Shown here: positions 1-64,000 of the stretch, piece by piece
How positions within the stretch are numbered: the first letter of the stretch is position 1
How the letters are laid out: each line of letters begins with the position of its first letter
From: Escherichia coli
GTDB taxonomy: Bacteria; Pseudomonadota; Gammaproteobacteria; Enterobacterales; Enterobacteriaceae
Assembly: GCF_050920415.1 (NCBI RefSeq)
Contig: NZ_CP169309.1
Reading direction: 5' to 3' (one strand)
DNA: 64,000 bases
The notes under the pieces: model-generated
Database searches by the model: none
Seen by the model: only the letters and a program-made list of their open reading frames with translations
What the model was told of the DNA's origin: nothing
Position numbers and translations under genes: made by a program

Positions 1-416
1 GCACCTGACGGGCCAGCAACACTCAGGCCGTCGTACGCCCGTTGCGCCCGCAGTCTCAGCGAGGTGTCGCTTTCCATCACCGCGTCGGTGGTATCCGTTG
101 CCGGAGTGATAACCAGGCGCTTTGTGTTCATATTGCCTGCGAGGTTGTCCAGGTCTGTCCCGGCGCTGTGGCTTAACATGCAGGCGCGTGCACCCTCATT
201 GACCCGCTGGCGTAACAGCATTTCACGAAACGACATGGTTTGAGCGATAACGTTAAGGGGTTCCGATTCCAGCTCCAGCGCGGCGGAGACGGCTTCACGC
301 TGTTCGGCAGGATAGGACGCAATCATCATGGCCTTTGTGTCAGCCAGAATTGCCTCAAAGTCAGGCTCCGCGATGATGGCGGGTTCCGGTAACTGTGAAA
401 GGTCAACGGCGGGCAT
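1..416 (-). CDS. baseplate assembly protein J, N-terminal part only (gene runs off window start)
   Basis: Minus-strand translation from ATG at 416 gives MPAVDLSQLPEPAIIAEPDFEAILADTKAMM..., closely resembling recalled P2 gpJ N-terminus; start 4 nt upstream of gpW stop. Confidence 0.7.
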   Translation of the reverse strand, partial: MPAVDLSQLPEPAIIAEPDFEAILADTKAMMIASYPAEQREAVSAALELESEPLNVIAQTMSFREMLLRQRVNEGARACMLSHSAGTDLDNLAGNMNTKRLVITPATDTTDAVMESDTSLRLRAQRAYDGLSVAGPSG

Positions 417-419
417 GAT

Positions 420-770
420 TTACTCCCTCAGCGTGATGGTTAATTCAACATTCTGCATGGTCTGCATGACAGTGCCCGACAGCGTCACCCCGGCGCGGCC
501 TCCCGCTTTCCAGACAACGTCGATGGCATCCAGGGCAATGCGGGGTTCCCATCGTGTCAGCGCAATCACGGCAGCACTCATGCATTGCAGACGCGTGGTG
601 TTATTCATGGGTTCGTCAATCAAATCAGGCACAAGGCTGCCATATTCCCGTCGCATAACCCGGCTTGCCAGCGGGGTGGTCAGGATGTCCCTGGCTGACT
701 GTTTCAGGTGCTCCATATCGTTCAGGTTTCCCGTTCCGTCCGGGTTCATTCCTGTGTAGCGGGTTGTCAC
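420..770 (-). CDS. baseplate assembly protein W (gp25-like)
   Basis: 116-aa ORF, size and position (between V and J) match P2 gpW. Confidence 0.75.
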   Translation of the reverse strand: MTTRYTGMNPDGTGNLNDMEHLKQSARDILTTPLASRVMRREYGSLVPDLIDEPMNNTTRLQCMSAAVIALTRWEPRIALDAIDVVWKAGGRAGVTLSGTVMQTMQNVELTITLRE

Positions 771-1348
771 TGCGGGCCTCCTGTCGAATCGCTGCCACCT
801 TTCACGCCACCGTGTTTATGCGTATGCACGGTAATGCCGTTTGAGGTGAAATTGCCGCCGCTGTGCGTGATATTGCCGCTCATCTTTCCCCCTTTTGTGA
901 CGTCAAGCGTCGCCGTTCTCAGAAGGTCTGTGCATTCCACGACGGGCGTGTCCAGTGTCACGCTGACGGATGCCTGTAAAGTGGCCGTTTTCATGCCGCT
1001 GGCGCTCAGTGCGCCTGCGTCCGCGTCGTAGCGGAACACCGCGCCGTCCGGCGCGCTGATCACGATTTCTTTCAGGCTTTTGCCGGGGGCCGGATTGGCA
1101 TCACTCCACAGGCTGCCAATTATCATGGCGGTTTCCGGGTTGCCGCCAATGCAGGCAATTACCACCTGTTCGCCTGGTGATGGCGGCAGCCACACATTGA
1201 AGGCTCCCGCGCGCGTGGTGTTCCAGCGCAGCCAGCCTGTTTCCAGTTCGCCGCTGCGAACGCGCACGCGCCAGGACTTCTCATCAACTTCAGAGATGAT
1301 CCCGGTGCGGATGATATTGCTCAGCAGTCGCATGAGTTCTGCGCTCAC
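767..1348 (-). CDS. baseplate spike/assembly protein V
   Basis: 193-aa ORF upstream of W, overlapping stop/start; P2 gpV-like position. Confidence 0.7.
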   Translation of the reverse strand: MSAELMRLLSNIIRTGIISEVDEKSWRVRVRSGELETGWLRWNTTRAGAFNVWLPPSPGEQVVIACIGGNPETAMIIGSLWSDANPAPGKSLKEIVISAPDGAVFRYDADAGALSASGMKTATLQASVSVTLDTPVVECTDLLRTATLDVTKGGKMSGNITHSGGNFTSNGITVHTHKHGGVKGGSDSTGGPQ

Positions 1349-1989
1349 CGTACAGCCTCCGCAATCCGGCCCAGCACCGTGTTATAAATCAGGCGTTCAT
1401 CTGCCTGACTGATGCCCAACAGCTCACGTACCGGGTAATCGGTGAAAATGCCCGGCGCAACCTGATCGCGCTCACCGAACTGATGAACGCGTGCAATACG
1501 TGCGGCCACGCCGCTGTAACCCACCGTCACACCGGAAGCATCTGCACGGGCTTTCAGGTAGCGGGCGGTGCGCAGTTTTACGAACATGGGGACGCGCTTT
1601 GTGCTGTCCTGGTTGATGCGCCGGGTGCGTATTTCCAGAAAGCGGTCGATGTCATCCCGGTAAAACGTGCGGATGCTGTTTTTATCCTCATCCCACCCGG
1701 TGATGGTTCGCCCGTATTTCCCCGTGTCGTGATGCCAGTTTTTCAGCGTGCGTGCTTCGTTATTCCAGATAAAGCGAATGCGCTCCTGTATCCTGGTTAC
1801 GCGGCGTCTGCGTGGTGTCCATGCAGTCCCGTCCGGCGCTTTCTGTGACCGGATACGTGCCTGCTGGGCGCGACGTAAATCCTGTGCCAGCTTTCTGGCG
1901 ATGTTATTGATGGCCTGCTGATTCAGGCTGTCGCGGATAGCCTCAAAGGTTTCATCCACGCGGGTGAATGCCTTATCCATCGCTTTCAC
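1345..1989 (-). CDS. tail completion / virion morphogenesis protein (gpS-like)
   Basis: 214-aa ORF between R and V in the P2 order; longer than P2 gpS, so assignment is positional. Confidence 0.55.
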   Translation of the reverse strand: MKAMDKAFTRVDETFEAIRDSLNQQAINNIARKLAQDLRRAQQARIRSQKAPDGTAWTPRRRRVTRIQERIRFIWNNEARTLKNWHHDTGKYGRTITGWDEDKNSIRTFYRDDIDRFLEIRTRRINQDSTKRVPMFVKLRTARYLKARADASGVTVGYSGVAARIARVHQFGERDQVAPGIFTDYPVRELLGISQADERLIYNTVLGRIAEAVR

Positions 1990-2440
1990 CCCACGTCACA
2001 TCCTGGAATACATGCGACCAGTCGCCTTCGGAAGAGGGCAGACGGGGTTTTGGCTCCGGCAGGTGTTCTGCCTGCGGTGTCCCCTGACTGCTGCGCGTGA
2101 TGCGAACGCGTTCCCGCAGAGGGAGCGTAAACAGGAGATCGGCGCTGTCATCGTCATTGATAACGGCGGAGAATTTGATGTCCTGATTACGCTCCGGATT
2201 GAGCAACAATTGCGGCTGATTTTCGGATAACCACGCCAGTAGCGGCAGCGTGAGGTCGTCCAGCTCCCCGGCGTAATCCATGACAAACATCACCATCTGA
2301 TAGCGGTAAACAAACGAGGGCGTTTCTCCGGTCGTTTCAATGTTGCCGCTCTCCACGAAAATGGTGAATTTTTCCGGGTTGGCCTGACACCATCGGCATG
2401 AACGGGTCATGGCTTCACGCAGGGAATCAGTTTTCAGCAT
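1973..2440 (-). CDS. tail completion protein R
   Basis: 155-aa ORF, same length as P2 gpR and in the expected position after the lysis cassette. Confidence 0.65.
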   Translation of the reverse strand: MLKTDSLREAMTRSCRWCQANPEKFTIFVESGNIETTGETPSFVYRYQMVMFVMDYAGELDDLTLPLLAWLSENQPQLLLNPERNQDIKFSAVINDDDSADLLFTLPLRERVRITRSSQGTPQAEHLPEPKPRLPSSEGDWSHVFQDVTWGESDG

Positions 2441-2717
2441 GGTTGTTGTCCTCGTTGTTCAGTCGTTGCAGCCTGCGCTGTTCCAGTAATTCAATGGCCC
2501 GTTTATCCGCGTTACAGGTTTCCAGTGCATCCAGAAGGCGGTCGCCCCATATACCGAGATTTCCCCATGTGGGAGGGTCAGGGAAGGGGGGCGGCGTTAC
2601 CGGAATGGTCAGCGTCTGCGGTATAAGCCGGACTGACGGCGCTGGCAGTGGCGCGTTCTGCGTGCCTGCGCAGCCTGTCAGTAAAACGAGCGTCAGGCAA
2701 AGCGTGGGCGCATTCAT
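2427..2717 (-). CDS. o-spanin (LysC/Rz1-like outer-membrane lipoprotein), start taken at internal Met
   Basis: Lipoprotein signal with lipobox LVLLTGCAG, proline-rich mature part; out-of-frame overlap with the i-spanin 3' end. Confidence 0.55.
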   Translation of the reverse strand: MNAPTLCLTLVLLTGCAGTQNAPLPAPSVRLIPQTLTIPVTPPPFPDPPTWGNLGIWGDRLLDALETCNADKRAIELLEQRRLQRLNNEDNNHAEN

Positions 2718-2985
2718 CTTTTGCAATATCGTTGCGTAGCTGTTCACGTCTTACCTCTCCGTCCTGATTGCGTTGCTGATTTTCCACGCGGAGTTGCGCC
2801 AGCACCTGCTGCATATCCTGTACCCCGGCGCTGATGATATTCAGGGTGTCGGCGGTACTTTTCAGGGTGCTGGCCTGCGCTTCGTTTCTGGCGTTCTCCC
2901 GGCCCAGCGACCACGACAGACGCATGGATGTTCCCCATCCGGCAATCAGAAGGAAAGCGACGCCAAGCGTGGGCCAGAGCTTCAT
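2578..2985 (-). CDS. i-spanin (LysB/Rz-like)
   Basis: Start chosen at MKLWPTLGVAFLLIAGW (N-terminal TM helix) followed by charged coiled-coil-like region; ATGA overlap with endolysin stop. Confidence 0.55.
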   Translation of the reverse strand: MKLWPTLGVAFLLIAGWGTSMRLSWSLGRENARNEAQASTLKSTADTLNIISAGVQDMQQVLAQLRVENQQRNQDGEVRREQLRNDIAKDECAHALPDARFTDRLRRHAERATASAVSPAYTADADHSGNAAPLP

Positions 2986-3374
2986 GCCGGATAGGCTCCG
3001 TGTGGTAACTGAAAATGCGGTCCGTCTTTCAGGGTCTTCCAGTCGCCGCCCCATTCCACCGGAATATTCAGCTCCCGGCTGGCCTGTCTGAATGCTGCTG
3101 CGATTTTTTCGTACAGCGGCCATTCCCATGACACCTGGCTGCCGACATAAGCCACAACATCCACGGCATGCCCCGTAAGGTGGCGGCTGTTCATGGTCTG
3201 GCTCTTACCTGTGGCCACAAGTTGCTTCTGGCGGTAACGGCTGCGCAACCCTTCGGTGATACCAAAATCCACTTCCGAGATTTCCAGTGCCCGTCGGGTC
3301 ACTTTCACCAGATCAGGATTTACGCCCTGCAAATTCTTTTCGCTCCGGCTGCTGAATTTAAATGTGTTGCTCAT
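2982..3374 (-). CDS. endolysin, peptidase M15-type (L-alanyl-D-glutamate peptidase family)
   Basis: 130 aa with SRHLTGHAVD zinc-binding motif typical of M15 phage endolysins; sits between holin and spanins. Confidence 0.7.
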   Translation of the reverse strand: MSNTFKFSSRSEKNLQGVNPDLVKVTRRALEISEVDFGITEGLRSRYRQKQLVATGKSQTMNSRHLTGHAVDVVAYVGSQVSWEWPLYEKIAAAFRQASRELNIPVEWGGDWKTLKDGPHFQLPHGAYPA

Positions 3375-3694
3375 TCGTCCTTCTCCTTCACCCTGCGATT
3401 AAAGGCCGCAATAACCTTGTCGCGTGCTTTCTCTGCGCCCATAAAACCGATTGATGCGCCGATAAACGTCACGGCATCTTCAGGAAACCCGAAGAAGCGC
3501 AACGACCCGGCCACGGCCATGGCAAGAACGCCGCACGCCAGCGATCCCGTTACGGTCTGAACCAGTGTTCGTCCGTCATAAAGACTCATCAGCGCGGAAA
3601 TGCTGACTGCCGCGCCTACTGCATACACCGTTGGCAGGTGGTCAAAGAGCCACGCAATAACCTGCTCTGTGATCCCTGTTTGAATGGTGCTCAC
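3371..3694 (-). CDS. holin (GTG start)
   Basis: 107-aa product from GTG at 3694 with hydrophobic helices (AVGAAVSISALMSL, ACGVLAMAVAGSL); longer upstream ORF extension overlaps gene X and is rejected. Confidence 0.6.
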   Translation of the reverse strand: MSTIQTGITEQVIAWLFDHLPTVYAVGAAVSISALMSLYDGRTLVQTVTGSLACGVLAMAVAGSLRFFGFPEDAVTFIGASIGFMGAEKARDKVIAAFNRRVKEKDE

Positions 3695-3696
3695 TG

Positions 3697-3903
3697 CTAC
3701 TCCCCCCACAACTGAATCATTTCTCGTTTCTTCTTCTCCGGCTCCGGCATCTCCACGTCCTGCCCGGCGTCCAGAAATACCTGCTGACAGAGTCCGGGGT
3801 TGGCATCCAGCACCTTTTCGGTGACGCCCTGCGTCGTGCCGTAGTACCGGAAACAGAGCGAATCCACGGTGTCGCCTTCCAGTGCCTTCACTTTCATCAG
3901 CAC
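3697..3903 (-). CDS. tail protein X
   Basis: 68-aa ORF between L and the holin, same size and position as P2 gpX. Confidence 0.7.
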   Translation of the reverse strand: MLMKVKALEGDTVDSLCFRYYGTTQGVTEKVLDANPGLCQQVFLDAGQDVEMPEPEKKKREMIQLWGE

Positions 3904-4400
3904 AGCTCCGCAAAGATTCGCGGGCGGCGCAGAATGTCAGAGATGGCCCAGCTCACATCGCGCCACAAATCCGATGTCTGTATATCCAGTGCGTCCGCGC
4001 GGCGGTCGCCCTTATCCGTTGTGTCCGCATCGCGGTAACGCTCCAGAATCAGGGCGCGTGTGGCGGTATAAACGGCATTGCGCCAGTGCCAGAGATTGAC
4101 GCTTTCTCCGTTAATTACGGGTGCCGGAACATCGGCCAGCGTCTGATGGCCAGCCGCCTGTTGTTCCTGCTGCCACGCTTCCAGCTCGCGGGTAACGTGT
4201 GCCACGGCCCCGGTGGCGGTATGCAGCAGGCGGGAGGTGGTCACACGGCCCGGCAGTCGTATCGCCAGACGCAGCTCACGCAGCACAATATCCGGCCAGA
4301 ATGCGCCCGCTGAAATACGGGTATCACCATCATCGGTATCGGTGATGTCGTCCTCTGCGGGTCCGGGGTTGGTTCTGGCAACCATACTCATGGGGTTCAC
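3897..4400 (-). CDS. head completion/stabilisation protein L
   Basis: 167-aa ORF downstream of terminase M; P2 gpL position. Confidence 0.7.
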   Translation of the reverse strand: MNPMSMVARTNPGPAEDDITDTDDGDTRISAGAFWPDIVLRELRLAIRLPGRVTTSRLLHTATGAVAHVTRELEAWQQEQQAAGHQTLADVPAPVINGESVNLWHWRNAVYTATRALILERYRDADTTDKGDRRADALDIQTSDLWRDVSWAISDILRRPRIFAELC

Positions 4401-4492
4401 TCCTGAAAAAATCGGGCGGTGGGTGCGCGGTGTAAACGGTCACGGAGTCAAACCGGAACACCGCGCACGCCGCCCGCTGACGGGGTCAGTCG

Positions 4493-5293
4493 TTAACCGC
4501 GCTTCGCCTTCTGCGTCGCGGTGGTTTTTCGTGTTGCAGGCTTCCGCGTTGTTTTTTTACTTTTGCTGCTTTCGTCCTGCGTCTGCGGTGTGCTGGCATC
4601 TTCTGGTGCGGCTGCGGAATCAGCTTTCTTCAGGGCGCGGGAAAGGGTTGCAATCTCGCGTTTCACACCTGCGTTCGGGTTCAGGTGCATCGCTTCGCGC
4701 AGCAGCTTCAGTGATGAGGCCATGCTGTCCGCATCACTCAGGCCACGGCGGGCAAAGGCGCACGCCTTGCATAATTTGGCGCGCACTTCGTCCGGCATAT
4801 CCTGGTTGGCGACAATTTCCCAAAGTGTGTCCAGTGGTTCGATAAAGGTGGACAAATCCGCGTCGGCATCCGTCCCGGCCTGCGTCAGTACCGGGTTGCA
4901 GATTTCTTCGGTCAGTACCGTGGCAGCAGTACGGCCAAAGTTATCCGGCATGATGAGGTTGTGACGGACCACATACGCACCAATACGCAGCGCAAGCGGA
5001 AGATCGCCGCAGTCAATCGCCCACACCATCAGCGTGGCAATCACTTCGTCCTGCTGCCCGCCGTCAGCCTCCAGCGTTCCCTCAATCCAGCCGGAAAAAT
5101 CCGGCAACAACTCTTTTTTGATGGCGGCTTTCGCGCTTCTTGCCTGTACGCCCTTAAGCCGGGCCTGTGCCAGACGCAGACGATACAGCACCTCTTCATG
5201 CGCGGTACGCGCGGCGTGGTCCACGCCTTCATTCGCCCGGCCTGCGCGCTGTGCCATCACGTTCTGCCAGTGTTGCTGTGCAGGAGTAATCAT
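4493..5293 (-). CDS. terminase small (endonuclease) subunit M
   Basis: 266-aa ORF with basic Lys/Thr-rich C-terminal tail, between N and L as in P2. Confidence 0.7.
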   Translation of the reverse strand: MITPAQQHWQNVMAQRAGRANEGVDHAARTAHEEVLYRLRLAQARLKGVQARSAKAAIKKELLPDFSGWIEGTLEADGGQQDEVIATLMVWAIDCGDLPLALRIGAYVVRHNLIMPDNFGRTAATVLTEEICNPVLTQAGTDADADLSTFIEPLDTLWEIVANQDMPDEVRAKLCKACAFARRGLSDADSMASSLKLLREAMHLNPNAGVKREIATLSRALKKADSAAAPEDASTPQTQDESSKSKKTTRKPATRKTTATQKAKRG

Positions 5294-5338
5294 TTTTTCT
5301 CTCCGTTACAGGCGGGCATGATGCCCGCCGTGAGTTGA

Positions 5339-6391
5339 TTAGCTGTCGGCGAACTTCAGGCCAGTGACCATCGCGCACTTGCCATAGTCTTCAACGACAT
5401 AAGCGTCATTGATGGACTGGTAGGTGGCGATGCGGTTGTATTCCGGTTCGTCTTTCATCAGACGACGCATTGAACCTTTCTGCCAGTAAATCGACAGGTT
5501 GTTGAACGAGGTGATCAGCATCGTTGAATCCGGGAAGAACGGCGCAAGGAACACGCCCAGCCCGCCAATGGTGCGCGATGACAGAATGAGCTGCCCGGCG
5601 AGTAATTCCGCATTGGGATTCTGGCCGCTGATGCTGTTCAGCACGGGCAGACGCAGCGAGTTAAACAGGTTGCGCCCCATAATCACCACGAGGTCGTCAG
5701 CTTCCTTGTGCCATTCATCCAGCAGGGATGAGCGCGCGTCCTGTACCAGTGCATCAGCGTTCGCATACTTACCCGCGTGCGCCACGGTGTTGTCCATGTT
5801 ACGGGAGGTCAGCGTCACGTCATTCATAACGCGTTCGCTGGCGTCGGTTCTGATGTGCTCCAGCCAGCCCACGTTAACGTCCTGAAGCAACTTGTTGGTG
5901 CTGAAGTTAGACTCATCCGCGTGAGACGTGCCGTTGAAACCGATCATGATGCGGTCAAGTGCCACCTGTCGGGCAATCTGTGCGCTGATGCGGGACTGAA
6001 AATCAGGGTGTGCCGCCCAGGCATCAAGCTGCGGATATGAAATAAACGTGTCGTAGTTCACCTGTTCGCACTGGTATTTGCGGTTTTTCAGATCAACCAC
6101 GTTATTCGGGTTACGGCGTTTTGTGCCGTCATAACTGGTATTCGTGCGCGCAATCGGCCCGGTGGTATCCGGGAGGATTTTTTCGCCTTTCTGGTCGGTC
6201 ACGCCGATCACGTTAATTCTTTTTGTAAATTCGGTGCTTTCCTTTGAGGCGTTTTCAAAACGCTGCTGTACCGAGGGTTCCACGGTAAATCGCGATACCA
6301 GTGCGGAAACCGGGATATTGTTAAGCGACGCCTGCTGCGCCATATAGCAACCCAGCTTGTTGCGGGTAATATCTGACATCACCAGATTCAT
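5339..6391 (-). CDS. major capsid protein N
   Basis: 350-aa ORF between scaffold O and terminase M; P2 gpN-like size. Confidence 0.8.
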   Translation of the reverse strand: MNLVMSDITRNKLGCYMAQQASLNNIPVSALVSRFTVEPSVQQRFENASKESTEFTKRINVIGVTDQKGEKILPDTTGPIARTNTSYDGTKRRNPNNVVDLKNRKYQCEQVNYDTFISYPQLDAWAAHPDFQSRISAQIARQVALDRIMIGFNGTSHADESNFSTNKLLQDVNVGWLEHIRTDASERVMNDVTLTSRNMDNTVAHAGKYANADALVQDARSSLLDEWHKEADDLVVIMGRNLFNSLRLPVLNSISGQNPNAELLAGQLILSSRTIGGLGVFLAPFFPDSTMLITSFNNLSIYWQKGSMRRLMKDEPEYNRIATYQSINDAYVVEDYGKCAMVTGLKFADS

Positions 6392-6414
6392 AAAAAATTT
6401 GCTCCTTTGTCTTA

Positions 6415-7251
6415 TCAGAAGTCAGCCAGCTGGTCGGAGGCTGCGCCCGTTGCGGTGAACCGGTTCTGCGGATCGCCGTCCTGCGTGCGCAGTTTTTCCT
6501 TCAGTGCTGCCAGCTCTGTGGTCAGTGAAGTGATTTTCTGGCTGTCCTGCTGATGGCGGGTTTCCAGTGCATTAAAACGGTCGATAATGTCGGCCTGTGA
6601 CGTTGCGACGCCTTCCACCGCTTCCTGAATGCGGGAGAAACTGGCGTCATCCGCTTTGCGGCCACGGCCAATAATCCCCATTACGCGGTTAAACCACTGG
6701 GTGCCTTCTTCCTGGCGTTGTTCTGCCATTTCGATGATTTCAGACTCGATGGCTTCGGAGATAAGCGGTGCTTCACCCTGGACACTGTTGAACGTCATCA
6801 CCGCCTGACGTTGCTGTGCCGTGAATTTCAGGCGCTCAGTGCCCAGGCTTGCCGGGGTGTCGGTCATCGCCAGCCCGACCAGATAGGCGCGCCCGTTAAC
6901 GGAGAACTGCGGGTGCAGTTCGATACTGGAATAGATTTTCTTGCCGTCAGCGACAAGCTGCTTCATGCGCTCGGTCGGTTCGATTTCTGCATACAGCGCA
7001 GTACGTCCGGCCAGCGGGCCTTCCGTAATATCTTCCGTACTCAGCGCGGTGACATCGCCCATTGCGGAAAATTCGCTTGACGGGCATGGCGAGAGATAGT
7101 GCTCAACGTTCACGCGGGCAGCGTAAACATCCGGGTTGAAGTTCTCGGCGGCTTCACGCAGATGTACCGGACTGATTTCGCGGCCATCAACAGTTGATCC
7201 GGAGACAGCCACGCGAAACTTTTTGCGGGATGTCTTTTTTTCATTAGCCAT
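6415..7251 (-). CDS. capsid scaffolding protein O
   Basis: Start at MANEKKTSRKKFRVAVSG resembles recalled P2 gpO N-terminus; an alternative in-frame ATG lies at 7284. Confidence 0.7.
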   Translation of the reverse strand: MANEKKTSRKKFRVAVSGSTVDGREISPVHLREAAENFNPDVYAARVNVEHYLSPCPSSEFSAMGDVTALSTEDITEGPLAGRTALYAEIEPTERMKQLVADGKKIYSSIELHPQFSVNGRAYLVGLAMTDTPASLGTERLKFTAQQRQAVMTFNSVQGEAPLISEAIESEIIEMAEQRQEEGTQWFNRVMGIIGRGRKADDASFSRIQEAVEGVATSQADIIDRFNALETRHQQDSQKITSLTTELAALKEKLRTQDGDPQNRFTATGAASDQLADF

Positions 7252-7405
7252 AGTTTTTGCCCCTCTGACTGGTTCTTCAGTCATGATGGCAAAGCGTAAC
7301 AGGCTGATACAAAGGGCTTTTGTTGTAAGAAAACGGCCAGAACAGGGGGTTAAGGAGAACGGTTTCGCGCGCGGGTAATCTTCCTGTAATTACTCAGGGG
7401 GAGCA

Positions 7406-9157
7406 ATGATTCAGGACGCTTTTGTGCGCCAGCGTGCGCGGCAACTTTACTGGCAGGGTTATCCGCCCGCAGAAATATCACGTCTGATGGGAATAAACCC
7501 GAACACGATTTATGCGTGGAAAAAACGCGACCAGTGGGATGAAACGCCACCCGTGCAGCGTGTCACGCAGTCCATCGATGCGCGCCTCATCCAGCTCACT
7601 GAAAAACAGAATAAAACAGGTGGTGACTTCAAGGAAATAGACCTGCTGACCCGGCAGCTTAAAAAACTGCATGATGGCCAGCCGGATGCGACGGCCACAG
7701 GAAAGAAAGGCCGGGCGAAAAAGCTTAAAAATCATTTCACGCCGGAACAGATTGCCGCACTGCGGGAAAAAATCATCAGCAGGCTGGAGTGGCATCAGCG
7801 GGGCTGGTTTGACTCCCTGACCCTTTGCAGGGAAGCAGGGATACGTAACAGGATGATCCTGAAATCCCGACAGATTGGGGCGACCTGGTATTTTGCACAG
7901 GAAGCGCTGCTGATGGCGCTGCGTGACGATGTGGCGCAACCTTACCAGCGTAACCAGATTTTTTTGTCTGCGTCGCGTCGTCAGGCGTTCCAGTTTAAAA
8001 GCATTATTCAGAAGGCCGCGGCTGAAGTTGATGTGGAGTTGAAAGGGGGCGATAAAATCATCCTCTCCAACGGCGCAGAGCTGCATTTTCTCGGCACTTC
8101 TGCTGCGTCGGCACAGTCCTATACGGGCAATTTTTATTTTGATGAATTTTTCTGGGTCAGTCGCTTTGCTGAACTGCGCAAGGTGGCTGGCGCTATGGCA
8201 ACCCTCAGCGGACTGCGGCGCACCTACTTCTCCACGCCATCCACCGAAACGCACGAGGCATACGCCTACTGGAACGGCGACCGCTGGAACGAGAAAAAGG
8301 CCACGCATAAACGCCAGCGTTTTTCTGTGGACTGGAAAACGCTGCATAACGGGCTTATCTGCCCTGACCGGACGTGGCGGCAAATTGTCACGCTGGAAGA
8401 TGTGGTTAATCACGGCTGGAAACACACCGATATCGACGAAATTCGTGATGAAAACACCGAAGACGAGTTCCTCAATCTCTATATGTGTGAGTTTGTCCGC
8501 GAAGGGGAATCGGCATTTAACCTGAATATCCTGATTGGCTGCGGTGTTGACGGATACGACGACTGGAAAGACTGGAAACCTTTTGCTCCCCGCCCGATGG
8601 GGAATCGTCCGGTATGGATTGGGTATGACGCAAACGGCAGCAGTGGCAACGGCGACAGCGGCGCTGTGTCCGTGGTGGTTCCTCCGTCTGTTCCTGGTGG
8701 CCGTTTTCGAACGGTGGAGACGCGACGCGCTCAGGGGCTGGAGTTTGAAGAACAGGCCAGAGTCATTGAAGAGTTCACGTGTCGCTACAACGTGGAACAC
8801 ATCGGCATTGATGTGACGGGCGGGAACGGGGAGGCTGTTTATCAGATAGTGAAACGGTTTTTCCCTGCCGCTATTCCGTACACCTTCACGCTGTCATCAA
8901 AACGGTCGCTGGTACTGAAAATGCTGCAAATAATGCGTGCCGGGCGGTGGGAATACGATCGCGCCGAACGCGAGCTGGTCGCGGCCTTTAACGCCGTGCG
9001 TAAGGTGAAAACACCGGGCGGCTTTATCACTTACGAAACGGACCGCGCGAGGGGGATCAGCCACGGCGACCTTGCGTGGGCAACCATGCTTGCTGTCATT
9101 AACGAACCAATTGGCGGCGAAGGAGAAAACGAGCGTTTCACGGTTATGGAGTTCTGA
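7406..9157 (+). CDS. terminase large (ATPase) subunit P
   Basis: 583-aa ORF divergent from O, P2 gpP-like size and position. Confidence 0.8.
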   Translation: MIQDAFVRQRARQLYWQGYPPAEISRLMGINPNTIYAWKKRDQWDETPPVQRVTQSIDARLIQLTEKQNKTGGDFKEIDLLTRQLKKLHDGQPDATATGKKGRAKKLKNHFTPEQIAALREKIISRLEWHQRGWFDSLTLCREAGIRNRMILKSRQIGATWYFAQEALLMALRDDVAQPYQRNQIFLSASRRQAFQFKSIIQKAAAEVDVELKGGDKIILSNGAELHFLGTSAASAQSYTGNFYFDEFFWVSRFAELRKVAGAMATLSGLRRTYFSTPSTETHEAYAYWNGDRWNEKKATHKRQRFSVDWKTLHNGLICPDRTWRQIVTLEDVVNHGWKHTDIDEIRDENTEDEFLNLYMCEFVREGESAFNLNILIGCGVDGYDDWKDWKPFAPRPMGNRPVWIGYDANGSSGNGDSGAVSVVVPPSVPGGRFRTVETRRAQGLEFEEQARVIEEFTCRYNVEHIGIDVTGGNGEAVYQIVKRFFPAAIPYTFTLSSKRSLVLKMLQIMRAGRWEYDRAERELVAAFNAVRKVKTPGGFITYETDRARGISHGDLAWATMLAVINEPIGGEGENERFTVMEF

Positions 9158-10203
9158 TGAGCAGAAAAAATAAAAAAGTGCGCATGAGTTCACGCATTGA
9201 TCTCGCTGATGCGCTCAGGAAAGAATCATCGCTCAGTGCATTCACATTTGATGGTCCTTATCGCCTGACCGGGCATGACCTGCTGGACAATATGTACTGT
9301 GCTGATAACGGGCGGTGGTATGAAACCCCGGTGGACTGGTACGGTCTGGCAAGAGCCGCCCGGCAAACGTCCTGGCATCAGTCTGCGCTTTACTTTAAGC
9401 GCAATGTATTGCTCGGTTGCTACATCCCGCACCCGCTGCTTTCCCGGCAGGATTTCTCGGCGCTGGCGCTGGACTGGTTTGTGTTCGGTAACGCATTCCT
9501 TGAGCTTCGAAGCAATATGCTCGGCGAACCGCTTAAATTACGGCACGCCCTGGCGAAATACATGCGACGCGGAAGCGATCTTGAATCATGGTGGTATGTG
9601 CAGGATGGCAAGGATGCGTTTCAGTTTCGCCCAGGCAAAGTGTGCCACCTGATGAATCCGGACATTAACCAGGAAATCTACGGCATGCCGGAATATCTCG
9701 GCGCATTACTCTCGGCCAGCCTGTCTCATTCGGCGGACATGTTCAGAAAACTGTATTACGACAACGGATCCCACGCCGGGTGCATCATCTACATCGGTGC
9801 AGCGCAGGTAAACCGCGAAAGCATGGACTCCCTGAAAGAAACGCTACAGGGTGCGCGTGGTGGTGGTGCGTTTAAAAACGTGCTCATTCATGCGCCCAAC
9901 GGGGGCAAAGAGGGGGTGCAAATTTTGCCGTTCCAGCAGATCACCGCAAAGGATGAGTTCATGAATGTTAAGGCGGCATCCCGTGATGATGTGCTGGCTG
10001 CGCACCGCGTTCCGCCGCAACTGATGGGGGCGATGCCGGGTGAAAAAAGTGCGTTTGGTGATGTGGAGAAGGCCGCGCGGGTTTACGCAATTAACGAGCT
10101 GATGCCCGTCATGGAGGCCATGAAGCATATCAATGACTGGCTTGGCGAAGAGGTGCTCCGCTTTAACCCTTACGCACTGCTGGACACCCAGCCCACATCC
10201 TGA
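9157..10203 (+). CDS. portal protein Q
   Basis: 348-aa ORF directly downstream of P, start overlapping P stop; P2 gpQ-like size. Confidence 0.8.
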   Translation: MSRKNKKVRMSSRIDLADALRKESSLSAFTFDGPYRLTGHDLLDNMYCADNGRWYETPVDWYGLARAARQTSWHQSALYFKRNVLLGCYIPHPLLSRQDFSALALDWFVFGNAFLELRSNMLGEPLKLRHALAKYMRRGSDLESWWYVQDGKDAFQFRPGKVCHLMNPDINQEIYGMPEYLGALLSASLSHSADMFRKLYYDNGSHAGCIIYIGAAQVNRESMDSLKETLQGARGGGAFKNVLIHAPNGGKEGVQILPFQQITAKDEFMNVKAASRDDVLAAHRVPPQLMGAMPGEKSAFGDVEKAARVYAINELMPVMEAMKHINDWLGEEVLRFNPYALLDTQPTS

Positions 10204-10694
10204 CGCGCTTCGCTTGTCTGCTGCTTCGCCGGGGCATAAAAAATTTATGCCCCGACTCTCCAGCTCCTGTATCAGTCAGATAATTTCACGACGCCTTCCA
10301 GTTTATCGCCACTATCGACAGTCAGACTCTTACGCAATCCCACTGCGCTGACTGCATGTTCTCGCCGCCTCAGTGCGATTTTGACGGCCTTATCTGCCAC
10401 CCCGTCAAATCAAAAGCCCTCACGTCTTTTTCACGCTCAGCGTGAGAAATACAGCCATTCTGTTGTGTCGCTGCGACATCGTTCAGGGGATGCTATTTAC
10501 CCCCTGAAACGCGGGCTGTTCCCCCGTCACCTGCGCGTAGAAAAAGCGCGTTTTTTTGTGCACGCACGGATCCTTGACGGATCCAGCCGCCACGCGGGCC
10601 GGAAGGGCAAAAAGTCGTTCAAAAAAATTGTGCAAATTTGTGCACTATTGTGCATTGAAATAAACGCCCTGGAAGAGGGCGTTTTGGCTCATTT
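10204..10694. other. non-coding region in the position of P2 cos / packaging site
   Basis: About 490 bp without credible ORF between portal Q and the accessory operon; contains three TGTGCA repeats (10631-10659) and a bidirectional hairpin cgccctggaagagggcg with flanking T/A runs. Cohesive-end sequence itself not identified. Confidence 0.35.
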
Positions 10695-10955
10695 CTATAG
10701 CTTTGATGCAGGCTGGGCTAGATGTAAGGGTTGGACATACCAGCCTTTTGATAACCAACTCTCTGCAACATCTTTACTCCTTGTTATTGCTGGTATTCCG
10801 ATGCCGTTATTTACATGCATCCATGCTACTGGCTCTGCTTCCAGCGATGCCAGTGCAATTTCATAAGCACGGCGTTCAATATTGTCTCGAACGTCCAGGC
10901 TGCCGATGCGCTCTTTGATTTCTTTAATCAGTTCTTTGTCGGTGAACGTTGTCAT
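10695..10955 (-). CDS. hypothetical protein (accessory operon, last gene)
   Basis: 86-aa ORF, no recognisable domain. Confidence 0.45.
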   Translation of the reverse strand: MTTFTDKELIKEIKERIGSLDVRDNIERRAYEIALASLEAEPVAWMHVNNGIGIPAITRSKDVAESWLSKGWYVQPLHLAQPASKL

Positions 10956-10965
10956 GTGTTAGTCC

Positions 10966-11229
10966 TTATCCTGCTGTGCTTTCAACTGATGAGGGGAACA
11001 AAATCTTTTCATCAAATCCGGCATTCATATCATGGACAGCAACACACCAATCCATCGACGAACGATTATCAAGAGCCTCCATGATTTCATCCATGCGGCG
11101 TAGGTCATACAGGTAAATGTTTTTATCGCCAATGGTGTAAAAACCAATTTTTTTCGGTGATGGACAGCGATCAAGAACGTCCTGTAATTCGTTCAACCAT
11201 GCCTGTTCTTTTTTTGTCAACGTTGCCAT
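10966..11229 (-). CDS. hypothetical protein (accessory operon)
   Basis: 87-aa product from internal Met MATLTKKEQAW; start trimmed to avoid overlap with upstream gene. Confidence 0.4.
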   Translation of the reverse strand: MATLTKKEQAWLNELQDVLDRCPSPKKIGFYTIGDKNIYLYDLRRMDEIMEALDNRSSMDWCVAVHDMNAGFDEKILFPSSVESTAG

Positions 11230-11230
11230 A

Positions 11231-11449
11231 TCAGTTTTCCTTATACGGATTAATTTTATTGTGCAATGTGTTGAACGACGCCCATACCACGTCGTTATAC
11301 AATTCAATAACTGGCTCAATTATTTTCCCGATTGCCCAGATAAAAATTAGCGGGGATATCGGTATCATCAACACGATAAACAGAATGAGAAACAGAAATT
11401 CTATTGCTCTACTCTTTCGCGGATAGTTTTTCCTGAATAGTGTAGGCAC
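11231..11449 (-). CDS. small membrane protein (accessory operon)
   Basis: 72 aa, GTG start preceded by AAGGAG; hydrophobic core FLFLILFIVLMIPISPLIFIWAIG; AT-rich. Confidence 0.45.
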   Translation of the reverse strand: MPTLFRKNYPRKSRAIEFLFLILFIVLMIPISPLIFIWAIGKIIEPVIELYNDVVWASFNTLHNKINPYKEN

Positions 11450-11450
11450 C

Positions 11451-11645
11451 TCACTCTCCTTTAATGCGAAAGTGGTTTTTCCAGCGGTTTTGCGCCGCGC
11501 TGGGCTTTTTGCAAAAACCGCAATCCATCATCCCGTAATATTTCATCAACCCCATTCGTCGGTTGCTGAGTCTCACCCACTGCCATACGCCTGGATCGTT
11601 TCTGCGAACTAACAGAATCTTTGCTTTACGGTTGTTGGTTGCCAT
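11451..11645 (-). CDS. small basic protein (accessory operon)
   Basis: 64 aa from ATG at 11645, preceded by AAGGGAGG Shine-Dalgarno. Confidence 0.45.
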   Translation of the reverse strand: MATNNRKAKILLVRRNDPGVWQWVRLSNRRMGLMKYYGMMDCGFCKKPSAAQNRWKNHFRIKGE

Positions 11646-11961
11646 ATCCCCCTCCCTTGATACCAATATTTACAACATGGCAAGCCTCTTTGAGCACCCA
11701 GTCAACAGCGTCTTTCCATGCTCCGGTTTCGGCTGGCGGATTCTCACGCTTTACCAGTTCATAGAAACGTACTGCTCTAACCAGTCCATCTGACGGTTTT
11801 GCCTGTAGTGCAGCCTGAGCTATGCGGTATGCCTGGAGTATACGGGCGTCGTTGATATCCATTCCGAACGGAATTTCTGATGATTGTGATTCTGCATCTT
11901 CAAGCCTGGCAATTTCTTTACGTAAGAAGTATTTCAACTCTTGTTTTTGTTTTCTGTTCAT
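11626..11961 (-). CDS. hypothetical protein (accessory operon)
   Basis: 111 aa; ATGA start/stop overlap with upstream zinc-finger gene; AAGGGA Shine-Dalgarno. Confidence 0.5.
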
Positions 11962-12290
11962 GCGTTTTTTCCCTTTTTGTCTGTCACTTCTCTCCTGATA
12001 ATTTCATTGCACAAATCCACGCACTCATTGCAGATGTAAACAGACGGTCCAGCAATCACCTTTGTGACTTCGTACTGGGATTTATTGCAGAAGCTGCAAT
12101 AAATCGTCTCCTCACCTGAAGTCCATGTTTTGCTGGTTTCGCCAGACATCAGTTGTTTGAGGTCTTTTTCACGACGAAGAACTATCTGGCCACATTCAGC
12201 TATTTTTTGGATGTTGACATTTTCTTCTTTCGCCAGCGCTTCCATCCGCTCAATCAGTCGCTGCGCTTTTTCTCTGTCAATGTGTTGCAT
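11958..12290 (-). CDS. small protein with C-terminal ClpX-type C4 zinc-finger domain
   Basis: Segment [40 protein letters not shown] closely matches the recalled N-terminal zinc-binding domain of ClpX ([40 protein letters not shown]); no AAA+ domain follows. AAGGGGGA Shine-Dalgarno. Confidence 0.6.
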
Positions 12291-12353
12291 TGTGTCCCCC
12301 TTGTTTATGCTCCCGGGTTAAAGTCATCAGGGCGGATGCGCCCTGATGTTGTG

Positions 12354-12665
12354 TTATTCGGGAAATAACGCCCGGATATTTCCGGCCATCTGACTGGTTA
12401 TCTGTGCGGCTGATACTGGCTGTGACGCGGGGCGTTCTGTCCTGGGTTGTGTCACTGATAACGCCTCATCATCAGCCCATGCAGCCAGTCGGTAAGCCTC
12501 TGCCGGATTCATTTTCAGTAGTGCCAGCCCGGCCAGAAAAGCCACGCGTTGACCACTTTTGCGGGCTTCTGGTGTAAGGCTGTCCAGCCAGGCGCATGCT
12601 TCGCCTTCGTTCTTGACGGCGGCGGGCTTCAGATAGAAACTTATCCGTCTGGTTGGTGTCGTCAT
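12354..12665 (-). CDS. ParR-like centromere-binding protein (ribbon-helix-helix)
   Basis: 103 aa; RRISFYLKP...WLDSL...FLAGLALL...NIRALFPE resembles recalled plasmid R1 ParR (RRTIAFKLNP...TLDSI...LTAGLALY...ILRSLFPKE); directly downstream of the ParM-like gene with AAGGAG Shine-Dalgarno. Confidence 0.6.
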   Translation of the reverse strand: MTTPTRRISFYLKPAAVKNEGEACAWLDSLTPEARKSGQRVAFLAGLALLKMNPAEAYRLAAWADDEALSVTQPRTERPASQPVSAAQITSQMAGNIRALFPE

Positions 12666-12669
12666 TGGC

Positions 12670-13629
12670 TTACTCCTTGTCCATTGCGTACAGCCCATTA
12701 ACCAGAGCAAACTGTGGCACCCCGTCCGCGATGAAAGTCGCATTAACTCCGCAGGCTTCGCGGATAGCGGGTGCCACAATCTCCGCCCCGCCACCGACAA
12801 CCATCACCCGCCCGTAACCCGAAAAACCCGCCAGCGCGCGGATCACGCGTTGTTTCAGTGTTTCTTCCTTTTCACGAATAACCGCCATCAGGCTGGCGTA
12901 ATGCGCGTCATTGTGGATGTGCTGGCGCAGCCAGGCTTCATCATGGCGATGTTCAATAATGGTATTGGCGATGTGGTGACTGGTGCGCATACCGTTAGTG
13001 GCCATCACCGACAGCACGGCATCGGCCATCAGTGAAACACCTACGTGTGGATCGCAAAACACCTGGCTGATACCTGCCAGTTGTCCCTGAACCTTTGCCA
13101 CATCCAGCGTGGTTCCGCCCAAATCCACAATCAGCAGGGATTCAAACGGACTCATGTCAGCCAGTGCCTTAAAGCCTGCCGGAATGGATTCAGGCATAAC
13201 CCGCACGTTACGGATAGTGAATGCCTCACCGTTCTGGTACTCCACCGGGCGCATAACGTTCGCTTTTTTGCGGTTGATGTTGGCCATGTCCGGCTGTGCG
13301 TTTGTGTCGAAATACTCGCTCAGTGGCAGGGTGACAACCACATCCACCTCCTGTGGCGTGATGCCTGATTTGACCAGCGCGTGATGAATGGCAATGACAT
13401 TCACATCGCTGTATTGGTATTGCGTGTCGGTCGTCTGGACAAAGCGATCGCTGACCGGATCAAAACCATAGCGCACGCCATCAAGCATGTAGTTCGCGGG
13501 CTGCGTGCCACCGAACGGCGCAGACCATTCCGACTTGAAGCTGTTCGGGCTGATGGCGTTGCGGCGTTCGCCGTTCTCAGTCCATGCCAGCTTGATGTTG
13601 GTGGAGCCGTCGTCGATACAAATTTTCAT
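12670..13629 (-). CDS. ParM/StbA-like actin-fold segregation ATPase
   Basis: 319 aa with the ParM nucleotide-binding motifs: MKICIDDGSTNIKLAW (phosphate 1), IVDLGGTTLDV (connect/adenosine), VMVVGGGAEI (phosphate 2). Confidence 0.8.
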   Translation of the reverse strand: MKICIDDGSTNIKLAWTENGERRNAISPNSFKSEWSAPFGGTQPANYMLDGVRYGFDPVSDRFVQTTDTQYQYSDVNVIAIHHALVKSGITPQEVDVVVTLPLSEYFDTNAQPDMANINRKKANVMRPVEYQNGEAFTIRNVRVMPESIPAGFKALADMSPFESLLIVDLGGTTLDVAKVQGQLAGISQVFCDPHVGVSLMADAVLSVMATNGMRTSHHIANTIIEHRHDEAWLRQHIHNDAHYASLMAVIREKEETLKQRVIRALAGFSGYGRVMVVGGGAEIVAPAIREACGVNATFIADGVPQFALVNGLYAMDKE

Positions 13630-13660
13630 GTCGCTTTTCCTTATGTTGATTAATTAATCG

Positions 13661-13760
13661 TTTACGGGATTCTGAAATCCCGTTTTTGCCTGCTTTGTGC
13701 GCGCTTCATATATCACTGCGCGTTTTTTGCTCATTTACGGGATTCGTGAGTCCCGTTTCT
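13661..13760. repeat. two direct copies of a 27-bp hairpin-containing repeat upstream of the ParM-like gene
   Basis: TTTACGGGATTCTGAAATCCCGTTTTT (13661-13687) and TTTACGGGATTCGTGAGTCCCGTTTCT (13734-13760), 22/27 identical, each an ACGGGA/TCCCGT inverted repeat; the second lies inside the 3' end of gene A. Confidence 0.5.
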
Positions 13761-16528
13761 GTCTGTTTTTTGTTTCCGCTGGTCAGGCCACCCCGCAGCA
13801 GGTCTGCTTTGCGGCTGGCGCGTTCAGTGGTTTCACTGATTCTCTGTGCGTGCTCTGCGTCGCGGATGGCGCGCAGCATGTCAGAAAGCACAGTAACGGG
13901 TGTTTTCATGGTGTTCTGGTCCTGCTGAAGTGTGGATGCCAGGCGTGCGGCGGCTTCAGGGTCTGATGCCCCCAGCTGTGCCAGATAGCTGGCGACCGGG
14001 TTATGGCGGATCTCCGTGCTGCTTACGCCATGATTACGGCTCAGGCGCTGCCAGAGCTGCGTGATTCGGCTGTCCGGGCGGGTATCCGGTTTGCGTACAA
14101 TTTCAAATCCCTGCGGTGCAATGATGCTGCCGTCAACGTACAGACTGCCGCCCCGTAACAGGTGCTGCATCTGTTGTTCACCGATATGCAGGCCGAGAGA
14201 TTCAGCAGACTCCCGCCATTCTTTAGCGAGTAATTCGTGGTTATCAGGCAAAGGCCGCTGCTGTTTGCGGCTCTGTGTCCAGCTCTGCATTTCATCACTG
14301 CTGTTTTTTGCCTGTTTGTCACGAAGCGAACGCATCAGCGCCCGGCGTTCGTGCCGTTTCAGTGAGCGCATCCATTCGTTCACTTCAACGCCGTCAGGGA
14401 GCTGCGGCCACGGTGCTGGCCGTTCTTCCGGCTGTTCTGTCCCGTTGTTGTCCGTTTCCTGTGCACGGGGACAGTTATTGCCACGAGTCCAAGGGGCGGC
14501 AGGGCCGCCCTGAAGGTCAAAACCATTTTCGTGGGCGTTGTCTCCCGGTTCTGGTTTACGTCTTACCAGCTTCCAGTTATCCGGATGCGTGCACACACGG
14601 GAGGATTCCCCGATGAGTGGTGACCAGATCCCGTAAATCTGTACGCTCTGTTCGCCGTAATCGTTCAGCTCATCTGCGAGGTCGTAGGCGGTGCGAATCA
14701 GGTAGTCCTTGCGTGGAACAAGCACGCCACCCTGTTTTTCAATGTAGGTGGCAAAACACCCGGCATCGGCGGCAGCGAGTACCGCATCCATTGCATCATC
14801 TTTCAGCCGTTGCGGGCCTTCCGGATTGCGTGCCATCTGGCTGGCAAGGCGGCGCAGTTCACGCCACACCTGACGGGAGGGGATGCCAAAGAACTGGAAC
14901 TGACGGACCCGGTGAAGGCGCGCCCAGCCGATGGCGCGCTCCACGCTCTCGGCCATTGATTTTCCGGTTTCGTGGTCAACGCGTGGCTTGCCCGTTTTCG
15001 GGTCGATGCCATCCACGGCGCGGCTGTCCAGGTTCTTTCCGATGTAGGTGGCGATGTAGCTGGTTGGTGTGCCTTTTGAGCCGTCGACATACTCCGCCTT
15101 AAAACGCGGAGTTATGTCATCGCCCAGCTCGTGGCGGTCCTCCTGAATGGCAATATCGCAGACGTGGGACACGATGGTTTCAATCTCGTCCGGATGTGCA
15201 AAGACCATCATATGCCAGTGCACAGTGCCGTCATGGTGAGGCTCCACCGTGCGGATGCCATACCAGCGCAGGCCGTCGCGGTTCAGTTTTTTGCGGACCG
15301 CCGCAAAAAACGTGTTAACCAGGTAATCGCTGGAGTCGCGCATGGTGGCCCCGTTCCATTTGGGGTTCGGATGACCGTTCTCCGTTGTTGCGTGGTATTT
15401 TGACGGGCAGGTGACGGTCAGAAACACCGCTCTGTCGCCACGGGCTTCGGCCAGAAGTTCCAGTCCCTTCATGGTGGCCATCATTTCTGCCTTACGGTGA
15501 ACCGGGTTACTTACTCCCGCGTAATACACCGTCTCGAGATCAATCGTGAACCCGTCTTCATTTTCCAGCATGAAACTTTTCAGGAAATCGCGTGTTTTCT
15601 CGCGCTGTGCGCGAAACTCGCTTAACGCGTCCTGGCTCAGATAGGGGGATGTTTTTCTGGAAACCAGACAGGCGGCGCGGAGTTGTTCTTCCCGCCACTC
15701 ACAACGTAACAGCCACAGTTTGCGTTTCCACCATTCCGCACAGGTCAAGCGAAGGATTGCGCCCGGCAGCAGCTCCGTGTCCGGTTCGTTCCTCCGGTCT
15801 TTGTCTGTTGTCAGTGCGTCATAATGTGGAGGCATGGCGTGCAGGTGTAACGCCATGCGGGCCAGCATCTGATAAGCCTTCAGGGTTACATCCATGGTCA
15901 GCTCGCCATCAGTCGCGCCAAAGCCATCGCAGAGTTTTTCGAAGGTGCTGCTGAACATCGCCGCCGTCATGGTGGCCAGCGTCTGTATCTGGTGTTTGTT
16001 GAGCTGCGGCAGGTAAAGCAAATCGTCCAGGCGTTCGCGTCCGGCAAGGGAGCGATAACCCGGTGTCAGCCAGCGGTGGTCGGTGCGGTCCAGACGTTCG
16101 AATATTTTGCGCAGGGTTCCGCACGCGTAGCGTTCAGCCTGCCAGCTCTTTTTGCCTTTCCGGCGATCGGCTTCCTGTTTTTTGCGCAGGAAGGAGAGGT
16201 GGCGAATAAGCGGATCGCGCAGATAGGACGGCAGCAGGCGCAGCGAGGCCATGGCTTCATCCACCGCGCCACGTGCCTGTTTTCTGGCGTCTCCTGCCAG
16301 TGTGATGGTTTTGTCCTGTTTTTCCTGTGCGTCCAGGCTTTTATTAATCAGGTTGCCCAGCGGCGTGGCGGAGAACGCCGCATCAGCCATTTCCTGGCGG
16401 CGCTCGTTCTCTGCCCGGTAGGCATCCAGCCAGGAGGAAAGCGCGGATTCAGGAGCGGGGATCCCCGTTCCTTCACGCCCCACTGCGTGGCGCGGTTGTT
16501 GCCAGTCCCTGATGTACTCTGCCGTCAT
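13706..16528 (-). CDS. replication initiation protein A (rolling-circle nicking endonuclease, P2 gpA-like)
   Basis: 940 aa; HUH-type motif region GTVHWHMMVF and tyrosine motif TSYIATYIGK; position between early genes and accessory region. Confidence 0.8.
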   Translation of the reverse strand: MTAEYIRDWQQPRHAVGREGTGIPAPESALSSWLDAYRAENERRQEMADAAFSATPLGNLINKSLDAQEKQDKTITLAGDARKQARGAVDEAMASLRLLPSYLRDPLIRHLSFLRKKQEADRRKGKKSWQAERYACGTLRKIFERLDRTDHRWLTPGYRSLAGRERLDDLLYLPQLNKHQIQTLATMTAAMFSSTFEKLCDGFGATDGELTMDVTLKAYQMLARMALHLHAMPPHYDALTTDKDRRNEPDTELLPGAILRLTCAEWWKRKLWLLRCEWREEQLRAACLVSRKTSPYLSQDALSEFRAQREKTRDFLKSFMLENEDGFTIDLETVYYAGVSNPVHRKAEMMATMKGLELLAEARGDRAVFLTVTCPSKYHATTENGHPNPKWNGATMRDSSDYLVNTFFAAVRKKLNRDGLRWYGIRTVEPHHDGTVHWHMMVFAHPDEIETIVSHVCDIAIQEDRHELGDDITPRFKAEYVDGSKGTPTSYIATYIGKNLDSRAVDGIDPKTGKPRVDHETGKSMAESVERAIGWARLHRVRQFQFFGIPSRQVWRELRRLASQMARNPEGPQRLKDDAMDAVLAAADAGCFATYIEKQGGVLVPRKDYLIRTAYDLADELNDYGEQSVQIYGIWSPLIGESSRVCTHPDNWKLVRRKPEPGDNAHENGFDLQGGPAAPWTRGNNCPRAQETDNNGTEQPEERPAPWPQLPDGVEVNEWMRSLKRHERRALMRSLRDKQAKNSSDEMQSWTQSRKQQRPLPDNHELLAKEWRESAESLGLHIGEQQMQHLLRGGSLYVDGSIIAPQGFEIVRKPDTRPDSRITQLWQRLSRNHGVSSTEIRHNPVASYLAQLGASDPEAAARLASTLQQDQNTMKTPVTVLSDMLRAIRDAEHAQRISETTERASRKADLLRGGLTSGNKKQTETGLTNPVNEQKTRSDI

Positions 16529-16534
16529 AGTGAT

Positions 16535-16900
16535 TTACTTCGTCATGCCATTCAGGGTGTCGCGGCAGACTGTAGCCAGCCGCTGAATTTCCAGCACGGT
16601 GTCTTCTGTGTCGGCATGGCGATGTGTGATGCGGATGCTGTCGGCAATCACATCGACGATTGCAGAGGATGGGCGCTGGTAAATGCCAATAACGGACGGG
16701 GTGCCACCTTCAATGCGGTAAAGCCTGTAATTTCCCTCGTGGCTGTCAATCATGTAGCGACCATCAATAACAATCTTTCCGTCAGCGAGCTGCGGTACAG
16801 GCAGGGATTTCAGGTACATGTCATAACGATCACGCACGCGAGCGGCAAGATCACGTTCTGTGTTGAGCAGGTATTCAAGAAAGTCGTTGGCGAGAATCAT
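16535..16900 (-). CDS. hypothetical early protein
   Basis: 121-aa ORF immediately upstream of A on the same strand. Confidence 0.45.
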   Translation of the reverse strand: MILANDFLEYLLNTERDLAARVRDRYDMYLKSLPVPQLADGKIVIDGRYMIDSHEGNYRLYRIEGGTPSVIGIYQRPSSAIVDVIADSIRITHRHADTEDTVLEIQRLATVCRDTLNGMTK

Positions 16901-17041
16901 TGCGGCAATCCTCTTGTTACAGATGTGCGAAGGCCTCCCGCCGCAAGGTGCAGGAAAGGCCCGGAACAGGAATTAATGGAGTTTGTTTTGCAGCCGGATG
17001 AGCTGCTGAAGCCCGACGTGGTTTCCGGCAGTTGGAGGTGC

Positions 17042-17287
17042 TCATGCTCTGATTTCCCTCAGTAGCTGGTTGAACATCTGGGTTAGTGGGTTGCTACACC
17101 CAAACGGCATCGGGTTTACCTGATAGGAAAAGCGACCGCCTGTTTTGCGCTCTTTTCTTATGACTGAACCGCTGCGCCAGAGACGGCGTAGCTCCGCATT
17201 AATGGTTGTGGTTGGTGTATTCAGTGCTGCGGCGATTTCTCCACCGCTACAACCCGGATTGGCAGCGATGTAGTCCAGAATGGTCAT
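17042..17287 (-). CDS. small putative winged-helix DNA-binding protein
   Basis: 81 aa; pattern ILDYIAANPGCSGGEIAAALN...INAELRRLWRSG suggests a winged helix. Confidence 0.45.
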   Translation of the reverse strand: MTILDYIAANPGCSGGEIAAALNTPTTTINAELRRLWRSGSVIRKERKTGGRFSYQVNPMPFGCSNPLTQMFNQLLREIRA

Positions 17288-17487
17288 CTGCGTGACTCCT
17301 GTACCTGTCTGATAAGATTCACCTGCACCACGTTGGTGGCGCAGAAGTAAGTGCCGTCAGTGAGATAGATGTGATGTGCATCCTTTTCTGAACGGTGTTT
17401 GTCGATTGTGGTAATCAGGCGTTCGTCAACTTCGTATTCACGTCCTCTGGAGGTGAAACGAACGACAGGAAAATGCTTAATTGCCAT
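17284..17487 (-). CDS. hypothetical early protein
   Basis: 67 aa from ATG at 17487 preceded by AAGGAGG; a longer upstream extension to 17538 is possible. Confidence 0.4.
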   Translation of the reverse strand: MAIKHFPVVRFTSRGREYEVDERLITTIDKHRSEKDAHHIYLTDGTYFCATNVVQVNLIRQVQESRR

Positions 17488-17683
17488 TACGCCTCCTTGG
17501 CGTGTGCGAATACCTCCGCGAATGCGGATTGTTTTCACATTTTCTTATTTAACCTGGGGTCTTATTTGCGCGGTTATTCTTCAGTGAAAAAGCGTTCAAT
17601 CTTTTTTACTGAATTAATAATTCGCATAATCCCAATGGCGCAGACCACCGAAATAATCAGAACAAGCCATGAGATAAATATAC

Positions 17684-17929
17684 TCATGCGATATTTCCCA
17701 GCTTATACGGTTCAATATGTTCCCCGCATTCTGCGGCACAGATCAGCTCGGAAAGTTCGTTAAGTGCATCCAGATCATCAGCGTAAAAAGCCACGTCATA
17801 CAGACTTCGGATTGCTCTGGTCAATGAGTCACGGGCCGCACGTTCAGCATGAGTGCCTGATGCACTTAAGCGAAAATAAAAACGCTCAAGTGCTTTGTTA
17901 ATGAGAGTTTTATATTCTTTGCCCATCAC
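17684..17929 (-). CDS. hypothetical early protein
   Basis: 81-aa ORF in the early operon. Confidence 0.4.
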   Translation of the reverse strand: MMGKEYKTLINKALERFYFRLSASGTHAERAARDSLTRAIRSLYDVAFYADDLDALNELSELICAAECGEHIEPYKLGNIA

Positions 17930-17964
17930 AACGCCCTTTAATCTGCTTTCTGTATTTCAGCTTC

Positions 17965-18225
17965 TTAATCCATACAAATAATTTCGATATAGGGTTCATC
18001 GCCATTAACCTGGCGTGCCTTTTCAGCTTCGCTAATGATTTCTCGTACGGTCTGGTACGGAAGTTCCACAAGCAGTCGCGTGCCGTTCAGATAAACGTAA
18101 GTGGCTTCGTCGGCTCCGTTTTTACCCGCCGGAGTCACTCCGTCAATAGCGGATGCACGTAATAACAGTTCACCGCGAAAATCAATAAAACGGATAAATA
18201 CACCTTGTGCATGGTCTTTGGTCAT
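17965..18225 (-). CDS. hypothetical early protein
   Basis: 86 aa from internal Met; longer form would overlap the upstream gene by 104 nt. Confidence 0.4.
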   Translation of the reverse strand: MTKDHAQGVFIRFIDFRGELLLRASAIDGVTPAGKNGADEATYVYLNGTRLLVELPYQTVREIISEAEKARQVNGDEPYIEIICMD

Positions 18226-18235
18226 AAAGCACCTG

Positions 18236-18586
18236 TTATAAATCAGCCTGTTTAATAAAACTTTGCCTGCGAAGCAGACGATCAACCGTGCGAAGTGCTT
18301 CGTATAATGTGAAATCCTGCCCGAACTGATTGTCGCCACAGCTCAATGCAAAAATGCGGTTTCCGGTAAACGGATTGCGTGGGCATTTGTGGACCACGAT
18401 TCCAGCTTTCTCAATCAGCCAGGCATGCTCGCCGATTTGTTTTACAGCGTGGCCATCCGGTGTTGCGTGCGTCTCGTTCAGGTTATAGCGACTGTTACTA
18501 CGTGATGCACTGGTAGTGACGTGGTGTACATGGCGTTCTACGCCATTACGAAATTTGGAGTATGGATTATTAGCGTTTTTTTTCAT
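18236..18586 (-). CDS. hypothetical early protein
   Basis: 116-aa ORF in the early operon. Confidence 0.45.
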   Translation of the reverse strand: MKKNANNPYSKFRNGVERHVHHVTTSASRSNSRYNLNETHATPDGHAVKQIGEHAWLIEKAGIVVHKCPRNPFTGNRIFALSCGDNQFGQDFTLYEALRTVDRLLRRQSFIKQADL

Positions 18587-18607
18587 GATGGTGCTCTGTT
18601 CATTGTT

Positions 18608-18811
18608 TTAGCTGTTAGCCAAAGCGTCTTTTAACATCGCCACAAGGTTTACTTCAGGCTTTTCCATTTTGGCGCGTTTGGGGCGGATAATAATTCGACC
18701 GTCAGCCAACATCTTTTTGCATGTATTAAGAGGGATACCTGTTATCTCTGCATATTTCTGCAGGGATACATAGGGGGCATTCACATTGATATTGATGGTT
18801 ATACCTGACAT
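18608..18811 (-). CDS. Cox/Apl-like small HTH regulator (putative excisionase/lytic-switch protein)
   Basis: 67 aa; YVSLQKYAEITGIPLNTCKKMLADGRI resembles the HTH segment of P2 Cox-type proteins; second gene of the operon divergent from the repressor. Confidence 0.5.
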   Translation of the reverse strand: MSGITININVNAPYVSLQKYAEITGIPLNTCKKMLADGRIIIRPKRAKMEKPEVNLVAMLKDALANS

Positions 18812-18827
18812 CCCACTAGCCTCCTGA

Positions 18828-19034
18828 TCAGGAAGATTTGTTTTGTTCTTTCTGGGTTAGCTCTAGGCCGCGAAGGAAGATCATGCGCGCCATGTTAGAG
18901 GATGAGCGTTGTTCTTTAGCTGCCATTTCATCAATGACGGCTCGCTCCTCGAGGGACAGCCGAAGTGCCAGTCTTGGACCTGTGGCGGTGTTACGCGGAA
19001 TGCGTGATCTGGTATCGTGAAGAACTTGTTTCAT
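18828..19034 (-). CDS. small putative DNA-binding regulator (first gene of early lytic operon)
   Basis: 68 aa, divergent from the CI-like repressor; Cro-like position. Confidence 0.4.
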   Translation of the reverse strand: MKQVLHDTRSRIPRNTATGPRLALRLSLEERAVIDEMAAKEQRSSSNMARMIFLRGLELTQKEQNKSS

Positions 19035-19075
19035 AGTGGTATATTGTGATCATCTAATAGCTCGTGAAATCATTT

Positions 19076-19093
19076 TGGTATCAAAAAAGATAC
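19076..19093. promoter_or_regulatory. putative operator palindrome in the divergent switch region
   Basis: Perfect inverted repeat GGTATC-AAAAAA-GATACC between the divergent repressor and early-operon starts. Confidence 0.4.
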
Positions 19094-19109
19094 CTGTCAA
19101 GGTTTTTGT

Positions 19110-19514
19110 ATGAAAAATGATATTGGTCAGCGGTTGCGTGAGGAAAGGGAAAGATTGGGACTTAGTCAAGTTGCCATGAGCGACATTGGTGGAGTCAAAA
19201 AGCTAACTCAGCTTAGATATGAGAAAGGAGATAGCTTTCCTGATGCTGCGTATTTGGCAGCGCTGTCTCGTTTTGGCCTTGATGTTCAGTATGTTGTGTT
19301 GGGAATTCACTCACCTGAAACTTATAACGATGATGAGCAGGAGTTGATTACTCGCTTTCGAGCAGCTTCGTTAGATGTGAAAAACGCGGTGATTGGGGCT
19401 TTAAAAGGTGCGATCAGTGAAAAGGAAACTCAGCCATCAGGACGTGAGTTAAATATTTCTGGTGGTAATAACCGTATTGCTGGTCGTGACTATAACGAAA
19501 CTAAGGGTAGGTGA
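19110..19514 (+). CDS. CI-like immunity repressor, HTH XRE family
   Basis: 134 aa; N-terminal IGQRLREERERLGLSQVAMSDIGGVKKLTQLRYEKG is a classic XRE helix-turn-helix; transcribed toward the integrase as in 186. Confidence 0.75.
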   Translation: MKNDIGQRLREERERLGLSQVAMSDIGGVKKLTQLRYEKGDSFPDAAYLAALSRFGLDVQYVVLGIHSPETYNDDEQELITRFRAASLDVKNAVIGALKGAISEKETQPSGRELNISGGNNRIAGRDYNETKGR

Positions 19515-19529
19515 TAGTAGGGAGGTGAC

Positions 19530-20180
19530 ATGGCCGTCAACTCAAACGGTTCAAACAATCGCGTTGCTGGGCGTGATTTTCACGAAAAGAATATTCAGAT
19601 AGAGCGATATGATGGTTCTCATACCGTCAATATCGCAATCCCTTCGAATAATGATGATGACGATCGCCCTTTGCTTAAGGCTCAGCGTAAGGAGCTAAAT
19701 AGTTTGGTTGCTGCTATTGCAGAAGCTAGCAATACTGAAGCGTTTATTATTTGGCAAAAAGTACATGCTGAGATTGGTGTAGCTGGTATTGATGATATGA
19801 CAGTAAATCAATATAAAACAGCGGAGAGTTTTCTGCATGCAATGCTTGAGCGATGTAAAGATCATGATGCCTGTAAGGCTCTTGTAAGTTTATTACTACG
19901 TAACAGTGAAGACTGTGGACTTCGACAAAAACTTCTGCGGTATTGCCATATCAATTTCGGTACAGGACGTTTAAACGATCTTACTCGTTCTCAGTTACAG
20001 TCTGCATTGTCGTGGTTAGAGCAACAATCGGCATCAAGCCACACAGAGAGTTCGACCTTACCAGAAGTCCGACTTCGTGCTTCAGAATTAATCCGACTTT
20101 ATCCAAAAGAAATAATATTCTTTATCTGCGTAGGGGGTTTGGTAGGCGGTGTCATTTCTAGGGTGCTTTTTAATTTGTAA
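19530..20180 (+). CDS. cargo protein, C-terminally membrane-anchored, unknown function
   Basis: 216 aa, GGGAGG Shine-Dalgarno; C-terminal TM helix IIFFICVGGLVGGVISRVLF; N-terminus repeats a peptide motif found at the repressor C-terminus. Confidence 0.55.
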   Translation: MAVNSNGSNNRVAGRDFHEKNIQIERYDGSHTVNIAIPSNNDDDDRPLLKAQRKELNSLVAAIAEASNTEAFIIWQKVHAEIGVAGIDDMTVNQYKTAESFLHAMLERCKDHDACKALVSLLLRNSEDCGLRQKLLRYCHINFGTGRLNDLTRSQLQSALSWLEQQSASSHTESSTLPEVRLRASELIRLYPKEIIFFICVGGLVGGVISRVLFNL

Positions 20181-20209
20181 TCTTACTTGAGCTAAATTGA
20201 GGTAATGAT

Positions 20210-20557
20210 ATGAAAGTAAAAAAGGTTCAACTATTAGTTACTTTTTTATCTATGTTTTCTTTTTCCGCCGTCGCAATGCCTTTTAAAACTATTGAACGTG
20301 AGAGTTTCAATGGGGTATGGCCATTTAATACTGATGAGGTTCAATTACAGTGTCTTGATGGTAATCCTTATGTGATGAATTTTGACGATAATAAGTTATA
20401 TGCACTTACAGGTTTGGCTCGAATAAAAGGTAAAACATTTGGTGCGTTACCGTTAGATAACAATAATCCATTTTGGCTAGATAATGATGCCGCCCCAGGG
20501 TTAAAAAAGAGTCTGGGGGATGTCACTAAGGCTGCATTTGATTTATGTGATAAGTAA
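20210..20557 (+). CDS. cargo protein, secreted/periplasmic, unknown function
   Basis: 115 aa with signal peptide MKVKKVQLLVTFLSMFSFSAVA, no lipobox, two Cys in mature part; strongly AT-rich coding sequence. Confidence 0.6.
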   Translation: MKVKKVQLLVTFLSMFSFSAVAMPFKTIERESFNGVWPFNTDEVQLQCLDGNPYVMNFDDNKLYALTGLARIKGKTFGALPLDNNNPFWLDNDAAPGLKKSLGDVTKAAFDLCDK

Positions 20558-20562
20558 CTAAA

Positions 20563-21564
20563 ATGTCGGTTCGTAAGATTCCATCAGGTAAATGGCTTTG
20601 CGAATGTTATCCCTACGGGGCATCGGGAAAACGCATTCGTAAACAGTTTGCGACAAAAAGTGAGGCGCTCTCTTATGAGCGCCGTTTAATGAATAGTAGA
20701 GTTGGAGACGAGTTTCAAGATGGTTCTGGTCCTCGTCTTTCTGAGTTGATTGCTCGTTGGTTTGAGATGTACGGTAAAACCTTGTCCTCTGGTGCAGAGC
20801 GCAAAGTCAAACTTGAGGCGATTTGTTCCAGGCTGGGAGATCCATTTGCTTCTCAGTTTGACAAAAATATGTTTGCTACTTATCGGGAAAGAAGGCTATC
20901 AGGAGAATGGAATCCCAAGGGGAAGAAAAAACTTAGTGAAGCAACCGTTAATCGCGAGCAGTCATATCTACATGCTGTTTTTGCCGAACTGAAGCGCCTT
21001 GGGGAGTGGTCTGGTGAAAACCCCCTGACTGGTATTCGCAAGTTTCGTGAGGAAGAAAAGGAACTGGCGTTTCTGTATGTAGATGAGATTGAACGCCTTC
21101 TGATTGCGTGTGATGAGTCACGGAATAAAGATTTGGGGGTTGTTGTCCGTATTGGGCTTGCGACTGGTGCTCGGTGGAGTGAAGCAGAAGGATTAAAGCA
21201 ATCTCAAGTACTGCCCGGTCGAATCACATTTGTTAAAACTAAAGGAAAGAAGAACCGCACTGTACCGATTTCACCTCAATTGCAGGCTATGCTTCCTAAA
21301 AAACGAGGAGCGCTATTTTCACCATGTTATGAGGCTTTTGACGCTGCAATTAAGAGAGCGAAGATCGAGCTTCCTGATGGGCAATTAACTCATGTGCTAC
21401 GTCACACGTTTGCCAGTCATTTTATGATGCGGGGCGGAAATATTCTTGTGTTGCAAAAAATACTGGGGCATAGCGATATAAAAATGACTATGCGTTATGC
21501 GCATTTTGCTCCAGGTCATTTAGAGGCTGCTGTTGAATTGAACCCTTTTGACAATAGAGGGTAA
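20563..21564 (+). CDS. int: prophage integrase (tyrosine recombinase)
   Basis: 333 aa; catalytic motifs HVLRHTFASHF and TMRYAH; last prophage gene before the tRNA fragment. Confidence 0.85.
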   Translation: MSVRKIPSGKWLCECYPYGASGKRIRKQFATKSEALSYERRLMNSRVGDEFQDGSGPRLSELIARWFEMYGKTLSSGAERKVKLEAICSRLGDPFASQFDKNMFATYRERRLSGEWNPKGKKKLSEATVNREQSYLHAVFAELKRLGEWSGENPLTGIRKFREEEKELAFLYVDEIERLLIACDESRNKDLGVVVRIGLATGARWSEAEGLKQSQVLPGRITFVKTKGKKNRTVPISPQLQAMLPKKRGALFSPCYEAFDAAIKRAKIELPDGQLTHVLRHTFASHFMMRGGNILVLQKILGHSDIKMTMRYAHFAPGHLEAAVELNPFDNRG

Positions 21565-21670
21565 AAAGTGGCGATAAAAAGTGACAATAGATTCAAATGG
21601 CGTTGTATAGAGCCATTTTCAAAGTTAATAAAATCATAAGGTTATGATTTATAAATGGTGGTTGATAGTT

Positions 21671-21725
21671 TTTAAAATCCCTCGGCGTTCGCGCTGTGCG
21701 GGTTCAAGTCCCGCTCCGGGTACCA
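21671..21725 (+). other. leuZ: att junction: 3' 55 nt of tRNA-Leu(UAA) (leuZ-like) ending in CCA; partial gene only
   Basis: TTTAAAATCCCTCGGCGTTCGCGCTGTGCGGGTTCAAGTCCCGCTCCGGGTACCA matches the anticodon loop to 3' end of leuZ as recalled; the 5' half is replaced by phage DNA with only degenerate similarity. Confidence 0.7.
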
Positions 21726-21768
21726 TGGGAAAGATAAGAATAAAATCAAAGCAATAAGCAGTGTCGTG

Positions 21769-21792
21769 AAACCACCTTCGGGTGGTTTTTTT
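21769..21792 (+). terminator. rho-independent terminator downstream of the tRNA 3' end
   Basis: Hairpin ACCACCTTCGGGTGGT followed by a run of seven T. Confidence 0.65.
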
Positions 21793-21920
21793 GTACCTGC
21801 AACTTGTCGTTACACCCTCCTTAATTTTTAATCACCGGCAAAGCCACTCAAAAAGTATCTCTGATACGGACCGACATGTAAGATAGGTGTTGGCGAGTTG
21901 AGATCCACAAGGAAAAGCGT

Positions 21921-22586
21921 ATGAAAACGGGACCGTTAAACGAAAGTGAGTTGGAATGGCTGGACGATATTCTGACCAAATACAACACTGACCACGCCAT
22001 TCTTGATGTGGCGGAGCTGGACGGTTTATTGACGGCGGTGTTGAGTTCTCCGCAAGAGATTGAACCGGCACAGTGGCTGGTTGCCGTATGGGGTGGGGCT
22101 GACTATGTGCCACGCTGGGCGTCAGAGAAAGAGATGACGCGCTTTATGAACCTGGCTTTTCAGCATATGGCCGATACCGCAGAGCGTCTGAACGAATTCC
22201 CGGAGCAGTTTGAGCCGTTATTCGGCTTGCGAGAAGTCGATGGCAGCGAGCTGACGATTGTTGAGGAGTGGTGCTTTGGCTATATGCGGGGCGTGGCACT
22301 TTCTGACTGGTCAACGTTGCCCGATTCGTTAAAACCGGCGCTGGAGGCGATTGCGCTGCACGGTACTGAGGAAAACTTCGAGCGGGTAGAGAAGATGTCG
22401 CCAGAAGCGTTTGAAGAGAGCGTAGATGCCATTCGACTGGCGGCGCTTGATTTACATGCATACTGGATGGCGCATCCGCAGGAAAAAGCTGTTCAGCAAC
22501 CGATCAAAGCAGAAGAGAAACCGGGTCGTAACGATCCTTGTCCGTGCGGCAGTGGTAAGAAATTTAAGCAGTGCTGCCTGCATTAA
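21921..22586 (+). CDS. yecA: YecA, UPF0149 protein with C-terminal SEC-C metal-binding motif
   Basis: 221 aa ending [13 protein letters not shown]; K-12 gene order next to leuZ. Confidence 0.85.
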
Positions 22587-22635
22587 GAGGTCAAATTGGG
22601 TGTCAGCGTTAATTCTGGCACCCAATAAGATCTAA

Positions 22636-23847
22636 TCATCCCACTTCTGGTAACAAGCCTGCCGCAATCAAAAATTGCACGCCAATCACAGCAATACCAC
22701 AGAGAAACACCACCACCAGCGCTGGACGACCACCTTTCACCCGGTAACCCGCCTGAGGATTGTGCTTTCTGCTTTGCCAGGTCAACAGCGAAGGGATAAT
22801 CAATGCCAGTACCGCCAGCGCCACACCGGCGTAACCCAGCGCCATTACAAATCCTCGTGGATAAAACAGTGCAAACGCTAACGGCGGCAGAAAGGTAATT
22901 GCACCAGTTTGCAATCGTCCACCAACGGTATTTGAACGCTGAAACAAATCTGCCAGATAATCAAATAAACCTAACGCAACGCCGAGGAATGACGTGGCGA
23001 GGGCTAAATCAGCAAATAAATGCACCGCCAGCTCAACATGCGGAGAGGCCACCATTTCGCGTAACGCCTGTAACAGCCCGTTTAATCCGGCATGATTAGC
23101 CAGCAATCCCATAAAGGTTGTTGAATCAATGCTGCCAAGCGTCGCCAGCTGCCAGAAAATATATGCCACCAGGGGGATCGCACTACCGGTTATAAACACC
23201 CAGCGTAGCTTACGAATATTGCCATCCATATAACTGACAATGCTCGGCACGCTACCGTGAAAACCAAACGACGTAAAAATCACTGGGATTGCAGACAGTG
23301 CCAGCCCCTGTTGCAACGGCAGGGTTAAAAGATTCACCTTATGAATATGCGGAAGTAGCAGTACCAGCATCACCACCAGAAAAATAATTTTGGCGCTGAA
23401 CAGAAAACGGTTAAATAAATCGACCAGCGAAGTTCCGACACAAACCACGCCACCGGCAACAAAAGTGAACAACAGCACGCCAGCGGTTGCCGACATTGAA
23501 ATACCTGTCCAGTCGCTGATGCTGGAAGCCAACAATTCACCAGCACCACTGATGTATGCCGCAGTCAGAGCATACATTAAGAACATCATACTGAAGCCCG
23601 TCAGCCACTGACCGTAGCGTCCCAGATAGCGTTTTGCCAGCGTGCCCAGACCGGTATCTGCCGGGACATGCTGGTACACCTCCAGTAGTAATAGCGCCGT
23701 GTAGCACATCAACGCCCAAAGCCCAATCAACAAGATTAACGTGACGCTAAAACCAACACCTGCCGCAGCCAGCGGCATTGCCAGCATGCCTGCGCCAATT
23801 GTGGTTCCCGCCACGATAAAAACACTTCCCAGAGTTCTGTTTTTCAC
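22636..23847 (-). CDS. tyrP: tyrosine-specific transport protein
   Basis: 403-aa polytopic membrane protein, recognised as TyrP. Confidence 0.9.
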
Positions 23848-24036
23848 GCTTTCTTCTGTCCTGACGATCTTTATGAGTGATATCTGCGGCGCAGGTTAAG
23901 GCATAACGGCGGATTCGTCAAACCGGCGTTACATATGGTGTAAATATAAATGTACAATAAAATGCGTTCAGTCCTGCGCTGGCGCAAAGTCTTGGTAAGC
24001 GGCAATCGCTACGCTAGCCTTTTTTGAGGAGGAACG

Positions 24037-24276
24037 ATGGACTCTATTCACGGTCATGAAGTGTTAAATATGATGATTGAATCAGGCGAGCAATATACGC
24101 ATGCCAGTCTGGAAGCAGCGATTAAAGCGCGTTTTGGTGAACAGGCACATTTTCACACCTGCTCGGCAGAAGGGATGACAGCGGGAGAGCTGGTAGCGTT
24201 TCTGGCAGCAAAAGGCAAATTTATACCTTCGGAAGACGGTTTTTCAACCGATCAGAGTAAGATTTGCCGTCACTGA
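24037..24276 (+). CDS. yecH: DUF2492 small protein YecH
   Basis: 79-aa ORF in conserved position between tyrP and ftnA. Confidence 0.75.
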   Translation: MDSIHGHEVLNMMIESGEQYTHASLEAAIKARFGEQAHFHTCSAEGMTAGELVAFLAAKGKFIPSEDGFSTDQSKICRH

Positions 24277-24283
24277 TTTGAAA

Positions 24284-24306
24284 CGGCGGCAGTAAACCTG
24301 CCGCCG
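24284..24306. terminator. hairpin between convergent yecH and ftnA
   Basis: CGGCGGCAG-TAAAC-CTGCCGCCG perfect 9-bp stem; no strong T-run. Confidence 0.4.
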
Positions 24307-24313
24307 GAGAACA

Positions 24314-24811
24314 TTAGTTTTGTGTGTCGAGGGTGGAGAGTTCTTTGTCGATAAAATACAAACCTTCGCCGCTTTTGCCTGCCAGGCTTAATTTATCAAT
24401 AATCGATTTGAACAGCTTCTCTTCTTCATGCTGCTCAGAAACATACCATTGCAGGAAATTAAATGTTGGGTAGTCCTGATTGGTCATTGCAGCATGAGCC
24501 AGTTCGTTAATTTTCTGCGTGATTAATTGTTCGTGTTTATAGGTTTCCTGGAATAATTCATCAAGTGAAGAATATTCAGCAAACGGAGATTCAACGGTAT
24601 TAATACGCGGTAAGTTGCCGGTATCAGTCAGATAATCAAACAGACGCTGCATATGCGTCATCTCTTCCTGGGCGTGACGGCGCAGGAACGCGGCAGCACC
24701 TTCGAAGGTATGATAGCTGCACCAGGCGCTCATTTGCTGATAAAGCAGTGAAGAGTACAGTTCCAGGTTCATCTGCTCATTAAGTTTTTCAATCATTTCT
24801 GGTTTCAGCAT
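24314..24811 (-). CDS. ftnA: ferritin FtnA
   Basis: 165-aa product starting [21 protein letters not shown] (internal Met of the 170-aa ORF). Confidence 0.9.
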
Positions 24812-24982
24812 GATAGTGCTCCACAAAGGTTATATTTGTTGCAGTGGCGTCACTATAATTTGTTATTTTATTATTTGCAAAAGGTAAAATATAAACTTCA
24901 TTTATTAAAAATACGAATGGGAATAAAACGCATTACTGATATTTATTTAATCAGCGAAGATCCCCCTCGCTGATTAAAACAT

Positions 24983-25306
24983 TTAGAGAAAGACAGGGAA
25001 GGCGGAATGATGGCACTGATATGACAAAGTGAATTCCGTATTCAAACATAAGGAACCCGCAAAGAGGCTACAGTTGCCTACTGGCTGACCAAAGGGGATA
25101 GCGTGGGTATAGCCTTCCTGCTGGCATGCGCGATCGGCGATCCCGCGACTGATATAACGATCGGTACGGGCATGCTGCAAAAAAGCCTGATCATAAACCA
25201 ACCGAACAATACCTGTTGCCGCGTCAACTTCGCCCACATGAGCCTGGCGAGTAACTGTGCACCCCGCCAGCGTTATTAATGAAAGAGTCAGAATCAGAAG
25301 TCTCAT
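24983..25306 (-). CDS. yecR: lipoprotein YecR
   Basis: 107 aa with lipobox LTLAGCTV. Confidence 0.7.
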   Translation of the reverse strand: MRLLILTLSLITLAGCTVTRQAHVGEVDAATGIVRLVYDQAFLQHARTDRYISRGIADRACQQEGYTHAIPFGQPVGNCSLFAGSLCLNTEFTLSYQCHHSAFPVFL

Positions 25307-25568
25307 GGTCCAGCCAGAAGAGTAAAAGAAAGCAGTATTTTACGCGTTACAGCGCTGCGACAATGGCCGGAAAAGACGCCTGGCAGGCGCTATTTCTCGC
25401 CATCTGTATGTGTCAGAAATGGGGGGGCTGCTTTTTGATTATCATTTTTATAACATTAAAGGGGTATTTATGTGATTTGCATCACATAAAGATTGATTTT
25501 TGTGATGATTGTCATATTATAAGTGCAAAGACAATAACACCTGCATAACAAATAGTCGGAGTGCCGCG

Positions 25569-25655
25569 ATGAAACTGCGCAAGATCCTGAAAAGTATGTT
25601 CAATAACTATTGCAAGACGTTCAAAGACGTACCGCCAGGGAATATGTTCCGATAA
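25569..25655 (+). CDS. azuC: small protein AzuC (28 aa)
   Basis: Translation MKLRKILKSMFNNYCKTFKDVPPGNMFR; below the ORF-track size cutoff. Confidence 0.7.
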   Translation: MKLRKILKSMFNNYCKTFKDVPPGNMFR

Positions 25656-25769
25656 CAAAAAACCTGCTCCGGCAGGTTTTTTTGTGTCCTGATGACGGTG
25701 GTTGTGACTATCGCTGAAGAAGTGAAGCCGCTACTATAACGGCTTTCAAAATGCTATCAGGAGTTTACG

Positions 25770-26021
25770 ATGTCCCAGCCGCTGAATGCCGATCAGGAAC
25801 TGGTTTCTGACGTGGTTGCTTGCCAGTTGGTTATCAAACAAATTCTGGATGTTCTCGATGTGATCGCACCCGTTGAAGTTCGCGAAAAAATGTCCAGCCA
25901 GCTGAAGAATATCGACTTTACTCACCATCCCGCCGCCGCAGACCCGGTCACCATGCGGGCAATCCAAAAAGCTATCGCGCTGATTGACCTCAAGTTTACC
26001 CCACAAGGCGAATCCCATTAA
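25770..26021 (+). CDS. yecJ: small protein YecJ (DUF2766)
   Basis: 83-aa ORF in conserved position. Confidence 0.7.
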
Positions 26022-26098
26022 AAAACCGCTGCTTCAAAAAGATGAGGCAGCGGTTTCTCAAAAACTTCATCGGCGCAATGCATTAGCGCCGATGATGA

Positions 26099-26602
26099 TC
26101 AATGCAGCTGATGCGACACGACATTCAGAACATGTTGGTCGGTCTGCACAGGGCACATACCAGCAAGTTTCGCACTGCGCACTTCATCAAGAATGGTTTG
26201 CAGCAACAGGCCATCATGCTGCTGCTCTTTTTCCAGATCGCGCAGGAAATTGACGGTTGAATCATCATTCAGTTCTTTAGCTTCATCGGCTAACTGTGCC
26301 AGCGTGCTTGAACGTTGCTCGTATTCTTCCATCGTTTTTTGGAAAAGTTCTTCCAGTGAGTTCAGTTTTTCACCGGGAACATCAATGGCTTTAACGATGG
26401 GAGTAGCGCCGACACTCTTCATAAAGTTAAACATGCGCATCATTTGGGTCACGTTACTCTGTGCCTGGGCGCGAAGGAAAGTGGCGGTGCCGTTCAGACT
26501 CTGTTCAGAACACCAGTTACTCAGGTGAAGGTAGAGATTGGATGCGTAAAACTCGCGGTTCATTTGAGAGTTGAGTTTGAGAAGCATTCCAGCGGTTGCC
26601 AT
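26099..26602 (-). CDS. ftnB: ferritin-like protein FtnB
   Basis: 167-aa ferritin-like ORF, paralog of ftnA. Confidence 0.85.
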
Positions 26603-27099
26603 ACCTAATATCCTTATATCCAGAAGTGGAGAGGTGCAAGATAAATCAAAACACCATAATTACTGTTTGCAGAATAATTCCTTTCTGCCGGTCCGAAATG
26701 TGATCGTGGAGTCAATTCTGACGATGATCTGAAATAAGAATAACGTCTGAACGGGTATAAGAAAATGCTTAAATCATCAAGTTTATATATTTTTACATTT
26801 CATTGATGAAATCAATGTAACTGCAATGAATTTTAATGATGATGCTTTTTGTATCTTGTTGATATTAATAGGGGGATTTGAATTCATGATGAAGCAATGA
26901 TTTTTTAAAACGTTTTTTCATTTTTGCGATAAGGCTCTCAGTATACGTGTTCTGTTAATTAATGAGCACGGTGATAATTAATGGCGAAATGAATGACGCT
27001 CATTTTCCACATCTTTGAATTGCGGTTATTACACCATTTCAAAAGCTCAACGCCAGGTAATGTGGCCAATTGACTGGTTAAAAAGAAGACGTTCCGTAT

Positions 27100-27398
27100 G
27101 AGTACAAAACACAACAAGGATTTCCAGGCTAATCTTATGGATTAATCTGCTGTGTACTCGATGATTTGTCTGACAAATAAGCCTTTCTCTATGTCTTTTC
27201 CCGCTAAATTTATGCACGTTCTCACTGTAATTCTGCGATGTGATATTGCTCTCCTATGGAGAATTAATTTCTCGCTAAAACTATGTCAACACAGTTACTT
27301 ATCTTTTAGTTAAAAGGTAATGCTTTGTTTTCCGATTAAATTAACGAGAGTTATTCGTTTTTGCCCTACACAAAACGACACTAAAGCTGGAGAGAACC
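27100..27398 (+). promoter_or_regulatory. araFGH promoter/regulatory region (AraC/CRP-dependent), boundaries approximate
   Basis: Long AT-rich intergenic segment upstream of araF; regulator sites known from K-12, not individually mapped here. Confidence 0.35.
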
Positions 27399-28388
27399 AT
27401 GCACAAATTTACTAAAGCCCTGGCAGCCATTGGTCTGGCAGCCGTTATGTCACAATCCGCTATGGCGGAGAACCTGAAGCTCGGTTTCCTGGTGAAGCAA
27501 CCGGAAGAGCCGTGGTTCCAGACCGAATGGAAGTTTGCCGATAAAGCCGGGAAGGATTTAGGGTTTGAAGTTATTAAGATTGCCGTGCCGGATGGCGAAA
27601 AAACATTGAACGCGATCGACAGCCTGGCTGCCAGTGGCGCGAAAGGTTTCGTTATTTGTACTCCGGACCCGAAACTCGGCTCTGCCATCGTGGCGAAAGC
27701 GCGTGGCTACGATATGAAAGTCATTGCCGTGGATGACCAGTTTGTTAACGCCAAAGGCAAGCCAATGGATACCGTTCCGCTGGTGATGATGGCAGCGACC
27801 AAAATTGGCGAACGTCAGGGCCAGGAACTGTATAAAGAGATGCAGAAACGTGGCTGGGATGTCAAAGAAAGCGCGGTGATGGCGATTACCGCCAACGAAC
27901 TGGATACGGCTCGTCGCCGTACTACGGGTTCTATGGATGCGCTGAAAGCTGCAGGATTCCCGGAAAAACAAATTTATCAGGTACCTACCAAATCTAACGA
28001 CATCCCGGGGGCATTTGACGCTGCCAACTCAATGCTGGTTCAACATCCGGAAGTTAAACATTGGCTGATCGTCGGTATGAACGACAGCACCGTGCTGGGC
28101 GGCGTACGCGCGACGGAAGGTCAGGGCTTTAAAGCGGCCGATATTATCGGTATCGGTATTAACGGTGTGGATGCGGTGAGCGAACTGTCTAAGGCACAGG
28201 CAACCGGCTTCTACGGATCACTGCTGCCAAGCCCGGATGTACATGGTTATAAGTCCAGCGAAATGCTTTACAACTGGGTCGCAAAAGGTGTCGAACCGAC
28301 CAAATTCACCGAAGTTACCGACGTGGTGCTGATCACGCGTGACAACTTTAAAGAAGAACTGGAGAAAAAAGGTTTAGGCGGTAAGTAA
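27399..28388 (+). CDS. araF: L-arabinose ABC transporter periplasmic binding protein
   Basis: 329 aa with signal peptide MHKFTKALAAIGLAAVMSQSAMA. Confidence 0.9.
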   Translation: MHKFTKALAAIGLAAVMSQSAMAENLKLGFLVKQPEEPWFQTEWKFADKAGKDLGFEVIKIAVPDGEKTLNAIDSLAASGAKGFVICTPDPKLGSAIVAKARGYDMKVIAVDDQFVNAKGKPMDTVPLVMMAATKIGERQGQELYKEMQKRGWDVKESAVMAITANELDTARRRTTGSMDALKAAGFPEKQIYQVPTKSNDIPGAFDAANSMLVQHPEVKHWLIVGMNDSTVLGGVRATEGQGFKAADIIGIGINGVDAVSELSKAQATGFYGSLLPSPDVHGYKSSEMLYNWVAKGVEPTKFTEVTDVVLITRDNFKEELEKKGLGGK

Positions 28389-28457
28389 TCTGCCGAAAAA
28401 ATTCCCCTCTGCATGATGCAGAGGGGGTGTGAACGACCAGTGATTCACGGAGACGTT

Positions 28458-29972
28458 ATGCAACAGTCTACCCCGTATCTCTCATTTCGCGGCATCGGTA
28501 AAACGTTTCCCGGCGTTAAGGCGCTGACGGATATTAGTTTTGACTGCTATGCCGGTCAGGTTCATGCGTTGATGGGTGAAAATGGCGCAGGAAAATCAAC
28601 TCTCTTAAAAATCCTCAGCGGCAACTATGCGCCAACCACGGGTTCTGTAGTGATTAATGGGCAGGAAATGTCCTTTTCCGACACAACCGCAGCACTTAAC
28701 GCGGGTGTGGCGATTATTTATCAGGAACTGCATCTCGTGCCGGAAATGACCGTCGCGGAAAACATCTATCTCGGCCAGCTTCCTCATAAAGGCGGCATTG
28801 TGAATCGCTCATTGCTGAATTATGAGGCGGGTTTACAACTTAAGCATCTTGGTATGGATATTGACCCGGACACGCCGCTGAAATATCTCTCCATTGGTCA
28901 GTGGCAGATGGTTGAAATTGCCAAAGCGCTGGCGCGTAACGCCAAAATTATCGCCTTTGATGAGCCAACCAGCTCCCTCTCTGCCCGTGAAATCGACAAT
29001 CTTTTCCGCGTTATTCGTGAACTGCGAAAAGAGGGGCGGGTGATCTTATACGTTTCTCACCGTATGGAAGAAATATTTGCCCTCAGCGATGCCATCACCG
29101 TCTTTAAAGATGGGCGTTATGTCAAAACCTTTACTGATATGCAGCAGGTTGACCACGACGCCCTGGTGCAGGCGATGGTCGGGCGCGACATCGGAGATAT
29201 CTACGGTTGGCAACCGCGTAGTTATGGCGAGGAGCGGCTGCGTCTTGATGCTGTGAAAGCACCAGGCGTGCGTACGCCAATAAGTCTGGCGGTTCGCAGT
29301 GGAGAAATTGTCGGTCTGTTTGGTCTGGTCGGGGCAGGGCGTAGCGAATTAATGAAAGGCATGTTTGGCGGTACGCAAATCACCGCCGGTCAGGTTTATA
29401 TCGACCAACGGCCGATTGATATTCGTAAACCGAGCCACGCTATTGCCGCAGGCATGATGCTCTGCCCGGAAGATCGCAAAGCGGAAGGCATTATTCCTGT
29501 GCACTCCGTTCGCGACAATATCAACATCAGTGCCAGACGCAAACATGTGCTCGGCGGTTGTGTAATCAACAACGGTTGGGAAGAAAACAATGCCGATCAC
29601 CACATTCGTTCGCTCAACATCAAAACGCCGGGCGCAGAGCAACTGATCATGAATCTTTCAGGCGGAAATCAGCAAAAAGCCATTCTGGGCCGCTGGTTAT
29701 CGGAAGAGATGAAGGTCATTTTGCTGGATGAACCTACGCGCGGCATTGATGTTGGTGCTAAGCATGAAATTTACAACGTGATTTATGCGCTGGCAGCGCA
29801 GGGCGTGGCGGTGCTGTTTGCCTCCAGCGACTTACCTGAAGTCCTCGGCGTTGCCGACCGGATTGTGGTGATGCGCGAAGGCGAAATCGCCGGTGAATTG
29901 TTACACGAGCAGGCAGATGAGCGTCAGGCATTAAGCCTTGCAATGCCTAAAGTCAGCCAGGCAGTTGCCTGA
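28458..29972 (+). CDS. araG: L-arabinose ABC transporter ATP-binding protein (duplicated ABC domains)
   Basis: 504 aa starting [10 protein letters not shown]; two Walker A motifs GENGAGKST and GLVGAGRSE. Confidence 0.9.
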
Positions 29973-29983
29973 GTAAGGAGAGT

Positions 29984-33339
<3,356 letters not shown>

Positions 33340-33345
33340 GTGCGG

Positions 33346-33774
33346 TTAATCTCCCGTAAGTGGAACTAACAGCACATCGACCTCACTTGAGGCAATCACT
33401 CTTTTCGCCGAGCAGGATGCTCGCGAAAAGAAACTGTGATTGTGATTACCGCAAATCACCAAATCGAAATGATGTTTGCGACAAACCTCCAGAATATGTT
33501 CGCTTAACTCACCGTAGGCAATAAACGTCTCGTCAACGGGATACCCCGCATCCTGAATTAACTTATCAAGAAAGCTTTGCGTTTCTTCCTGCATCACGCT
33601 GCGTAAATCTTCAAGCATCGGCGCGGCTAATTGATTGTACATTTCCGGGTCGGAAGCGAGAGTAATTAAACTGATGTGTCCCTTTACTGGCCTGGTGATA
33701 GATACCGCTTTTGCTAGCAGTTGCTGACTTTCCGGTGTAACCGCAACGGCGACAAGAATATTGCTATAGCTCAT
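33346..33774 (-). CDS. uspC: universal stress protein C
   Basis: 142-aa Usp-fold ORF, divergent from flhDC. Confidence 0.85.
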   Translation of the reverse strand: MSYSNILVAVAVTPESQQLLAKAVSITRPVKGHISLITLASDPEMYNQLAAPMLEDLRSVMQEETQSFLDKLIQDAGYPVDETFIAYGELSEHILEVCRKHHFDLVICGNHNHSFFSRASCSAKRVIASSEVDVLLVPLTGD

Positions 33775-34555
33775 AACCTGTTCCTTATTCTGTGAACTTC
33801 AGGTGACATTAAAGCTTTACTCCTAATGGAGAATCGACGCAATCCCAACTCAGTCAAACAGGTAAATATTAGTGTGATTATTAGTAAATACAATTAATCA
33901 ATGACGCCCAGCAATCATATAATTTCAATTGTTATTATAAGGAAAAAATGTACTAATTCCCCTTATTAAACAAATGGGTAATATATATAAAACATTTTGT
34001 TAACATTAAGTGGGTTGTTGCCTGTCTTTGCCTTAAATCAGTTTATTGTGTTGTAAGTGCCTGTTTGTAAATAGATTAACTGATTTTGCATTTGACCAAT
34101 TATTTATAGCAGATGATTATTTACGGTGAGTTATTTTAACTGTGCGAAACATCTCATTTCGATTATTACGGTTTCACTTTTGCTTACCATCGGTGTGAAA
34201 AACTTTTTAACAGATTGAAATACACCCAAAACAAAAGTATGACTTATACATTTATGTTAAGTAATTGAGTATTTTATGTGATCTGCATCACACATTATTG
34301 AAAATCGCAGTACCCCTCCGTTGTATGTGCGTGTAGTGACGAGTACAGTTGCGTCGATTTAGGAAAAATCTTAGATAAGTGTAAAGTACCCCCTCTATTT
34401 GTAAGGACCTATTAAACCCAATAAGGTGGGGCTGTTTTATTGCAGCTTATCGCAACTATTCTAATGCTAATTACTTTTTACCGGGGCTTCCCGGCGACAT
34501 CACGGGGTGCGGTGATACCGCATAAAAATAAAGTTGGTTATTCTGGGTGGGAATA
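33775..34555 (+). promoter_or_regulatory. flhDC promoter and long 5' UTR; no insertion sequence present
   Basis: About 780-bp AT-rich non-coding region between divergent uspC and flhD; known hub for transcription factors and sRNA targeting. Confidence 0.7.
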
Positions 34556-34906
34556 ATGCATACCTCCGAGTTGCTGAAACACATTTATGACATCAACTTG
34601 TCATATTTACTACTTGCACAGCGTCTGATTGTTCAGGACAAAGCGTCCGCAATGTTTCGTCTCGGCATAAATGAAGAAATGGCGACAACGTTAGCGGCAC
34701 TGACTCTTCCGCAAATGGTTAAGCTGGCAGAAACCAATCAACTGGTTTGTCACTTTCGTTTTGACAGCCACCAGACGATTACTCAGTTGACGCAAGATTC
34801 CCGCGTTGACGATCTCCAGCAAATTCATACCGGCATCATGCTCTCAACACGCTTGCTGAATGATGTTAATCAGCCTGAAGAAGCGCTGCGCAAGAAAAGG
34901 GCGTGA
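34556..34906 (+). CDS. flhD: flagellar master regulator subunit FlhD
   Basis: 116 aa starting [19 protein letters not shown]. Confidence 0.9.
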
Positions 34907-34908
34907 TC

Positions 34909-35487
34909 ATGAGTGAAAAAAGCATTGTTCAGGAAGCGCGGGATATTCAGCTGGCAATGGAATTGATCACACTGGGCGCTCGTTTGCAGATGCTGGAAAG
35001 CGAAACACAGTTAAGTCGCGGACGCCTGATAAAACTCTATAAAGAACTGCGCGGAAGCCCACCGCCGAAAGGCATGCTGCCATTCTCAACCGACTGGTTT
35101 ATGACCTGGGAACAAAACGTTCATGCTTCGATGTTCTGTAACGCATGGCAGTTTTTACTGAAAACCGGCTTGTGTAATGGCGTCGATGCGGTAATCAAAG
35201 CCTACCGTTTATACCTTGAACAGTGCCCGCAAGCAGAAGAAGGACCGCTACTGGCATTAACCCGTGCCTGGACATTGGTACGGTTTGTTGAAAGTGGATT
35301 ACTGCAACTTTCCAGCTGCAACTGCTGCAGCGGCAATTTTATTACCCACGCTCACCAGCCTGTTGGCAGCTTTGCCTGCAGCTTATGTCAGCCGCCATCC
35401 CGGGCAGTAAAAAGACGTAAACTTTCCCAGAATCCTGCCGATATTATCCCACAACTGCTGGATGAACAGAGAGTACAGGCTGTTTAA
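34909..35487 (+). CDS. flhC: flagellar master regulator subunit FlhC (zinc-binding)
   Basis: 192 aa starting [10 protein letters not shown]; Cys cluster CNCCSGNF...CSLC. Confidence 0.9.
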
Positions 35488-35612
35488 CTGATACGGTGTG
35501 GCGAAACATTCCAGCAGCGGTAACGACGTACCGCTGCTTTTTTTGCCTCAATCGCGCGTTAACGTCTGACGACTGAACATCCTGTCATGGTCAACAGTGG
35601 AAGGATGATGTC

Positions 35613-36496
35613 GTGCTTATCTTATTAGGTTACCTGGTTGTTCTCGGTACAGTTTTCGGCGGTTATCTGATGACCGGTGGAAGCCTTGGAGCACTCTATC
35701 AACCCGCTGAACTGGTGATTATTGCCGGTGCAGGGATTGGGTCGTTTATCGTCGGCAATAATGGCAAAGCGATTAAAGGCACGCTGAAGGCGCTGCCGTT
35801 ACTATTTCGTCGCTCCAAATATACCAAAGCAATGTATATGGATCTGCTGGCTCTGCTTTATCGGTTGATGGCGAAATCGCGGCAGATGGGGATGTTTTCG
35901 CTGGAACGCGATATTGAAAATCCCCGTGAGAGCGAGATCTTCGCCAGCTACCCACGCATCCTTGCGGATAGCGTCATGCTTGATTTTATCGTCGATTATC
36001 TGCGCCTGATTATCAGCGGTCACATGAATACCTTCGAAATTGAAGCCCTGATGGATGAAGAGATTGAGACGCACGAAAGCGAAGCAGAAGTCCCGGCGAA
36101 CAGTCTGGCATTGGTCGGGGACTCACTTCCGGCGTTTGGTATTGTCGCGGCTGTGATGGGGGTCGTTCACGCGTTAGGTTCAGCCGATCGTCCTGCCGCC
36201 GAGCTGGGGGCGCTTATCGCACATGCGATGGTGGGGACTTTCCTCGGTATTTTATTGGCTTACGGATTTATTTCCCCATTAGCGAGTGTTTTACGTCAGA
36301 AAAGCGCCGAAACCAGCAAAATGATGCAATGCGTCAAAGTCACACTGCTTTCTAATCTGAACGGTTACGCACCGCCTATCGCCGTTGAGTTTGGTCGCAA
36401 AACGCTCTATTCCAGCGAACGTCCGTCGTTTATTGAACTGGAAGAGCATGTGCGTGCGGTGAAAAATCCGCAACAACAGACGACAACCGAGGAAGC

Positions 36497-36500
<4 letters not shown>
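35613..36500 (+). CDS. motA: flagellar motor stator protein MotA
   Basis: 295 aa, GTG start, four TM helices. Confidence 0.9.
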
Positions 36501-39392
<2,892 letters not shown>

Positions 39393-39412
39393 ATGAGTAA
39401 AAAGGTAACAAT

Positions 39413-39916
39413 ATGACCGGTATGACGAATGTAACAAAGCTGGCCAGCGAGCCGTCAGGCCAGGAATTTCTGGTATTTACCCTTGGTGATGAAGAGTACG
39501 GTATTGATATTCTGAAAGTGCAGGAGATCCGTGGCTATGATCAGGTAACACGGATTGCGAACACGCCAGCGTTTATCAAAGGCGTCACGAATCTGCGCGG
39601 TGTTATTGTGCCGATTGTCGACTTACGAATTAAGTTCAGCCAGGTGGATGTGGACTATAACGACAACACGGTAGTTATCGTCCTGAATCTCGGACAGCGG
39701 GTGGTCGGCATCGTGGTTGACGGCGTCTCAGATGTGCTTTCATTGACGGCGGAGCAAATTCGTCCGGCACCGGAATTTGCCGTGACGCTTTCAACAGAAT
39801 ATCTCACTGGACTGGGCGCACTGGGTGACCGCATGTTGATTCTGGTGAACATCGAAAAACTGCTGAACAGTGAAGAGATGGCGCTGTTAGATAGCGCGGC
39901 GTCAGAAGTGGCGTAA
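39413..39916 (+). CDS. cheW: chemotaxis coupling protein CheW
   Basis: 167 aa, recognised. Confidence 0.9.
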
Positions 39917-40060
39917 TTATCCCGATTTCCTCAATTGCAATGAACCCGATGATCTGCGCATCGGGTTTTTTATGTCAATTTTGCGGTGGATGGCATCATT
40001 AATAAAGTTTCCCTCCTTCTTGCCGATAACGAGATCAACTTGTTTTCAGGAAGGTGCCTT

Positions 40061-41722
40061 ATGATTAACCGTATCCGCGTAGTCACGCTGTTGGTAATGG
40101 TGCTGGGGGTATTCGCACTGTTACAACTTATTTCCGGCAGTCTGTTTTTTTCCTCCCTTCACCATAGCCAGAAGAGCTTTGTGGTTTCCAATCAATTACG
40201 GGAACAGCAGGGCGAGCTGACGTCAACCTGGGATTTAATGCTGCAAACGCGCATTAACCTGAGTCGATCAGCGGTGCGGATGATGATGGATTCCTCCAAT
40301 CAACAAAGTAACGCCAAAGTTGAATTGCTTGATAGCGCCAGGAAAACATTGGCCCAGGCCGCGACTCATTATAAAAAATTCAAAAGCATGGCACCGTTAC
40401 CTGAAATGGTCGCTACCAGTCGTAATATTGATGAAAAATATAAAAACTATCACACAGCGTTAACTGAACTGATTGATTATCTTGATTATGGCAATACTGG
40501 AGCTTATTTCGCTCAGCCAACCCAGGGAATGCAAAATGCAATGGGCGAAGCGTTTGCTCAGTACGCCCTCAGCAGTGAAAAACTGTATCGCGATATCGTC
40601 ACTGACAACGCAGATGATTATCGATTTGCCCAGTGGCAACTGGCGGTTATCGCGCTGGTGGTGGTAATGATTCTGCTGGTGGCGTGGTACGGCATTCGCC
40701 GTATGTTGCTTACACCCCTGGCAAAAATTATTGCTCATATTCGCGAAATCGCCGGTGGTAACCTGGCGAATACCCTGACCATTGATGGGCGCAGTGAAAT
40801 GGGCGATCTGGCGCAGAGCGTCTCACATATGCAACGCTCTTTGACTGACACCGTCACTCATGTGCGCGAAGGCTCTGATGCCATCTATGCTGGCACCCGT
40901 GAAATTGCGGCGGGCAATACCGATCTTTCTTCCCGTACTGAACAGCAAGCATCCGCGCTGGAAGAAACTGCCGCCAGCATGGAGCAACTCACCGCGACGG
41001 TGAAGCAAAATGCCGATAACGCCCGCCAGGCCTCGCAACTGGCGCAAAGTGCCTCCGACACCGCCCAGCATGGCGGCAAAGTAGTGGATGGCGTAGTGAA
41101 AACGATGCATGAGATCGCCGATAGTTCGAAGAAAATTGCCGACATTATCAGCGTTATCGACGGTATTGCCTTCCAGACTAATATCCTCGCGCTGAATGCC
41201 GCGGTTGAAGCCGCGCGAGCGGGTGAACAAGGCCGTGGTTTTGCCGTGGTGGCGGGCGAAGTGCGTAATCTTGCCAGTCGCAGCGCCCAGGCGGCAAAAG
41301 AGATCAAAGCCCTCATTGAAGACTCCGTCTCGCGCGTTGATACCGGTTCGGTGCTGGTCGAAAGCGCCGGGGAAACAATGAACAATATCGTCAATGCTGT
41401 CACTCGCGTGACTGACATTATGGGCGAGATTGCATCGGCATCGGATGAACAGAGCCGTGGCATCGATCAAGTCGCATTGGCGGTTTCGGAAATGGATCGC
41501 GTCACGCAACAGAACGCATCGCTGGTGCAGGAATCAGCTGCCGCCGCCGCTGCGCTGGAAGAACAGGCCAGTCGTTTAACGCAAGCGGTTTCCGCGTTCC
41601 GTCTGGCAGCCAGCCCACTCACCAATAAACCGCAAACACCATCCCGTCCTGCCAGTGAGCAACCACTGGCACAGCCACGACTGCGAATTGCAGAACAAGA
41701 TCCAAACTGGGAAACATTTTGA
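40061..41722 (+). CDS. tar: methyl-accepting chemotaxis protein II (aspartate/maltose receptor)
   Basis: 553 aa starting [11 protein letters not shown]; C-terminal NWETF pentapeptide. Confidence 0.9.
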
Positions 41723-41767
41723 CGAGTATTGACTAACGCGGTCATTGCCGCCTGATGGGGAGCGTTG

Positions 41768-43369
41768 ATGTTTAATCGTATTCGAATTTCGACCACGCTG
41801 TTTTTAATTTTGATTCTCTGCGGGATCTTGCAGATTGGCAGTAACGGCATGTCTTTTTGGGCATTTCGCGATGATTTGCAACGATTGAATCAGGTCGAGC
41901 AGAGCAATCAGCAACGTGCGGCATTAGCGCAAACTCGGGCGGTGATGTTACAGGCCAGCACCGCGCTGAATAAAGCGGGCACTCTGACGGCGCTTAGCTA
42001 TCCGGCAGAGGACATTAAAACGTTGATGACGACGGCGCGCGCCAGTCTGACGCAATCCTCTACGTTATTTAAAAGTTTTATGGCGATGACTGCGGGCAAC
42101 GAGCACGTCAGGGCGTTGCAAAAAGAGACGGAGAAAAGTTTTGCCCGTTGGCACAACGATCTCGAACATCAGGCGACCTGGCTTGAAAGTAATCAACTTT
42201 CGGATTTCCTCACTGCGCCGGTGCAGGAATCACAGAATGCGTTTGACGTTAACTTTGAGGCCTGGCAGCAGGAGATCAACCATGTGCTGGAAGCCGCCAG
42301 TGCGCAAAGCCAGCGTAACTATCAGATTTCGGCGCTAGTGTTTATCAGCATGATTATTGTTGCAGCGCTCTACATCAGCAGTGCGCTGTGGTGGACGCGC
42401 AAGATGATTGTTCAACCACTGGCCATTATCGGTAGCCATTTTGACAGCATTGCTGCGGGTAATCTGGCGCGTCCGATTGCGGTGTATGGTCGCAATGAGA
42501 TCACCGCCATTTTTGCCAGCCTGAAGACCATGCAGCAGGCTTTACGTGGGACGGTGAGTGATGTGCGTAAGGGAAGCCAGGAGATGCACATTGGTATCGC
42601 GGAGATTGTCGCAGGCAATAACGATCTCTCAAGTCGTACCGAACAGCAGGCGGCATCGCTGGCACAAACGGCCGCCAGTATGGAGCAATTAACCGCCACG
42701 GTAGGGCAAAACGCCGATAACGCACGACAGGCGTCGGAACTGGCAAAAAATGCCGCAACAACGGCGCAGTCGGGCGGTGTTCAGGTCAGTACCATGACTC
42801 ACACCATGCAGGAGATCGCCACCAGCTCGCAAAAAATTGGCGACATTATTAGCGTTATCGACGGCATTGCTTTCCAGACCAATATTCTGGCCCTGAATGC
42901 GGCAGTGGAAGCGGCTCGCGCCGGAGAGCAGGGGCGTGGTTTTGCGGTAGTGGCAGGTGAAGTGCGCAATCTTGCCAGCCGTAGCGCCCAGGCAGCAAAA
43001 GAGATCAAAGGGCTGATCGAAGAGTCAGTCAATCGTGTCCAGCAGGGTTCGAAACTGGTGAATAACGCCGCCGGGACCATGACCGATATTGTCAGTTCGG
43101 TGACCCGCGTGAACGACATTATGGGAGAAATTGCCTCGGCGTCGGAAGAACAACGGCGGGGAATTGAGCAGGTTGCACAGGCTGTCAGCCAGATGGATCA
43201 GGTGACTCAGCAGAACGCCTCCCTGGTAGAAGAAGCGGCGGTGGCAACGGAACAACTGGCGAACCAGGCTGACCATCTTTCGTCGCGTGTGGCGGTATTT
43301 ACCCTTGAAGAACATGAAGTAGCACGACATGAGTCGGCGCAGTTACAGATTGCGCCAGTGGTATCCTGA
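41768..43369 (+). CDS. tap: methyl-accepting chemotaxis protein IV (dipeptide receptor)
   Basis: 533 aa starting MFNRIRISTTLF; signalling domain nearly identical to tar. Confidence 0.9.
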   Translation: MFNRIRISTTLFLILILCGILQIGSNGMSFWAFRDDLQRLNQVEQSNQQRAALAQTRAVMLQASTALNKAGTLTALSYPAEDIKTLMTTARASLTQSSTLFKSFMAMTAGNEHVRALQKETEKSFARWHNDLEHQATWLESNQLSDFLTAPVQESQNAFDVNFEAWQQEINHVLEAASAQSQRNYQISALVFISMIIVAALYISSALWWTRKMIVQPLAIIGSHFDSIAAGNLARPIAVYGRNEITAIFASLKTMQQALRGTVSDVRKGSQEMHIGIAEIVAGNNDLSSRTEQQAASLAQTAASMEQLTATVGQNADNARQASELAKNAATTAQSGGVQVSTMTHTMQEIATSSQKIGDIISVIDGIAFQTNILALNAAVEAARAGEQGRGFAVVAGEVRNLASRSAQAAKEIKGLIEESVNRVQQGSKLVNNAAGTMTDIVSSVTRVNDIMGEIASASEEQRRGIEQVAQAVSQMDQVTQQNASLVEEAAVATEQLANQADHLSSRVAVFTLEEHEVARHESAQLQIAPVVS

Positions 43370-43387
43370 AGTGATTGAGAAGGCGCT

Positions 43388-44248
43388 ATGACTTCATCTC
43401 TGCCCTGTGGGCAAACGTCTTTATTGTTACAGATGACCGAGCACCTGGCGCTTTCCGACGCGCATTTTCGGCGGATAAGTCAATTGATCTATCAACGAGC
43501 CGGGATCGTCCTGGCCGACCATAAACGCGACATGGTTTACAACCGACTGGTTCGTCGTTTGCGTTCGCTGGGACTGACGGATTTCGGCCATTACTTGAAC
43601 TTGCTGGAATCTAATCAGCACAGCGGTGAGTGGCAGGCATTTATCAATTCGCTGACCACGAATCTGACAGCATTTTTCCGTGAGGCACACCATTTTCCTC
43701 TGCTCGCGGATCATGCCCGGCGTCGTTCTGGCGAGTATCGTGTATGGAGCGCGGCGGCTTCGACCGGCGAAGAACCGTACAGCATTGCGATGACACTGGC
43801 TGACACATTGGGCACCGCGCCCGGACGCTGGAAAGTGTTTGCCAGCGACATTGACACCGAAGTGCTGGAAAAAGCCAGAAGCGGTATTTATCGCCATGAA
43901 GAGTTGAAAAACCTGACGCCGCAGCAACTGCAGCGGTACTTCATGCGGGGGACGGGACCGCATGAAGGATTGGTGCGTGTGCGTCAGGAGCTGGCGAACT
44001 ATGTTGATTTTGCCCCGCTGAATTTACTGGCGAAACAATACACCGTGCCGGGGCCGTTTGATGCAATCTTCTGTCGTAACGTCATGATCTACTTCGATCA
44101 AACTACCCAGCAGGAGATTTTGCGTCGCTTTGTTCCGCTCCTTAAACCCGACGGATTGCTGTTTGCGGGTCACTCTGAAAACTTTAGCCACCTTGAGCGC
44201 CGCTTCACGCTGCGTGGTCAGACGGTGTATGCGCTAAGTAAGGATTAA
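43388..44248 (+). CDS. cheR: chemotaxis methyltransferase CheR
   Basis: 286 aa, recognised. Confidence 0.9.
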
Positions 44249-44250
44249 CG

Positions 44251-45704
<1,454 letters not shown>

Positions 45705-45714
45705 GGATGCGACT

Positions 45715-46359
45715 ATGATGCAACCATCAATCAAACCTGCTGACGAGCATTCAGCTGGCGATATCATTGCGCGCATCGGCAGCCTGACGCGTATGTTGCG
45801 CGACAGTTTGCGCGAGCTGGGGCTGGATCAGGCAATTGCCGAAGCGGCGGAAGCCATCCCCGATGCCCGCGATCGTTTGTACTATGTTGTGCAGATGACT
45901 GCCCAGGCTGCAGAGCGGGCGCTGAACAGTGTTGAAGCGTCACAACCACATCAGGATCAAATGGAGAAATCAGCAAAAGCATTAACCCAACGTTGGGATG
46001 ACTGGTTTGCCGATCCGATTGACCTTACCGATGCCCGTGAACTGGTGACAGATACGCGGCAATTTCTGGCAGATGTCCCCGCGCATACCAGCTTTACTAA
46101 CGCGCAACTACTGGAAATCATGATGGCGCAGGATTTTCAGGACCTCACTGGACAGGTCATTAAGCGGATGATGGATGTCATTCAGGAGATCGAACGTCAA
46201 TTGCTGATGGTGCTGTTGGAAAACATCCCGGAACAGGAGTCGCGTCCAAAACGTGAAAACCAGAGTTTGCTTAATGGACCTCAGGTTGATACCAGCAAAG
46301 CCGGTGTGGTAGCCAGTCAGGATCAGGTGGACGATTTGTTGGATAGTCTTGGATTTTGA
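45715..46359 (+). CDS. cheZ: CheY-P phosphatase CheZ
   Basis: 214 aa starting [16 protein letters not shown]. Confidence 0.9.
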
Positions 46360-46367
46360 TTTGTATT

Positions 46368-46425
46368 GCCTGATGTGGCGTAACCGCGTCATATCAGGCG
46401 ATGACGCCGCATCCGACAAACGCAC
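46368..46425. repeat. REP-like palindromic element downstream of cheZ
   Basis: GCCTGATGTGGCG...ATCAGGCG and GACGCCGCATCCGACA resemble REP units. Confidence 0.4.
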
Positions 46426-46546
46426 ACCATGCTTGATGTGTGCAGCAAAAGCCCTAAATCCCCCCTGTTTTGCCCCTTACTCAGACCATTGAACGCTTTG
46501 CGCTCTGGCATCATTCACGCTTAATACTCTTTCCAGGATTGGCGAC

Positions 46547-47695
46547 GTGTCTGACGAGAGCGACGACAAAACAGAAGCCCCCACACCCCACCGACTTGAA
46601 AAAGCGCGGGAGGAGGGGCAGATCCCGCGTTCCCGTGAACTGACCTCACTGCTGATTTTGTTGGTGGGCGTCTGTGTTATCTGGTTTGGCGGTGTGTCGC
46701 TGGCCCGTCGATTGTCGGGCATGCTCTCCGCTGGGCTGCATTTTGATCACAGTATTATCAATGACCCGAATCTGATCCTCGGGCAGATTATTCTGCTGAT
46801 CAGAGAAGCCATGTTGGCGCTGCTGCCGCTGATTAGCGGCGTGGTGCTGGTGGCGCTCATTTCTCCGGTCATGCTGGGAGGGCTGGTATTTAGCGGAAAA
46901 TCCTTGCAGCCGAAGTTTTCCAAACTCAACCCGCTACCGGGGATTAAACGGATGTTCTCGGCACAGACTGGCGCGGAGTTGCTTAAAGCGATTTTGAAAA
47001 CCATCCTGGTTGGCAGCGTGACGGGGTTTTATCTCTGGCATCACTGGCCGCAGATGATGCGCTTAATGGCTGAGTCTCCGATTACCGCCATGGGTAATGC
47101 GATGGATCTGGTAGGGCTATGCGCGCTGCTGGTGGTACTTGGTGTTATTCCGATGGTGGGATTTGACGTCTTTTTCCAAATCTTCAGCCACCTGAAAAAG
47201 CTGCGAATGTCGCGGCAGGATATTCGTGATGAGTTCAAACAAAGCGAAGGCGATCCTCATGTTAAAGGGCGGATCCGTCAGATGCAGCGAGCTGCCGCGC
47301 GGCGTCGGATGATGGCCGATGTGCCGAAAGCGGATGTCATTGTCAATAACCCGACCCACTATTCGGTAGCGTTGCAGTATGACGAAAACAAAATGAGCGC
47401 ACCGAAAGTGGTCGCTAAAGGTGCAGGGCTGGTCGCACTGCGCATTCGTGAAATTGGCGCTGAAAATAACGTCCCGACGCTTGAAGCGCCGCCGCTGGCG
47501 CGAGCTCTGTATCGACATGCGGAGATCGGTCAACAAATCCCAGGCCAACTGTACGCCGCGGTGGCGGAGGTGCTGGCCTGGGTCTGGCAACTGAAACGCT
47601 GGCGTCTGGCTGGCGGACAGCGCCCTGTTCAACCTACTCATCTTCCGGTGCCGGAAGCCCTGGATTTTATTAACGAGAAACCGACCCATGAGTAA
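46547..47695 (+). CDS. flhB: flagellar type III export apparatus protein FlhB
   Basis: 382 aa, GTG start; autocleavage NPTH motif in VNNPTHY. Confidence 0.9.
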   Translation: MSDESDDKTEAPTPHRLEKAREEGQIPRSRELTSLLILLVGVCVIWFGGVSLARRLSGMLSAGLHFDHSIINDPNLILGQIILLIREAMLALLPLISGVVLVALISPVMLGGLVFSGKSLQPKFSKLNPLPGIKRMFSAQTGAELLKAILKTILVGSVTGFYLWHHWPQMMRLMAESPITAMGNAMDLVGLCALLVVLGVIPMVGFDVFFQIFSHLKKLRMSRQDIRDEFKQSEGDPHVKGRIRQMQRAAARRRMMADVPKADVIVNNPTHYSVALQYDENKMSAPKVVAKGAGLVALRIREIGAENNVPTLEAPPLARALYRHAEIGQQIPGQLYAAVAEVLAWVWQLKRWRLAGGQRPVQPTHLPVPEALDFINEKPTHE

Positions 47696-49766
47696 TCTGG
47701 CCGCGATGCTGCGCCTGCCCGCAAACCTGAAATCGACACAATGGCAGATCCTTGCCGGACCGATTTTGATCCTGTTGATCTTGTCGATGATGGTGCTGCC
47801 ACTGCCCGCATTCATACTCGACCTGCTGTTCACCTTCAATATTGCCTTGTCGATCATGGTGTTGCTGGTCGCGATGTTTACCCAGCGCACGCTCGAGTTT
47901 GCTGCGTTTCCGACCATTCTGTTGTTTACCACCCTGTTACGTCTGGCACTTAACGTGGCTTCAACCCGTATCATTTTGATGGAAGGGCATACTGGCGCGG
48001 CGGCGGCAGGGAAGGTGGTCGAAGCGTTCGGTCACTTCCTCGTTGGTGGCAATTTCGCTATCGGTATCGTGGTGTTCGTCATTCTCGTGATCATCAACTT
48101 TATGGTTATTACCAAAGGTGCCGGGCGTATCGCAGAAGTAGGCGCGCGCTTTGTTCTCGATGGTATGCCAGGAAAGCAGATGGCGATTGATGCCGACCTT
48201 AACGCCGGATTGATTGGTGAAGATGAGGCGAAAAAACGCCGCAGTGAAGTCACTCAGGAAGCCGATTTTTACGGCTCAATGGACGGGGCAAGTAAGTTTG
48301 TTCGCGGCGATGCCATCGCCGGGATCCTCATCATGGTCATTAACGTTGTCGGCGGATTGCTGGTCGGTGTGCTGCAACATGGCATGAGCATGGGACATGC
48401 GGCGGAAAGTTATACGCTATTGACCATTGGTGACGGTCTGGTAGCACAAATTCCGGCGCTGGTGATTTCTACCGCCGCGGGGGTTATCGTTACGCGCGTC
48501 AGCACTGATCAGGATGTTGGCGAACAGATGGTGAATCAGCTTTTCAGTAACCCGAGCGTTATGTTGTTAAGCGCCGCCGTGCTCGGTTTACTCGGCCTGG
48601 TGCCTGGAATGCCGAACCTGGTATTTTTGCTGTTCACTGCCGGATTGCTGGGGCTGGCCTGGTGGATCCGCGGACGCGAACAAAAAGCGCCTGCCGAACC
48701 AAAACCGGTAAAAATGGCAGAGAATAATGCCGTTGTCGAAGCAACGTGGAACGATGTTCAACTGGAAGATTCTCTGGGAATGGAAGTGGGTTATCGACTG
48801 ATCCCGATGGTCGATTTTCAGCAGGATGGTGAACTACTGGGTCGTATTCGCAGTATTCGCAAGAAATTTGCTCAGGAAATGGGCTTTCTGCCGCCGGTAG
48901 TACACATTCGCGACAATATGGATCTGCAACCTGCCCGCTACCGTATTTTGATGAAAGGCGTGGAGATAGGCAGTGGTGATGCATATCCGGGGCGCTGGTT
49001 GGCAATAAACCCAGGTACCGCAGCTGGAACGTTACCTGGAGAGGCGACCGTCGATCCGGCATTTGGTCTGAATGCTATCTGGATTGAAAGTGCGCTAAAA
49101 GAACAGGCGCAGATTCAAGGGTATACCGTGGTTGAGGCCAGCACGGTGGTGGCTACGCATCTTAACCACCTCATAAGCCAGCATGCCGCAGAGCTGTTTG
49201 GTCGTCAGGAGGCGCAACAGCTGCTGGATCGTGTCGCTCAGGAGATGCCAAAGCTGACGGAAGATCTCGTTCCTGGCGTCGTCACGCTCACCACACTGCA
49301 TAAAGTGCTGCAAAATCTCCTCGATGAAAAAGTCCCGATTCGCGATATGCGCACTATTCTCGAAACGCTGGCGGAACATGCGCCCATCCAAAGCGATCCA
49401 CATGAATTAACCGCCGTCGTGCGCGTGGCGTTAGGACGGGCTATAACCCAGCAGTGGTTTCCTGGCAAAGATGAAGTCCATGTTATTGGCCTCGATACAC
49501 CGCTGGAACGTTTGTTACTACAGGCCTTGCAGGGTGGGGGCGGACTGGAGCCTGGGCTGGCGGATCGTTTACTGGCACAAACTCAGGAAGCGCTATCCCG
49601 TCAGGAGATGCTGGGTGCGCCGCCAGTATTATTGGTGAACCACGCGCTGCGACCATTATTGTCTCGCTTCCTGCGTCGCAGCCTGCCGCAGTTAGTGGTG
49701 CTGTCGAATCTGGAACTATCAGATAACCGACATATCCGTATGACGGCGACGATTGGCGGCAAATAA
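47688..49766 (+). CDS. flhA: flagellar type III export apparatus protein FlhA
   Basis: 692 aa, overlaps flhB stop. Confidence 0.9.
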   Translation: MSNLAAMLRLPANLKSTQWQILAGPILILLILSMMVLPLPAFILDLLFTFNIALSIMVLLVAMFTQRTLEFAAFPTILLFTTLLRLALNVASTRIILMEGHTGAAAAGKVVEAFGHFLVGGNFAIGIVVFVILVIINFMVITKGAGRIAEVGARFVLDGMPGKQMAIDADLNAGLIGEDEAKKRRSEVTQEADFYGSMDGASKFVRGDAIAGILIMVINVVGGLLVGVLQHGMSMGHAAESYTLLTIGDGLVAQIPALVISTAAGVIVTRVSTDQDVGEQMVNQLFSNPSVMLLSAAVLGLLGLVPGMPNLVFLLFTAGLLGLAWWIRGREQKAPAEPKPVKMAENNAVVEATWNDVQLEDSLGMEVGYRLIPMVDFQQDGELLGRIRSIRKKFAQEMGFLPPVVHIRDNMDLQPARYRILMKGVEIGSGDAYPGRWLAINPGTAAGTLPGEATVDPAFGLNAIWIESALKEQAQIQGYTVVEASTVVATHLNHLISQHAAELFGRQEAQQLLDRVAQEMPKLTEDLVPGVVTLTTLHKVLQNLLDEKVPIRDMRTILETLAEHAPIQSDPHELTAVVRVALGRAITQQWFPGKDEVHVIGLDTPLERLLLQALQGGGGLEPGLADRLLAQTQEALSRQEMLGAPPVLLVNHALRPLLSRFLRRSLPQLVVLSNLELSDNRHIRMTATIGGK

Positions 49767-50158
49767 TGAGAGCCTTATTAGCAATATTATTGTTTCCGCT
49801 GCTGGCGCAAGCCGCCGGGGAGGGGATGTGGCAGGCGAGCAGTGTGGGCGTTACGTTGAATCACCGTGGTGAATCGATGTCGTCAGCGCCTCTTTCTTCG
49901 CGACAACCTGCATCAGGATTGATGACGCTGGTTGCGTGGCGTTATCAGCTTATCGGCCCAACTCCCGTAGGGCTGCGGGTTCGCTTGTGTTCACAATCTC
50001 GTTGTGTCGAATTAGAGGGGCAGAGCGGAACCACCGTGGCCTTTTCCGGTATACCGGCGGCAGAACCGTTGCGATTTATCTGGGAAGTGCCTGGCGGCGG
50101 GCGGTTAATTCCGCCGCTAAAAGTACAACGTAATGAAGTGATTGTGAATTATCGCTGA
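49766..50158 (+). CDS. flhE: flagellar protein FlhE
   Basis: 130 aa with signal peptide, directly after flhA. Confidence 0.85.
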   Translation: MRALLAILLFPLLAQAAGEGMWQASSVGVTLNHRGESMSSAPLSSRQPASGLMTLVAWRYQLIGPTPVGLRVRLCSQSRCVELEGQSGTTVAFSGIPAAEPLRFIWEVPGGGRLIPPLKVQRNEVIVNYR

Positions 50159-50278
50159 AGGACAAATAAAAATTACGCGCTCGCGGCATGTTTAATAACT
50201 CAGTGAAAAAGGCTCGATGTTTTATTGCAATTATTTATCAGGAATAGCTTGCAACAAAACATGCCAAAAATATGTGAA

Positions 50279-50788
50279 TTATCCTCTTGTCAAAGGGCTT
50301 GGATAAAAATCTTCAGAGTTACGGTATAACTGCAACTGGCGAGTTCGCGTATTGGTCTGTATGATCATACATGAGAGCCATTCTGATTCAGAATAAGGGT
50401 CACTTAAATCCTGAACGTCTTCATTTGAAAGGATTAATTCACATTCTTTGTCCCTAAAATCCAGCCAGGCTCGTTGTGATTTTTTAAGCAAGTTAAGTTG
50501 TTCGGTATCAGGTTTTTTGGCACCTGTGCGTGGTACTTGTTCTATATAACGATAAGCTTCACCATAAGCTTTATTTAATTGCGCATCGACGAGATTGTAT
50601 TCTTGTCGCAGGCATGATTTGATCACGTTAATGTCAGTATCATCATCTGAATTTTTTTGCCAACAATCTTTGATGGCTGAAATGTCATGGTCATTGACTA
50701 TAACCGTATCTTCTGCGTAAGCCTGGCAAGAGATAATGCCTAATGTTAATACAAGAAATTTAAACACTGCGGTATTCCTTAAATTCAA
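50279..50788 (-). CDS. yecT: uncharacterised periplasmic protein YecT
   Basis: 169-aa ORF with N-terminal signal-like segment, AT-rich; conserved position between flhE and argS; start uncertain. Confidence 0.6.
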   Translation of the reverse strand: MNLRNTAVFKFLVLTLGIISCQAYAEDTVIVNDHDISAIKDCWQKNSDDDTDINVIKSCLRQEYNLVDAQLNKAYGEAYRYIEQVPRTGAKKPDTEQLNLLKKSQRAWLDFRDKECELILSNEDVQDLSDPYSESEWLSCMIIQTNTRTRQLQLYRNSEDFYPSPLTRG

Positions 50789-50943
50789 CCGTTATCGTTT
50801 CCCTGGGGCCGGATATTACGCTTCTGGCCTCTTATCCAACAGTGAGAAAACAGTGGCATGTCCATTTTCAGAATACATTTAGATGGCAATAAAAAAGCCT
50901 GATCAGGTAACCCTGATCAGGCTTCACTCTCACGAAAAATCGA

Positions 50944-52677
50944 TTACATACGCTCTACTGTCTCAATACCCAGCGTATCCAGGCCCAGCTTCAGCGTCTT
51001 CGCCGTCAGTTGTGCCAGTTTCAGACGACTGTTACGCACTTCTTCGTTTTCTGCGCTGAGGATCGGGCAGTGCTCGTAGAAGCCAGAGAACAGACCGGCC
51101 AGATCGTACAGGTAAGCACACATCACGTGCGGCGTGCCTTCACGGGCAACCACAGTGAGGGTTTCTTCAAACTGCAGCAGGCGAGCTGCCAGTTGCGCTT
51201 CACGATCTTCACGGATGATTACCGGAGCTGCAGCCAGTTGCTCTTCGTCAATTTCTGCTTTACGGAACACGGACAATACACGCGTGTAAGCATACTGCAT
51301 GTATGGCGCGGTATTACCCTCAAACGCCAGCATGTTGTCCCAGTCGAAGATGTAGTCAGTGGTACGGTTTTTGGAGAGATCTGCGTATTTAACCGCACCA
51401 ATACCAACCGCATTAGCCAGTTTTTCCAGCTCATCGGCTGGCATATCCGGGTTCTTCTCTGCCACCAGACGGCGTGCGCGTTCCAGGGCTTCATCCAGCA
51501 GATCGGCCAGTTTCACCGTACCGCCAGCACGCGTTTTGAACGGTTTGCCGTCTTTGCCCAGCATCATGCCGAACATATGGTGTTCCAGCGGTACGGATTC
51601 CGGCACATAGCCTGCTTTACGGACGATCGCCCACGCCTGCATCAGGTGTTGATGCTGACGGGAGTCGATGTAATACAGCACGCGATCGGCATGCAATGTT
51701 TCATAACGATATTTCGCACAGGCGATATCAGTGGTGGTGTAGAGATAGCCACCATCTTTCTTCTGAATGATCACGCCCATCGGTTCGCCTTCCTTGTTTT
51801 TGAACTCATCAAGGAATACGACGGTTGCGCCTTCGCTTTCTACAGCCAGACCTTTGGCTTTGAGATCAGCCACGATACCCGGCAGCATCGGGTTGTACAG
51901 GCTTTCGCCCATCACGTCATCACGAGTCAGCGTCACGTTCAGACGATCGTAGGTGATCTGGTTCTGCGTCATGGTGATGTCGACCAGTTTGCGCCACATC
52001 TCACGGAAGTATTCGTCACCGCTTTGCAGTTTTACCACGTAGTTACGTGCACGCTCAGCGAACGCTTCATCTTCATCGTAATGCTTTTTCGCATCGCGGT
52101 AGAAACCTTCAAGATCAGCCAGCTCCATTTCACCGGCATTTTCCTGCTGCTGCTTTTCCAGCCATGCAATCAGCATACCGAACTGAGTGCCCCAGTCGCC
52201 GACGTGGTTTGCGCGAATCACTTTGTGACCGAGGAACTCCAGAGTACGCACTGTTGCGTCGCCAATAATGGTAGAGCGCAGGTGACCGACGTGCATCTCT
52301 TTCGCCACGTTTGGCGCAGAGTAGTCAACTACAATGGTCTGTTTTTCTGGCGTAGCAACACCGAGACGATCGGACGCCAGCGCCTGCTGAACATGTTCAG
52401 CCAGGAATGCCGGATCAAGGAAAATGTTGATAAAGCCTGGTCCGGCGATCTCAACCTTGCTGGCGATACCGTTAAGATCCAGATGAGTCAGCACCTGCTC
52501 TGCTAATTGTCGCGGTGCCATACCCAGTTTTTTAGCAACTGCCATCATGCCGTTAGCCTGATAGTCGCCGAACTGAACTTTTGCTGACTGACGAACCTGC
52601 GGTTCGCAATCCGCAGGCGCGCCTGCCGCAATCATGGCCTGACGGACTTTTTCTGAGAGAAGAGCCTGAATATTCAC
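50944..52677 (-). CDS. argS: arginine--tRNA ligase
   Basis: 577 aa; class I HIGH motif as HVGH. Confidence 0.9.
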
Positions 52678-52892
52678 CGGAATACCTTACATTGATGAAG
52701 CGAGCAAAAATTGCCCGCACCAGTTAAAGAAATTAGGGCGGGAGTATACTGCAAATGGCTGTTTTCGTCAGCAACGTGCGCGTGGCGTATTGCCGTTTTC
52801 ACCATTGCATCAGAAGCGGCGTGAAATCAGCGGTTGGTTGGCGCAGGGCAACAGGGTAAATTAACGCTTTTACTGAAAGACGAAGAGTGATT

Positions 52893-53459
52893 ATGGCGAA
52901 CTGGCAATCTATCGACGAGCTGCAGGATATTGCATTGGATTTACCGCGATTTACCCACGCATTAGATGAACTTTCTCGCCGTCTTGGGCTGGATATCACT
53001 CCGCTGACTGCCGATCACATTTCTTTGCGTTGCCATCAAAACGTTACCGCTGAACGCTGGCGTCATGGGTTTGAACAGTGCGGCGAGCTTTTGTCAGAAA
53101 ATATGATCAAGGGCAGGCCGATTTGTCTGTTTAAATTGCATGAACCGGTACAGGTGGCTCACTGGCAGTTTTCAATTGTAGAGCTACCGTGGCCTGGGGA
53201 AAAACGTTACCCGCACGAAGGTTGGGAACATATTGAAATCGTTCTGCCAGGTGATCCTGAAACGTTGAATGCCCGTGCGCTGGCATTGCTTTCTGATAAA
53301 GGACTCAGCCTTCCGGGGATCTCGGTTAAAACCAGTTCGCCAAAAGGTGAGCATGAGCGATTACCGAATCCGACGCTGGCGGTCACCGATGGCAAAACGA
53401 CCATTAAATTTCATCCGTGGTCCATTGAAGAGATCGTTGCCAGCGAGCAGTCGGCGTAA
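52893..53459 (+). CDS. yecM: VOC-family protein YecM
   Basis: 188 aa starting MANWQSIDELQD, divergent from argS. Confidence 0.8.
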   Translation: MANWQSIDELQDIALDLPRFTHALDELSRRLGLDITPLTADHISLRCHQNVTAERWRHGFEQCGELLSENMIKGRPICLFKLHEPVQVAHWQFSIVELPWPGEKRYPHEGWEHIEIVLPGDPETLNARALALLSDKGLSLPGISVKTSSPKGEHERLPNPTLAVTDGKTTIKFHPWSIEEIVASEQSA

Positions 53460-53463
53460 TTAA

Positions 53464-54219
<756 letters not shown>

Positions 54220-54265
54220 TTTTTACCGTTGCATCATGTCGCCCAATATGATGCTTGCTCGTACC

Positions 54266-54299
54266 AGGCCCCTGCAATTTCAACAGGGGCCTTTTTTTA
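54266..54299 (+). terminator. rho-independent terminator after cutC
   Basis: Perfect 9-bp stem AGGCCCCTG/CAGGGGCCT with 9-nt loop followed by TTTTTTT. Confidence 0.65.
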
Positions 54300-54604
54300 T
54301 CCCCGAAAAGTATAAAAAACGAACGATTTCTGTGATCAGTTGAGCGCGTGACAGTGCGCATAGCGTTGTGCTAAAAATTTTTATATATTCATATTAATTA
54401 TGTAATTTAAATTACTAAAACTGACAAATATATATTCTAAATAACAACTGGGTTATTCCTTAGCAATTAATGATTACATTGTAATAAATCATATTCTTTA
54501 TCGATTATTTCAGGCAGTGTTGTGCCGAATTATGCAAGCGGTCAATTCGTTGTATATTTAATTATACAATGTTTTCGGTGTTCTGGAATTAATTAGAGGA
54601 ATCT

Positions 54605-55705
54605 ATGCGAGGGAAAAAACGCATTGGGTTATTATTTTTGCTGATAACGGTTGTGGTTGGTGGCGGCGGGTTATTACTGGCGCAAAAAGCCTTACATAAA
54701 ACGTCGGATACCGCATTTTGCCTTTCCTGCCACTCGATGAGTAAACCTTTTGAGGAATATCAGGGAACTGTCCACTTTTCTAACCAGAAAGGGATACGTG
54801 CGGAATGTGCCGATTGCCATATTCCAAAGTCAGGGGCGGATTATTTATTTGCTAAATTAAAAGCTTCTAAAGATATTTATCATGAATTTGTTAGTGGCAA
54901 AATAGACAGTGACGATAAGTTCGAAGCGCATCGTCAGGAAATGGCCGAAACAGTATGGAAAGAATTAAAAGCAACTGATTCTGCAACGTGTCGTAGTTGC
55001 CATTCTTTTGATGCCATGGATATTGCCTCGCAAAGTGAATCTGCGCAGAAAATGCATAACAAAGCGCAAAAGGACGGCGAAACCTGTATCGATTGTCATA
55101 AAGGCATTGCCCATTTTCCACCACAAATAAAAATGGATGACAACGCGGCGCATGAGCTGGAAAGTCAGGCCGCTACTTCAGTTACCAATGGCGCACATAT
55201 TTATCCTTTCAAAACTTCTCGCATAGGCGAGCTGGCTACCGTGAATCCTGGTACCGATCTCACCGTCGTTGATGCCAGTGGCAAACAGCCGATCGTTCTG
55301 TTGCAGGGTTATCAAATGCAGGGCAGTGAAAACACGCTCTACCTGGCGGCAGGTCAACGGCTGGCGCTAGCCACATTAAGTGAAGAAGGTATCAAGGCGT
55401 TAACGGTAAACGGGGAATGGCAGGCTGACGAATACGGCAATCAATGGCGTCAGGCGTCTTTACAGGGTGTGCTTACCGATCCCGCATTAGCGGACCGTAA
55501 ACCGCTATGGCAATACGCTGAAAAACTTGACGATACCTATTGCGCTGGTTGCCATGCCCCTATTGCCTCCGACCATTACACCGTCAATGCATGGCCGTCC
55601 ATTGCCAAAGGAATGGGTGCGCGAACCAGCATGAGCGAAAACGAACTGGACATTTTGACGCGGTACTTCCAGTACAACGCCAAAGATATTACCGAGAAAC
55701 AGTGA
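54605..55705 (+). CDS. torY: membrane-anchored pentahaem c-type cytochrome TorY
   Basis: 366 aa; N-terminal anchor and five CxxCH motifs (CLSCH, CADCH, CRSCH, CIDCH, CAGCH). Confidence 0.85.
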
Positions 55706-55729
55706 TCCTCGTTGATCAGGGAGGAAGTT

Positions 55730-58159
55730 ATGACATTAACAAGACGTGAATTTATTAAACACAGCGGTATTGCCGCTGGGGCGCTGGTGGTGACATCGGC
55801 TGCACCGTTACCTGCATGGGCAGAAGAGAAGGGCGGCAAAATCCTCACCGCAGGCCGTTGGGGAGCGATGAACGTAGAAGTGAAGGACGGCAAGATTGTT
55901 TCTTCGACAGGCGCGCTGGCGAAAACCATACCGAACTCCTTACAGTCTACGGCGGCTGATCAGGTACATACAACGGCGCGTATTCAGCATCCGATGGTGA
56001 GAAAAAGCTATCTCGATAATCCACTACAACCGGCGAAAGGTCGTGGCGAAGATACTTATGTACAGGTGAGCTGGGAACAAGCATTAAAACTTATTCATGA
56101 TCAACACGATCGCATTCGCAAAGCTAACGGACCATCGGCCATTTTTGCCGGATCTTACGGCTGGCGCTCTTCTGGCGTGTTACATAAAGCGCAAACCTTA
56201 CTGCAACGTTATATGAATCTTGCGGGCGGTTATTCAGGGCATAGCGGCGATTATTCAACCGGGGCGGCACAGGTGATCATGCCGCATGTGGTGGGTTCCG
56301 TGGAGGTGTATGAACAGCAGACCTCCTGGCCGCTGATTCTGGAAAACAGCCAGGTTGTGGTGCTGTGGGGGATGAACCCGCTGAATACCTTAAAAATTGC
56401 CTGGAGCAGTACCGATGAGCAAGGGCTGGAATACTTCCATCAGCTGAAAAAATCTGGCAAACCAGTGATTGCCATTGATCCTATCCGCTCCGAAACCATC
56501 GAATTCTTTGGCAATAATGCCACCTGGATCGCGCCGAATATGGGCACCGACGTGGCACTGATGTTAGGGATTGCACATACCCTGATGACACTAGGCAAAC
56601 ACGATAAAGTGTTCCTTGAAAAATACACCACCGGGTATCCGCAGTTTGAAGAGTATCTGACAGGTAAGAGCGATAAAACGCCGAAGAGCGCGGCCTGGGC
56701 GGCGGAAATTACTGGCGTAGCGGAAGCGCAGATAGTCAAACTCGCTGAACTGATGGCGGCAAATCGCACAATGCTGATGGCAGGCTGGGGAATTCAGCGC
56801 CAGCAATATGGTGAACAGAAACACTGGATGCTGGTGACGCTGGCGGCGATGTTAGGGCAGATTGGTACACCGGGCGGCGGGTTTGGTTTCTCTTATCATT
56901 ACTCAAACGGTGGCAACCCGACGCGTGTTGGCGGAGTGCTGCCGGAAATGTCTGCGGCGATTGCCGGACAGGCCAGCGAGGCCGCTGATGATGGCGGAAT
57001 GACGGCGATTCCTGTTGCCCGTATCGTCGATGCGCTGGAAAATCCTGGCGGCAAATATCAGCATAACGGTAAAGAACAAACGTATCCGAATATCAAAATG
57101 ATCTGGTGGGCGGGTGGCGGTAACTTTACCCATCACCAGGATACTAATCGTCTGATTAAAGCATGGCAGAAACCGGAGATGATCGTCGTTTCTGAATGCT
57201 ACTGGACCGCAGCTGCTAAACATGCAGATATCGTATTACCGATCACCACATCGTTTGAGCGCAATGACTTGACGATGACCGGTGATTACAGCAACCAGCA
57301 TATTGTACCGATGAAGCAGGCTGTCGCTGCGCAATTTGAAGCGCGTAACGATTTTGATGTGTTTGCCGATCTTGCTGAATTACTCAAACCTGGCGGAAAA
57401 GAGATCTATACCGAAGGTAGAGATGAAATGGCGTGGCTGAAATTTTTCTATGATGCCGCTCAGAAAGGTGCGCGTGCGCAACGCGTGACTATGCCGATGT
57501 TTAATGCTTTCTGGCAGCAAAATAAACTGATCGAAATGCGCCGCAGCGAGAAGAACGAACAGTACGTTCGTTATGCTGATTTCCGCGCCGATCCGGTGAA
57601 AAATGCGCTGGGTACGCCAAGCGGCAAAATTGAGATTTACTCCAAAACGCTGGAAAAATTTGGCTATAAGGATTGCCCGGCACACCCAACCTGGCTTGCG
57701 CCTGATGAGTGGAAAGGTTCCGCCGACGAGAAGCAGTTGCAGCTTCTGACCGCACATCCGGCACACCGTTTACACAGTCAGCTTAACTATGCGGAACTGC
57801 GTAAAAAATATGCGGTTGCCGATCGTGAACCGATCACTATTCACACCGAAGATGCTGCTCGCTTTGGTATTGCGAATGGCGATCTGGTGCGTGTCTGGAA
57901 CAAACGTGGTCAGATTCTGACAGGCGCGGTGGTGACTGACGGGATCAAAAAAGGCGTGGTATGCGTGCATGAAGGTGCATGGCCAGATCTGGAAAATGGC
58001 TTGTGTAAAAACGGCAGTGCGAACGTGTTAACGGCGGATATCCCCAGCTCTCAGCTGGCAAATGCCTGTGCCGGTAACTCTGCGCTGGTGTATATCGAAA
58101 AATATACGGGCAATGCACCGAAGTTAACGGCGTTTGATCAGCCAGCTGTTCAGGCATAA
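55730..58159 (+). CDS. torZ: TMAO/N-oxide reductase catalytic subunit TorZ (molybdopterin enzyme)
   Basis: 809 aa with twin-arginine signal [19 protein letters not shown]. Confidence 0.85.
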
Positions 58160-58210
58160 GACGTGAAAAGCGCCCGGAAACGGGCGCTGAGGTTATGCAA
58201 ACGTAAAACT

Positions 58211-58310
58211 GCCTGATGCGCTATGCTTATCAGACCTACATAGTCCCTGCAACATATTGAATTAAAAAGGCTTTGTAGGCCGGATAAGGCGTTCACGCCG
58301 CATCCGGCAG
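58211..58310. repeat. REP/BIME elements between torZ and cmoB
   Basis: GCCTGATGCGCTATGCTTATCAGACCTACA and TGTAGGCCGGATAAGGCGTTCACGCCGCATCCGGCA are canonical REP units in inverted orientation. Confidence 0.6.
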
Positions 58311-58323
58311 TAATACCAGACCT

Positions 58324-60471
<2,148 letters not shown>

Positions 60472-60523
60472 ACAAACTCCCTTTAAAATGGCCGATGGCA
60501 CCTGTCTATGATAGGTGGCAAAT

Positions 60524-61249
60524 TCAGAAAAGAGAAGATTGCTGTGGAATAGCCGGAACTGCTCCGATCTCTGGAAGTGTTTTACGTAAGCCTTCCCACA
60601 GGGTATGTACCAGTTCCGGTGCCTGGGCAATATCTGGCGTATGTAAAAAAAGATAAGGCGTAGTGGTCTGATGCCACTGCGCTAATTTTTGTAACCAAAC
60701 CTGAAACAACTCTCGGTTTTGCGTCATATCATCACTACCGATAAAACGGATCAGCGGATTTGTCGCCGTCAGCACAGCATGTACGGGAACTTTAGGTTTT
60801 TTCCGTTGAGCGTCGCGAATAGCTTCACTGTGTGGGCGTGCTGCATGAACCGGGCGGCTGTCTAAAATCACCCGATTAACGCCGCGCTGATGTAAACCGC
60901 GATTAAGTGTTTGTTCCTCTTCCCCTTTGGCGAAAAACTGTGGATGGCGGACTTCCACACCATAATTAAACTCGCCGGGAAGAGAGTCGAGAAAATGCCA
61001 AAGCGCAGGCAGATCCCGTGGGCCAAATGTGGCAGGCAGTTGCAGCCAGTATTGCCCAATGCGCGGCGCTAACGGTGACAAGCGAGTCAAAAATTCAGTT
61101 ACTAAATCATCGCAATGCCGTAATGCTGCCTGATGCGAAATGGTCGCCGGAAACTTAAAACAGAAGCGAAAATTATCTGTGGTCTGCTCACGCCAGCGCA
61201 GGACAACCTCGGATTTCGGCAGGGCGTAAAGCGTGGTGTTGCCCTCCAC
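60524..61249 (-). pseudogene. yecE: yecE (DUF72) lacking its native 5' end; interrupted by prophage insertion
   Basis: Reading frame stays open and yecE-like upstream of the GTG at 61249 (..LAFNTRHVNCVEGNTTLYALPK) until it runs into the integrase 3' end around 61260-61300; N-terminal about 30 codons and promoter are not present here. Confidence 0.55.
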
Positions 61250-61275
61250 ACAGTTAACATGACGGGTATTAAAGG

Positions 61276-62589
61276 CTAACTTACTGATTTTAATAGGCCT
61301 CTTGTGTCACTTTGGTGACTATGGGACATCATTGGGACATAATCTGCCAGCTTCTGATTCAGCATGGCGATCTGTTCTGCATTGCTGTCAGTCATCCATG
61401 CTCCGTATACATTGAACACCATCTGGGCACTTGCATGGCCCATCTGGCTGGCAATGAAGCTTGGATTTGCTCCGGCAGATAATGACCAGCACGCATAAGT
61501 GTGTCGTGACTGGTATGCCTTTCGATGCCTGATGCCTGCATGCTTAATGGCTGTTTCCCATGAGTCGCCAATGGAATCTACTTTGTAGATAAAACCTACC
61601 TGTTTGCTTTTTCTAACCACCTGGGGGTTAAATACGAAAGTACATTCATGATTCACTGAACGTCCATATTCACGTAGTTGAACCTTGATGTGGTGCTGCT
61701 TACCCAGTCTTGTCATTTCAGCCTGATTTTTCAGGACACTGATAGCGGGCTGGATAAGATGCACAACCCTGTTTGTACTTGCCTCAGTTTTAGGTAGAGT
61801 GAACTCGCCGAGTTTCGTATAATTACGCCTGATAGTAATTGTTCCTGCTTTCAGATCGATATCTTCCCATGCCAGGGAGACCAGTTCACCGTGACGCATT
61901 CCTGTGTACACAGCCAATGACCACAGGTTTTTCGTCTGCTGATGTCGGCAGGCATCTATCAGGCGAATAAATTCGTCACGAGTTAGCGGATCTGGTTCTG
62001 CCCTGGCTCTTTTAAGAGGCTTAATTCCCTCGAAGGGATTTGCTTCTAAGTAACCGTGATCTGCAGCAAACTGAAACATTCCAGCGATTGTCGTCATGTA
62101 ATAATTTACAGTAACGACGCTCCGTCCTTTTAGTGCTGCTTTGTTTTTCGTTGAATTCTGATACCCGGTCAGCAAATCTTTCCTGATATACAGCAATTCC
62201 TCTTTGGTTACCGATGACACCAGTCTGCTGCCTCCAATTTTCGGAACCATCGTTCTTGCAACGGATTCATAGCGATTGAATGCATTTGCAGAGATTTCCA
62301 TTCGTTTCAGATCCAGCCACTTTTCTTCAAGTTCTTTCACCGTAATTTCTTTTTTACTTACCCCAAAAGCCTGAAGGTTAGGGGAGTCAGGGAACTGTGC
62401 AGCATAATCAAAGCTTCCTGTGCGGATGGCAAAACATACCGATGTCCGCAGTTCCCCGGCGATCTTCCTGTTCTTGGCAGTGTCAGGGACACCAAGATTT
62501 TCCCTGACACGTTTACCTTTAAAATTAAACCAGATGCGTAATGTGCCGCCGTGGTTTTCGACGCCTGTTGGATATTTGACTTTATCCAT
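61276..62589 (-). CDS. int: lambdoid prophage integrase (tyrosine recombinase)
   Basis: 437 aa; motifs SRHTYACW and VYGAWM at C-terminus; N-terminal arm-binding-like domain. Confidence 0.85.
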   Translation of the reverse strand: MDKVKYPTGVENHGGTLRIWFNFKGKRVRENLGVPDTAKNRKIAGELRTSVCFAIRTGSFDYAAQFPDSPNLQAFGVSKKEITVKELEEKWLDLKRMEISANAFNRYESVARTMVPKIGGSRLVSSVTKEELLYIRKDLLTGYQNSTKNKAALKGRSVVTVNYYMTTIAGMFQFAADHGYLEANPFEGIKPLKRARAEPDPLTRDEFIRLIDACRHQQTKNLWSLAVYTGMRHGELVSLAWEDIDLKAGTITIRRNYTKLGEFTLPKTEASTNRVVHLIQPAISVLKNQAEMTRLGKQHHIKVQLREYGRSVNHECTFVFNPQVVRKSKQVGFIYKVDSIGDSWETAIKHAGIRHRKAYQSRHTYACWSLSAGANPSFIASQMGHASAQMVFNVYGAWMTDSNAEQIAMLNQKLADYVPMMSHSHQSDTRGLLKSVS

Positions 62590-62644
62590 CGATACCTCCA
62601 GACGCCCAAGAGCGATACGAGCTTACATATTTCATGATATTAAA

Positions 62645-62881
62645 TCACCTGGGTTGTTTGTTTTTCATTGAGGCGACCCAGGCATCTATTGCTTTTCTGT
62701 TATACATACATTCACTGGAAGGCTTTGGATTACCGTCTGGTGATACGTGAATATACTCTCTTCCAACCATCCAGCATTCTTTCCGGGCCCGAAGAATTGT
62801 GCCTGGTTTGAGCCCGGTAATTGCGATTAGAACGCTTTCACAAACCCATTCATTGGGAGCCAGTTGAATCACATTGCCCAT
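62645..62881 (-). CDS. xis: excisionase (Xis-like)
   Basis: 78 aa directly upstream of int; EWV..TGLKPGTILRARKECWMVGREYIH resembles the lambda Xis winged-helix pattern. Confidence 0.6.
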   Translation of the reverse strand: MGNVIQLAPNEWVCESVLIAITGLKPGTILRARKECWMVGREYIHVSPDGNPKPSSECMYNRKAIDAWVASMKNKQPR

Positions 62882-63039
62882 GCATTACCTCACACAACAC
62901 TCAGCCCACGGCAGTGGCACCACACTTCAAACATTCGTTTCACAATTTCACGACAGTAGAAACCGTCAACATCTCGCGTCAGGTCATAGCGATTGCCGTA
63001 ACGCTGGCGCACCCATAGCTCAAACGCTTTATTCATTCT

Positions 63040-63282
63040 TTACTTCCTTTTCATGGCACGTAATTTTTTCAGATGAGCTTCCTGTTCTGTTTCTGCCAGA
63101 ATTTGTCGGTATTCCAGGTGATCGAGTCGTTCAAACATTTCATTAAAATCGTTTATTTTTACCGACTGTATTCGCCCATCCATTCTTCTGTACAACACGA
63201 TGTTATTTATGCAGCGAATAATTTTTACCGGGTAACCGGCACTGTTGGTATACAGTTGTCCCTGATTAATCAAAGCAAACAT
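63040..63282 (-). CDS. hypothetical prophage protein
   Basis: 80 aa from internal Met; longer form overlaps the upstream ORF by 92 nt. Confidence 0.35.
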   Translation of the reverse strand: MFALINQGQLYTNSAGYPVKIIRCINNIVLYRRMDGRIQSVKINDFNEMFERLDHLEYRQILAETEQEAHLKKLRAMKRK

Positions 63283-63313
63283 TTTTTCTCCTGCTCTCTG
63301 AATAGTGAGAACT

Positions 63314-63694
63314 TCAGAGCCGTATGTTTGTAGCGGGTTCAATACTGATAATTTCTGCTGAGATAAGCATCCCGGCAAGCCAGAGCTCTCCGGACAGGTC
63401 TTCATCCTGGCATGTCAGTTCGCCAATATTAATGGTAGCCATGATATCTGTTTCCCCTGTACGCTCATCCTCGACTTCTTCATAAGGCAGCGTTGCGTAC
63501 AGGCTTTCAATAGCGCAACTGATAACATCCAGTCCGGTCAGATTGCCGCCGACAGTAACTTCGAATGTTTCGCGGTATTTCCATAGCCCGAAAGTTAATC
63601 GAATGGTTTGTTTTGCCATGCGTCCGCATAACGTCAGATTTGGGTCATAGTTCATAACTTCAGATGAGATACATTGTGTCTCGATGCTATTCAT
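63314..63694 (-). CDS. hypothetical prophage protein
   Basis: 126-aa acidic ORF in the early-left region. Confidence 0.4.
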   Translation of the reverse strand: MNSIETQCISSEVMNYDPNLTLCGRMAKQTIRLTFGLWKYRETFEVTVGGNLTGLDVISCAIESLYATLPYEEVEDERTGETDIMATINIGELTCQDEDLSGELWLAGMLISAEIISIEPATNIRL

Positions 63695-63972
63695 TTTGTT
63701 ACTCCTGATTTTTTTCGGATTACCTTTTTCAATTTTTTACCGTTATTCACGTTACAGTAAATTTCGGCAAGTTCGCGTGATAACATTATTTCTCCGCTAT
63801 TTTTATCTATAGCAATGTGATCGGGATTATCACGAATAAACTTCTTTATCATTGGCATTGCCATAAACTCTTCTGGCGTATAGATGCGTGTATGGCGGCG
63901 AACGTGTTTTATCACAGGTATTTTATGTTTTGATTCAACCTGAAATACATTAATTTTATTTTGATTTGCCAT
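63691..63972 (-). CDS. hypothetical prophage protein
   Basis: 93-aa ORF, ATGA overlap with downstream gene. Confidence 0.4.
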   Translation of the reverse strand: MANQNKINVFQVESKHKIPVIKHVRRHTRIYTPEEFMAMPMIKKFIRDNPDHIAIDKNSGEIMLSRELAEIYCNVNNGKKLKKVIRKKSGVTK

Positions 63973-64000
63973 GTGTAATATTTAATGTGTTACTGGCGCT

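Follow-up and report, generated by a model that had tools for sequence, protein, structure and literature searches.

An M15-type endolysin in the lysis cassette of a P88-like Escherichia coli prophage

Results and discussion

A complete lysis cassette of four genes, encoding a holin of the lambda S family, an M15 endolysin, an i-spanin and an overlapped o-spanin of the LysC type, was found at positions 2427-3694 on the minus strand of the window, i.e. the whole 64,000-nucleotide stretch of E. coli DNA that was analysed (contig NZ_CP169309.1). It is very probably the canonical three-step lysis cassette of a P88-like E. coli prophage, embedded in a long late transcript. The coordinates given in a preliminary description of the sequence proved exact: the holin gene begins with its GTG at 3694, and the o-spanin stop codon ends at 2427. 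The cassette is already known; RefSeq and the record of phage P88 both annotate it.

Table 1. Genes of the lysis cassette, its two flanking tail genes and the segment replaced in relatives (window coordinates)
Feature	Position	Strand	Description
Tail protein X homologue	3697-3903	-	PF05489 Phage_tail_X, E 1.7e-20; upstream flank of the cassette
Holin, 107 aa	3371-3694	-	GTG start; PF05106 Phage_holin_3_1, 71 bits, E 1e-19
Endolysin, 130 aa, soluble	2982-3374	-	PF13539 Peptidase_M15_4; ATG overlaps the holin stop (ATGA)
i-spanin (Rz/LysB analogue), 135 aa	2578-2985	-	phrog_214 Rz-like spanin, E 1.5e-41
o-spanin (LysC/Rz1 type), lipoprotein	2427-2747	-	PF23793 LysC, 49 bits, E 5.5e-13; phrog_3001, phrog_456
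Tail completion protein R homologue	1973-2440	-	PF06891 P2_Phage_GpR, E 4.6e-40; downstream flank of the cassette
Segment replaced in GH108-carrying relatives	2964-3394	-	Endolysin ORF with some 20 nt at either end

Location of the cassette and identity of the prophage

The cassette is flanked by homologues of the tail genes X and R, which are 48% and 40% identical to their P2 counterparts, and this location corresponds to the P2 lysis slot. The endolysin sits where P2 has gene K, as had been proposed. The gene order on the minus strand is O-N-M-L-X-holin-endolysin-spanins-R-S. ATGA overlaps were present at two junctions, holin/endolysin and endolysin/i-spanin, and the 3' end of the o-spanin gene shares 14 nt with the start of R. 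A scan of window positions 1-8000 for sigma-70 promoters and intrinsic terminators gave no signal that exceeded the shuffled expectation, and the cassette itself contained nothing meaningful. No site for a P2-type Ogr activator (TGT-N12-ACA) with the right spacing was present in the O/P intergenic region (7285-7405), and no tRNA genes were found in the window.

On the basis of nucleotide comparison, the prophage is assigned to the P88-like phages of the genus Xuanwuvirus, family Peduoviridae, which makes it a distant relative of P2 and not P2 itself. The late region (window 300-6500) was 97.4% identical to P88 in a single collinear block, and the cassette with its flanks (window 2300-4000) was 98.3-99.1% identical to phages P88, 500465-2, Chuche and P884B11. 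The counterpart in P88 (Xuanwuvirus P88, NC_026014; 98.5% over window 2300-4000) comprises gp30-gp32 and an unannotated lysC, with the same gene order and ATGA overlaps; it differs from the window cassette by point differences only, and the two endolysins are 99.2% identical. P88 itself is inducible by mitomycin C and forms plaques (PMC5285337). The window prophage differs from P88 in its integration beside yecA/tyrP and in a separate set of cargo genes, located between those for the portal and ParM.

Of 5426 complete E. coli genomes, 1007 (~19%, about one in five) carried the M15 version of the cassette, and its genes bear the annotation 'M15 family metallopeptidase / phage holin / DUF2570 / LysC' there. 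The copy in E. coli M19 matched the window cassette at 100%. Of the window as a whole, only 1-10654, 12328-17012 and 17031-18553 matched M19, at 94-99%, and the M19 prophage is integrated at pdxB rather than beside yecA/tyrP.

Holin and spanins

The product of the first gene, a small multi-span membrane protein encoded directly 5' of the endolysin, was assigned from its profile matches and hydrophobicity to the lambda S family of holins (class I, three predicted membrane spans). In addition to the Pfam match, it belonged to the holin/anti-holin family phrog_126 (E 2e-35), and it scored 54.5 bits against the NCBIfam equivalog TIGR01594 holin_lambda, slightly below the cut-off of 55.05. Hydrophobic segments were located at residues ~20-39 and ~44-70, and a third one was weaker. 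A Shine-Dalgarno sequence (GGGGGAG) lies immediately 5' of the GTG start. When the gene was checked for a lambda-like dual-start (antiholin) motif, the next in-frame Met was residue 36, and an in-frame GTG five codons upstream of the start would add no charged residue.

The two spanin genes form a two-component pair of an i-spanin with an N-terminal span and an overlapping lipoprotein o-spanin. The membrane anchor of the i-spanin is at hydrophobic residues 1-21. Its match to DUF2570 was weak and under the Pfam cut-off, and its match to the LysB family phrog_89 reached only E 1e-4; P2 LysB likewise matched phrog_214 at E 2e-4. The o-spanin gene has the overlapped architecture: it starts in the +1 frame within the i-spanin gene (overlap 2747-2578) and ends 151 nt beyond the i-spanin stop. 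Either GTG 2747, with GGAGAGG 6 nt 5' of it, or ATG 2717 is a candidate start. A lipobox (LTGC, residues 23-26) is followed by a proline-rich mature part, and lysC is annotated by RefSeq at the corresponding place in other strains. An NCBIfam search returned no model for the spanins or the endolysin.

Endolysin

The 130-aa endolysin is classed by profile and alignment as a member of the M15C/LAS family of zinc peptidases, in agreement with the earlier assignment. It matched PF13539 with 46 bits (cut-off 25; E 7.8e-12) and the endolysin family phrog_465 with E 4e-77. The profile search gave no match to any lysozyme or transglycosylase family. The closest matches in the PDB were 23ri (E 1.5e-48, 63.2% identity) and ChiX of Serratia (5opz; E 1.8e-48, 61.9% identity over the full length); further matches were 8q2g, the T5 endolysin 2mxz (E 1.2e-22) and Ply500 2vo9. 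The identity of 62-63% over the full length to the solved structures 5opz and 23ri, both L-Ala-D-Glu endopeptidases, suggests that the protein adopts the LAS fold. No hydrophobic segment and no signal or SAR sequence was detected in it (maximum Kyte-Doolittle score 0.72).

The S.H..G.A.D pattern matched once, as SRHLTGHAVD at residues 63-72, and so the motif previously reported is present. In the alignment with ChiX, endolysin residues R44, H65, D72, D117 and H120 correspond to R47, H68, D75, D120 and H123; all five are conserved, giving the His-Asp-His zinc triad, the catalytic Asp and the substrate-binding Arg of M15 enzymes. The SxHxxGxAxD motif is a mark of M15/LAS enzymes generally. The preliminary description had taken it as a sign of an L-Ala-D-Glu peptidase; it holds as a sign of the family, whereas the bond specificity rests on the 62% identity to ChiX. 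In ChiX the Zn ligands are H68, D75 and H123, D120 is essential, and cleavage of L-Ala-D-Glu was shown experimentally (PMC5778951). By this homology, the window endolysin would probably cut the same bond.

The nearest relatives of the endolysin outside the genus (75-79%) belonged to unrelated phages, namely 9NA/Sashavirus, phiP27 and an Actinobacillus phage. None of the Escherichia phages in this set was on the list of tblastn matches to the holin.

Exchange of the endolysin gene within the genus

In Citrobacter phage Shae_phiSM, in E. coli IHE3034 and in 32 E. coli genomes, the endolysin slot is occupied by a GH108 muramidase. By blastn, Shae_phiSM was collinear with the window at 97% identity from 6497 to 3394 and from 2964 to 300, with no match in the gap between them. 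The alignments at the junctions showed that homology fades within the final ~25 nt of the holin gene, to return ~20 nt into the i-spanin gene. The backbone of Shae_phiSM and IHE3034 is alike on both sides of the endolysin (97% nucleotide identity), and their holin and i-spanin are each 90-91% identical to those of the window. Their endolysin is a 181-aa muramidase with GH108 and PG_binding_3 domains, in contrast to the 130-aa M15 peptidase, and a 54-nt spacer lies in front of its gene, where the M15 gene has an ATGA overlap. The GH108 allele is rare, with 32 genomes against 1007 with the M15 version. In the related genus Senquatrovirus, SEN4 has a homologous holin (55% identity) but a GH24 lysozyme (PF00959) and a DUF2514 spanin.

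These alignments identify the endolysin position as a single-gene exchange slot, in which either an M15 peptidase or a GH108 muramidase is found within one genus. The module exchange that had been suggested is strongly and directly supported by this swap within the genus; the endolysin, however, is not the sole part that departs from P2, as the holin is also of another type, the i-spanin is probably so, and LysA is lacking.

The breakpoints lie ~25 nt or less from the ORF ends, in the 3' end of the holin gene and the 5' end of the i-spanin gene. Two non-homologous enzyme classes segregate in natural E. coli and Citrobacter populations. It is conceivable, if rather doubtful, that the endolysin position of P88-like phages is a precise hotspot of single-gene replacement and that the 1007:32 skew reflects selection over drift. 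If selection did lie behind this skew, it might act, for example, through host peptidoglycan chemistry or compatibility with the holin.

Beyond correct annotation, the cassette is of little importance, as it is a textbook holin-endolysin-spanin module. It has a modest value as a clean natural replacement of a single endolysin gene within an otherwise 97% identical phage backbone. The lysin tree of the P88 paper spanned non-homologous enzymes; as the cassette recalls, 'lysin' does not serve as an orthologous marker among P2-like phages. The globular 130-aa Gram-negative endolysin, with its 62% identity to ChiX, could also be of practical interest as a scaffold for enzybiotics; for close relatives, structures and a characterisation are already available.

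Proposed mode of lysis and alternative explanations

According to the lambda/P2 paradigm, the lambda-S-type holin would build up in the inner membrane and form large holes at a programmed time. The signal-less zinc peptidase would then reach the periplasm and cut the L-Ala-D-Glu bond of the peptidoglycan stem peptide, after which the i-spanin/o-spanin pair would fuse the inner and outer membranes. Translation of the genes is coupled via the ATGA overlaps. Holin-dependent, timed lysis would be expected, and the cassette is probably expressed from the late operon.

The substrate of the enzyme might be questioned, as the SxHxxGxAxD motif is also common to VanX/VanY-type enzymes and the Pfam description of PF13539 reads 'D-alanyl-D-alanine carboxypeptidase'. 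A D-Ala-D-Ala carboxypeptidase or dipeptidase is nonetheless very unlikely: the strongest matches (ChiX, 8q2g, 2mxz and 2vo9) are described L-Ala-D-Glu peptidases or their close relatives, and ChiX, for which cleavage of this bond has been demonstrated experimentally, is 62% identical over the full length. Systems of a pinholin and a SAR-endolysin, in which the Sec-exported endolysin is freed by membrane depolarisation and no large holes are made, are common in enterobacterial prophages. The chance that the window cassette is one of them is negligible, given a holin of the large-hole lambda S family and an endolysin without any N-terminal hydrophobic segment.

Two other alternatives concern the role of the cassette in the cell. 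It is highly improbable that it is a domesticated, non-lytic secretion device like chiWXYZ of Serratia, in which the holin and endopeptidase export specific proteins while most cells are not killed. ChiX is the closest characterised homologue of the endolysin, and chiWXYZ has a comparable composition (see below), but the window cassette lies within a complete P2-type morphogenetic operon, between the tail genes X and R, and is 98-99% identical to those of P88 and phiSM, both of which can be induced and form plaques; chiWXYZ is explicitly not associated with a prophage. An intact cassette that is only a silent remnant in this strain, within a prophage defective overall, is also improbable. At gene J the prophage runs out of the window, which leaves its genes for tail fibre, sheath and tube and the ogr gene outside, and in the related M19 copy a block of tail genes is inverted and gpD is truncated. 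Against this, the window ORFs from W to the integrase are all of full length, and they run collinear with either P88 or the prophage of E. coli 15A. Nothing contradicts a canonical lysis cassette of a P88-like prophage, which remains the preferred explanation.

Comparison with known lysis systems

The cassettes of P2 (Y-K-lysA-lysB-lysC) and 186 (Orf24-P-lysB-lysC) share with that of the window the X-R slot in the late operon and the functional order of holin, endolysin, i-spanin and overlapped o-spanin. LysC is the only component of clear P2 type: the o-spanin and P2 LysC both belong to PF23793, and the identity is 29% to P2 LysC and 33% to 186 LysC. The holin belongs to PF05106, whereas P2 Y belongs to PF04550, and it gave no blastp match to P2 Y or 186 Orf24. 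The M15 endolysin has no similarity to P2 K; the K/P enzyme of P2 and 186 belongs to phrog_90. The best family of the i-spanin is phrog_214/DUF2570, against phrog_89 for P2 LysB, and no blastp match to the LysB of P2 or 186 was obtained. No match to LysA was found in the cassette, and there is no room for a lysA gene because the endolysin stop overlaps the i-spanin start (ATGA at 2985-2982). The view of the late operon as otherwise P2-like holds for the slot and the gene order; the backbone is that of a Xuanwuvirus, with no nucleotide match to P2 and only 24-48% identity of the flanking structural proteins to those of P2 and 186. On this background, difference from P2, taken alone, is weak evidence of recent mosaicism.

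A likeness was also seen to the chiWXYZ operon of Serratia marcescens. ChiX (PDB 5opz) shares 62% identity and identical zinc and catalytic residues with the endolysin. In chiWXYZ its partner ChiW, a holin of the lambda family, has a single start codon, and two spanin genes are also present (PMC4259817), so that the single-start holin and the two downstream spanin genes are common to both systems. chiWXYZ differs in being chromosomal, unlinked to a prophage and used for chitinase secretion (PMC5778951, PMC4259817), and in having ChiY (o-spanin) and ChiZ (i-spanin) encoded by separate genes in the reverse order to those of the window (PMC4259817). It is conceivable, though rather doubtful, that a cassette of the P88-like type is the ancestor from which chiWXYZ was domesticated.

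In the comparison with T5 foreseen in the preliminary description, the likeness is limited to the endolysin family. The T5 enzyme (L-alanoyl-D-glutamate peptidase, PDB 2mxz) shares the M15C/LAS fold family and the motif, and the window endolysin is 37-38% identical to endolysins of T5-like phages. The T5 enzyme is a far more distant relative than ChiX or the enzymes of 9NA, phiP27 or the RB49 type (Krischvirus), and T5 is a virulent siphovirus with a lysis gene context unrelated to that of the window.

Prophage organisation

A P2-type prophage fills the leftmost 21.5 kb of the window, with its late genes on the minus strand; their order was established by an ORF listing with Pfam and PHROG scans. 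The segment singled out in the preliminary description, 2427-3694, coincides exactly with the lysis cassette, running from the start of the holin gene to the o-spanin stop codon.

Late genes of the prophage and neighbouring terminase and portal genes
Feature	Window coordinates	Strand	Source
W	420-770	-	ORF listing, Pfam/PHROG
V	767-1348	-	ORF listing, Pfam/PHROG
S	1345-1989	-	ORF listing, Pfam/PHROG
R	1973-2440	-	ORF listing, Pfam/PHROG
o-spanin	2427-2747	-	ORF listing, Pfam/PHROG
i-spanin	2578-2985	-	ORF listing, Pfam/PHROG
endolysin	2982-3374	-	ORF listing, Pfam/PHROG
holin	3371-3694	-	ORF listing, Pfam/PHROG
X	3697-3903	-	ORF listing, Pfam/PHROG
L	3897-4400	-	ORF listing, Pfam/PHROG
M	4493-5293	-	ORF listing, Pfam/PHROG
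N	5339-6391	-	ORF listing, Pfam/PHROG
O	6415-7284	-	ORF listing, Pfam/PHROG
terminase and portal genes, divergent from the late genes	7406-10203	+	

A variable, low-GC (0.47) cargo slot (10204-12330) was observed at the position of old/tin in P2, between the portal gene and a ParM-like gene. It holds small anonymous ORFs and a ClpX-C4 zinc-finger ORF (11958-12290, -), and its content is unlike among the window and E. coli strains 15A and M19, the latter having an ead/Ea22-like gene there. In the early region, a gene for 'plasmid partitioning/stability' and one for a ParM-type plasmid segregation ATPase (12354-13629, -), names that RefSeq gives in matching strains, lie beside the replication endonuclease gene (13706-16528). 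The prophage ends with an integrase (20563-21564, +) adjoining yecA (21921-22586) and tyrP. The M19 copy (L005) has a near-identical late region but is integrated beside pdxB, and its integrase and immunity region are not those of the window, with no match past window 18553; one and the same late module is thus combined with different early and integration modules. In M19, at L005 2519-9361 (outside the window), the sheath, tube, E/E', tape measure and U genes lie on the strand opposite V-W-J-I-H-G, and the homologue of gpD is truncated, which suggests that an inversion took place and may have left the M19 copy inactive.

The lysis cassette

The 130-aa endolysin matched Peptidase_M15_4 (46 bits, cut-off 25, E 7.8e-12) and PHROG 465 'endolysin' (E 4e-77). 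Among solved structures, it matched 23ri (E 1.5e-48, 63.2% identity), the Serratia marcescens endopeptidase ChiX (5opz; E 1.8e-48, 61.9%), 8q2g ('L-alanyl-D-glutamate endopeptidase'), Listeria Ply500 and the T5 endolysin 2mxz (E 1.2e-22). No lysozyme or transglycosylase family was matched in Pfam, PHROG or the solved structures, and the M15 assignment previously made from the SxHxxGxAxD motif therefore stands; the motif occurs once, as SRHLTGHAVD at residues 63-72. L-Ala-D-Glu cleavage has been demonstrated for ChiX, in which His68, Asp75 and His123 bind zinc, Asp120 is essential and Arg47 is also described (PMC5778951). These residues align with H65, D72, H120, D117 and R44 of the endolysin. 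No hydrophobic segment was found in the endolysin, which points to a soluble, holin-dependent enzyme.

The 107-aa holin falls in the lambda S family (PF05106, 71 bits; TIGR01594, 54.5 bits against a cut-off of 55.05). The 135-aa i-spanin has an N-terminal membrane anchor and matched phrog_214 (E 1.5e-41), with a DUF2570 match under threshold. The o-spanin matched Pfam LysC (PF23793, E 5.5e-13) and carries a lipobox, LTGC, at residues 23-26; its gene starts in the +1 frame within the i-spanin gene and reaches 151 nt past its end. The o-spanin start is inconsistently annotated: RefSeq lysC of M19 begins at the equivalent of 2696 (CTG, 89 aa), the call is missing in some strains and in the record of phage P88, and two starts are available in the sequence, GTG 2747, behind a good Shine-Dalgarno, and ATG 2717. 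ATGA overlaps at the holin/endolysin and endolysin/i-spanin junctions imply that both gene pairs would be translationally coupled. Within the cassette, no terminator or promoter signal exceeded the chance level, which fits its predicted expression within a long late operon.

By homology with lambda and P2, the holin would accumulate and then trigger hole formation, the released zinc peptidase would cut the stem peptide at L-Ala-D-Glu, and the spanin complex would finally disrupt the outer membrane. A non-lytic role, like that of the Serratia chiWXYZ locus encoding ChiX, is unlikely, because the cassette is located in an operon for virion morphogenesis, in a type of phage that is inducible, whereas chiWXYZ is explicitly described as lying outside any prophage and its spanin layout differs.

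Distribution and endolysin exchange

Escherichia phages 500465-2, Chuche, P884B11 and P88 (genus Xuanwuvirus, family Peduoviridae) were 98.3-99.1% identical to window 2300-4000, and P88 aligned with 300-6500 as a single block (97.4% identity). P88 is mitomycin-inducible and forms plaques (PMC5285337). The cassette was present, at a coverage of at least 80%, in 1007 of 5426 complete E. coli genomes, where RefSeq names its products 'phage holin family protein / M15 family metallopeptidase / DUF2570 / LysC'. The arrangement is thus already known and common: the cassette is the annotated lysis module of a prophage family that is very frequent in E. coli, and nothing new.

Direct evidence of exchange was found within the genus. 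In Citrobacter phage Shae_phiSM, of the same genus, and in E. coli IHE3034, the endolysin slot holds a 181-aa GH108 + PG_binding_3 enzyme, a version present in 32 E. coli genomes. The M15 and GH108 backbones are 97% identical on both flanks; homology ends at 3394, in the terminal ~25 nt of the holin gene, and resumes at 2964, in the initial ~20 nt of the i-spanin gene, so the exchange unit is one gene. The closest M15 relatives outside the genus (75-79%) were in 9NA/Sashavirus siphoviruses, Stx phage phiP27 and an Actinobacillus phage, all of them unrelated phages, followed by PY100 (65%) and RB49-like Krischvirus (63%). The Escherichia phages among these carriers were absent from the tblastn matches listed for the holin, in which the only Escherichia records were thirteen P88-like phages. 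The endolysin thus moves independently of its holin.

Comparison with related phages

The holin of Salmonella phage SEN4 (Senquatrovirus) is 55% identical, matching the 35-52% identity of its structural proteins, but is paired with a lysozyme of PF00959 and a spanin of DUF2514. T5-type endolysins share 37-38% identity with that of the window. The window had no nucleotide match to P2, and the structural proteins of P2 and 186 are 24-48% identical to its own. By blastp, the holin, endolysin and i-spanin did not match P2 Y, K and LysB or 186 Orf24, P and LysB; the P2 proteins are assigned to PF04550/phrog_175 (Y), phrog_90 (K) and phrog_89 (LysB). LysA of P2 has no counterpart in the cassette, nor space for one. 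Among the cassette products, LysC alone has a clear homologue in P2 and 186 (29-33% identity). All of the cassette but LysC is thus unlike P2, on a backbone just distantly P2-like. Difference from P2 alone would be weak evidence of recent mosaicism. The preliminary observation is confirmed, and its reading, an M15 endolysin exchanged into an otherwise P2-like late operon, is supported with refinements: module exchange holds, with direct evidence within the genus, and the backbone is a distant relative of that of P2.

A 'lysin' tree over ten P2-like phages took lysin for a conserved gene and described P88 only as 'phylogenetically distinct' (PMC5285337). As an M15 peptidase, the lysin of P88 is of an enzyme class non-homologous to P2 K and 186 P. 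The 'overlapped' spanin architecture is the same in the annotations of P2 and 186, and the P2 O operon is likewise annotated as a long late operon.

Follow-up and report, generated by a model that had tools for sequence, protein, structure and literature searches.

A P88-like Escherichia coli prophage with a predicted Ogr-type activator site between its divergent P and O late promoters and an Ogr/Delta activator gene probably located at its off-window end

Background

The first part of the 64-kb stretch of Escherichia coli DNA analysed here (hereafter the window) carries part of a P2-family prophage, whose late genes raise a simple question. A preliminary description of the sequence reported a divergent O/P late promoter region but no zinc-finger late activator of the Ogr/B type in the visible part of the prophage, and proposed that the activator was either encoded beyond the window start, in a P2-like placement, or replaced. 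We therefore asked where the activator gene of this prophage is, and on which site its product would act.

Results and discussion

Identity and extent of the prophage

The ORF listing and megablast against phage records assigned window bases 1 to about 21,800 to part of a P2-family prophage. In megablast the nearest phage was Escherichia phage 520873, with 96% identity and 92% of window positions 1-22000 covered, and a second close phage was P88, with 97% identity; both are members of the genus Xuanwuvirus, family Peduoviridae. The prophage is P88-like (Xuanwuvirus), is represented in the window by its int-proximal two thirds only, and is inserted at tRNA-Leu (leuZ) adjoining yecA. With its ends set by a 125-bp att repeat, its total length is about 34.9 kb, of which about 21.7 kb is in the window and about 13.1 kb is off-window.

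From window base 1, baseplate, tail-completion, lysis and head genes are found on the minus strand, the last of them being M, N and O. They are followed rightward by P and Q on the plus strand, a cos-proximal accessory region, ParM with a partition protein, and an A-type replication endonuclease, and then by the early operon, a CI-like repressor, two extra ORFs and the integrase, after which host gene yecA is reached. This order is the P2 map att-int-C-cox...A-cos-Q-P|O-N-M-L... in reverse, cut by the window edge inside baseplate gene J. In the visible prophage part the ORFs and the control region are intact. The main features are:

6415..7251, minus strand: gene O homologue (capsid scaffold/protease of the GPO type; identical relatives match PF05929, Phage_GPO_N), which leads the leftward late operon
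7252..7405 (154 bp), no strand: divergent late control region between gene O (start 7251, minus strand) and gene P (start 7406, plus strand)
7406-9157, plus strand: gene P, terminase large subunit, in the rightward late operon (7406..10203)
9157-10203, plus strand: gene Q, portal, in the rightward late operon
13706-16528, minus strand: A-type replication endonuclease of 940 aa (761 aa in P2, 694 aa in 186)
up to 19034, minus strand: early operon (ORF listing)
19110-19514, plus strand: CI-like repressor (ORF listing)
20563..21564, plus strand: integrase, outermost prophage gene on the visible side (annotated 'phage integrase' in an identical layout)
21671..21795, no strand: 125-bp att repeat at the visible prophage end, 100% identical to positions 4757-4881 of locus L023 (see below)
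21921-22586: host yecA (ORF listing)

At the off-window prophage end, the second att copy extends into the 3′ end of tRNA-Leu (leuZ), whose gene is located at 4725-4811 of L023. No intact tRNA was found at the att copy in the window.

Absence of an Ogr/B-type gene from the window

The six frames of the 64-kb window contain 1878 stop-to-stop segments of 20 aa or longer, all of which were searched, with the filters switched off, using a family HMM made from P2 Ogr, 186 B and three proteins of the P88 type. No Ogr/B gene was detected across the whole window, the best hit (E 0.22, 8.8 bits) being in host DNA. A tblastn search of the window with a P88-type protein as query likewise gave no such gene; its best hit (E 0.05) was also in host DNA and did not cover the zinc finger. 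Thus, by six-frame HMM and tblastn, no member of the Ogr/Delta family (Pfam PF04606) was found to be encoded in the window. As positive control, the P88 ORF matched Pfam Ogr_Delta PF04606 with E 5e-14 and 52.3 bits (cut-off 26.3).

When stop-to-stop segments of at least 35 aa were scanned with the regular expression C-x2-C...C-x2-4-C, the sole match in a real prophage gene was the following ORF:

11958-12290, minus strand: ClpX-type C4 zinc-finger ORF of 110 aa (zf-C4_ClpX PF06689, E 8e-18)

It is located between gene A and cos and has the pattern C-x2-C-x18-C-x2-C; neither its family nor its spacing is that of Ogr/B. Its zinc finger is C-terminal and it has no ATPase domain. The ORF is 100% identical in P88, whereas 520873, P2 and 186 do not have it. 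As an isolated ClpX zinc-binding domain encoded among phage accessory genes, it might be a decoy for ClpX adaptors or substrates.

HMM, tblastn and regular expression over the window thus bear out the preliminary description in finding no Ogr/B-type zinc-finger late activator in the visible prophage. Its narrower statement, that no ORF of at least 60 aa between gene A and cos or in the early operon has the Cys4 pattern of Ogr or 186 B, holds as worded, the ClpX-type Cys4 ORF having another spacing. Nor had a small Ogr-like ORF been overlooked, since the six-frame HMM search, with segments down to 20 aa, found none. The apparent absence of the activator is very probably due to the window edge cutting the prophage in two, and is ordinary biology.

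The activator gene in a sister contig and in relatives

The off-window part was approached through other assemblies, with the exact gpV of the window as the contig search key; 602 blocks carry this gpV, and the sister contig used here is one of the ten contigs listed. When compared with window positions 1-11348, sister contig JAQMUR010000002.1 (GCA_036681175.1) shows a single mismatch among the 11,348 bases; because of this one difference in 11.3 kb, it is not from the same assembly as the window. The far prophage end was reached by following the 933-aa tape-measure protein, which led to locus L023 of this contig. L023 is 100% identical to window positions 1-4780, the stretch next to the window edge.

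An Ogr_Delta gene of 86 aa is present at L023 6153-6413 on the minus strand (MFRCPLCGASARIRTSR...). Counted leftward from window base 1, its distance is 11.6-11.9 kb; gene D ends 42 bp upstream of it, and the end of the prophage at tRNA-Leu is about 1.3 kb away. The cysteine spacing is C-x2-C-x24-C-x4-C; alignment to P2 Ogr and 186 B matches up all four cysteines, with a 2-residue insertion relative to the x22 spacer. The protein differs from that of P88 by one residue.

The sister contig and five further contigs (L020-L025) each have PF04606 after gene D in the same arrangement. In phage 520873 an 86-aa ORF after gene D at the far prophage end is annotated 'transcriptional regulator'. The corresponding ORF of P88, 34476-34736 on the plus strand, scores above the Pfam cut-off for Ogr_Delta; in the P88 RefSeq record (NC_026014) it is unannotated, falling in a gap between gene D and hok/gef, and ogr is not mentioned in the P88 host-range paper (PMC5285337). 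E. coli Z1323HEC0010 has a prophage at the same chromosomal site, in which the activator gene, between gene D and hok/gef near the glyW-cysT-leuZ tRNA cluster, is named 'ogr/Delta-like zinc finger family protein' by PGAP. PGAP protein WP_000488112.1 bears the same name, and the family is annotated in many E. coli genomes. In every relative examined the Ogr_Delta gene is found after gene D, next to att.

Judged from these sequences, the sister contig and all relatives examined support the proposal that the activator gene would lie beyond the window start in a P2-like placement. The preliminary description had suggested searching the remaining prophage for a C-x2-C...C-x4-C protein of 70-80 aa; a protein with the four cysteines was indeed found in the sister contig, but at 86 aa it exceeds the size expected.

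The P/O divergent control region

Gene O on the minus strand and gene P from 7406 on the plus strand confirm the divergent O/P late promoter region of the preliminary description. Of the bounds given there (7285-7405), the right end is correct, while the left end is better placed at 7252: O is 278 aa in relatives, which puts its start at 7251 and not at the upstream in-frame ATG at 7284. Region 7252-7405 is 100% identical to that of P88 and 99.4% identical to that of 520873. A consensus scan found no sigma-70 -35/-10 pair in 7150-7500 and no recognisable -35; the lack of a sigma-70 promoter in 7252-7405 is as expected for activator-dependent late promoters.

The consensus activator site TGT-N12-ACA, together with the Ogr Cys motif, is summarised in PMC3931495. 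No exact copy was found in 7252-7405, and in the whole window there were 10 exact copies against 15.6 expected. Looking for this site in 7285-7405, as had been proposed, thus yielded no exact copy but a one-mismatch TGT-N12-AGA at 7324-7341. This inner motif, with AGA as its right half, is part of a longer imperfect dyad, and the predicted control elements are:

7321..7344, no strand: predicted Ogr-type activator site, imperfect dyad TGTTGT-N12-AGAACA with centre at 7332.5 (from mismatch scan and footprint alignment)
7376..7381, plus strand: predicted -10 TAATCT of the P (terminase/portal) late promoter, predicted start about 7388, within CGCGCGC-GGGTAATCT
7284..7289, minus strand: predicted -10 CATCAT of the O (scaffold/capsid) late promoter, predicted start about 7277, within CATGATGGCAGAGCGTAAC

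For the footprint alignment, the window region was compared with those of Novemvirus phiT5282H, Reipivirus ST16-OXA48phi5.4 and Reginaelenavirus 3LV2017, with 66-69% identity overall. Across the four genera one dyad is conserved between two conserved -10-like blocks: the activator-site block TTTTGTTGT-N9-GCCA[GC]A[AC]C is kept in register with a diverged spacer, and the other two conserved blocks are the CGCGCGC-containing block and the O-side block listed above. In 3LV2017 the homologous site is an exact TGT-N12-ACA. The P2 and 186 intergenic regions were also aligned with that of the window and proved too diverged outside the start codons; distances between annotated features were compared instead.

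With starts predicted 7 bp downstream of the xAxxxT hexamers, the distance from the site centre at 7332.5 to each predicted start is 55.5 bp, and the two predicted starts are 111 bp apart. In the P2 record the site centre (TGT...CCA) at 3071.5 is likewise 55.5 bp from each of the mapped starts, 3016 and 3127. If the predicted O start at 7277 is correct, the ATG at 7284 is excluded as the start codon of O.

The pattern TGTTGT-N12-AGAAC occurs once, as an exact match, in the 64-kb window. In the complete genomes of P88 and 520873 it occurs exactly twice each, once between P and O and once between F and D; the expectation from shuffled genomes is 0.005 per genome, for a pattern that was derived post hoc from these two regions. 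The F|D copy is in L023 7566-7722 and in P88 (L002) 33176-33332. In the F|D region of the sister contig, hexamers GATGAT and GACCAT are present at the same 55.5-bp distances. The predicted operator of the P88 group is a one-base variant of TGT-N12-ACA, and would be missed by searches with the exact consensus.

A third candidate site, CGTGGT-N12-AGAAC at 2893-2915 on the minus strand, with 2 mismatches, was set aside, there being no clear -10 at the expected distance. It is inside a DUF2570 lysis gene and is conserved in P88, and might represent either an internal late promoter for R-S-V-W-J or chance. In the spacer between D and ogr there is a TAGAAT hexamer that could be the -10 of a separate ogr promoter.

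Late activation of the prophage and alternative explanations

The explanation that we consider very probable is that an off-window Ogr/Delta gene, located after gene D by the far att, supplies the activator, which is predicted to act at 7321-7344 on both promoters. The gene would be at the end of the prophage away from int, with tail gene D immediately before it and the second att a short way beyond. Its 86-aa Ogr/Delta zinc-finger product would bind the single dyad at 7321-7344 and, from about -55, activate both of the divergent late promoters lacking a -35, driving P-Q rightward and O-N-M-L... leftward. If P2 Ogr is taken as the model, the protein may activate by contacting the alpha subunit of RNA polymerase. 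For the window prophage we infer Ogr binding, the transcription starts and the activation mechanism.

Several other explanations have to be weighed. This one prophage might be without the activator gene through loss or replacement, and in that case it would be either defective or reliant on another factor, for example a Delta-type protein of a helper or satellite. The far prophage part does lie beyond window base 1, and damaged relatives exist, with IS100 in the sheath gene of 520873 and a truncated gene D in Z1323HEC0010. All relatives examined nevertheless keep Ogr_Delta after gene D, including the contig that is 100% identical over the adjoining 4,780 bases, and the intactness of the visible ORFs and control region also speaks against this explanation; loss or replacement is accordingly given very little weight. 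Replacement, the second proposal of the preliminary description, is also unnecessary and is disfavoured because the P/O region keeps a predicted Ogr-type site with P2 geometry. It is least probable of all that a protein of the visible part is the late activator. The candidates would be the ClpX-type ORF 11958-12290, a genuine Cys4 protein, and a MarR-like winged-helix ORF at 17042-17287, which has a DNA-binding fold. The ClpX zinc-binding domain is a protein-interaction module and not a DNA binder of the Ogr type. Moreover, the ClpX-type ORF must be accessory, because 520873 is without it and yet has a P/O control region 99.4% identical to that of the window, and an Ogr homologue is present in all relatives.

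The motif at 7321-7344 could itself be a chance match, the late promoters being recognised in some other way. The region has no exact TGT-N12-ACA, the number of exact copies in the whole window does not exceed chance expectation, and the extended motif was defined after the fact. Against this, the block stays in register across four genera while its flanking spacer has diverged, a second copy is found in the one further divergent late region of the relatives, far above the frequency in shuffled genomes, and the window copy is exactly midway between two conserved -10-like blocks with the 111-bp start spacing of P2. We therefore regard a chance match as improbable, and an off-window Ogr/Delta protein acting at 7321-7344 as the preferred reading.

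Comparison with P2, 186 and P88

In P2 (NC_001895), ogr is located at 24036-24254 and the activator site shared by PP and PO at 3057-3087. Like P2 Ogr, the P88-type protein is small, has an N-terminal Cys4 zinc finger and belongs to Pfam Ogr_Delta, and its gene is found directly after tail gene D and beside att, thus at the prophage end opposite int. Also as in P2, the late promoters are without a -35 element, and one site, predicted in the window, is equidistant from the divergent P and O promoters, at about 55 bp from starts (also predicted here) that are 111 bp apart. The P88-type protein differs from P2 Ogr in its size (86 aa versus 72 aa), in its spacer (x24 versus x22) and in its C-terminal tail, which is longer and unrelated, and the right half of the window site is AGA(ACA) in place of the P2 consensus ACA. 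The P88-like FI-U tail module is inverted relative to P2, the D-ogr and F operons being divergent with apparently a second bidirectional site between them, and in the P88-like phages S and V overlap, which, unlike in P2, leaves the V operon without an intergenic region of its own.

In 186 (NC_001317), gene B is located at 20609-20827 and the B site, common to pV and p12, at 3798-3817. The two systems share the protein family, an activator gene that follows D and precedes att, and one common site for both divergent head-gene promoters; the half-sites of 186, of the type GTTGTG-N8-GTCCA, differ from the window site. In 186, pB is directly repressed by CI. P88 and Xuanwuvirus (NC_026014, NC_049344) are of the same lineage as the window prophage, with 96-97% DNA identity, and their activator is effectively the same as that of the sister contig; that the activator ORF is unannotated in P88 is an annotation gap and not a biological difference.

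The window system is therefore a member of the P2/186 Ogr/B late-control scheme with minor differences, and represents already known biology. The finding has little consequence: the activator family, the place of its gene and the layout of the promoters have been textbook P2/186 biology since the 1980s-90s. As a tentative possibility, the P88-like phages may run their whole late programme from two bidirectional sites, P|O and F|D-ogr, read by an x24 variant of Ogr at TGTTGT-N12-AGAAC, which, if true, would be a rewired variant of the four-promoter scheme of P2. Part of this arrangement falls outside the window.

The inverted tail module of the P88-like phages comprises FI-FII-E-T-U, its orientation being reversed with respect to D-ogr, and ogr would be co-transcribed with D from an Ogr-dependent promoter. 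A positive feedback loop is possible because ogr is downstream of D in an operon that would itself be activated.

Accessory genes and rearranged relatives

Several further observations concern the accessory genes of the prophage. In the record of 520873 the A-type replication gene is split into three annotated fragments, an indication of frameshifts in that phage. Adjoining the replication gene in the window, at 12354-13629 on the minus strand, are a ParM-like actin ATPase (319 aa) and a Plasmid_stab_B partition protein, which together form a plasmid-type segregation module within an integrating P2-like prophage. Between the CI-like repressor and the integrase there are two plus-strand ORFs: 19530-20180, of 216 aa and named 'membrane protein' in relatives, and 20210-20557, a 115-aa DUF2511 protein with a signal-like N-terminus. 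Both are likely to be lysogenic-conversion or moron genes, because they are in the lysogenic operon and have a lower GC content (42-45%). The segment from cos to the ClpX-type ORF, 10828-11792, has about 94% identity to Ea22/EaA-region DNA of Stx-converting lambdoid phages; it is a mosaic accessory segment and is not in P88.

The best complete E. coli prophage match was found in strain O111:H21 15A (NZ_CP077477), with 97.3% identity and 96% coverage; the far prophage end was read in the second-best record, Z1323HEC0010, because 15A is rearranged. In 15A (L003 12000-58000) the head-to-baseplate half of the prophage is present as two inverted, near-identical copies joined at the invertible tail-fibre segment, which may be either a real invertase-mediated rearrangement or duplication, or an assembly artefact.

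Follow-up and report, generated by a model that had tools for sequence, protein, structure and literature searches.

A plasmid-type ParMR cassette and mosaic cargo genes downstream of gene A in a P88-like Escherichia coli prophage

Do the eight closely spaced genes found between the replication gene A and the cos/portal end of an E. coli prophage form a single system? The window studied here, a 64,000-nucleotide stretch of E. coli DNA (GCF_050920415.1, NZ_CP169309.1), contains a P88-like prophage (Xuanwuvirus, P2 family), which has inserted next to yecA-tyrP and whose integrase is intact. The gene string occupies positions 10695-13629 on the minus strand (Table 1), with gene A, the final conserved gene of the early operon, directly upstream of parM. 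The initial annotation had placed the string in the cargo hotspot of a P2-like prophage, between gene A and cos, and this was borne out; the gpA-gpQ interval is a known cargo and defence hotspot of P2-like phages (PMC9122126). It had also read the eight genes as one variable accessory unit, a claim that did not survive comparison between loci (see below).

Table 1. Features of the gene A-cos interval, in order of transcription; positions are those of the window.
Feature	Position	Strand	Evidence
Gene A (gpA), replication endonuclease, 940 aa	13706..16528	-	ORF; named so in near-identical records
42-nt direct repeat, distal copy, inside gene A 3' end	13731..13772	-	repeat search; conserved across loci
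42-nt direct repeat, proximal copy, ~35 nt 5' of parM start	13658..13699	-	repeat search; conserved across loci
parM, actin-like segregation ATPase, 319 aa	12670..13629	-	Pfam, 1mwk match, alignment
parR, adaptor, 103 aa	12354..12665	-	Pfam Plasmid_stab_B, alignment with R1-type ParR
GC hairpin, perfect 10-bp, 3' of parR stop	12325..12348	-	-18.6 kcal/mol, z -3.9
g3, 110 aa, helical hairpin + ClpX-type C4 zinc-binding domain	11958..12290	-	Pfam, AF2
g4, 111 aa	11626..11961	-	phrog_26213, phrog_660
g5, 64 aa, = 3' part of 933W L0068	11451..11645	-	phrog_1380; ~94% nt identity to Stx phages
g6, 72 aa, GTG start, DUF4014 single-pass membrane protein, = 933W L0067	11231..11449	-	phrog_1832, PGAP
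g7, 87 aa, = 933W L0066	10966..11229	-	
g8, 86 aa, = 5' part of 933W L0065	10695..10955	-	phrog_5117, phrog_660, phrog_60
Intrinsic terminator after g8, 7-bp GC stem then UUUAUUU	10657..10682	-	-14.8 kcal/mol, z -3.6

All eight annotated minus-strand ORFs were present, and RefSeq PGAP also annotates each of these genes in an E. coli prophage that is 99.1% identical. The ORFs go beyond chance, since every product matched a PHROG family (8/8, E 1e-27 to 1e-90) and pooled pN/pS against related alleles was between 0.03 and 0.32 (parM 0.03, parR 0.27, g3-g8 0.07-0.32). The strong Shine-Dalgarno sequences that had been described were also found, with an AGGA/GGAG-type motif 5' of each of the eight starts. 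Of two ATGA overlaps proposed earlier, the one joining g3 and g4 (11961-11958) was confirmed, while parM and parR, near 12665/12670, are separated by a 4-nt gap (TAA at 12672-12670, ATG at 12665). Downstream, g4 and g5 overlap by 20 nt, g5/g6 and g6/g7 are each separated by 1 nt and g7/g8 by 10 nt. The 63 nt between parR and g3 enclose the 10-bp GC hairpin.

Judged by sequence, the first gene encodes a true ParM of the R1 type and the second the ParR adaptor that goes with it. ParM matched the Pfam StbA_N domain (2.5e-82) and the ParM C-terminal domain (2e-68), and found the R1 ParM structure 1mwk at E 9e-93. In alignment it is 47% identical to R1-type plasmid ParM (StbA of the R1/NR1 stbA/stbB system), and all nucleotide-binding motifs (DDGSTNIK, DLGGTTLD, GGGAE) are intact, as in the actin-fold ATPase of a type II ParMRC system. 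Selection on it is strongly purifying, with a pN/pS of 0.03 across 72 alleles. ParR, encoded immediately downstream as in R1, matched Plasmid_stab_B (6.5e-24) and aligned with R1-type ParR up to and including the terminal N-I-x-x-L-F-P. Its N-terminus is of the ribbon-helix-helix type and putatively binds DNA, and a variable linker leads to a NIxxLFP tail at the C-terminus, which fits the N-x-x-x-L-[FI] pattern of R1 and is predicted to bind ParM; among the alleles compared, N-terminus and tail were invariant and the linker hypervariable. ParR gave no match against PDB sequences, and NCBIfam profiles gave only below-threshold matches for ParM and ClpX. Unlike R1 ParMRC, the cassette has a shorter ParR (103 aa) and is carried by an integrating phage (>99% chromosomal); the window copy is integrated, not borne on an extrachromosomal replicon.

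Comparison across loci divided the string in two. The parM-parR pair was found at 96-99% nucleotide identity in 80/80 IMG/VR loci and 14/14 P88-like phage records. Among complete E. coli genomes, 1307 of 5426 (24%) carry it, and 1453 of its 1455 places there are chromosomal (>99%). More distant ParM relatives (58-63% identity) occur in P2-like prophages of Plesiomonas, Serratia and Hafnia, in the order gpA-parM-parR-cargo-portal. In contrast, g3-g8 were mostly absent from parMR-carrying IMG/VR loci and P88-like phages; g3+g4 occurred in 71 complete E. coli genomes and the full set of eight in five of the 5426. The cargo sets observed were g3+g4, g4 alone after a clean g3 deletion (g4 was kept without g3 in three loci), g3+g4+g7, or none. 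Homology between loci breaks directly 3' of the parR stop, and the hairpin marks the boundary between cassette and cargo. The variable-cargo description of this interval thus holds for g3-g8, which assort independently, and fails for parM-parR, which is constant. We conclude that the interval consists of a lineage-fixed ParMR cassette and six mosaic cargo genes placed end to end, and is not one system.

Part of this had been noted before. Rousset et al. 2022 (PMC9122126) remarked on a putative partition system in roughly one in four P2-like phages, and some loci in their supplementary table read 'StbA + Plasmid_stab_B + zf-C4_ClpX + hypothetical...'. The arrangement is therefore already catalogued, and the gene combination had appeared in the literature before. 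The P88 paper does not mention the partition genes, and we found no experimental description in the literature of ParMR in a P2-type replication module or of a phage mimic of the ClpX N-domain.

We looked for a cis-acting site of the cassette upstream of parM. The two copies of the 42-nt repeat lie 73 bp apart, and each contains a 20-bp palindrome: ACGGGACTCACGAATCCCGT at 13737-13756 in the distal copy and ACGGGATTTCAGAATCCCGT at 13664-13683 in the proximal copy. The palindromes (CGGGA-N9-TCCCG) straddle the stop codon of gene A, and the search gave four matches where chance would give 0.03. In one locus (L085), a single 73-bp unit is precisely deleted. A CGGGA...CCC element is present at the equivalent relative place in Plesiomonas and Hafnia phages, and two such elements with a spacing of 72-73 bp recur in three genera; in the Hafnia phage the distal copy lies outside gene A. 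No R1-like iterons or 11-bp periodicity were found upstream of parM, with the upstream region of an R1-type plasmid as the contrast. Where R1 has about ten 11-bp iterons around its promoter, as the parC array of a type II system, this cassette has two 20-bp palindromes and a 76-bp intergenic space. Given that the two-palindrome arrangement is conserved in three genera, a minimal parC may be present. The two palindromes are probably a minimal cis site of the ParMR cassette, with the proximal repeat as candidate ParR operator or minimal parC.

The same repeats were considered in other lights. A relative that does not have parMR retains the distal palindrome, and the repeat could therefore be a duplication scar; a mere insertion scar is a weakened explanation given the conservation in Plesiomonas and Hafnia. 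The palindromes also resemble plus-strand terminators. Inspected by eye across loci, they showed single changes, some of them G-U-compatible, and no compensatory pairs, a pattern that does not separate an RNA from a DNA element.

A scan for sigma-70 promoters, which detects consensus sites only, gave no promoter-like site before parM or g3, and no sense-strand U-tract terminator was found between gene A and parM. For these two reasons the gene string is probably co-transcribed with the early operon. From these sequence signals we expect that it is transcribed with the replication genes after infection or induction and is probably silent in the lysogen. The parR-g3 hairpin has no U-tract and is possibly an attenuator; elsewhere, the position after parR is taken by hairpins of other kinds or by canonical terminators. 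An Rfam search over 9500-17500 gave only a chance-level match to gyrA-RNA.

The first cargo gene, g3, encodes what appears to be a free N-domain of ClpX. Its zinc-binding domain (ZBD; zf-C4_ClpX, 8.9e-18) spans residues 64-99 of 110, and residues 61-102 are ~76% identical to residues 12-53 of E. coli ClpX. Across the g3 family, the four Cys residues and the positions that correspond to F16 and I46 do not vary, and in E. coli ClpX the hydrophobic F16/I46 patch binds lambda O, SspB and RssB (PMC7804408). Unlike ClpX, the phage-encoded protein has the ZBD alone and no AAA+ unfoldase module (50 bits against NCBIfam clpX, cut-off 371); its AF2 model consists of a 48-residue helical hairpin and the ZBD, and nothing else. 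Divergent relatives (42-54% identity) also lie downstream of gpA in other P2-like lineages, and relatives occur without parMR. The phages that encode such proteins have them in the P2-like hotspot or are D6-like phage-plasmids. We found no paper on phage-encoded stand-alone ClpX ZBD proteins. On the basis of its domain identity, g3 most likely serves as a decoy, or as a mimic that forms heterodimers, and would thereby divert from ClpXP the substrates or adaptors that depend on the ZBD.

The remaining genes, g4-g8, resemble lambdoid-type early-region modules. g4 matched phrog_26213 and phrog_660 at ~2e-27; the module that forms its C-terminal half recurs in larger PHROG families (phrog_660, phrog_250), and in E. 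coli prophages other than this one, DNA matches to the g4 region underlie genes named 'ead/Ea22-like family protein'. The block g5-g8 corresponds to L0068-L0065 of 933W, at ~94% nucleotide identity and with gene order kept, and is shared with the xis-exo ('ea') region of Stx phages. There the homologues lie between exo and xis on the exo/bet/gam strand. In lambda, the exo-xis region is part of the leftward early operon transcribed from pL, and lysogens keep this operon repressed. Unlike the 933W block, the one described here follows a P2-type replication operon, and g5 and g8 are truncated. Individually, g5 matched phrog_1380 (1e-38) and g6 phrog_1832 (6e-45); g6, named DUF4014 by PGAP, has the length and position of L0067 and a single hydrophobic span (residues ~15-41, read from sequence). 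g7 is a small protein conserved across Enterobacterales and had no match in a fold search, and Pfam had no match for g4, g7 or g8. The N-terminal module of g8 also occurs in larger lambdoid early-region proteins, and the 933W L0065 record carries the remark 'similar to EaA protein of bacteriophage P22'. The identities given in the initial annotation to the ParM-like, ParR-like, ClpX-zinc-finger and membrane proteins are thus all confirmed.

The explanation we favour, and consider reasonably likely, is that ParMR acts on replicating phage circles, that g3 is a ClpX decoy and that g4-g8 are lambdoid modules. In this reading, a type II partition cassette specific to the phage lineage has been appended to the early replication operon. 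P2 replicates by a gpA-driven rolling circle, and the immunity repressor shuts off gpA expression. ParR would bind the palindromes on monomeric circles produced in this way, and ParM filaments would move or spread the circles, leading to efficient replication or packaging; g3 would meanwhile draw substrates or adaptors of the lambda O, SspB or RssB type away from ClpXP. The ParMR model assumes that segregation is required for P2-type replication or is of advantage to it. One parallel is R1 ParM and ParR, which in addition stimulate a DNA-processing relaxase, TraI (PMC4949242). A parallel in arrangement is the AlpC/AlpA/alpS system of the Corynebacterium prophage CGP3, where AlpAC is induced early and is needed for efficient replication of excised circular phage DNA (PMC4446434). 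Both are integrated prophages with an actin-like ATPase and a DNA-binding adaptor (co-transcribed in CGP3), and by this analogy the gene arrangement and missing own promoter are compatible with an AlpAC-type DNA-positioning system. The host phylum and phage type differ, however. A bolder version, which we put forward tentatively and regard as somewhat unlikely, is that an old, distinct ParMR clade was recruited into the P2-type rolling-circle module, with a two-site minimal centromere by which circles are positioned, separated or even stimulated, and with g3 reprogramming the substrate choice of ClpXP in early infection.

Other readings were weighed against the one we favour. In the suggestion of Rousset et al. 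2022 (PMC9122126), ParMR would maintain the phage outside the chromosome, as a plasmid-like prophage or in a carrier state. This agrees with the bona fide plasmid-type nature of ParM and ParR, with the plasmid prophage D6 being the only other phage that has a homologue, and with one 34,461-bp circular 'plasmid' record that comprises an entire P88-like genome, closed at attP. That single record could, however, be excised or induced phage DNA; nearly all E. coli occurrences are chromosomal, as is the window copy with its intact integrase, and there would be nothing to partition in an immune cell, because the repressor shuts off gpA, the driver of replication. We consider persistence of this kind unlikely. 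In another reading, implied by the initial annotation, all eight genes would work together as one novel phage-defence or exclusion system that the lysogen expresses. The case for it would be the tight packing and common orientation of the genes in a proven defence hotspot, and the room for novelty left by the lack of a known match: none of the eight proteins matched PADLOC-DB 2.0 at E <= 0.01 (the best, g4 at E 0.025, is at chance level), in agreement with the earlier view that no known defence system matches. We regard it as highly improbable, since the genes do not occur together: most loci have parMR but lack g3-g8, some have g4 and no g3, or g3+g4 and no g5-g8, and g3 relatives exist where parMR is absent. 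In addition, g5-g8 circulate independently in lambdoid early regions and the scan gave no lysogen-type promoter. Like the old/tin cargo of P2, g3-g8 are shuffled and lie next to cos; unlike it, parMR is fixed in the phage lineage and no product has a domain or PADLOC match to a validated defence. Some of g3-g8 could instead be individual 'moron' genes for exclusion or host modulation, expressed in the lysogen independently of ParMR. The small membrane protein g6 might be an exclusion protein, and g3 might block phages such as Mu, which requires ClpX. The hotspot is rich in single-gene defences and there is a weak promoter-like site within g4 (11912-11883), but with no PADLOC match, no convincing promoter upstream of g3 and Stx-phage homologues in a region whose lambda counterpart is silent in the lysogen, this seems quite unlikely.

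The string of eight genes is a mosaic that occurs rarely and, as a unit, is unimportant. What matters is that ParMR, a machine for plasmid segregation, sits in an integrated P2-like prophage in roughly one in four E. coli genomes. If our preferred reading is correct, and ParMR acts on phage circles, the precedent of CGP3 AlpAC would be extended to a very common group of enterobacterial phages and a minimal two-site ParR target would become available for study. A free, phage-encoded ClpX N-domain would represent a simple form of viral tampering with host proteolysis.

All eight ORFs between 10695 and 13629 lie on the minus strand in one orientation, each behind an AGGA/GGAG-type ribosome-binding site. 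Exactly the same eight genes were called by RefSeq PGAP in a prophage 99.1% identical to this one. All eight proteins matched PHROG families (E from 1e-27 to 1e-90), and pooled pN/pS against related alleles was 0.03 for parM, 0.27 for parR and 0.07-0.32 for g3-g8; the ORFs are therefore real coding sequences. The initial annotation had described eight tightly spaced genes with Shine-Dalgarno sites, which we confirmed together with its ATGA overlap at 11958-11961. A second overlap, placed near 12665/12670, was not found; parM and parR have a gap instead. The assignment to a P2-like prophage, in the interval between gene A and the portal side, was also correct: terminase P and portal Q (plus strand) lie to the left and the replication endonuclease to the right. 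The closest phages are P88 and relatives (genus Xuanwuvirus, family Peduoviridae), and the prophage is integrated, its integrase adjoining the E. coli chromosomal genes yecA-tyrP-ftnA.

Coordinates of the gene string and associated elements (junctions read from the sequence)
Feature	Position	Strand	Description
parM	13629-12670	-	
parR	12665-12354	-	103 aa
g3	12290-11958	-	
g4	11961-11626	-	
g5	11645-11451	-	
g6	11449-11231	-	GTG start
g7	11229-10966	-	
g8	10955-10695	-	
parM/parR junction	TAA 12672-12670, ATG 12665	-	4-nt gap
parR/g3 junction		-	63-nt gap incl. perfect 10-bp GC hairpin 12325-12348
g3/g4 junction	11961-11958	-	ATGA common to both
g4/g5 junction		-	20-nt overlap
g5/g6 and g6/g7 junctions		-	1 nt apart each
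g7/g8 junction		-	10 nt apart
Intrinsic terminator ending the gene string	10657-10682	-	7-bp GC stem, then UUUAUUU
42-nt repeat, first (distal) copy			inside gene A 3' end
42-nt repeat, second copy			~35 nt before parM start
Gene A	13706-16528		replication endonuclease
Integrase	20563-21564		

Several neighbouring features were recorded. In the cos region the portal gene is followed by a strong plus-strand terminator (10533-10551), and a sub-threshold gyrA-RNA-like Rfam match just past the portal stop (10209-10262, minus strand; 22 bits vs gathering score 45, E 0.077) is probably due to chance. The plus strand of the stretch separating the early operon from the integrase (19110-20557, GC ~0.41) encodes a 134-aa RstR/DicA-like HTH repressor and two extra co-oriented ORFs of 216 aa (weak Flk-like match) and 115 aa (no family). 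None of these matched PADLOC; this repressor-int junction probably carries cargo that is expressed in the lysogen.

ParM matched Pfam StbA_N (2.5e-82), the ParM C-terminal domain (2e-68) and the solved structure of R1 ParM (E 9e-93). It is 47% identical to an R1-type plasmid ParM, with intact phosphate-binding and adenosine motifs. The downstream product matched Plasmid_stab_B (6.5e-24), and its N-terminal DNA-binding domain and final residues, N-I-x-x-L-F-P, aligned with those of R1-type ParR. Its N-terminus (MTTPTRRISFYLKP) and tail are invariant and its linker is hypervariable (~50 alleles), as would be expected if it is a ParR adaptor. These matches bear out the annotated ParM-like ATPase and ParR-like protein and point to a genuine ParM-ParR pair. 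Among ParR ORFs of the window (12354-12665) and related loci L008-L087, several sharply distinct alleles (~55% identity) differ almost only in the linker, while the adjacent parM stays ~98% identical in nucleotides; this suggests recombination or diversifying change limited to the linker.

Each of the 80 retrieved IMG/VR loci contained parM (96-99% nucleotide identity), followed by a ParR ORF wherever the contig continues. The cassette was present in 1307 of 5426 complete E. coli genomes and was chromosomal at 1453 of 1455 places; this frequency (24%) agrees with a count given by Rousset et al. 2022 (PMC9122126). A search of 50,697 phage records placed ParM homologues only in P88-like phages (at least 96% aa identity) and, at 48%, in the plasmid prophage D6. 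The next-nearest ParMs in a 5.8-billion-protein collection (58-63% identical) came from Plesiomonas, Serratia and Hafnia, in every case from a P2-like prophage with the order gpA-parM-parR-cargo-portal. Plasmid ParMs are at most ~55% identical; ParMR after gpA is therefore an old, phage-specific lineage. In one relative with the same gene A allele and no parMR, the A stop codon is joined directly to Ea22-like cargo, which shows the cassette to be a discrete module.

Homology among loci breaks off at most a few bases from the parR stop, a position occupied by differing hairpins or canonical terminators in different alleles. g3-g8 are wholly missing from most loci, and the sets observed were g3+g4, g3+g4+g7, g3 alone, and g4 alone after clean g3 deletion. 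Seventy-one genomes carried g3+g4 and five an intact g5-g8 block; g5-g8 fragments were found in 1928, mostly in other prophages. The block is ~94% identical in nucleotides to 933W L0068-L0065, in the same order; the 933W counterparts sit between exo and xis. g8 and the C-terminal half of g4 matched different halves of phrog_660, so they are shuffled protein modules; other E. coli prophage genes that overlap the g4 match are annotated 'ead/Ea22-like family protein'. In three loci (L078, L075, L030; equivalent to window 11958-12290) a clean deletion between short GAGAAAAAG-like repeats at the two ends of g3 has removed this gene and left g4 intact behind an eight-codon stub; g4 is therefore independent of g3 despite the ATGA coupling. 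g6 (11231-11449) is a 72-aa membrane protein; its PHROG family (phrog_1832) bears the odd label 'released from the phage upon host infection', against the PGAP name DUF4014. No Pfam matches were found for g4, g7 or g8, and the confident structure model of g7 had no structural neighbour. The eight-gene 'operon' is a composite: a ParMR cassette that is fixed in its lineage has been joined to the early replication operon, and behind it lies a rare mosaic of six accessory genes that are independent of one another. The initial reading of the interval as variable cargo applies to g3-g8, which assort independently, but not to parM-parR, and the eight genes are not one accessory unit.

g3 is the only cargo gene with a readable function. 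Its residues 61-102 share ~76% identity with residues 12-53 of E. coli ClpX, and all family members keep the four Cys and the equivalents of ClpX F16 and I46, in line with the annotated ClpX-zinc-finger protein. [quoted passage not shown] Unlike ClpX, g3 showed no AAA+ module in family profile searches; its first 48 residues were modelled as a helical hairpin with a disordered linker to the ZBD. In other P2-like lineages of Salmonella and E. coli, which lack parMR, relatives (42-54% identity) directly follow gpA on its strand, and others occur in D6-like phage-plasmids. Because it keeps recurring beside replication operons of P2 type, a function on the phage side is suggested, and we infer that g3 is a ClpX N-domain mimic or decoy. 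The plasmid prophage of Escherichia phage D6 (MF356679.1) encodes homologues of ParM and of the g3 ZBD protein (48% each; 57140-58090 and 78798-79082) ~20 kb apart, so that both families share the same phage pools. Many unrelated phages (Pseudomonas, Caulobacter and jumbo phage records) also have short ORFs consisting of a ClpX zinc finger alone, for which 'Clp protease ATP-binding subunit' is a frequent misannotation, and ZBD-only phage proteins may be a broad, unstudied class.

No R1-like iteron array was found upstream of parM. A 42-nt direct repeat is present there in two copies 73 bp apart (4 matches vs 0.03 expected), each containing the 20-bp palindrome ACGGGAyTnnnGAATCCCGT, and is kept across E. 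coli loci. Plesiomonas and Hafnia phages have CGGGA-N9-11-CCC elements at the same two positions, 72-73 bp apart, although the gene A C-terminus differs and the Hafnia distal copy lies in another ORF. We regard these elements as the most promising candidate ParR operator or minimal centromere. The centromere reading calls for caution: the distal copy is also present in a relative without parMR, the palindromes resemble plus-strand terminators, and no compensatory changes were seen across the compared loci. IMG/VR locus L085 (equivalent to window 13658-13772) has lost exactly one 73-bp unit, leaving a single palindrome, consistent with recombination between the copies. A promoter scan found no sigma-70-like promoter before parM or g3, and the sense-strand hairpins lack U-tracts; the simplest reading would be that parM onwards is transcribed by read-through from the early operon.

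Most likely, the cluster would be expressed early, together with gene A; the target of ParMR would be phage circles undergoing replication, and that of g3 would be ClpXP, whose activity it would modulate. Like TraI, gpA initiates rolling-circle synthesis by nicking DNA. Stimulation of the TraI relaxase by R1 ParM/ParR (PMC4949242) is suggestive for this reason. The closest functional precedent is AlpC/AlpA of the integrated prophage CGP3, two proteins that are induced early and that the excised circle needs in order to replicate efficiently (PMC4446434). Plasmid-like maintenance of the phage by ParMR could be argued from one 34.5-kb circular record that is a complete phage genome, but this idea is weakened by the near-exclusively chromosomal location of the cassette. 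The record (NZ_CP148288.1, 1-34461), deposited as a 34,461-bp E. coli 'plasmid', carries int, cox, A, parM, parR and the structural genes in a P88-like genome closed at attP, and represents either an episome or phage DNA that was assembled after excision.

That the eight genes form a single defence system is very unlikely, since they do not co-occur; PADLOC matched none of the eight proteins, in agreement with the initial annotation, which could name no such system. In Rousset et al. 2022, where the gpA-gpQ hotspot was defined, the section on the P2-hotspot systems that were tested mentions neither a partition locus nor a ClpX-ZBD locus as protective, and the supplementary table contains 'StbA + Plasmid_stab_B + zf-C4_ClpX + hypothetical ...' arrangements (PMC9122126). 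The P88 description does not mention parMR or the cargo genes. The ParMR-plus-cargo arrangement therefore belongs to an already catalogued kind, and its main interest lies in a putative role of ParMR in integrating phages and in the putative ClpX-domain mimic.

Follow-up and report, generated by a model that had tools for sequence, protein, structure and literature searches.

Five small genes in the gpA–portal hotspot of a P88-like Escherichia coli prophage: exchangeable cassettes with a probable role in early lytic growth

The interval between the gpA and portal genes beside cos is a documented hotspot of P2-like elements, and it is here that P2 carries tin and old (PMC9122126). The cargo of this locus (the gpA–gpQ hotspot of Rousset et al. 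2022) is highly variable between prophages, and many of its genes without known function prove to be defensive (PMC9122126; bioRxiv 10.64898/2026.02.27.708500). [quoted passage not shown] The exo-xis proteins of lambda (Ea22, Ea8.5, Orf63, Orf61, Orf60a and Orf73) are small, non-essential and early, and bias the lysis-lysogeny decision; deletion of the region from phage Φ24B raised lysogenisation while leaving the lytic yield unchanged (PMC8614690; PMC10789677). Hyper-variable regions of phage genomes also encode Gnarl and other small accessory products of 40–90 aa, whose targets are core host pathways, among them O-antigen synthesis (Silas et al. 2025).

Within a window of 64,000 nucleotides of E. 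coli DNA (contig NZ_CP169309.1), five small ORFs (ORF1–ORF5, positions 10,695–11,961) occupy the same position as tin and old, in a P88-like prophage (Xuanwuvirus, Peduoviridae, P2 family). They agree with the published definition of the hotspot in lying between the replication endonuclease and portal genes, by cos, and in being variable among relatives (PMC9122126). Unlike the tin/old locus, however, they are not homologous to tin or old, match no PADLOC model significantly, are co-oriented with the early operon, lack a recognisable promoter of their own and belong to families typical of lytic early regions. Their homologues are found in the same kind of neighbourhood as the lambda proteins listed above, although none of the five shows sequence similarity to a characterised lambda exo-xis protein. 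The likeness to Gnarl-type proteins is one of kind alone, and the accessory-gene supplementary data of Silas et al. contain no peptide from the five ORFs. The reading we favour, with a probability of roughly 0.6, is that ORF1–ORF5 are independent accessory cassettes of early lytic growth that modulate the host, rather than toxins or exclusion factors expressed in the lysogen.

At the DNA level the segment has a counterpart in Stx phage 933W, where the stretch between ea22 (L0069) and xis shares ORF2, ORF3 and the ORF5 leader at 93–96% nucleotide identity. Specifically, identity in the L0065–L0068 region reaches 93.3% for ORF2 (whose 933W homologue is an unannotated ORF between L0068 and L0069), 92.7% for ORF3 (L0067) and 95.7% for the first ~40 codons of ORF5 (L0065). 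Gene order is the same and both sets appear to belong to an early operon, but the genes of 933W lie in the exo-xis (ea) region, whereas those of the present P2-family element follow parMR beside cos. Two of the genes differ further, since ORF4 stands in place of the unrelated L0066, and ORF5 is without the DUF551 C-terminus of L0065. The possibility that ORF4 and L0066 are divergent alleles was ruled out by profile comparison (hhalign probability 1%).

Gene content and operon structure

The original prediction of five same-strand ORFs following a zinc-finger gene (ZnF) is borne out by the coordinates and lengths (Table 1), and the same five coding sequences were called by NCBI PGAP in a 99% identical prophage. 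On one strand, 99% of positions 10,695–11,961 fall within ORFs of 60 codons or longer; 1000 shuffled sequences reached 59% at most and averaged 11%. Successive genes from ZnF to ORF5 are separated by −4, −20, +1, +1 and +10 nt, and the plausible ribosome-binding site anticipated for each start was found at all five in the form of a Shine-Dalgarno sequence 5–9 nt upstream (AAGGGA, GGAGGGGG, AAGGAG, AAGGA and AAGGA for ORF1 through ORF5). In a PHROG HMM search every ORF matched families without assigned function (E 1e-26 to 1e-51). For ORF2–ORF5, comparison with alleles in other loci gave pN/pS values of ~0.05–0.3 with changes mostly at the third codon position, and third-position bias with low pN/pS was seen in all five. 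Given these families and the predominance of third-position substitutions, all five are real genes, and they are under purifying selection; the reading frames, whose conservation in related elements had been proposed as a check, are thus conserved. RefSeq already contains identical proteins, and all five belong to previously catalogued hypothetical-protein families.

Table 1. Features of the prophage discussed in the text (positions in the 64,000-nucleotide window)
Feature	Position	Strand	Remarks
Terminase gene	7406–9157	plus	
Portal gene	9157–10203	plus	
Intrinsic-terminator-like hairpin	10657–10695	minus	followed by UUUAUUU; directly after ORF5 stop
ORF5	10695–10955	minus	86 aa, ATG start
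ORF4	10966–11229	minus	87 aa, ATG start
ORF3	11231–11449	minus	72 aa, GTG start
ORF2	11451–11645	minus	64 aa, ATG start
ORF1	11626–11961	minus	111 aa, ATG start
ZnF (ClpX C4-type zinc-finger, ZBD-like gene)	11958–12290	minus	110 aa, directly upstream of ORF1
GC-rich 10-bp hairpin	12325–12348		in the 63-nt ParR–ZnF gap; RNA fold −22.9 kcal/mol, z −4.8
gpA	13706–16528	minus	
HTH repressor gene	19110–19514		
Integrase gene	20563–21564		integrase and repressor end next to host genes yecA and tyrP

Searches against general family collections added little to this picture. DUF4014 (ORF3) was the sole family matched in a Pfam search of the five ORFs; NCBIfam offered no meaningful family, its one hit being a spurious ValRS fragment on ORF5; sequence and profile searches against PDB chains yielded no match with E <0.6, and an Rfam scan of the region found no non-coding RNA above chance. 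The zinc-finger gene itself matches the NCBIfam clpX N-terminal region with E 2e-13, far under the family cutoff, as well as phrog_6797.

In base composition the segment stands apart from its surroundings, with 44.0% GC where terminase and portal have 54% and ParR, ParM and gpA reach 55–58%, so that the earlier description of the cluster as more AT-rich than the flanking phage genes is accurate for these neighbours. It needs amending at the upstream side, since the ZnF gene, with 43.5% GC, places the edge of the low-GC island at the ParR/ZnF junction and not between ZnF and ORF1. The start of ORF1 overlaps the stop of ZnF (ATGA); ORF1 is translationally coupled to ZnF, and the latter belongs with ORF1–ORF5 to the variable cargo of low GC.

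Minus-strand genes are ordered as small early genes, gpA, parM, parR, ZnF and ORF1–ORF5, the last five being the 3′-most members of an ~8-kb stretch in which early genes all point the same way. In the near-identical FDAARGOS_1059 prophage a single strand is likewise used from the gene beside the repressor gene through ORF5. The hairpin immediately behind ORF5 (RNA fold −20.6 kcal/mol, z −5.0, a stability reached by 0 of 200 shuffles) would close the early operon ahead of the cos region, in agreement with the predicted placement of the cluster at the distal end of an accessory operon. The other hairpin, in the ParR–ZnF gap, marks the border between conserved backbone and variable cargo, and homology to Shae_phiSM picks up again at 12351. 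It could terminate parMR transcripts, in which case the cargo would need its own promoter. No sigma-70-like promoter was found upstream of ZnF and the cargo, and the P2 late-promoter motif TGT-N12-ACA is absent from the cluster; a weak internal promoter for the cargo is possible.

The encoded proteins

ORF1 and ORF5 are two-module members of a combinatorial Ea-type family. In ORF1, predicted to be helical, residues 56–103 correspond to a module that ends many Ea-type phage proteins ranging in length from 62 to 333 aa, and the PHROG matches are phrog_26213 (E 2e-27) and phrog_660. ORF5 consists of an N-terminal helical leader (residues 1–47) followed by a small β module (PVAW...PLxxAQP); the same 47-aa leader heads proteins of 55–333 aa, and the PHROG matches of ORF5 are phrog_5117, phrog_660 and phrog_60. 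Within the modular EaA/DUF551-type proteins ORF5 is a minimal member. The relationship is one of shared parts, for the Pfam families Ead/Ea22-like (PF13935) and DUF551 (PF04448) gave no match to ORF1 or ORF5 up to E 10, and what the two have in common with proteins bearing Ead/Ea22 or DUF551 domains is just the flanking modules. A joint structural model of ORF1 and ORF5, for which the two queries were concatenated and their homologues paired artificially in the alignment, is of low confidence (pLDDT 56). Constraint is evident in both, with pN 0.012–0.06 against pS 0.07–0.10 for ORF1, and pN 0.05–0.085 against pS 0.43–0.55 for ORF5.

ORF2, which overlaps ORF1 by 20 nt and is preceded by the strong Shine-Dalgarno sequence given above, encodes a very basic peptide (pI 11.0) matching phrog_1380 and phrog_12350 (E 1e-39). 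Pooled substitutions at codon positions 1, 2 and 3 number 6, 10 and 41, respectively, and pN is 0.03–0.05 where pS is 0.11–0.35. Among homologues the basic termini are invariant, and the middle is variable, poorly constrained and in some cases frame-shifted. A zinc-binding role was ruled out, as the two cysteines are not conserved among homologues.

The single membrane-embedded protein foreseen by the original prediction can be identified as ORF3, a single-pass membrane protein of predicted N-in topology in which a single, strongly hydrophobic segment (residues 19–37; mean Kyte-Doolittle value 2.97 over 19 residues) follows a basic N-terminus. It belongs to Pfam DUF4014 (PF13198; E 3.2e-24, model positions 2–71 of 72) and to phrog_1832 (E 6e-45), and our literature search returned no papers on DUF4014. 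Selection on the protein is apparent from pN 0.04–0.075 against pS 0.18–0.27 (pN/pS ~0.2–0.3), and its amino acid identity is 92% to 933W L0067. More distantly, it resembles gp46 (NP_848254) of Salmonella phage ε15, with 54% identity across the full 72 aa and a single transmembrane helix in both proteins; the neighbours of the gp46 gene are likewise of the Ead/Eae/DUF551 type. The ε15 protein was earlier labelled an ‘acetyltransferase inhibitor’, a label copied to phage g341c, and its RefSeq product name today is a different and odd one. According to a review, the ε15 inhibitors of the AT3 O-acetyltransferase remain proposals and have not been investigated (PMC9558356). A putative link between ORF3 and inhibition of O-acetylation, drawn from this homology, is nevertheless the sole functional lead for the cluster.

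ORF4 is an acidic (pI 4.7), compact α/β protein of phrog_1714 whose predicted structure is confident (pLDDT 92.5) and for whose model no known fold relative was found. Across Gammaproteobacteria, family members are uniformly 87 aa long, even at ~35% identity, and share a conserved FPSxVESTAG at the C-terminus; ORF4 shows pN 0.01 against pS 0.17–0.21. In 80 viral contigs with ORF4 at amino acid identities of at least 97%, the gene is always co-oriented with early genes; in about 30 it lies in lambdoid nin regions (DnaC-like ... DUF977 ... hokD, DUF968), in about 30 in lambdoid ea regions and in about eight in P2-like hotspots. Placement between ea22 and xis/int in the direction of pL, as expected of ea-region genes, is thus found for the homologues of ORF2, ORF3 and ORF5 in 933W and for ORF4 in ~30 of the 80 contigs. 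Homologues with 63–72% amino acid identity are encoded among small EaA/Ea22-type genes by virulent Chivirus and Avunavirus phages, and together with ST64T Orf-87 these belong to the same family as ORF4 (61–72%) and have the same length. In Chivirus the neighbours of the gene encode a 237-aa protein and a PAPS reductase (‘NinC’), and in Avunavirus the EaA/Ea22-type group that includes it is downstream of a DNA polymerase gene.

Exchange between phages and possible roles

All five ORFs occur together in only five of 5426 complete E. coli genomes, whereas some part of the segment is present in 2187. For comparison, the parMR backbone was found in 1277 of these genomes, ZnF–ORF1 in 71, and at least 80% of the gpA–portal interval in 37. 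Positions 10204–10654 and everything from 12351 onward are common to all relatives compared, and the sequence between them differs. P88 is without 10722–11651, and its gp20 joins ORF1 to the final ~8–9 codons of ORF5, which are all that P88 keeps of that gene; in UTI89 the difference is confined to 11234–11651, where a gene of the XF1762 family replaces ORF2 and ORF3; PhiR44_2 is without 10670–10961 and thus without ORF5; other Xuanwuviruses have wholly different cargo after parR. Truncated or fused variants of the ORFs are also present in the databases, and recombination breakpoints coincide with gene boundaries. Since the full combination is confined to five genomes while its parts are found in 2187, and since the junctions fall at gene boundaries, the five ORFs are not one system but individually swappable cassettes. 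What is rare here is the combination, the parts being common and the hotspot known; as for the proposed check of conservation and synteny, the frames are conserved and the genes rarely travel together.

These contexts permit an outline of how the locus may have arisen and may operate. The source cassettes would resemble those that lambdoid phages carry in their nin and early-left (ea/exo-xis) regions, and recombination at gene boundaries would have moved them into the cos-proximal gpA–portal hotspot of a P88-like prophage. We infer that they are expressed after derepression only, as the 3′ tail of a long early transcript that would start at a repressor-proximal promoter, run through the small early genes, gpA, parMR, ZnF and ORF1–ORF5, and stop at the hairpin behind ORF5, with translation probably coupled through the overlapping or abutting stops and starts. 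During lytic development each protein may then work independently of the others on a host target, in host takeover or in counter-defence, ORF3 acting in the inner membrane, probably by binding a membrane enzyme or transporter, ORF4 as a small acidic globular binder, and ORF2 as a basic peptide. The occurrence of homologues in lambdoid early operons that are repressed in the lysogen (ea and nin), and of ORF4 in strictly virulent phages, argues for a role in lytic growth and not in the lysogen.

The original prediction went further, proposing that small membrane or basic proteins in such a position often serve as toxins, mediate exclusion or regulate a neighbouring effector. The genes are indeed real, and they are conserved, close an operon and occupy a hotspot, but the functional guess finds no support here, as PADLOC, NCBIfam and toxin families lend it none and the genes rarely co-occur. 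Of its components, the likeliest is cargo for exclusion or defence that the lysogen expresses, as with tin/old, ORF3 for instance blocking superinfection or altering the cell surface, though we consider even this unlikely. The gpA–portal hotspot is rich in anti-phage systems (PMC9122126), and ~19% of P2-like elements have solely unknown genes there, many of them predicted or shown to be antiviral (bioRxiv 10.64898/2026.02.27.708500); the foreign base composition of the segment and the O-acetyltransferase-inhibitor label of ε15 gp46, which would amount to a lysogenic-conversion function, point the same way. Yet that label is a proposal (PMC9558356), and a search of PADLOC-DB v2 with the five ORFs, ZnF, ParR and ParM gave no significant match, the best being ORF1 at E 0.025. 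Moreover, no promoter-like site precedes the cargo, the five genes do not co-occur, and their close homologues reside in virulent phages, which have no lysogenic state, and in the pL and pR operons of early genes, where a lysogen keeps them repressed.

A toxin-antitoxin or addiction pair formed by ORF3 as toxin and ORF4, or a regulatory role toward a ZnF effector with ORF1 as its partner, is improbable to a much greater degree. A small hydrophobic protein with an acidic one encoded directly downstream does recall such pairs, and ORF1 is not only coupled to ZnF through the ATGA overlap but stays adjacent to it in P88, UTI89 and PhiR44_2. Co-occurrence, however, leads us to reject an ORF3/ORF4 pair, since about half of the 80 ORF4 loci are without ORF3, and in 933W the ORF3 homologue is followed by the unrelated L0066. 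NCBIfam and PADLOC contain no toxin or antitoxin family matching these proteins, and the C-terminal module of ORF1 is widespread without any ZnF gene. Least probable of all, to the point of being barely credible, is that the ORFs are functionless hitch-hikers, recombination debris lodged between useful sequences. Mosaic junctions and the truncated or fused database variants would fit such an origin, as would the weak constraint on ORF1 in some comparisons and the variable middle of ORF2, but debris would hardly be reconciled with third-position bias and low pN/pS in all five, with a Shine-Dalgarno sequence at each start, or with an ORF4 length held at 87 aa down to ~35% identity across Gammaproteobacteria.

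If ORF1–ORF5 are early-lytic cassettes, as we prefer to read them, any host target that we infer for them may differ from one gene to the next. A more ambitious proposal, that one or more novel effectors of conflict between phage and host, or between phages, are encoded in the low-GC cargo (ZnF and ORF1–ORF5), with ORF3 or ORF4 as candidates, seems to us a long shot. Were it true, ORF3 might inhibit a host envelope enzyme (e.g., an O-antigen acetyltransferase) and thereby alter surface receptors, and ORF4, found from temperate to virulent phages, might broadly inhibit a host defence or a core pathway. By themselves these genes neither open nor settle a long-standing question. Even so, both are reasonable targets for a functional screen, ORF4 because its 87-aa product combines a confidently modelled orphan fold with a wide distribution among phages of Gammaproteobacteria, and ORF3 because of DUF4014 and the old putative claim of O-acetyltransferase inhibition. 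More generally, the locus suggests that not all cargo of P2-type defence hotspots is defence, and that small genes cross freely between unrelated phage families. Such movement is apparent from the 93–96% DNA identity with the Stx-phage exo-xis region, from the 63–72% amino acid identity of ORF4 to proteins of virulent phages, and from a 108-bp match (90.7% identity) between ORF1 and Avunavirus DNA.

Cargo proteins and their relatives in other phages

The C-terminal module of ORF1, the first of the five small minus-strand genes of the low-GC cargo, shares 108 bp (11684–11791) with positions 6374–6481 of Avunavirus 19-1-2, a virulent Vequintavirinae phage. Because nucleotide identity across this stretch reaches 90.7%, the sequence comparison implies that virulent and temperate phages have engaged in recent exchange.

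A homologue of ORF2 (11451–11645) lies in the Stx phage 933W, between genes L0068 and L0069, and is missing from the original annotation of that phage. An alignment of ORF2 homologues revealed invariant termini (a ten-residue sequence and KPSAAQNRWKNH) enclosing 30 highly variable middle residues, and in two homologues (P0246 and P0247) this middle is read in an alternative frame, one that is open in the window as well (11461–11586). Members of the ORF4 family (window ORF4, 10966–11229) end in FPSxVESTAG-COOH, a C-terminal tail that hardly varies. In one entry from Salmonella (AFDB A0A606XM42) a member of this family is fused to a DGQHR-domain protein, and in Chivirus FSL SP-030 (3001–4863) the genes immediately after the ORF4 homologue encode a 237-aa protein and a PAPS reductase (‘NinC’).

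The ClpX zinc-binding-domain-like protein (11958–12290) is free-standing and belongs to the low-GC cargo together with ORF1–5. Its cysteine arrangement is resembled by that of 933W L0063, and this likeness suggests that mimics of the ClpX zinc-binding domain may recur among early accessory genes.

Features of the prophage and of phage 933W (window coordinates unless 933W is named)
Feature	Position	Strand	Location	Remark
ORF2 homologue, ~62 aa, unannotated	933W (AF125520) about 3763–3951	minus		93% identical
L0063	933W 1762–2073		adjoins xis	CxxC...CxxC arrangement
GC-rich 10-bp hairpin	12325–12348		within 63-nt parR–zinc-finger gene gap	
Actin-like ParM plus ParR partition module	12354–13629		inside integrating P2-family prophage	
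42-nt direct repeat, two copies	13658–13699 and 13731–13772		gpA 3' end / just upstream of parM	
216-aa protein	19530–20180		between repressor and integrase genes	weakly similar to flagellar regulator Flk
115-aa ORF	20210–20557		between repressor and integrase genes	

The partition module and its flanking elements

Among the 5426 complete E. coli genomes, 1277 contain the ParM–ParR module, which is nearly always chromosomal. The two copies of the direct repeat beside it are 79% identical, each containing a ACGGGATTC...GAATCCCGT hairpin, and when read on the plus strand they take the form of hairpin plus T-run terminators; they could also constitute a parC-like centromere for ParR. On the other side of the module, the GC-rich hairpin coincides with the boundary between conserved backbone and cargo. 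Read along the plus strand it is scored as a terminator; read along the coding strand it offers only a weak U-tract.

The repressor–integrase interval

The genes for the 216-aa protein and the 115-aa ORF are candidate lysogenic-conversion genes. The Flk similarity of the former (E 8e-16) does not come close to the family cutoff. In this interval a near-identical genome carries a ‘membrane protein’ annotation.

Follow-up and report, generated by a model that had tools for sequence, protein, structure and literature searches.

A P2-family prophage of Escherichia coli encodes a 110-amino acid protein in which a ClpX-type C4 zinc-binding domain (ZBD) is joined, through a linker, to an N-terminal helical hairpin; the AAA+ module of ClpX is absent from it. 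We tentatively propose that the protein may titrate ligands of the ClpX N-domain by imitating, as a soluble protein, the docking domain of ClpX, a reading made plausible by the residues of the peptide pocket, most of which are retained.

The gene is a minus-strand open reading frame with an ATG start, located at positions 11958..12290 (stop codon included) of the 64,000-nucleotide stretch of DNA analyzed here, referred to below as the window. It is a genuine gene. The protein is 100% identical to the copy of phage P88 and to RefSeq entry WP_001163780.1 and 96% identical to the copy of phage PhiR44_2; at the DNA level, a locus of E. coli UMNF18 matches at 100% identity. The RefSeq entry (UMNF18) bears the name “ClpX C4-type zinc finger protein”, many NCBI records carry the evidently wrong label “carboxylate--amine ligase”, and the corresponding PHROGs family, phrog_6797, has no assigned function. 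Since the domain assignment already stands in public annotation and the cassette appears in the consulted part of a published table (PMC9122126), the bare observation is not new. What is new is the architecture, a novel hairpin and a linker followed by a ZBD without a motor, together with the way in which the protein is proposed to act. A full-text literature search found no functional study of this family or of any stand-alone phage ClpX ZBD, and we know of no virus-encoded protein described as acting by imitation of the docking domain of ClpX itself.

The Zinc-Binding Domain

The ZBD comprises codons 63-102 (11985..12104, minus strand), as delimited by Pfam, phmmer, alignment and Foldseek. 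The Pfam profile zf-C4_ClpX (PF06689) matched residues 64-99 with an i-Evalue of 8.9e-18, covering model positions 2-38 of 39. A phmmer search of all PDB sequences retrieved ClpX ZBD entries with E-values of about 1e-19 (2e-19 for 1ovx and 6.5e-19 for 2ds5), and the significant matches in this search were ClpX entries only. A sequence-only reading of the window had proposed such a domain at the C-terminal 40 residues of the protein. The significant zf-C4_ClpX match and the retention of the four cysteines in all homologues bear out the domain, while its exact place has to be corrected to residues 63-102, which are followed by an 8-residue tail.

The putative zinc ligands, encoded on the minus strand, are C65 (12096-12098), C68 (12087-12089), C87 (12030-12032) and C90 (12021-12023); they form a CxxC...CxxC site like that of the E. 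coli ClpX ZBD (PF06689; PDB 1OVX and 2DS5-2DS8). All four are invariant in 13 out of 13 aligned sequences (12 homologues and ClpX). Also invariant in this alignment and identical to ClpX are S66, F67, K70, V75, I79, A80 and G81 and, further along the domain, V84, I86, E89, V91, D92, N95 and I98. In total, 31 of the 40 ZBD core residues are identical to those of E. coli ClpX; most pocket residues and the hydrophobic residues of the C-terminal helix are conserved, and the family-specific changes relative to the ClpX domain include L12T, G19N, H23Y and D38N.

In the AF2 model, which was built with this alignment, the ZBD part of the protein (pLDDT 73-87) consists of zinc-ribbon-like beta-hairpins and a C-terminal helix, which is the fold of the ClpX ZBD. 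Foldseek superimposed it on 2ds5, 2ds6 and 2ds8 with an rmsd of 1.2-1.3 Å and a target TM score of 0.83-0.87. Entry 2ds8 is a complex of the ClpX ZBD with the SspB tail. Unlike the ClpX domain, the phage-encoded one has no AAA+ motor attached and occupies a C-terminal position behind a novel helical hairpin. The lack of the AAA+ module, also pointed out in the sequence-only reading, is evident from the NCBIfam ClpX equivalogs TIGR00382 and NF003745, which aligned with residues 60-106 only, at 50 bits (cut-off, 371) and 49 bits (cut-off, 359), respectively; the flanking open reading frames are unrelated to it.

The N-Terminal Helical Hairpin and the Linker

Upstream of the ZBD, the protein contains two further parts. 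Codons 1-48 (12147..12290, minus strand) are predicted by AF2, with pLDDT of 85-95, to form a helical hairpin made of helices 6-23 and 27-48. This domain, which the sequence-only reading had not recognized, accounts for about half of the protein, and its residues E17, E23 and R40 are invariant in the family. It is followed by a linker (codons 49-62; 12105..12146, minus strand), which is predicted to be disordered (pLDDT below 50 at residues 54-59) and varies more than any other part of the aligned family.

When 1.84 billion representative proteins were searched with the hairpin, 12 matches resulted; the retrieved ones were members of the family or their fragments, and the one long match is a protein of 1212 amino acids. 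The best hit of a profile search against PDB had an E-value of 0.33, a Pfam scan of the hairpin gave no match, and a comparison with the anti-adaptor IraP revealed no similarity (E = 6.4). These searches (the 1.84 billion representatives, PDB, Pfam and IraP) thus found no homology of the hairpin to known proteins, and the domain appears, as judged by sequence comparison, to be specific to the zinc-finger protein family. An AF2 run on a GS-linked homodimer, in which a four-helix bundle and a ZBD dimer were considered, yielded a mean pLDDT of 44, too low for use.

Genomic Location and Signals

The first ca. 21.6 kb of the window are a P88-type prophage (P2 family; genus Xuanwuvirus) inserted beside yecA/tyrP, with the integrase gene at 20563-21564 and yecA at 21921-22586; the remainder is E. 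coli chromosome. In coding-strand order, the region contains the gpA replication endonuclease gene (13706..16528, minus strand), a gene for a ParM/StbA-like segregation ATPase (12670..13629, minus strand), a ParR/StbB-like partition gene (12354..12665, minus strand), a nucleic acid hairpin, the zinc-finger gene, five small accessory open reading frames and the convergent portal (gpQ) gene (9157..10203, plus strand). The gpA and gpQ genes are the left and right boundaries, respectively, of an interval known as a variable hotspot of P2-like phages, where P2 old/tin and many anti-phage systems reside (Rousset et al. 2022, PMC9122126). Arrangements of the type “StbA + Plasmid_stab_B + zf-C4_ClpX + hypothetical” are listed in the part of the supplementary hotspot table that was consulted, and the words “ClpX” and “StbA” have 0 occurrences each in the main text (PMC9122126). 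The hotspot also carries cargo unrelated to defence, such as partition systems and toxins. The zinc-finger gene resembles the old and tin cargo in its locus, its patchy distribution and its entry in the consulted part of the hotspot table (PMC9122126). Unlike cargo of that type, it has no match in PADLOC, which also returned none for the products of the downstream 111-amino acid open reading frame, the ParR-like gene and the ParM gene.

Alignment of P88-like prophages showed that their conserved backbone stops exactly at the stop codon of the ParR-like gene (12354-12356). It thus follows that the spacer hairpin and the zinc-finger gene belong to an exchangeable cassette. Of 5426 complete E. 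coli genomes, 1278 contain the P88-type parM gene and 111 the full-length zinc-finger gene, so that about one in 11 P88-type prophages carries the latter, as do ca. 2% of complete E. coli genomes (full-length copies).

The spacer between the ParR-like stop codon and the zinc-finger gene is 63 nt long. It contains a GC-rich hairpin with a 10-bp stem (12325..12348, minus strand; z = -3.9 for the fold of 91 nt) that lacks a U-tract on the coding strand, and, by direct reading of the sequence, a Shine-Dalgarno-like AAGGGGG (12296..12302, minus strand) 5 nt before the ATG. Across contexts, a hairpin-bearing spacer of 63-121 nt is found 5′ of the zinc-finger gene, whereas early genes are otherwise tightly packed. 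No σ70-like promoter of the gene's own was detected in the upstream spacer of the window or of two further loci (L013 and L014), and no Rfam RNA family matched in or near the zinc-finger locus. Downstream, the stop codon of the zinc-finger gene and the ATG of a 111-amino acid gene without an assigned function (11626..11961, minus strand; PHROG families of unknown function) overlap in an ATGA at 11958-11961. Translational coupling of the gene to its neighbours, proposed earlier from the sequence, thus holds on the downstream side, while coupling to the upstream ParR-like gene is ruled out by the 63-nt gap with its strong hairpin.

Family and Distribution

Two subtypes can be distinguished among the homologues that have both domains. 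P88-like prophages carry subtype A (MQHIDREK...). Subtype B (MTTSHSAIT...) occurs in the phage-plasmids D6 (related to P1) and PhiR41_1/CMS-2020a (ca. 108 kb) and in a lambdoid prophage of strain DETEC-S792; a number of P88-like prophages, e.g., that of strain P13-6, have it as well. Divergent members, P0019 (Salmonella Typhimurium, 44% identity) and P0123, are located in the gpA-portal interval of P2-like prophages that have no ParM. Out of 232 places occupied by the gene in E. coli genomes, 105 are on plasmids, including ones of ca. 90-110 kb, which are as large as the phage-plasmids D6 and PhiR41_1/CMS-2020a. The cultured phages that possess the gene are P88, PhiR44_2 and D6.

The gene is thus distributed over four phage backbones, and its neighbours differ in every one of them. 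The idea of a conserved two-gene module was rejected: the proteins encoded downstream in the window, in PhiR41_1 and in P13-6 are unrelated to each other. Without a conserved neighbour, the zinc-finger gene moves, and presumably acts, alone; it is a single-gene accessory cassette. Its spread across four backbones suggests that the target is something common to the hosts. In all contexts examined, the gene is located downstream of, and co-oriented with, replication genes, and early accessory genes of the ea22/DUF4014/DUF551 type are a frequent setting.

Origin and Selection

The ZBD part of the window gene and E. coli clpX share 59-65% of nucleotides, depending on the stretch compared, with third-codon matches at 14 of 40 to 16 of 48 positions and different codons at 20 of the 31 residues that are identical in the two proteins. 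For five other members, identity to the E. coli ClpX ZBD is 68-88% at the protein level and 40-48% at third positions; the members borne by P2-like phages are 78-90% identical to host ClpX. Over the whole family, third-codon identity amounts to 35-48%, and different codons specify at least about half of the residues that are identical. In a blastn search of 5426 E. coli genomes with the zinc-finger gene, clpX was not among the matches. Recent capture from, or gene conversion with, host clpX was rejected on these grounds (nucleotide identity of 59-75%, third-codon identity of 35-48%, and no clpX in the blastn output). The combination of high protein identity with nearly saturated synonymous sites points to an old copy that has been kept ClpX-like by selection.

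When identities were compared pairwise, most members proved to be no more distant from the ClpX ZBD than from members of the other subtype, or even closer to it. Between the subtypes, dN/dS (Nei-Gojobori) is 0.24-0.33 overall and ca. 0.3 in the ZBD, values indicative of purifying selection on the family. In one close pair, D6 and PhiR41_1, the ZBDs differ by 10.7 non-synonymous and 2.3 synonymous changes; the numbers are small, and the excess may hint at local diversification.

Stand-Alone ZBDs in Other Phages

ZBD-only mini-proteins are found in other phages as well, where PHROG 12435 and PHROG 5259 are further ZBD families. Pseudomonas phage phi1 (D3-like) encodes a 65-amino acid protein (ALY08156) near the gene for replication protein P, downstream of it and separated from it by one small open reading frame. 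An unannotated 73-amino acid open reading frame lies between cII and the replication gene of Klebsiella phage ST846-OXA48phi9.2, and a 79-amino acid candidate is present in Caulobacter phage Cr30; the Klebsiella and Caulobacter frames are both unannotated, and their GTG/TTG starts are uncertain. Like the zinc-finger family, the phi1, ST846-OXA48phi9.2 and Cr30 proteins are stand-alone ZBDs without an AAA+ module. They differ from it in having no helical N-terminal domain and in belonging to other PHROG families. The phi1 domain is less ClpX-like, being, by a manual residue count, roughly 55% identical to the ZBD of Pseudomonas aeruginosa ClpX. Independent recruitment of the ZBD by phages strengthens the idea that this domain is the active part.

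The Peptide Pocket and a Possible Mode of Action

ClpX has an N-domain that forms a dimer in a zinc-dependent manner and docks the adaptors SspB and RssB and the substrates lambda O, MuA, UmuD/D′, FtsZ and MqsA, while recognition of the ssrA tag is possible without it (PMC5415555, PMC8808172). NMR and mutagenesis placed ClpX residues L12, L13, H23, K27, I29 and A30 in the binding of the MqsA degron, the site for the SspB tail overlaps this pocket, and the L12S substitution in ClpX impairs degradation and retention of MqsA (PMC8808172). In the phage protein, the corresponding residues are T62, I63, Y73, K77, I79 and A80. Other members of the family have T (else P, A or N), I or L, Y or H, mostly K, I and A, respectively, at the same sites. 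Most of the peptide groove thus appears from the alignment to be kept, the position of L12 being the one that is consistently altered. Since L12 is replaced, the pocket departs in part from that of ClpX and may have another specificity.

We reasoned that the groove by which the N-domain of host ClpX binds peptides would also be displayed by a free ZBD, a case of molecular mimicry. Acting in trans, it would capture tails of adaptors (the XB tail of SspB) and N-domain-dependent substrates (MqsA-type degrons, lambda O, MuA, UmuD/D′ and FtsZ). The N-domain branch of recognition by ClpX/ClpXP would be competitively inhibited, and substrates that engage the pore, such as ssrA-tagged ones, would be spared. 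The helical hairpin probably would add oligomerization or a second, phage-specific contact. Zinc binding, dimerization and ligand capture are all expected steps of this scheme, in which the gene would be expressed by read-through out of the early (gpA) operon. In work by Wojtyra (2003) and Thibault (2006), the isolated ClpX ZBD reportedly binds lambda O, MuA and SspB and inhibits their ClpXP-dependent degradation in trans. A decoy or dominant-negative action on ClpXP, already suggested in the sequence-only reading, agrees with the retained pocket residues, with the 68-88% protein identity to host ClpX at nearly saturated synonymous sites and with the dN/dS of about 0.25-0.33 across subtypes. 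That the phage protein titrates N-domain ligands in this way is the best supported of the readings considered here and a realistic possibility, though one to which, judging from the sequence and a structural model, we commit ourselves only tentatively. A pure decoy model leaves half of the protein, the conserved N-terminal domain, without an explanation.

Candidates for the stabilized protein that would benefit the phage are replication and maintenance proteins of phages and plasmids and antitoxins whose ClpXP-dependent decay triggers abortive infection. To our knowledge, gpA of the P2 type is not a known ClpXP substrate. As for antitoxins, toxicity of CmdTA requires clpX/clpP (bioRxiv 2024.02.24.581848); the route there is a C-terminal AA degron, which a ZBD decoy may not block. 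MqsA uses the N-domain of ClpX (PMC8808172).

Alternative Explanations

ZBDs also occur as accessory modules of proteins other than ClpX, e.g., cyanobacterial σ factors, so the presence of a ZBD alone does not imply ClpX biology. The domain could accordingly be a generic zinc-stabilized module for dimerization or protein binding, and the helical hairpin, conserved (with E17, E23 and R40 invariant) and unique to the family, could be the active part, e.g., a regulator or an inhibitor of another host protein. We consider this unlikely. A generic module need not keep 68-88% identity to ClpX, exposed pocket residues included, when synonymous sites are nearly saturated; the 65-amino acid coding sequence of phi1, with no extra domain, suggests that the ZBD itself is active; and a nucleic-acid-binding signature is absent from the protein, whose pI of 6.6 is near neutral. 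If the protein does act on ClpX, it might do so as a subunit rather than by titration of ligands: the phage ZBD would form a heterodimer with the ClpX N-domain and disrupt the three dimers of the hexamer or hang the helical hairpin on ClpX, with a general change or block of N-domain function as the outcome. The high identity to host ClpX of the members borne by P2-like phages (78-90%) agrees with this, as does the maintenance of hydrophobic residues at Y85 (Y/F/W), I86, L93 (L/A/V/I), I97 (I/V) and I98, positions of the C-terminal helix and hairpin that we take to be the ZBD dimer interface. The ClpX ZBD dimer is reported to be very stable, and its local concentration in the hexamer is high; exchange with a free domain should therefore be inefficient. 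In addition, variation of L93 (to A, V or I) in subtype B argues against strict co-adaptation to the ClpX interface, and the AF2 run on the linked dimer, with its pLDDT of 44, is unusable. On sequence grounds, such heterodimerization seems rather improbable.

The gene could also be hotspot cargo that uses the same ligand capture to exclude other phages, protecting the lysogen by starving superinfecting phages that depend on the N-domain; an example is Mu, whose transpososome must be remodelled by ClpX. The location between gpA and gpQ in four P2-like lineages, a hotspot of anti-phage systems, and the entry “StbA + Plasmid_stab_B + zf-C4_ClpX” in the consulted part of its table (PMC9122126) fit such a role. 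So do the pattern of exchangeable cargo (ca. 111 of ca. 1278 genomes with P88-type ParM) and the hairpin-containing spacer of 63-121 nt 5′ of the gene, which sets it apart from the packed early genes. But PADLOC gave no match for the protein, expression in a lysogen is not supported by the spacer, in which no σ70-like promoter was found, the copies in lambdoid phages and phage-plasmids are located among early “ea”-type genes rather than in defence islands, and the hotspot holds cargo other than defence genes. We therefore give the exclusion role little credence at the level of sequence. The protein might, finally, deliver a specific phage or host protein bound by the helical hairpin to ClpX for unfolding or degradation, with its ZBD docking there as a heterodimer or on the AAA+ ring. 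The presence of two domains and a flexible linker is reminiscent of tethering adaptors, but the adaptors known to us dock by binding the ZBD and not by carrying one, and the gene lacks a conserved partner, since the proteins encoded downstream of it in three contexts are unrelated. A role in delivery is, in our opinion, very unlikely.

Significance and Comparison with Known Inhibitors

ClpXP governs many decisions of importance to phages and plasmids: the turnover of lambda O and MuA, the decay of the Phd and MqsA antitoxins, and RpoS, UmuD′ and HsdR (restriction alleviation). If titration of N-domain ligands does take place, the family and the ZBD-only mini-proteins could together represent a viral strategy not recognized before, selective shut-off of N-domain-dependent proteolysis or remodelling, a generalization that we regard as possible but doubtful. 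The benefit could be stabilization of phage replication or regulatory proteins, blockage of toxin-antitoxin defences triggered by ClpXP, such as those of the MqsRA type, or, upon expression from a prophage, exclusion of competitors that depend on ClpX, such as Mu. The decoy would then inhibit the adaptor/N-domain branch of ClpXP selectively and by natural means; it could be a tool for separating this branch from pore-mediated recognition and would be a new kind of host-takeover or anti-defence factor. Should the decoy reading be wrong, the gene merely adds to the small accessory open reading frames that have borrowed a zinc finger. Because the family is common, it can be studied easily; good model phages are available, and the hypothesis is clear and cheap to test.

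T4 PinA and T7 Gp4.5 act against Lon, and the anti-adaptors IraP, IraD and IraM act against RssB-ClpXP. The logic proposed here is similar, in that a small protein would block a specific route into a host AAA+ protease; the zinc-finger protein and IraP have no sequence relationship (the E-value of 6.4 given above). PinA, Gp4.5 and the Ira proteins bind the protease or an adaptor, whereas the zinc-finger protein would imitate the docking domain of the protease itself.

Partition genes and spacer upstream of the zinc-finger gene

Two partition genes are located upstream of the ClpX-type zinc-finger gene of the prophage, both on the minus strand. The nearer one, a ParR/StbB-like gene (window 12354-12665), is intact and encodes a 103-aa protein that is 91% identical to the UTI89 copy; its counterpart in E. 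coli strain UMNF18 is flagged "frameshifted" in RefSeq. The prophage is flanked by yecA/tyrP in the window, whereas the neighbour at the UMNF18 locus examined is pheA, and it is therefore a different copy or strain from the UMNF18 locus. The second gene (window 12670-13629) encodes a P88-type ParM; of 5426 complete E. coli genomes, 1278 carry this gene at a coverage of at least 80%, nearly always on the chromosome. This count agrees with Rousset et al. 2022 (PMC9122126), who remark that partition systems occur in about a quarter of P2-like phages.

Three divergent P2-like lineages have a spacer of 63-121 nt 5′ of the zinc-finger gene, and each of these spacers contains a strong inverted repeat: at 12325-12348 in the window, at ~4893-4935 in the L013 prophage locus and at ~4905-4962 in the L014 prophage locus, where it is a 26-bp perfect palindrome. 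A coding-strand U-tract is absent from all three repeats. Possible functions of such a repeat at the cassette edge are attenuation, processing and protein binding.

The zinc-finger family and ClpX-type zinc fingers of other phages

In many GenBank/RefSeq records (P88, D6 and numerous E. coli entries) the family, to which the protein encoded at window 11958-12290 belongs, is named "carboxylate--amine ligase". The sequence lends no support to this name, so that it looks like a misannotation passed from record to record.

Comparison of the zinc-finger parts encoded by the phage-plasmids D6 (L004, 4980-5300) and PhiR41_1 (L005, 4980-5303) revealed 10.7 non-synonymous and 2.3 synonymous differences, among them Y64C, with C in PhiR41_1. 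The resulting dN/dS of about 1.1, obtained with close relatives and small counts, may reflect diversifying or relaxed selection. PhiR41_1 also carries a UmuD-like gene (L005, 8820-9209) about 3.5 kb downstream of its zinc-finger gene. Since UmuD/D′ are among the clients of the ClpX N-domain, a functional link between the two genes is conceivable; their proximity may also be a coincidence.

In Klebsiella phage ST846-OXA48phi9.2, a ClpX-type zinc finger is encoded by a 73-aa ORF (L007 2501-2722, MK416022.1 13044-13265) that lacks annotation and lies between cII and the replication gene; an opposite-strand 51-aa ORF is annotated there instead. A 79-aa ORF of the same type, with a TTG start as listed, is present in Caulobacter phage Cr30 (L008 1480-1719), in whose record only a shorter 41-aa CDS, covering its 3′ part, is annotated.

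Other features of the window

Two plus-strand ORFs adjoin the integrase end of the prophage. The one at 19110-19514 is HTH repressor-like and gives a weak match of the RstR/DicA type. The other (19530-20180) encodes 216 aa and partly matches Flk, a flagellar regulator (E 8e-16), with a score well short of the cut-off; such a gene is unusual as a passenger of the immunity region. In the chromosomal sequence beyond the prophage, the MicL sRNA (53991-54298, plus strand; Rfam, 366 bits) and the C0465 RNA (39936-40013, minus strand; Rfam, 78 bits) are ordinary E. coli features.

Follow-up and report, generated by a model that had tools for sequence, protein, structure and literature searches.

The centromere parC of plasmid R1 is made up of 11-bp iterons, five on either side of the promoter, and each iteron is bound by one ParR dimer (PMC2241845). 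Many R1-type ParR dimers normally join into a ring or helix, whose C-terminal tails bind ParM (PMC2241845, PMC5016525). AlpC and AlpA of the integrated CGP3 prophage are induced early and are both required for efficient replication of CGP3 phage DNA, and the adaptor binds upstream of the operon that encodes it (PMC4446434); the system acts on circular phage DNA (PMC4446434, PMC5539076). Rousset et al. 2022 (PMC9122126) showed that the interval between gpA and gpQ in E. coli P2-like phages is a defence hotspot, and reported that about a quarter of these phages have a putative partition system, which might serve plasmid maintenance.

Our analysis concerns one such module, in a window of 64,000 nucleotides of E. 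coli DNA (the whole stretch analysed). The module is already in the literature and in annotation, as is the reading given in an earlier note on this DNA, including the puzzle that an integrated prophage has no obvious need of a segregation machine and the idea of an episome (PMC9122126). Existing records for P88, phiSM and RefSeq label the products “plasmid segregation protein ParM” or “partition protein”. As the result of a genome scan, the locus is thus a correct annotation and not a discovery. Our literature search found no functional study of the P88-type module, and no data on ParR-DNA binding, filaments or expression. What we add is the conserved two-box geometry upstream of parM, the overlap of that site with gpA, the shortness of ParR, evidence that both genes are under selection, and the close linkage of the module to gpA.

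The parMR genes and their prophage

The prophage that carries the module in the E. coli chromosome is of the P2 type and P88-like (Xuanwuvirus, Peduoviridae). Its integrase gene (20563–21564) adjoins yecA/tyrP of the chromosome, with 98.9% identity to E. coli genomes, which bears out the earlier claim that the prophage is chromosomally integrated. On the minus strand the order is gpA, a 76-bp gap, parM, 4 nt, and parR. This places parMR (12354–13629) between gpA and the portal gene (9157–10203), in the P2 gpA–gpQ hotspot interval. The features of the region are:

13706–16528, minus strand: gpA-type rolling-circle replication endonuclease, 940 aa (phrog_91, “nicking at origin of replication”, 1.7e-273)
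12670–13629, minus strand: parM, a 319-aa actin-fold ATPase, R1-type ParM (phmmer against the PDB, Pfam, phrog_691)
12354–12665, minus strand: parR, a 103-aa ribbon-helix-helix adaptor (Pfam PF10784, family profile, AF2 model)
12325–12348, no strand assigned: GC-rich hairpin with a 10-bp stem, just past the parR stop codon (repeat and terminator scans)

The gpA product is annotated as a replication endonuclease in P88 and RefSeq. For parR, a mechanical open reading frame from a TTG at 12800 is longer; we adopted the 103-aa start, 4 nt past the parM stop codon, as in all annotated homologues.

The 319-aa protein matches R1 ParM (1mwk) over its full length (residues 2–316, E=9e-93, phmmer against the PDB), and the next PDB match after the ParM entries is DnaK, at E=0.48. 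Pfam assigns it to StbA_N (2.5e-82) and ParM_N (2e-68), and phrog_691, “partition protein”, matches as well; NCBIfam was uninformative, giving only sub-threshold ParM/PRTRC matches for ParM and none for ParR or gpA. All nucleotide-binding motifs are kept and are identical to those of R1 ParM: phosphate-1 DDGSTNIK (6–13), the catalytic glutamate E147, phosphate-2 DLGGTTLD (169–176), and the adenosine motif GGGAE (279–283). By these matches, the protein is a member of the R1-type ParM family and not an Hsp70 or sugar kinase. The earlier note had recognized an actin-type ParM from its three nucleotide-binding motifs and had named those other subfamilies as what would overturn the assignment; profile and structure-database searches agree with the note.

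Pfam PF10784 (Plasmid_stab_B/StbB) matches the 103-aa protein at E=6.5e-24, and a single-sequence phmmer search of the PDB with ParR returned no matches. A family profile was required to reach a known structure: a profile of ParR and 11 relatives matches pB171 ParR (2JD3) over its full length at E=3e-15. The same entry is the sole credible PDB match to an AF2 model of the protein (pLDDT 75; probability 0.98, TM 0.53–0.60). In the model, a ribbon-helix-helix domain and a short helix (helices 18–28, 32–52 and 54–61) are followed by a disordered linker (66–81) and a C-terminal helix (86–100). Residues R6, F10, L12, P14, N96 and F101 are invariant in an alignment of 12 ParRs. The N-terminal beta-strand, RRISFYLKP, is conserved, and the region of the modelled C-terminal helix carries the invariant N96/F101 motif of P88-type ParR, an N-x4-F motif that reads NIRALFPE. 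P88-type ParR lacks ~25 residues of the helical cap, which follow helix 3 in other ParRs. Domain match, profile and model together place the protein in the ParR/StbB family as a predicted ribbon-helix-helix adaptor. The likeness to ParR noted earlier therefore stands, and the protein is predicted to have the ParR-like fold whose absence would have refuted it.

How widespread is the module, and is it maintained? The 1.5-kb region is 94–98% identical to phages P88, PhiR44_2, P884B11, Citrobacter phiSM and others, and the window ParM is 100% identical to that of P88. The module is carried by phages isolated as infective virions (e.g. P88, PhiR44_2 and vB_EcoM-569R5), and an identical ParM occurs in a Salmonella record with a sopE-carrying P2-like prophage. 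Among complete E. coli genomes, parM is present in 1302 of 5426 (~24%). At ≥80% coverage, parM is found in 1278 of these genomes and the 3ʹ half of P88-type gpA in 1353, so parM is tightly linked to gpA.

Beyond E. coli, P2-like prophages of Hafnia, Plesiomonas, Serratia and Enterobacter also have the order gpA-parM-parR, in each case with portal and terminase genes on the flanks. Compared with the window, ParM is 62% identical in Hafnia, 63% in Plesiomonas, 58% in Serratia and 54% in Enterobacter, and synonymous sites are saturated. A neighbour-joining tree separates two phage-borne ParM clades, of which that of E. coli, Plesiomonas and Hafnia has a bootstrap value of 100. Relatives of at most 53% identity (Pantoea, Erwinia, Dickeya and Mangrovibacter) proved to be carried by plasmids, an ICE or an integrated plasmid and lack the boxes described below; they served only as an outgroup.

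Within the clade, dN/dS is 0.05–0.17 for parM and 0.13–0.35 for parR. Both genes are under purifying selection and tightly linked to gpA. Since the genes are of plasmid type and most P2-like phages lack them, they could be a decaying remnant of plasmid-phage recombination without current function. However, dN/dS is far below 1, thousands of sequences retain intact reading frames, synteny extends across genera despite saturated dS, and the module is present in infective phages. Purifying selection on parM and parR contradicts decay, and we consider this explanation extremely improbable.

In P88, cox through gpA, ParM, ParR and gp19–22 are all on one strand. A terminator scan found no minus-strand terminator between gpA and parM, and a consensus scan of 12100–14200, including the sequence between and beside the boxes, found no sigma-70 promoter. 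Because the genes share a strand and no terminator separates gpA from parM, parMR expression is most simply explained by read-through from the early operon, and the genes would be transcribed with the lytic/replication functions. We considered a conserved ATTAATCAA block at −25 to −17 as a −10 element; it is too close to the Shine-Dalgarno sequence, and we do not claim it as a promoter. At the other end, the parMR unit may stop at the hairpin at 12325–12348. E41-1 and the Salmonella relatives do not share this hairpin; their sequences diverge right after parR. Rfam and tRNA scans of the region returned nothing.

The genes that follow parR are variable cargo, different in each relative: a ClpX-zinc-ribbon-like open reading frame in the window, and DUF4760, DUF3800, SSB, HTH/M78 peptidase, HicAB or KAP NTPase genes in relatives. 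Hence, parMR stays attached to gpA as the hotspot's constant edge and is not itself hotspot cargo. This bears on whether the module has been co-opted for something other than segregation, such as superinfection exclusion, interference with satellites (P4) or manipulation of the host. Its location in the defence hotspot of P2-like phages (PMC9122126) and the defence-like cargo next to it in relatives (e.g. HicAB and KAP NTPase) would fit such a role. However, neither ParM nor ParR matches any PADLOC model, nor do the four small open reading frames downstream, and we rejected the defence-system reading on this basis. Moreover, a module that stays constant beside gpA while the cargo beyond it varies shows the opposite of hotspot behaviour, and a complete set of ParM, ParR and upstream site is what DNA transport would be expected to retain. 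Co-option of this kind is very unlikely.

The bipartite site upstream of parM

A repeat search upstream of parM identified two imperfect direct repeats, each of which contains a palindromic box:

13658–13772, no strand assigned: two 42-nt direct repeats and the 31 bp between them, which include the gpA stop codon (repeat search)
13664–13683, no strand assigned: proximal box, the 20-bp palindrome ACGGGATT-CTGA-AATCCCGT, with its GGG-N10-CCC core at 13666–13681, at −52 from the parM ATG
13737–13756, no strand assigned: distal box, ACGGGATTCGTGAGTCCCGT, with its GGG-N10-CCC core at 13739–13754, at −125 from the parM ATG

The two repeat copies (13658–13699 and 13731–13772) are 79% identical and lie 73 bp apart, start to start. 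Each contains a 20-bp palindrome of the form ACGGGAYT-N4-AATCCCGT. Perfect ACGGGA-N8-TCCCGT occurs at only two places in the 64 kb, both of them boxes, and 0.08 occurrences would be expected with one mismatch allowed. The distal box sits within the last codons of gpA (stop codon at 13706) and so is not intergenic. The repeat search, with a seed of 6, found no iteron array upstream of parM.

These data modify the description in the earlier note, which had 27-bp direct repeats, marked by hairpins, just upstream of parM at the position of a parC centromere. The repeats are real, are at that position, and fold stably in E. coli. However, the repeat unit is 42 nt and not 27 bp, only the proximal copy is intergenic, the distal copy being inside the end of gpA, and the hairpin is not conserved in Hafnia and Plesiomonas.

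The nearest relatives say little about which positions matter. The proximal box is invariant in six P88-like relatives except at its outermost positions; these six upstream regions are 98% identical, so conservation of the box there says little. A scan of viral contigs found only 99–100% identical loci and had no power for comparison. The more distant phages are informative. The strongest self-similarity upstream of parM is at an offset of 73 bp in E. coli, 73 bp in Hafnia and 72 bp in Plesiomonas. Each of these three lineages has exactly two GGG-N10-CCC boxes, against a background of 0.02–0.12 per 260 nt. Relative to the parM ATG, the distal and proximal boxes are at −125 and −52 in E. coli (the window), at −128 and −55 in Hafnia, and at −131 and −59 in Plesiomonas. 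The two-box geometry has thus been kept across the E. coli, Hafnia and Plesiomonas phages although synonymous sites are saturated. In Hafnia, a gene other than gpA lies upstream of parM, and the boxes are still at the same distance from parM; hence, the boxes go with parM. The Serratia/Enterobacter clade has a different layout, with a 14–19-nt inverted repeat and 11-nt direct repeats.

A separate observation comes from L089, a P88-like prophage without parMR. It retains the distal box at the end of gpA and has lost everything from just past the gpA stop codon. Retention of this box in a relative that lacks parMR is a point against a functional cassette.

An alternative explanation for the repeats is that they act as hairpins in RNA or DNA, e.g. 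as intrinsic terminators or as elements at the gpA end that affect the processing or stability of mRNA, with the real ParR site elsewhere or absent. The E. coli boxes fold at −10.7 and −9.0 kcal/mol (z-scores −3.8 and −3.0), both sites score as terminator-like on the plus strand (a hairpin and a T-run), and persistence of the distal copy with gpA where parMR is absent would also fit this reading. Nonetheless, no plus-strand gene reads into the repeats. The boxes of Hafnia and Plesiomonas retain only their GGG/CCC ends and 16-bp geometry; their stems are 3–4 bp with 10-nt loops, and the folding energies are weak or non-significant. Because stable hairpins are confined to the E. coli copies, we take the conserved feature to be a double-stranded, dyad-symmetric protein site and not a hairpin or terminator. 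The two-box layout, with a spacing of 72–73 bp within ~130 nt of the parM start even where gpA is not upstream (Hafnia), fits a site of that kind. With stem stability not conserved, we rejected the hairpin/terminator reading, to which we assign a low probability.

The conserved bipartite geometry in distant phage relatives supports a cis-acting protein site. The proximal box is a candidate ParR site, and a candidate half of a centromere or operator. The beta-strand of ParR (T/N-R-R/K-I/V-S-F-Y-L) is conserved across the same lineages, as would be consistent with recognition of the shared GGG core.

Proposed function in an integrating phage

What would a phage that integrates into the chromosome do with a partition cassette? 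The identity and intactness of both proteins, purifying selection, synteny and the bipartite box are findings of the analysis. Beyond these observations, we propose that parMR is probably a functional type II (ParMRC-like) DNA-segregation cassette, fixed in the replication region of P88-like phages, that acts on extrachromosomal phage circles early after infection or induction. In such a cassette, ParR dimers would bind the two GGG-N10-CCC boxes just upstream of parM, which at 73 bp are seven helical turns apart. The conserved C-terminal helix of ParR would dock on ParM, as suggested by the N-x4-F tail and the R1 structures. Filaments of ATP-bound ParM, capped by the ParR-DNA complexes, could then push or position copies of the phage genome.

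P2-type phages form monomeric circles by rolling-circle replication after infection or excision. Since parMR is on the same strand as gpA and directly behind it, with no terminator between them, expression with the early operon would have the module act on circular phage DNA after infection or excision and not on the integrated prophage. By analogy with AlpAC of CGP3, the pay-off may be that phage circles are replicated or distributed efficiently. To our knowledge, P2 and 186 manage without such a module, which is therefore not essential to P2-type replication.

A more specific version of this proposal is that a pared-down ParMRC, with a short ParR and a minimal two-box centromere, positions or separates rolling-circle phage circles during establishment or lytic growth; a stronger form of it would be a genuine episomal carrier state. 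We offer this tentatively, as an idea that is somewhat more likely to be wrong than right. A true filament-capping segrosome is not guaranteed, because there are only two boxes, as compared with the ten 11-bp iterons of R1, and because ParR lacks ~25 cap residues. The boxes could be only an operator.

Could P88-like phages instead live as plasmid prophages, with the cassette keeping them as stably inherited low-copy episomes or in a carrier state and ParMRC acting as in R1? Such a lifestyle was suggested by Rousset et al. 2022 (PMC9122126) and by the earlier note. P88-like circles do occur: the circular PLSDB record NZ_CP148288.1 (34,461 bp) is a complete P88-like genome closed at attP. In addition, the plasmid prophage D6 has a StbA-type ParM with 47.8% identity to that of the window. 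However, the single circular record is equally explained by excised or replicating DNA from spontaneous induction, and, of the 1442 places at which parM occurs in complete E. coli genomes, 1440 are on the chromosome. The integrase is kept in all relatives, and the window copy is integrated at yecA. Furthermore, the sole replication function that we see is the gpA rolling-circle endonuclease, in a repressor-controlled early operon; we see no theta-type plasmid replicon. We consider stable episomal inheritance unlikely, and favour a segregation cassette that acts on extrachromosomal phage circles early after infection or induction.

About a quarter of sequenced E. coli strains carry a plasmid-type spindle cassette in the chromosome, within an integrating phage. 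If either form of the pared-down ParMRC proposal is true, parMR would be a widespread E. coli counterpart of AlpAC (present in ~24% of complete genomes) and would offer a natural way to ask how few ParR dimers suffice for capping a ParM filament. If parMR organises phage DNA, the theme of phage-encoded cytoskeletons established by AlpAC and PhuZ would extend to common enterobacterial P2-like phages, a group that includes the sopE-carrying Salmonella prophages. The two-box site and the short ParR would also provide a useful minimal setting in which to study the capping of ParM filaments by ParR-DNA complexes.

Comparison with known partition systems

Among the closest described systems is ParMRC of R1/NR1 (where ParM is StbA and ParR is StbB). 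Along its full length, the window ParM is ~50% identical to that of R1, and the nucleotide-binding motifs of the two are the same; ParR belongs to the same family, PF10784, and shares the ribbon-helix-helix beta-strand and the conserved C-terminal tail. The order of site, parM and parR is also the same, and in both systems the two genes are tightly coupled. The locus has two features of type II partition: an actin-fold ParM with its motifs, and a downstream ribbon-helix-helix adaptor with a C-terminal tail, here with a shortened cap. The differences lie in the vehicle and in the site. R1 is a plasmid, whereas the P88-type module is on an integrating P2-type phage. In R1 parC, 11-bp direct iterons surround a promoter in two groups of five, whereas the P88-type site has two palindromic boxes of 16–20 bp, 73 bp apart, so that a bipartite cis site takes the place of the tandem iteron array of an R1-type parC. 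Unlike R1 ParR, P88-type ParR is only 103 aa long and lacks the helical-cap residues, and there is no sigma-70 consensus promoter by the boxes.

The plasmid prophage D6 (P1-like) is alike in having a phage-borne ParM of the R1 (StbA) type. As a 91-kb plasmid prophage, D6 has an obvious partition role for it, whereas P88-like phages integrate.

The “putative plasmid partitioning system” of Rousset et al. 2022 is the same thing as the module described here: it is in E. coli P2-like prophages, at the gpA-portal locus, and in about a quarter of them (PMC9122126). That study lists the system among the contents of the hotspot, with no analysis of it; in our analysis, it is a constant module fused to gpA, and the cargo begins after parR.

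The nearest precedent for the proposed function is AlpC/AlpA/alpS of the Corynebacterium glutamicum prophage CGP3, which likewise pairs an actin-like ATPase with a DNA-binding adaptor in an integrated prophage. The P88-type module shares with AlpAC the integrated prophage and has a candidate site upstream, and its position behind gpA suggests early expression. AlpC is a distant Alp and not an R1-type ParM, and CGP3 is a large cryptic prophage of a Gram-positive host. The function of AlpAC has been shown experimentally, whereas that of the P88-type module is a proposal.

Replacement within parR beside a conserved parM

Allelic replacement has occurred within parR (window 12354–12611 versus 2241–2500 of L002, a relative). 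In many E. coli genomes, including E41-1 and O157:H7 strains, ParR is divergent from about codon 19 onward, with 55% amino acid identity and dS>1, while parM and its upstream boxes are still about 98% identical. The divergent ParR retains the beta-strand and the C-terminal NIxxLFPE motif.

Elements upstream of parM and elsewhere in the window

The window has two further short sequence features:

13646–13654, minus strand: conserved block ATTAATCAA, at −25 to −17 from the parM ATG
10487–10502: third GGG-N10-CCC box, GGGATGCTATTTACCC, within the prophage, in non-coding DNA near cos that follows the portal gene

The ATTAATCAA block follows the proximal box and precedes the Shine-Dalgarno sequence, and is kept in E. 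coli, Hafnia and Plesiomonas. Reading it as a −10 element is unconvincing because the Shine-Dalgarno sequence is too near. The third box may be a chance occurrence, since there are six GGG-N10-CCC boxes across the whole 64 kb.

The P2-like prophages of Serratia and Enterobacter, which carry the second phage-borne ParM clade, have another architecture upstream (L088, 5877–5990; L094, 4880–4990): an inverted repeat of 14–19 nt (GAAATAGAAAAATG / CATTTTTCTATTTC) and, after it, a pair of 11-nt direct repeats with a spacing of 32 bp. This difference suggests that the ParR site of the Serratia/Enterobacter clade evolved independently.

Circular and plasmid-typed records

One related record deposited as a plasmid, L097 (NZ_CP148288.1, whole record), is a 34,461-bp circle. 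Its sequence is that of an entire P88-like phage closed at attP, with the integrase adjoining ogr/hok/methyltransferase. Either an excised or a replicating form of the phage could account for the circle, as could an episome. L003 (NZ_CP110658.1, 104744–135700) is a Salmonella record assigned to plasmid type IncHI2A; it carries rplS, aroF, tyrA and pheA together with a sopE-carrying P2-like prophage whose ParM is identical to that of the window. This record represents either a chromosomal segment captured by a plasmid or an assembly join.

Cargo of the gpA–gpQ hotspot

Just 3ʹ of parR, within the gpA–gpQ hotspot, the window has a further small gene:

11958–12290, minus strand: 110-aa ORF

The ORF matches phrog_6797, and its product is annotated as “ClpX” in P88. 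Over its C-terminal ~47 residues, the product matches the C4 zinc-ribbon domain (ZBD) found at the N-terminus of ClpX (TIGR00382, E=2e-13). The product is a free-standing ClpX-ZBD-like protein, which could mimic or interfere with substrate or adaptor binding by ClpX.

Gene content 3ʹ of parR is different in every relative examined (L002, L088, L090, L091, L093 and L094; window 10695–12290), and across relatives includes DUF4760, HicAB, DUF3800, SSB, HTH plus Peptidase_M78, and KAP NTPase genes. Variability in the known P2 hotspot therefore begins after parR, and parMR is the constant left edge of that hotspot.
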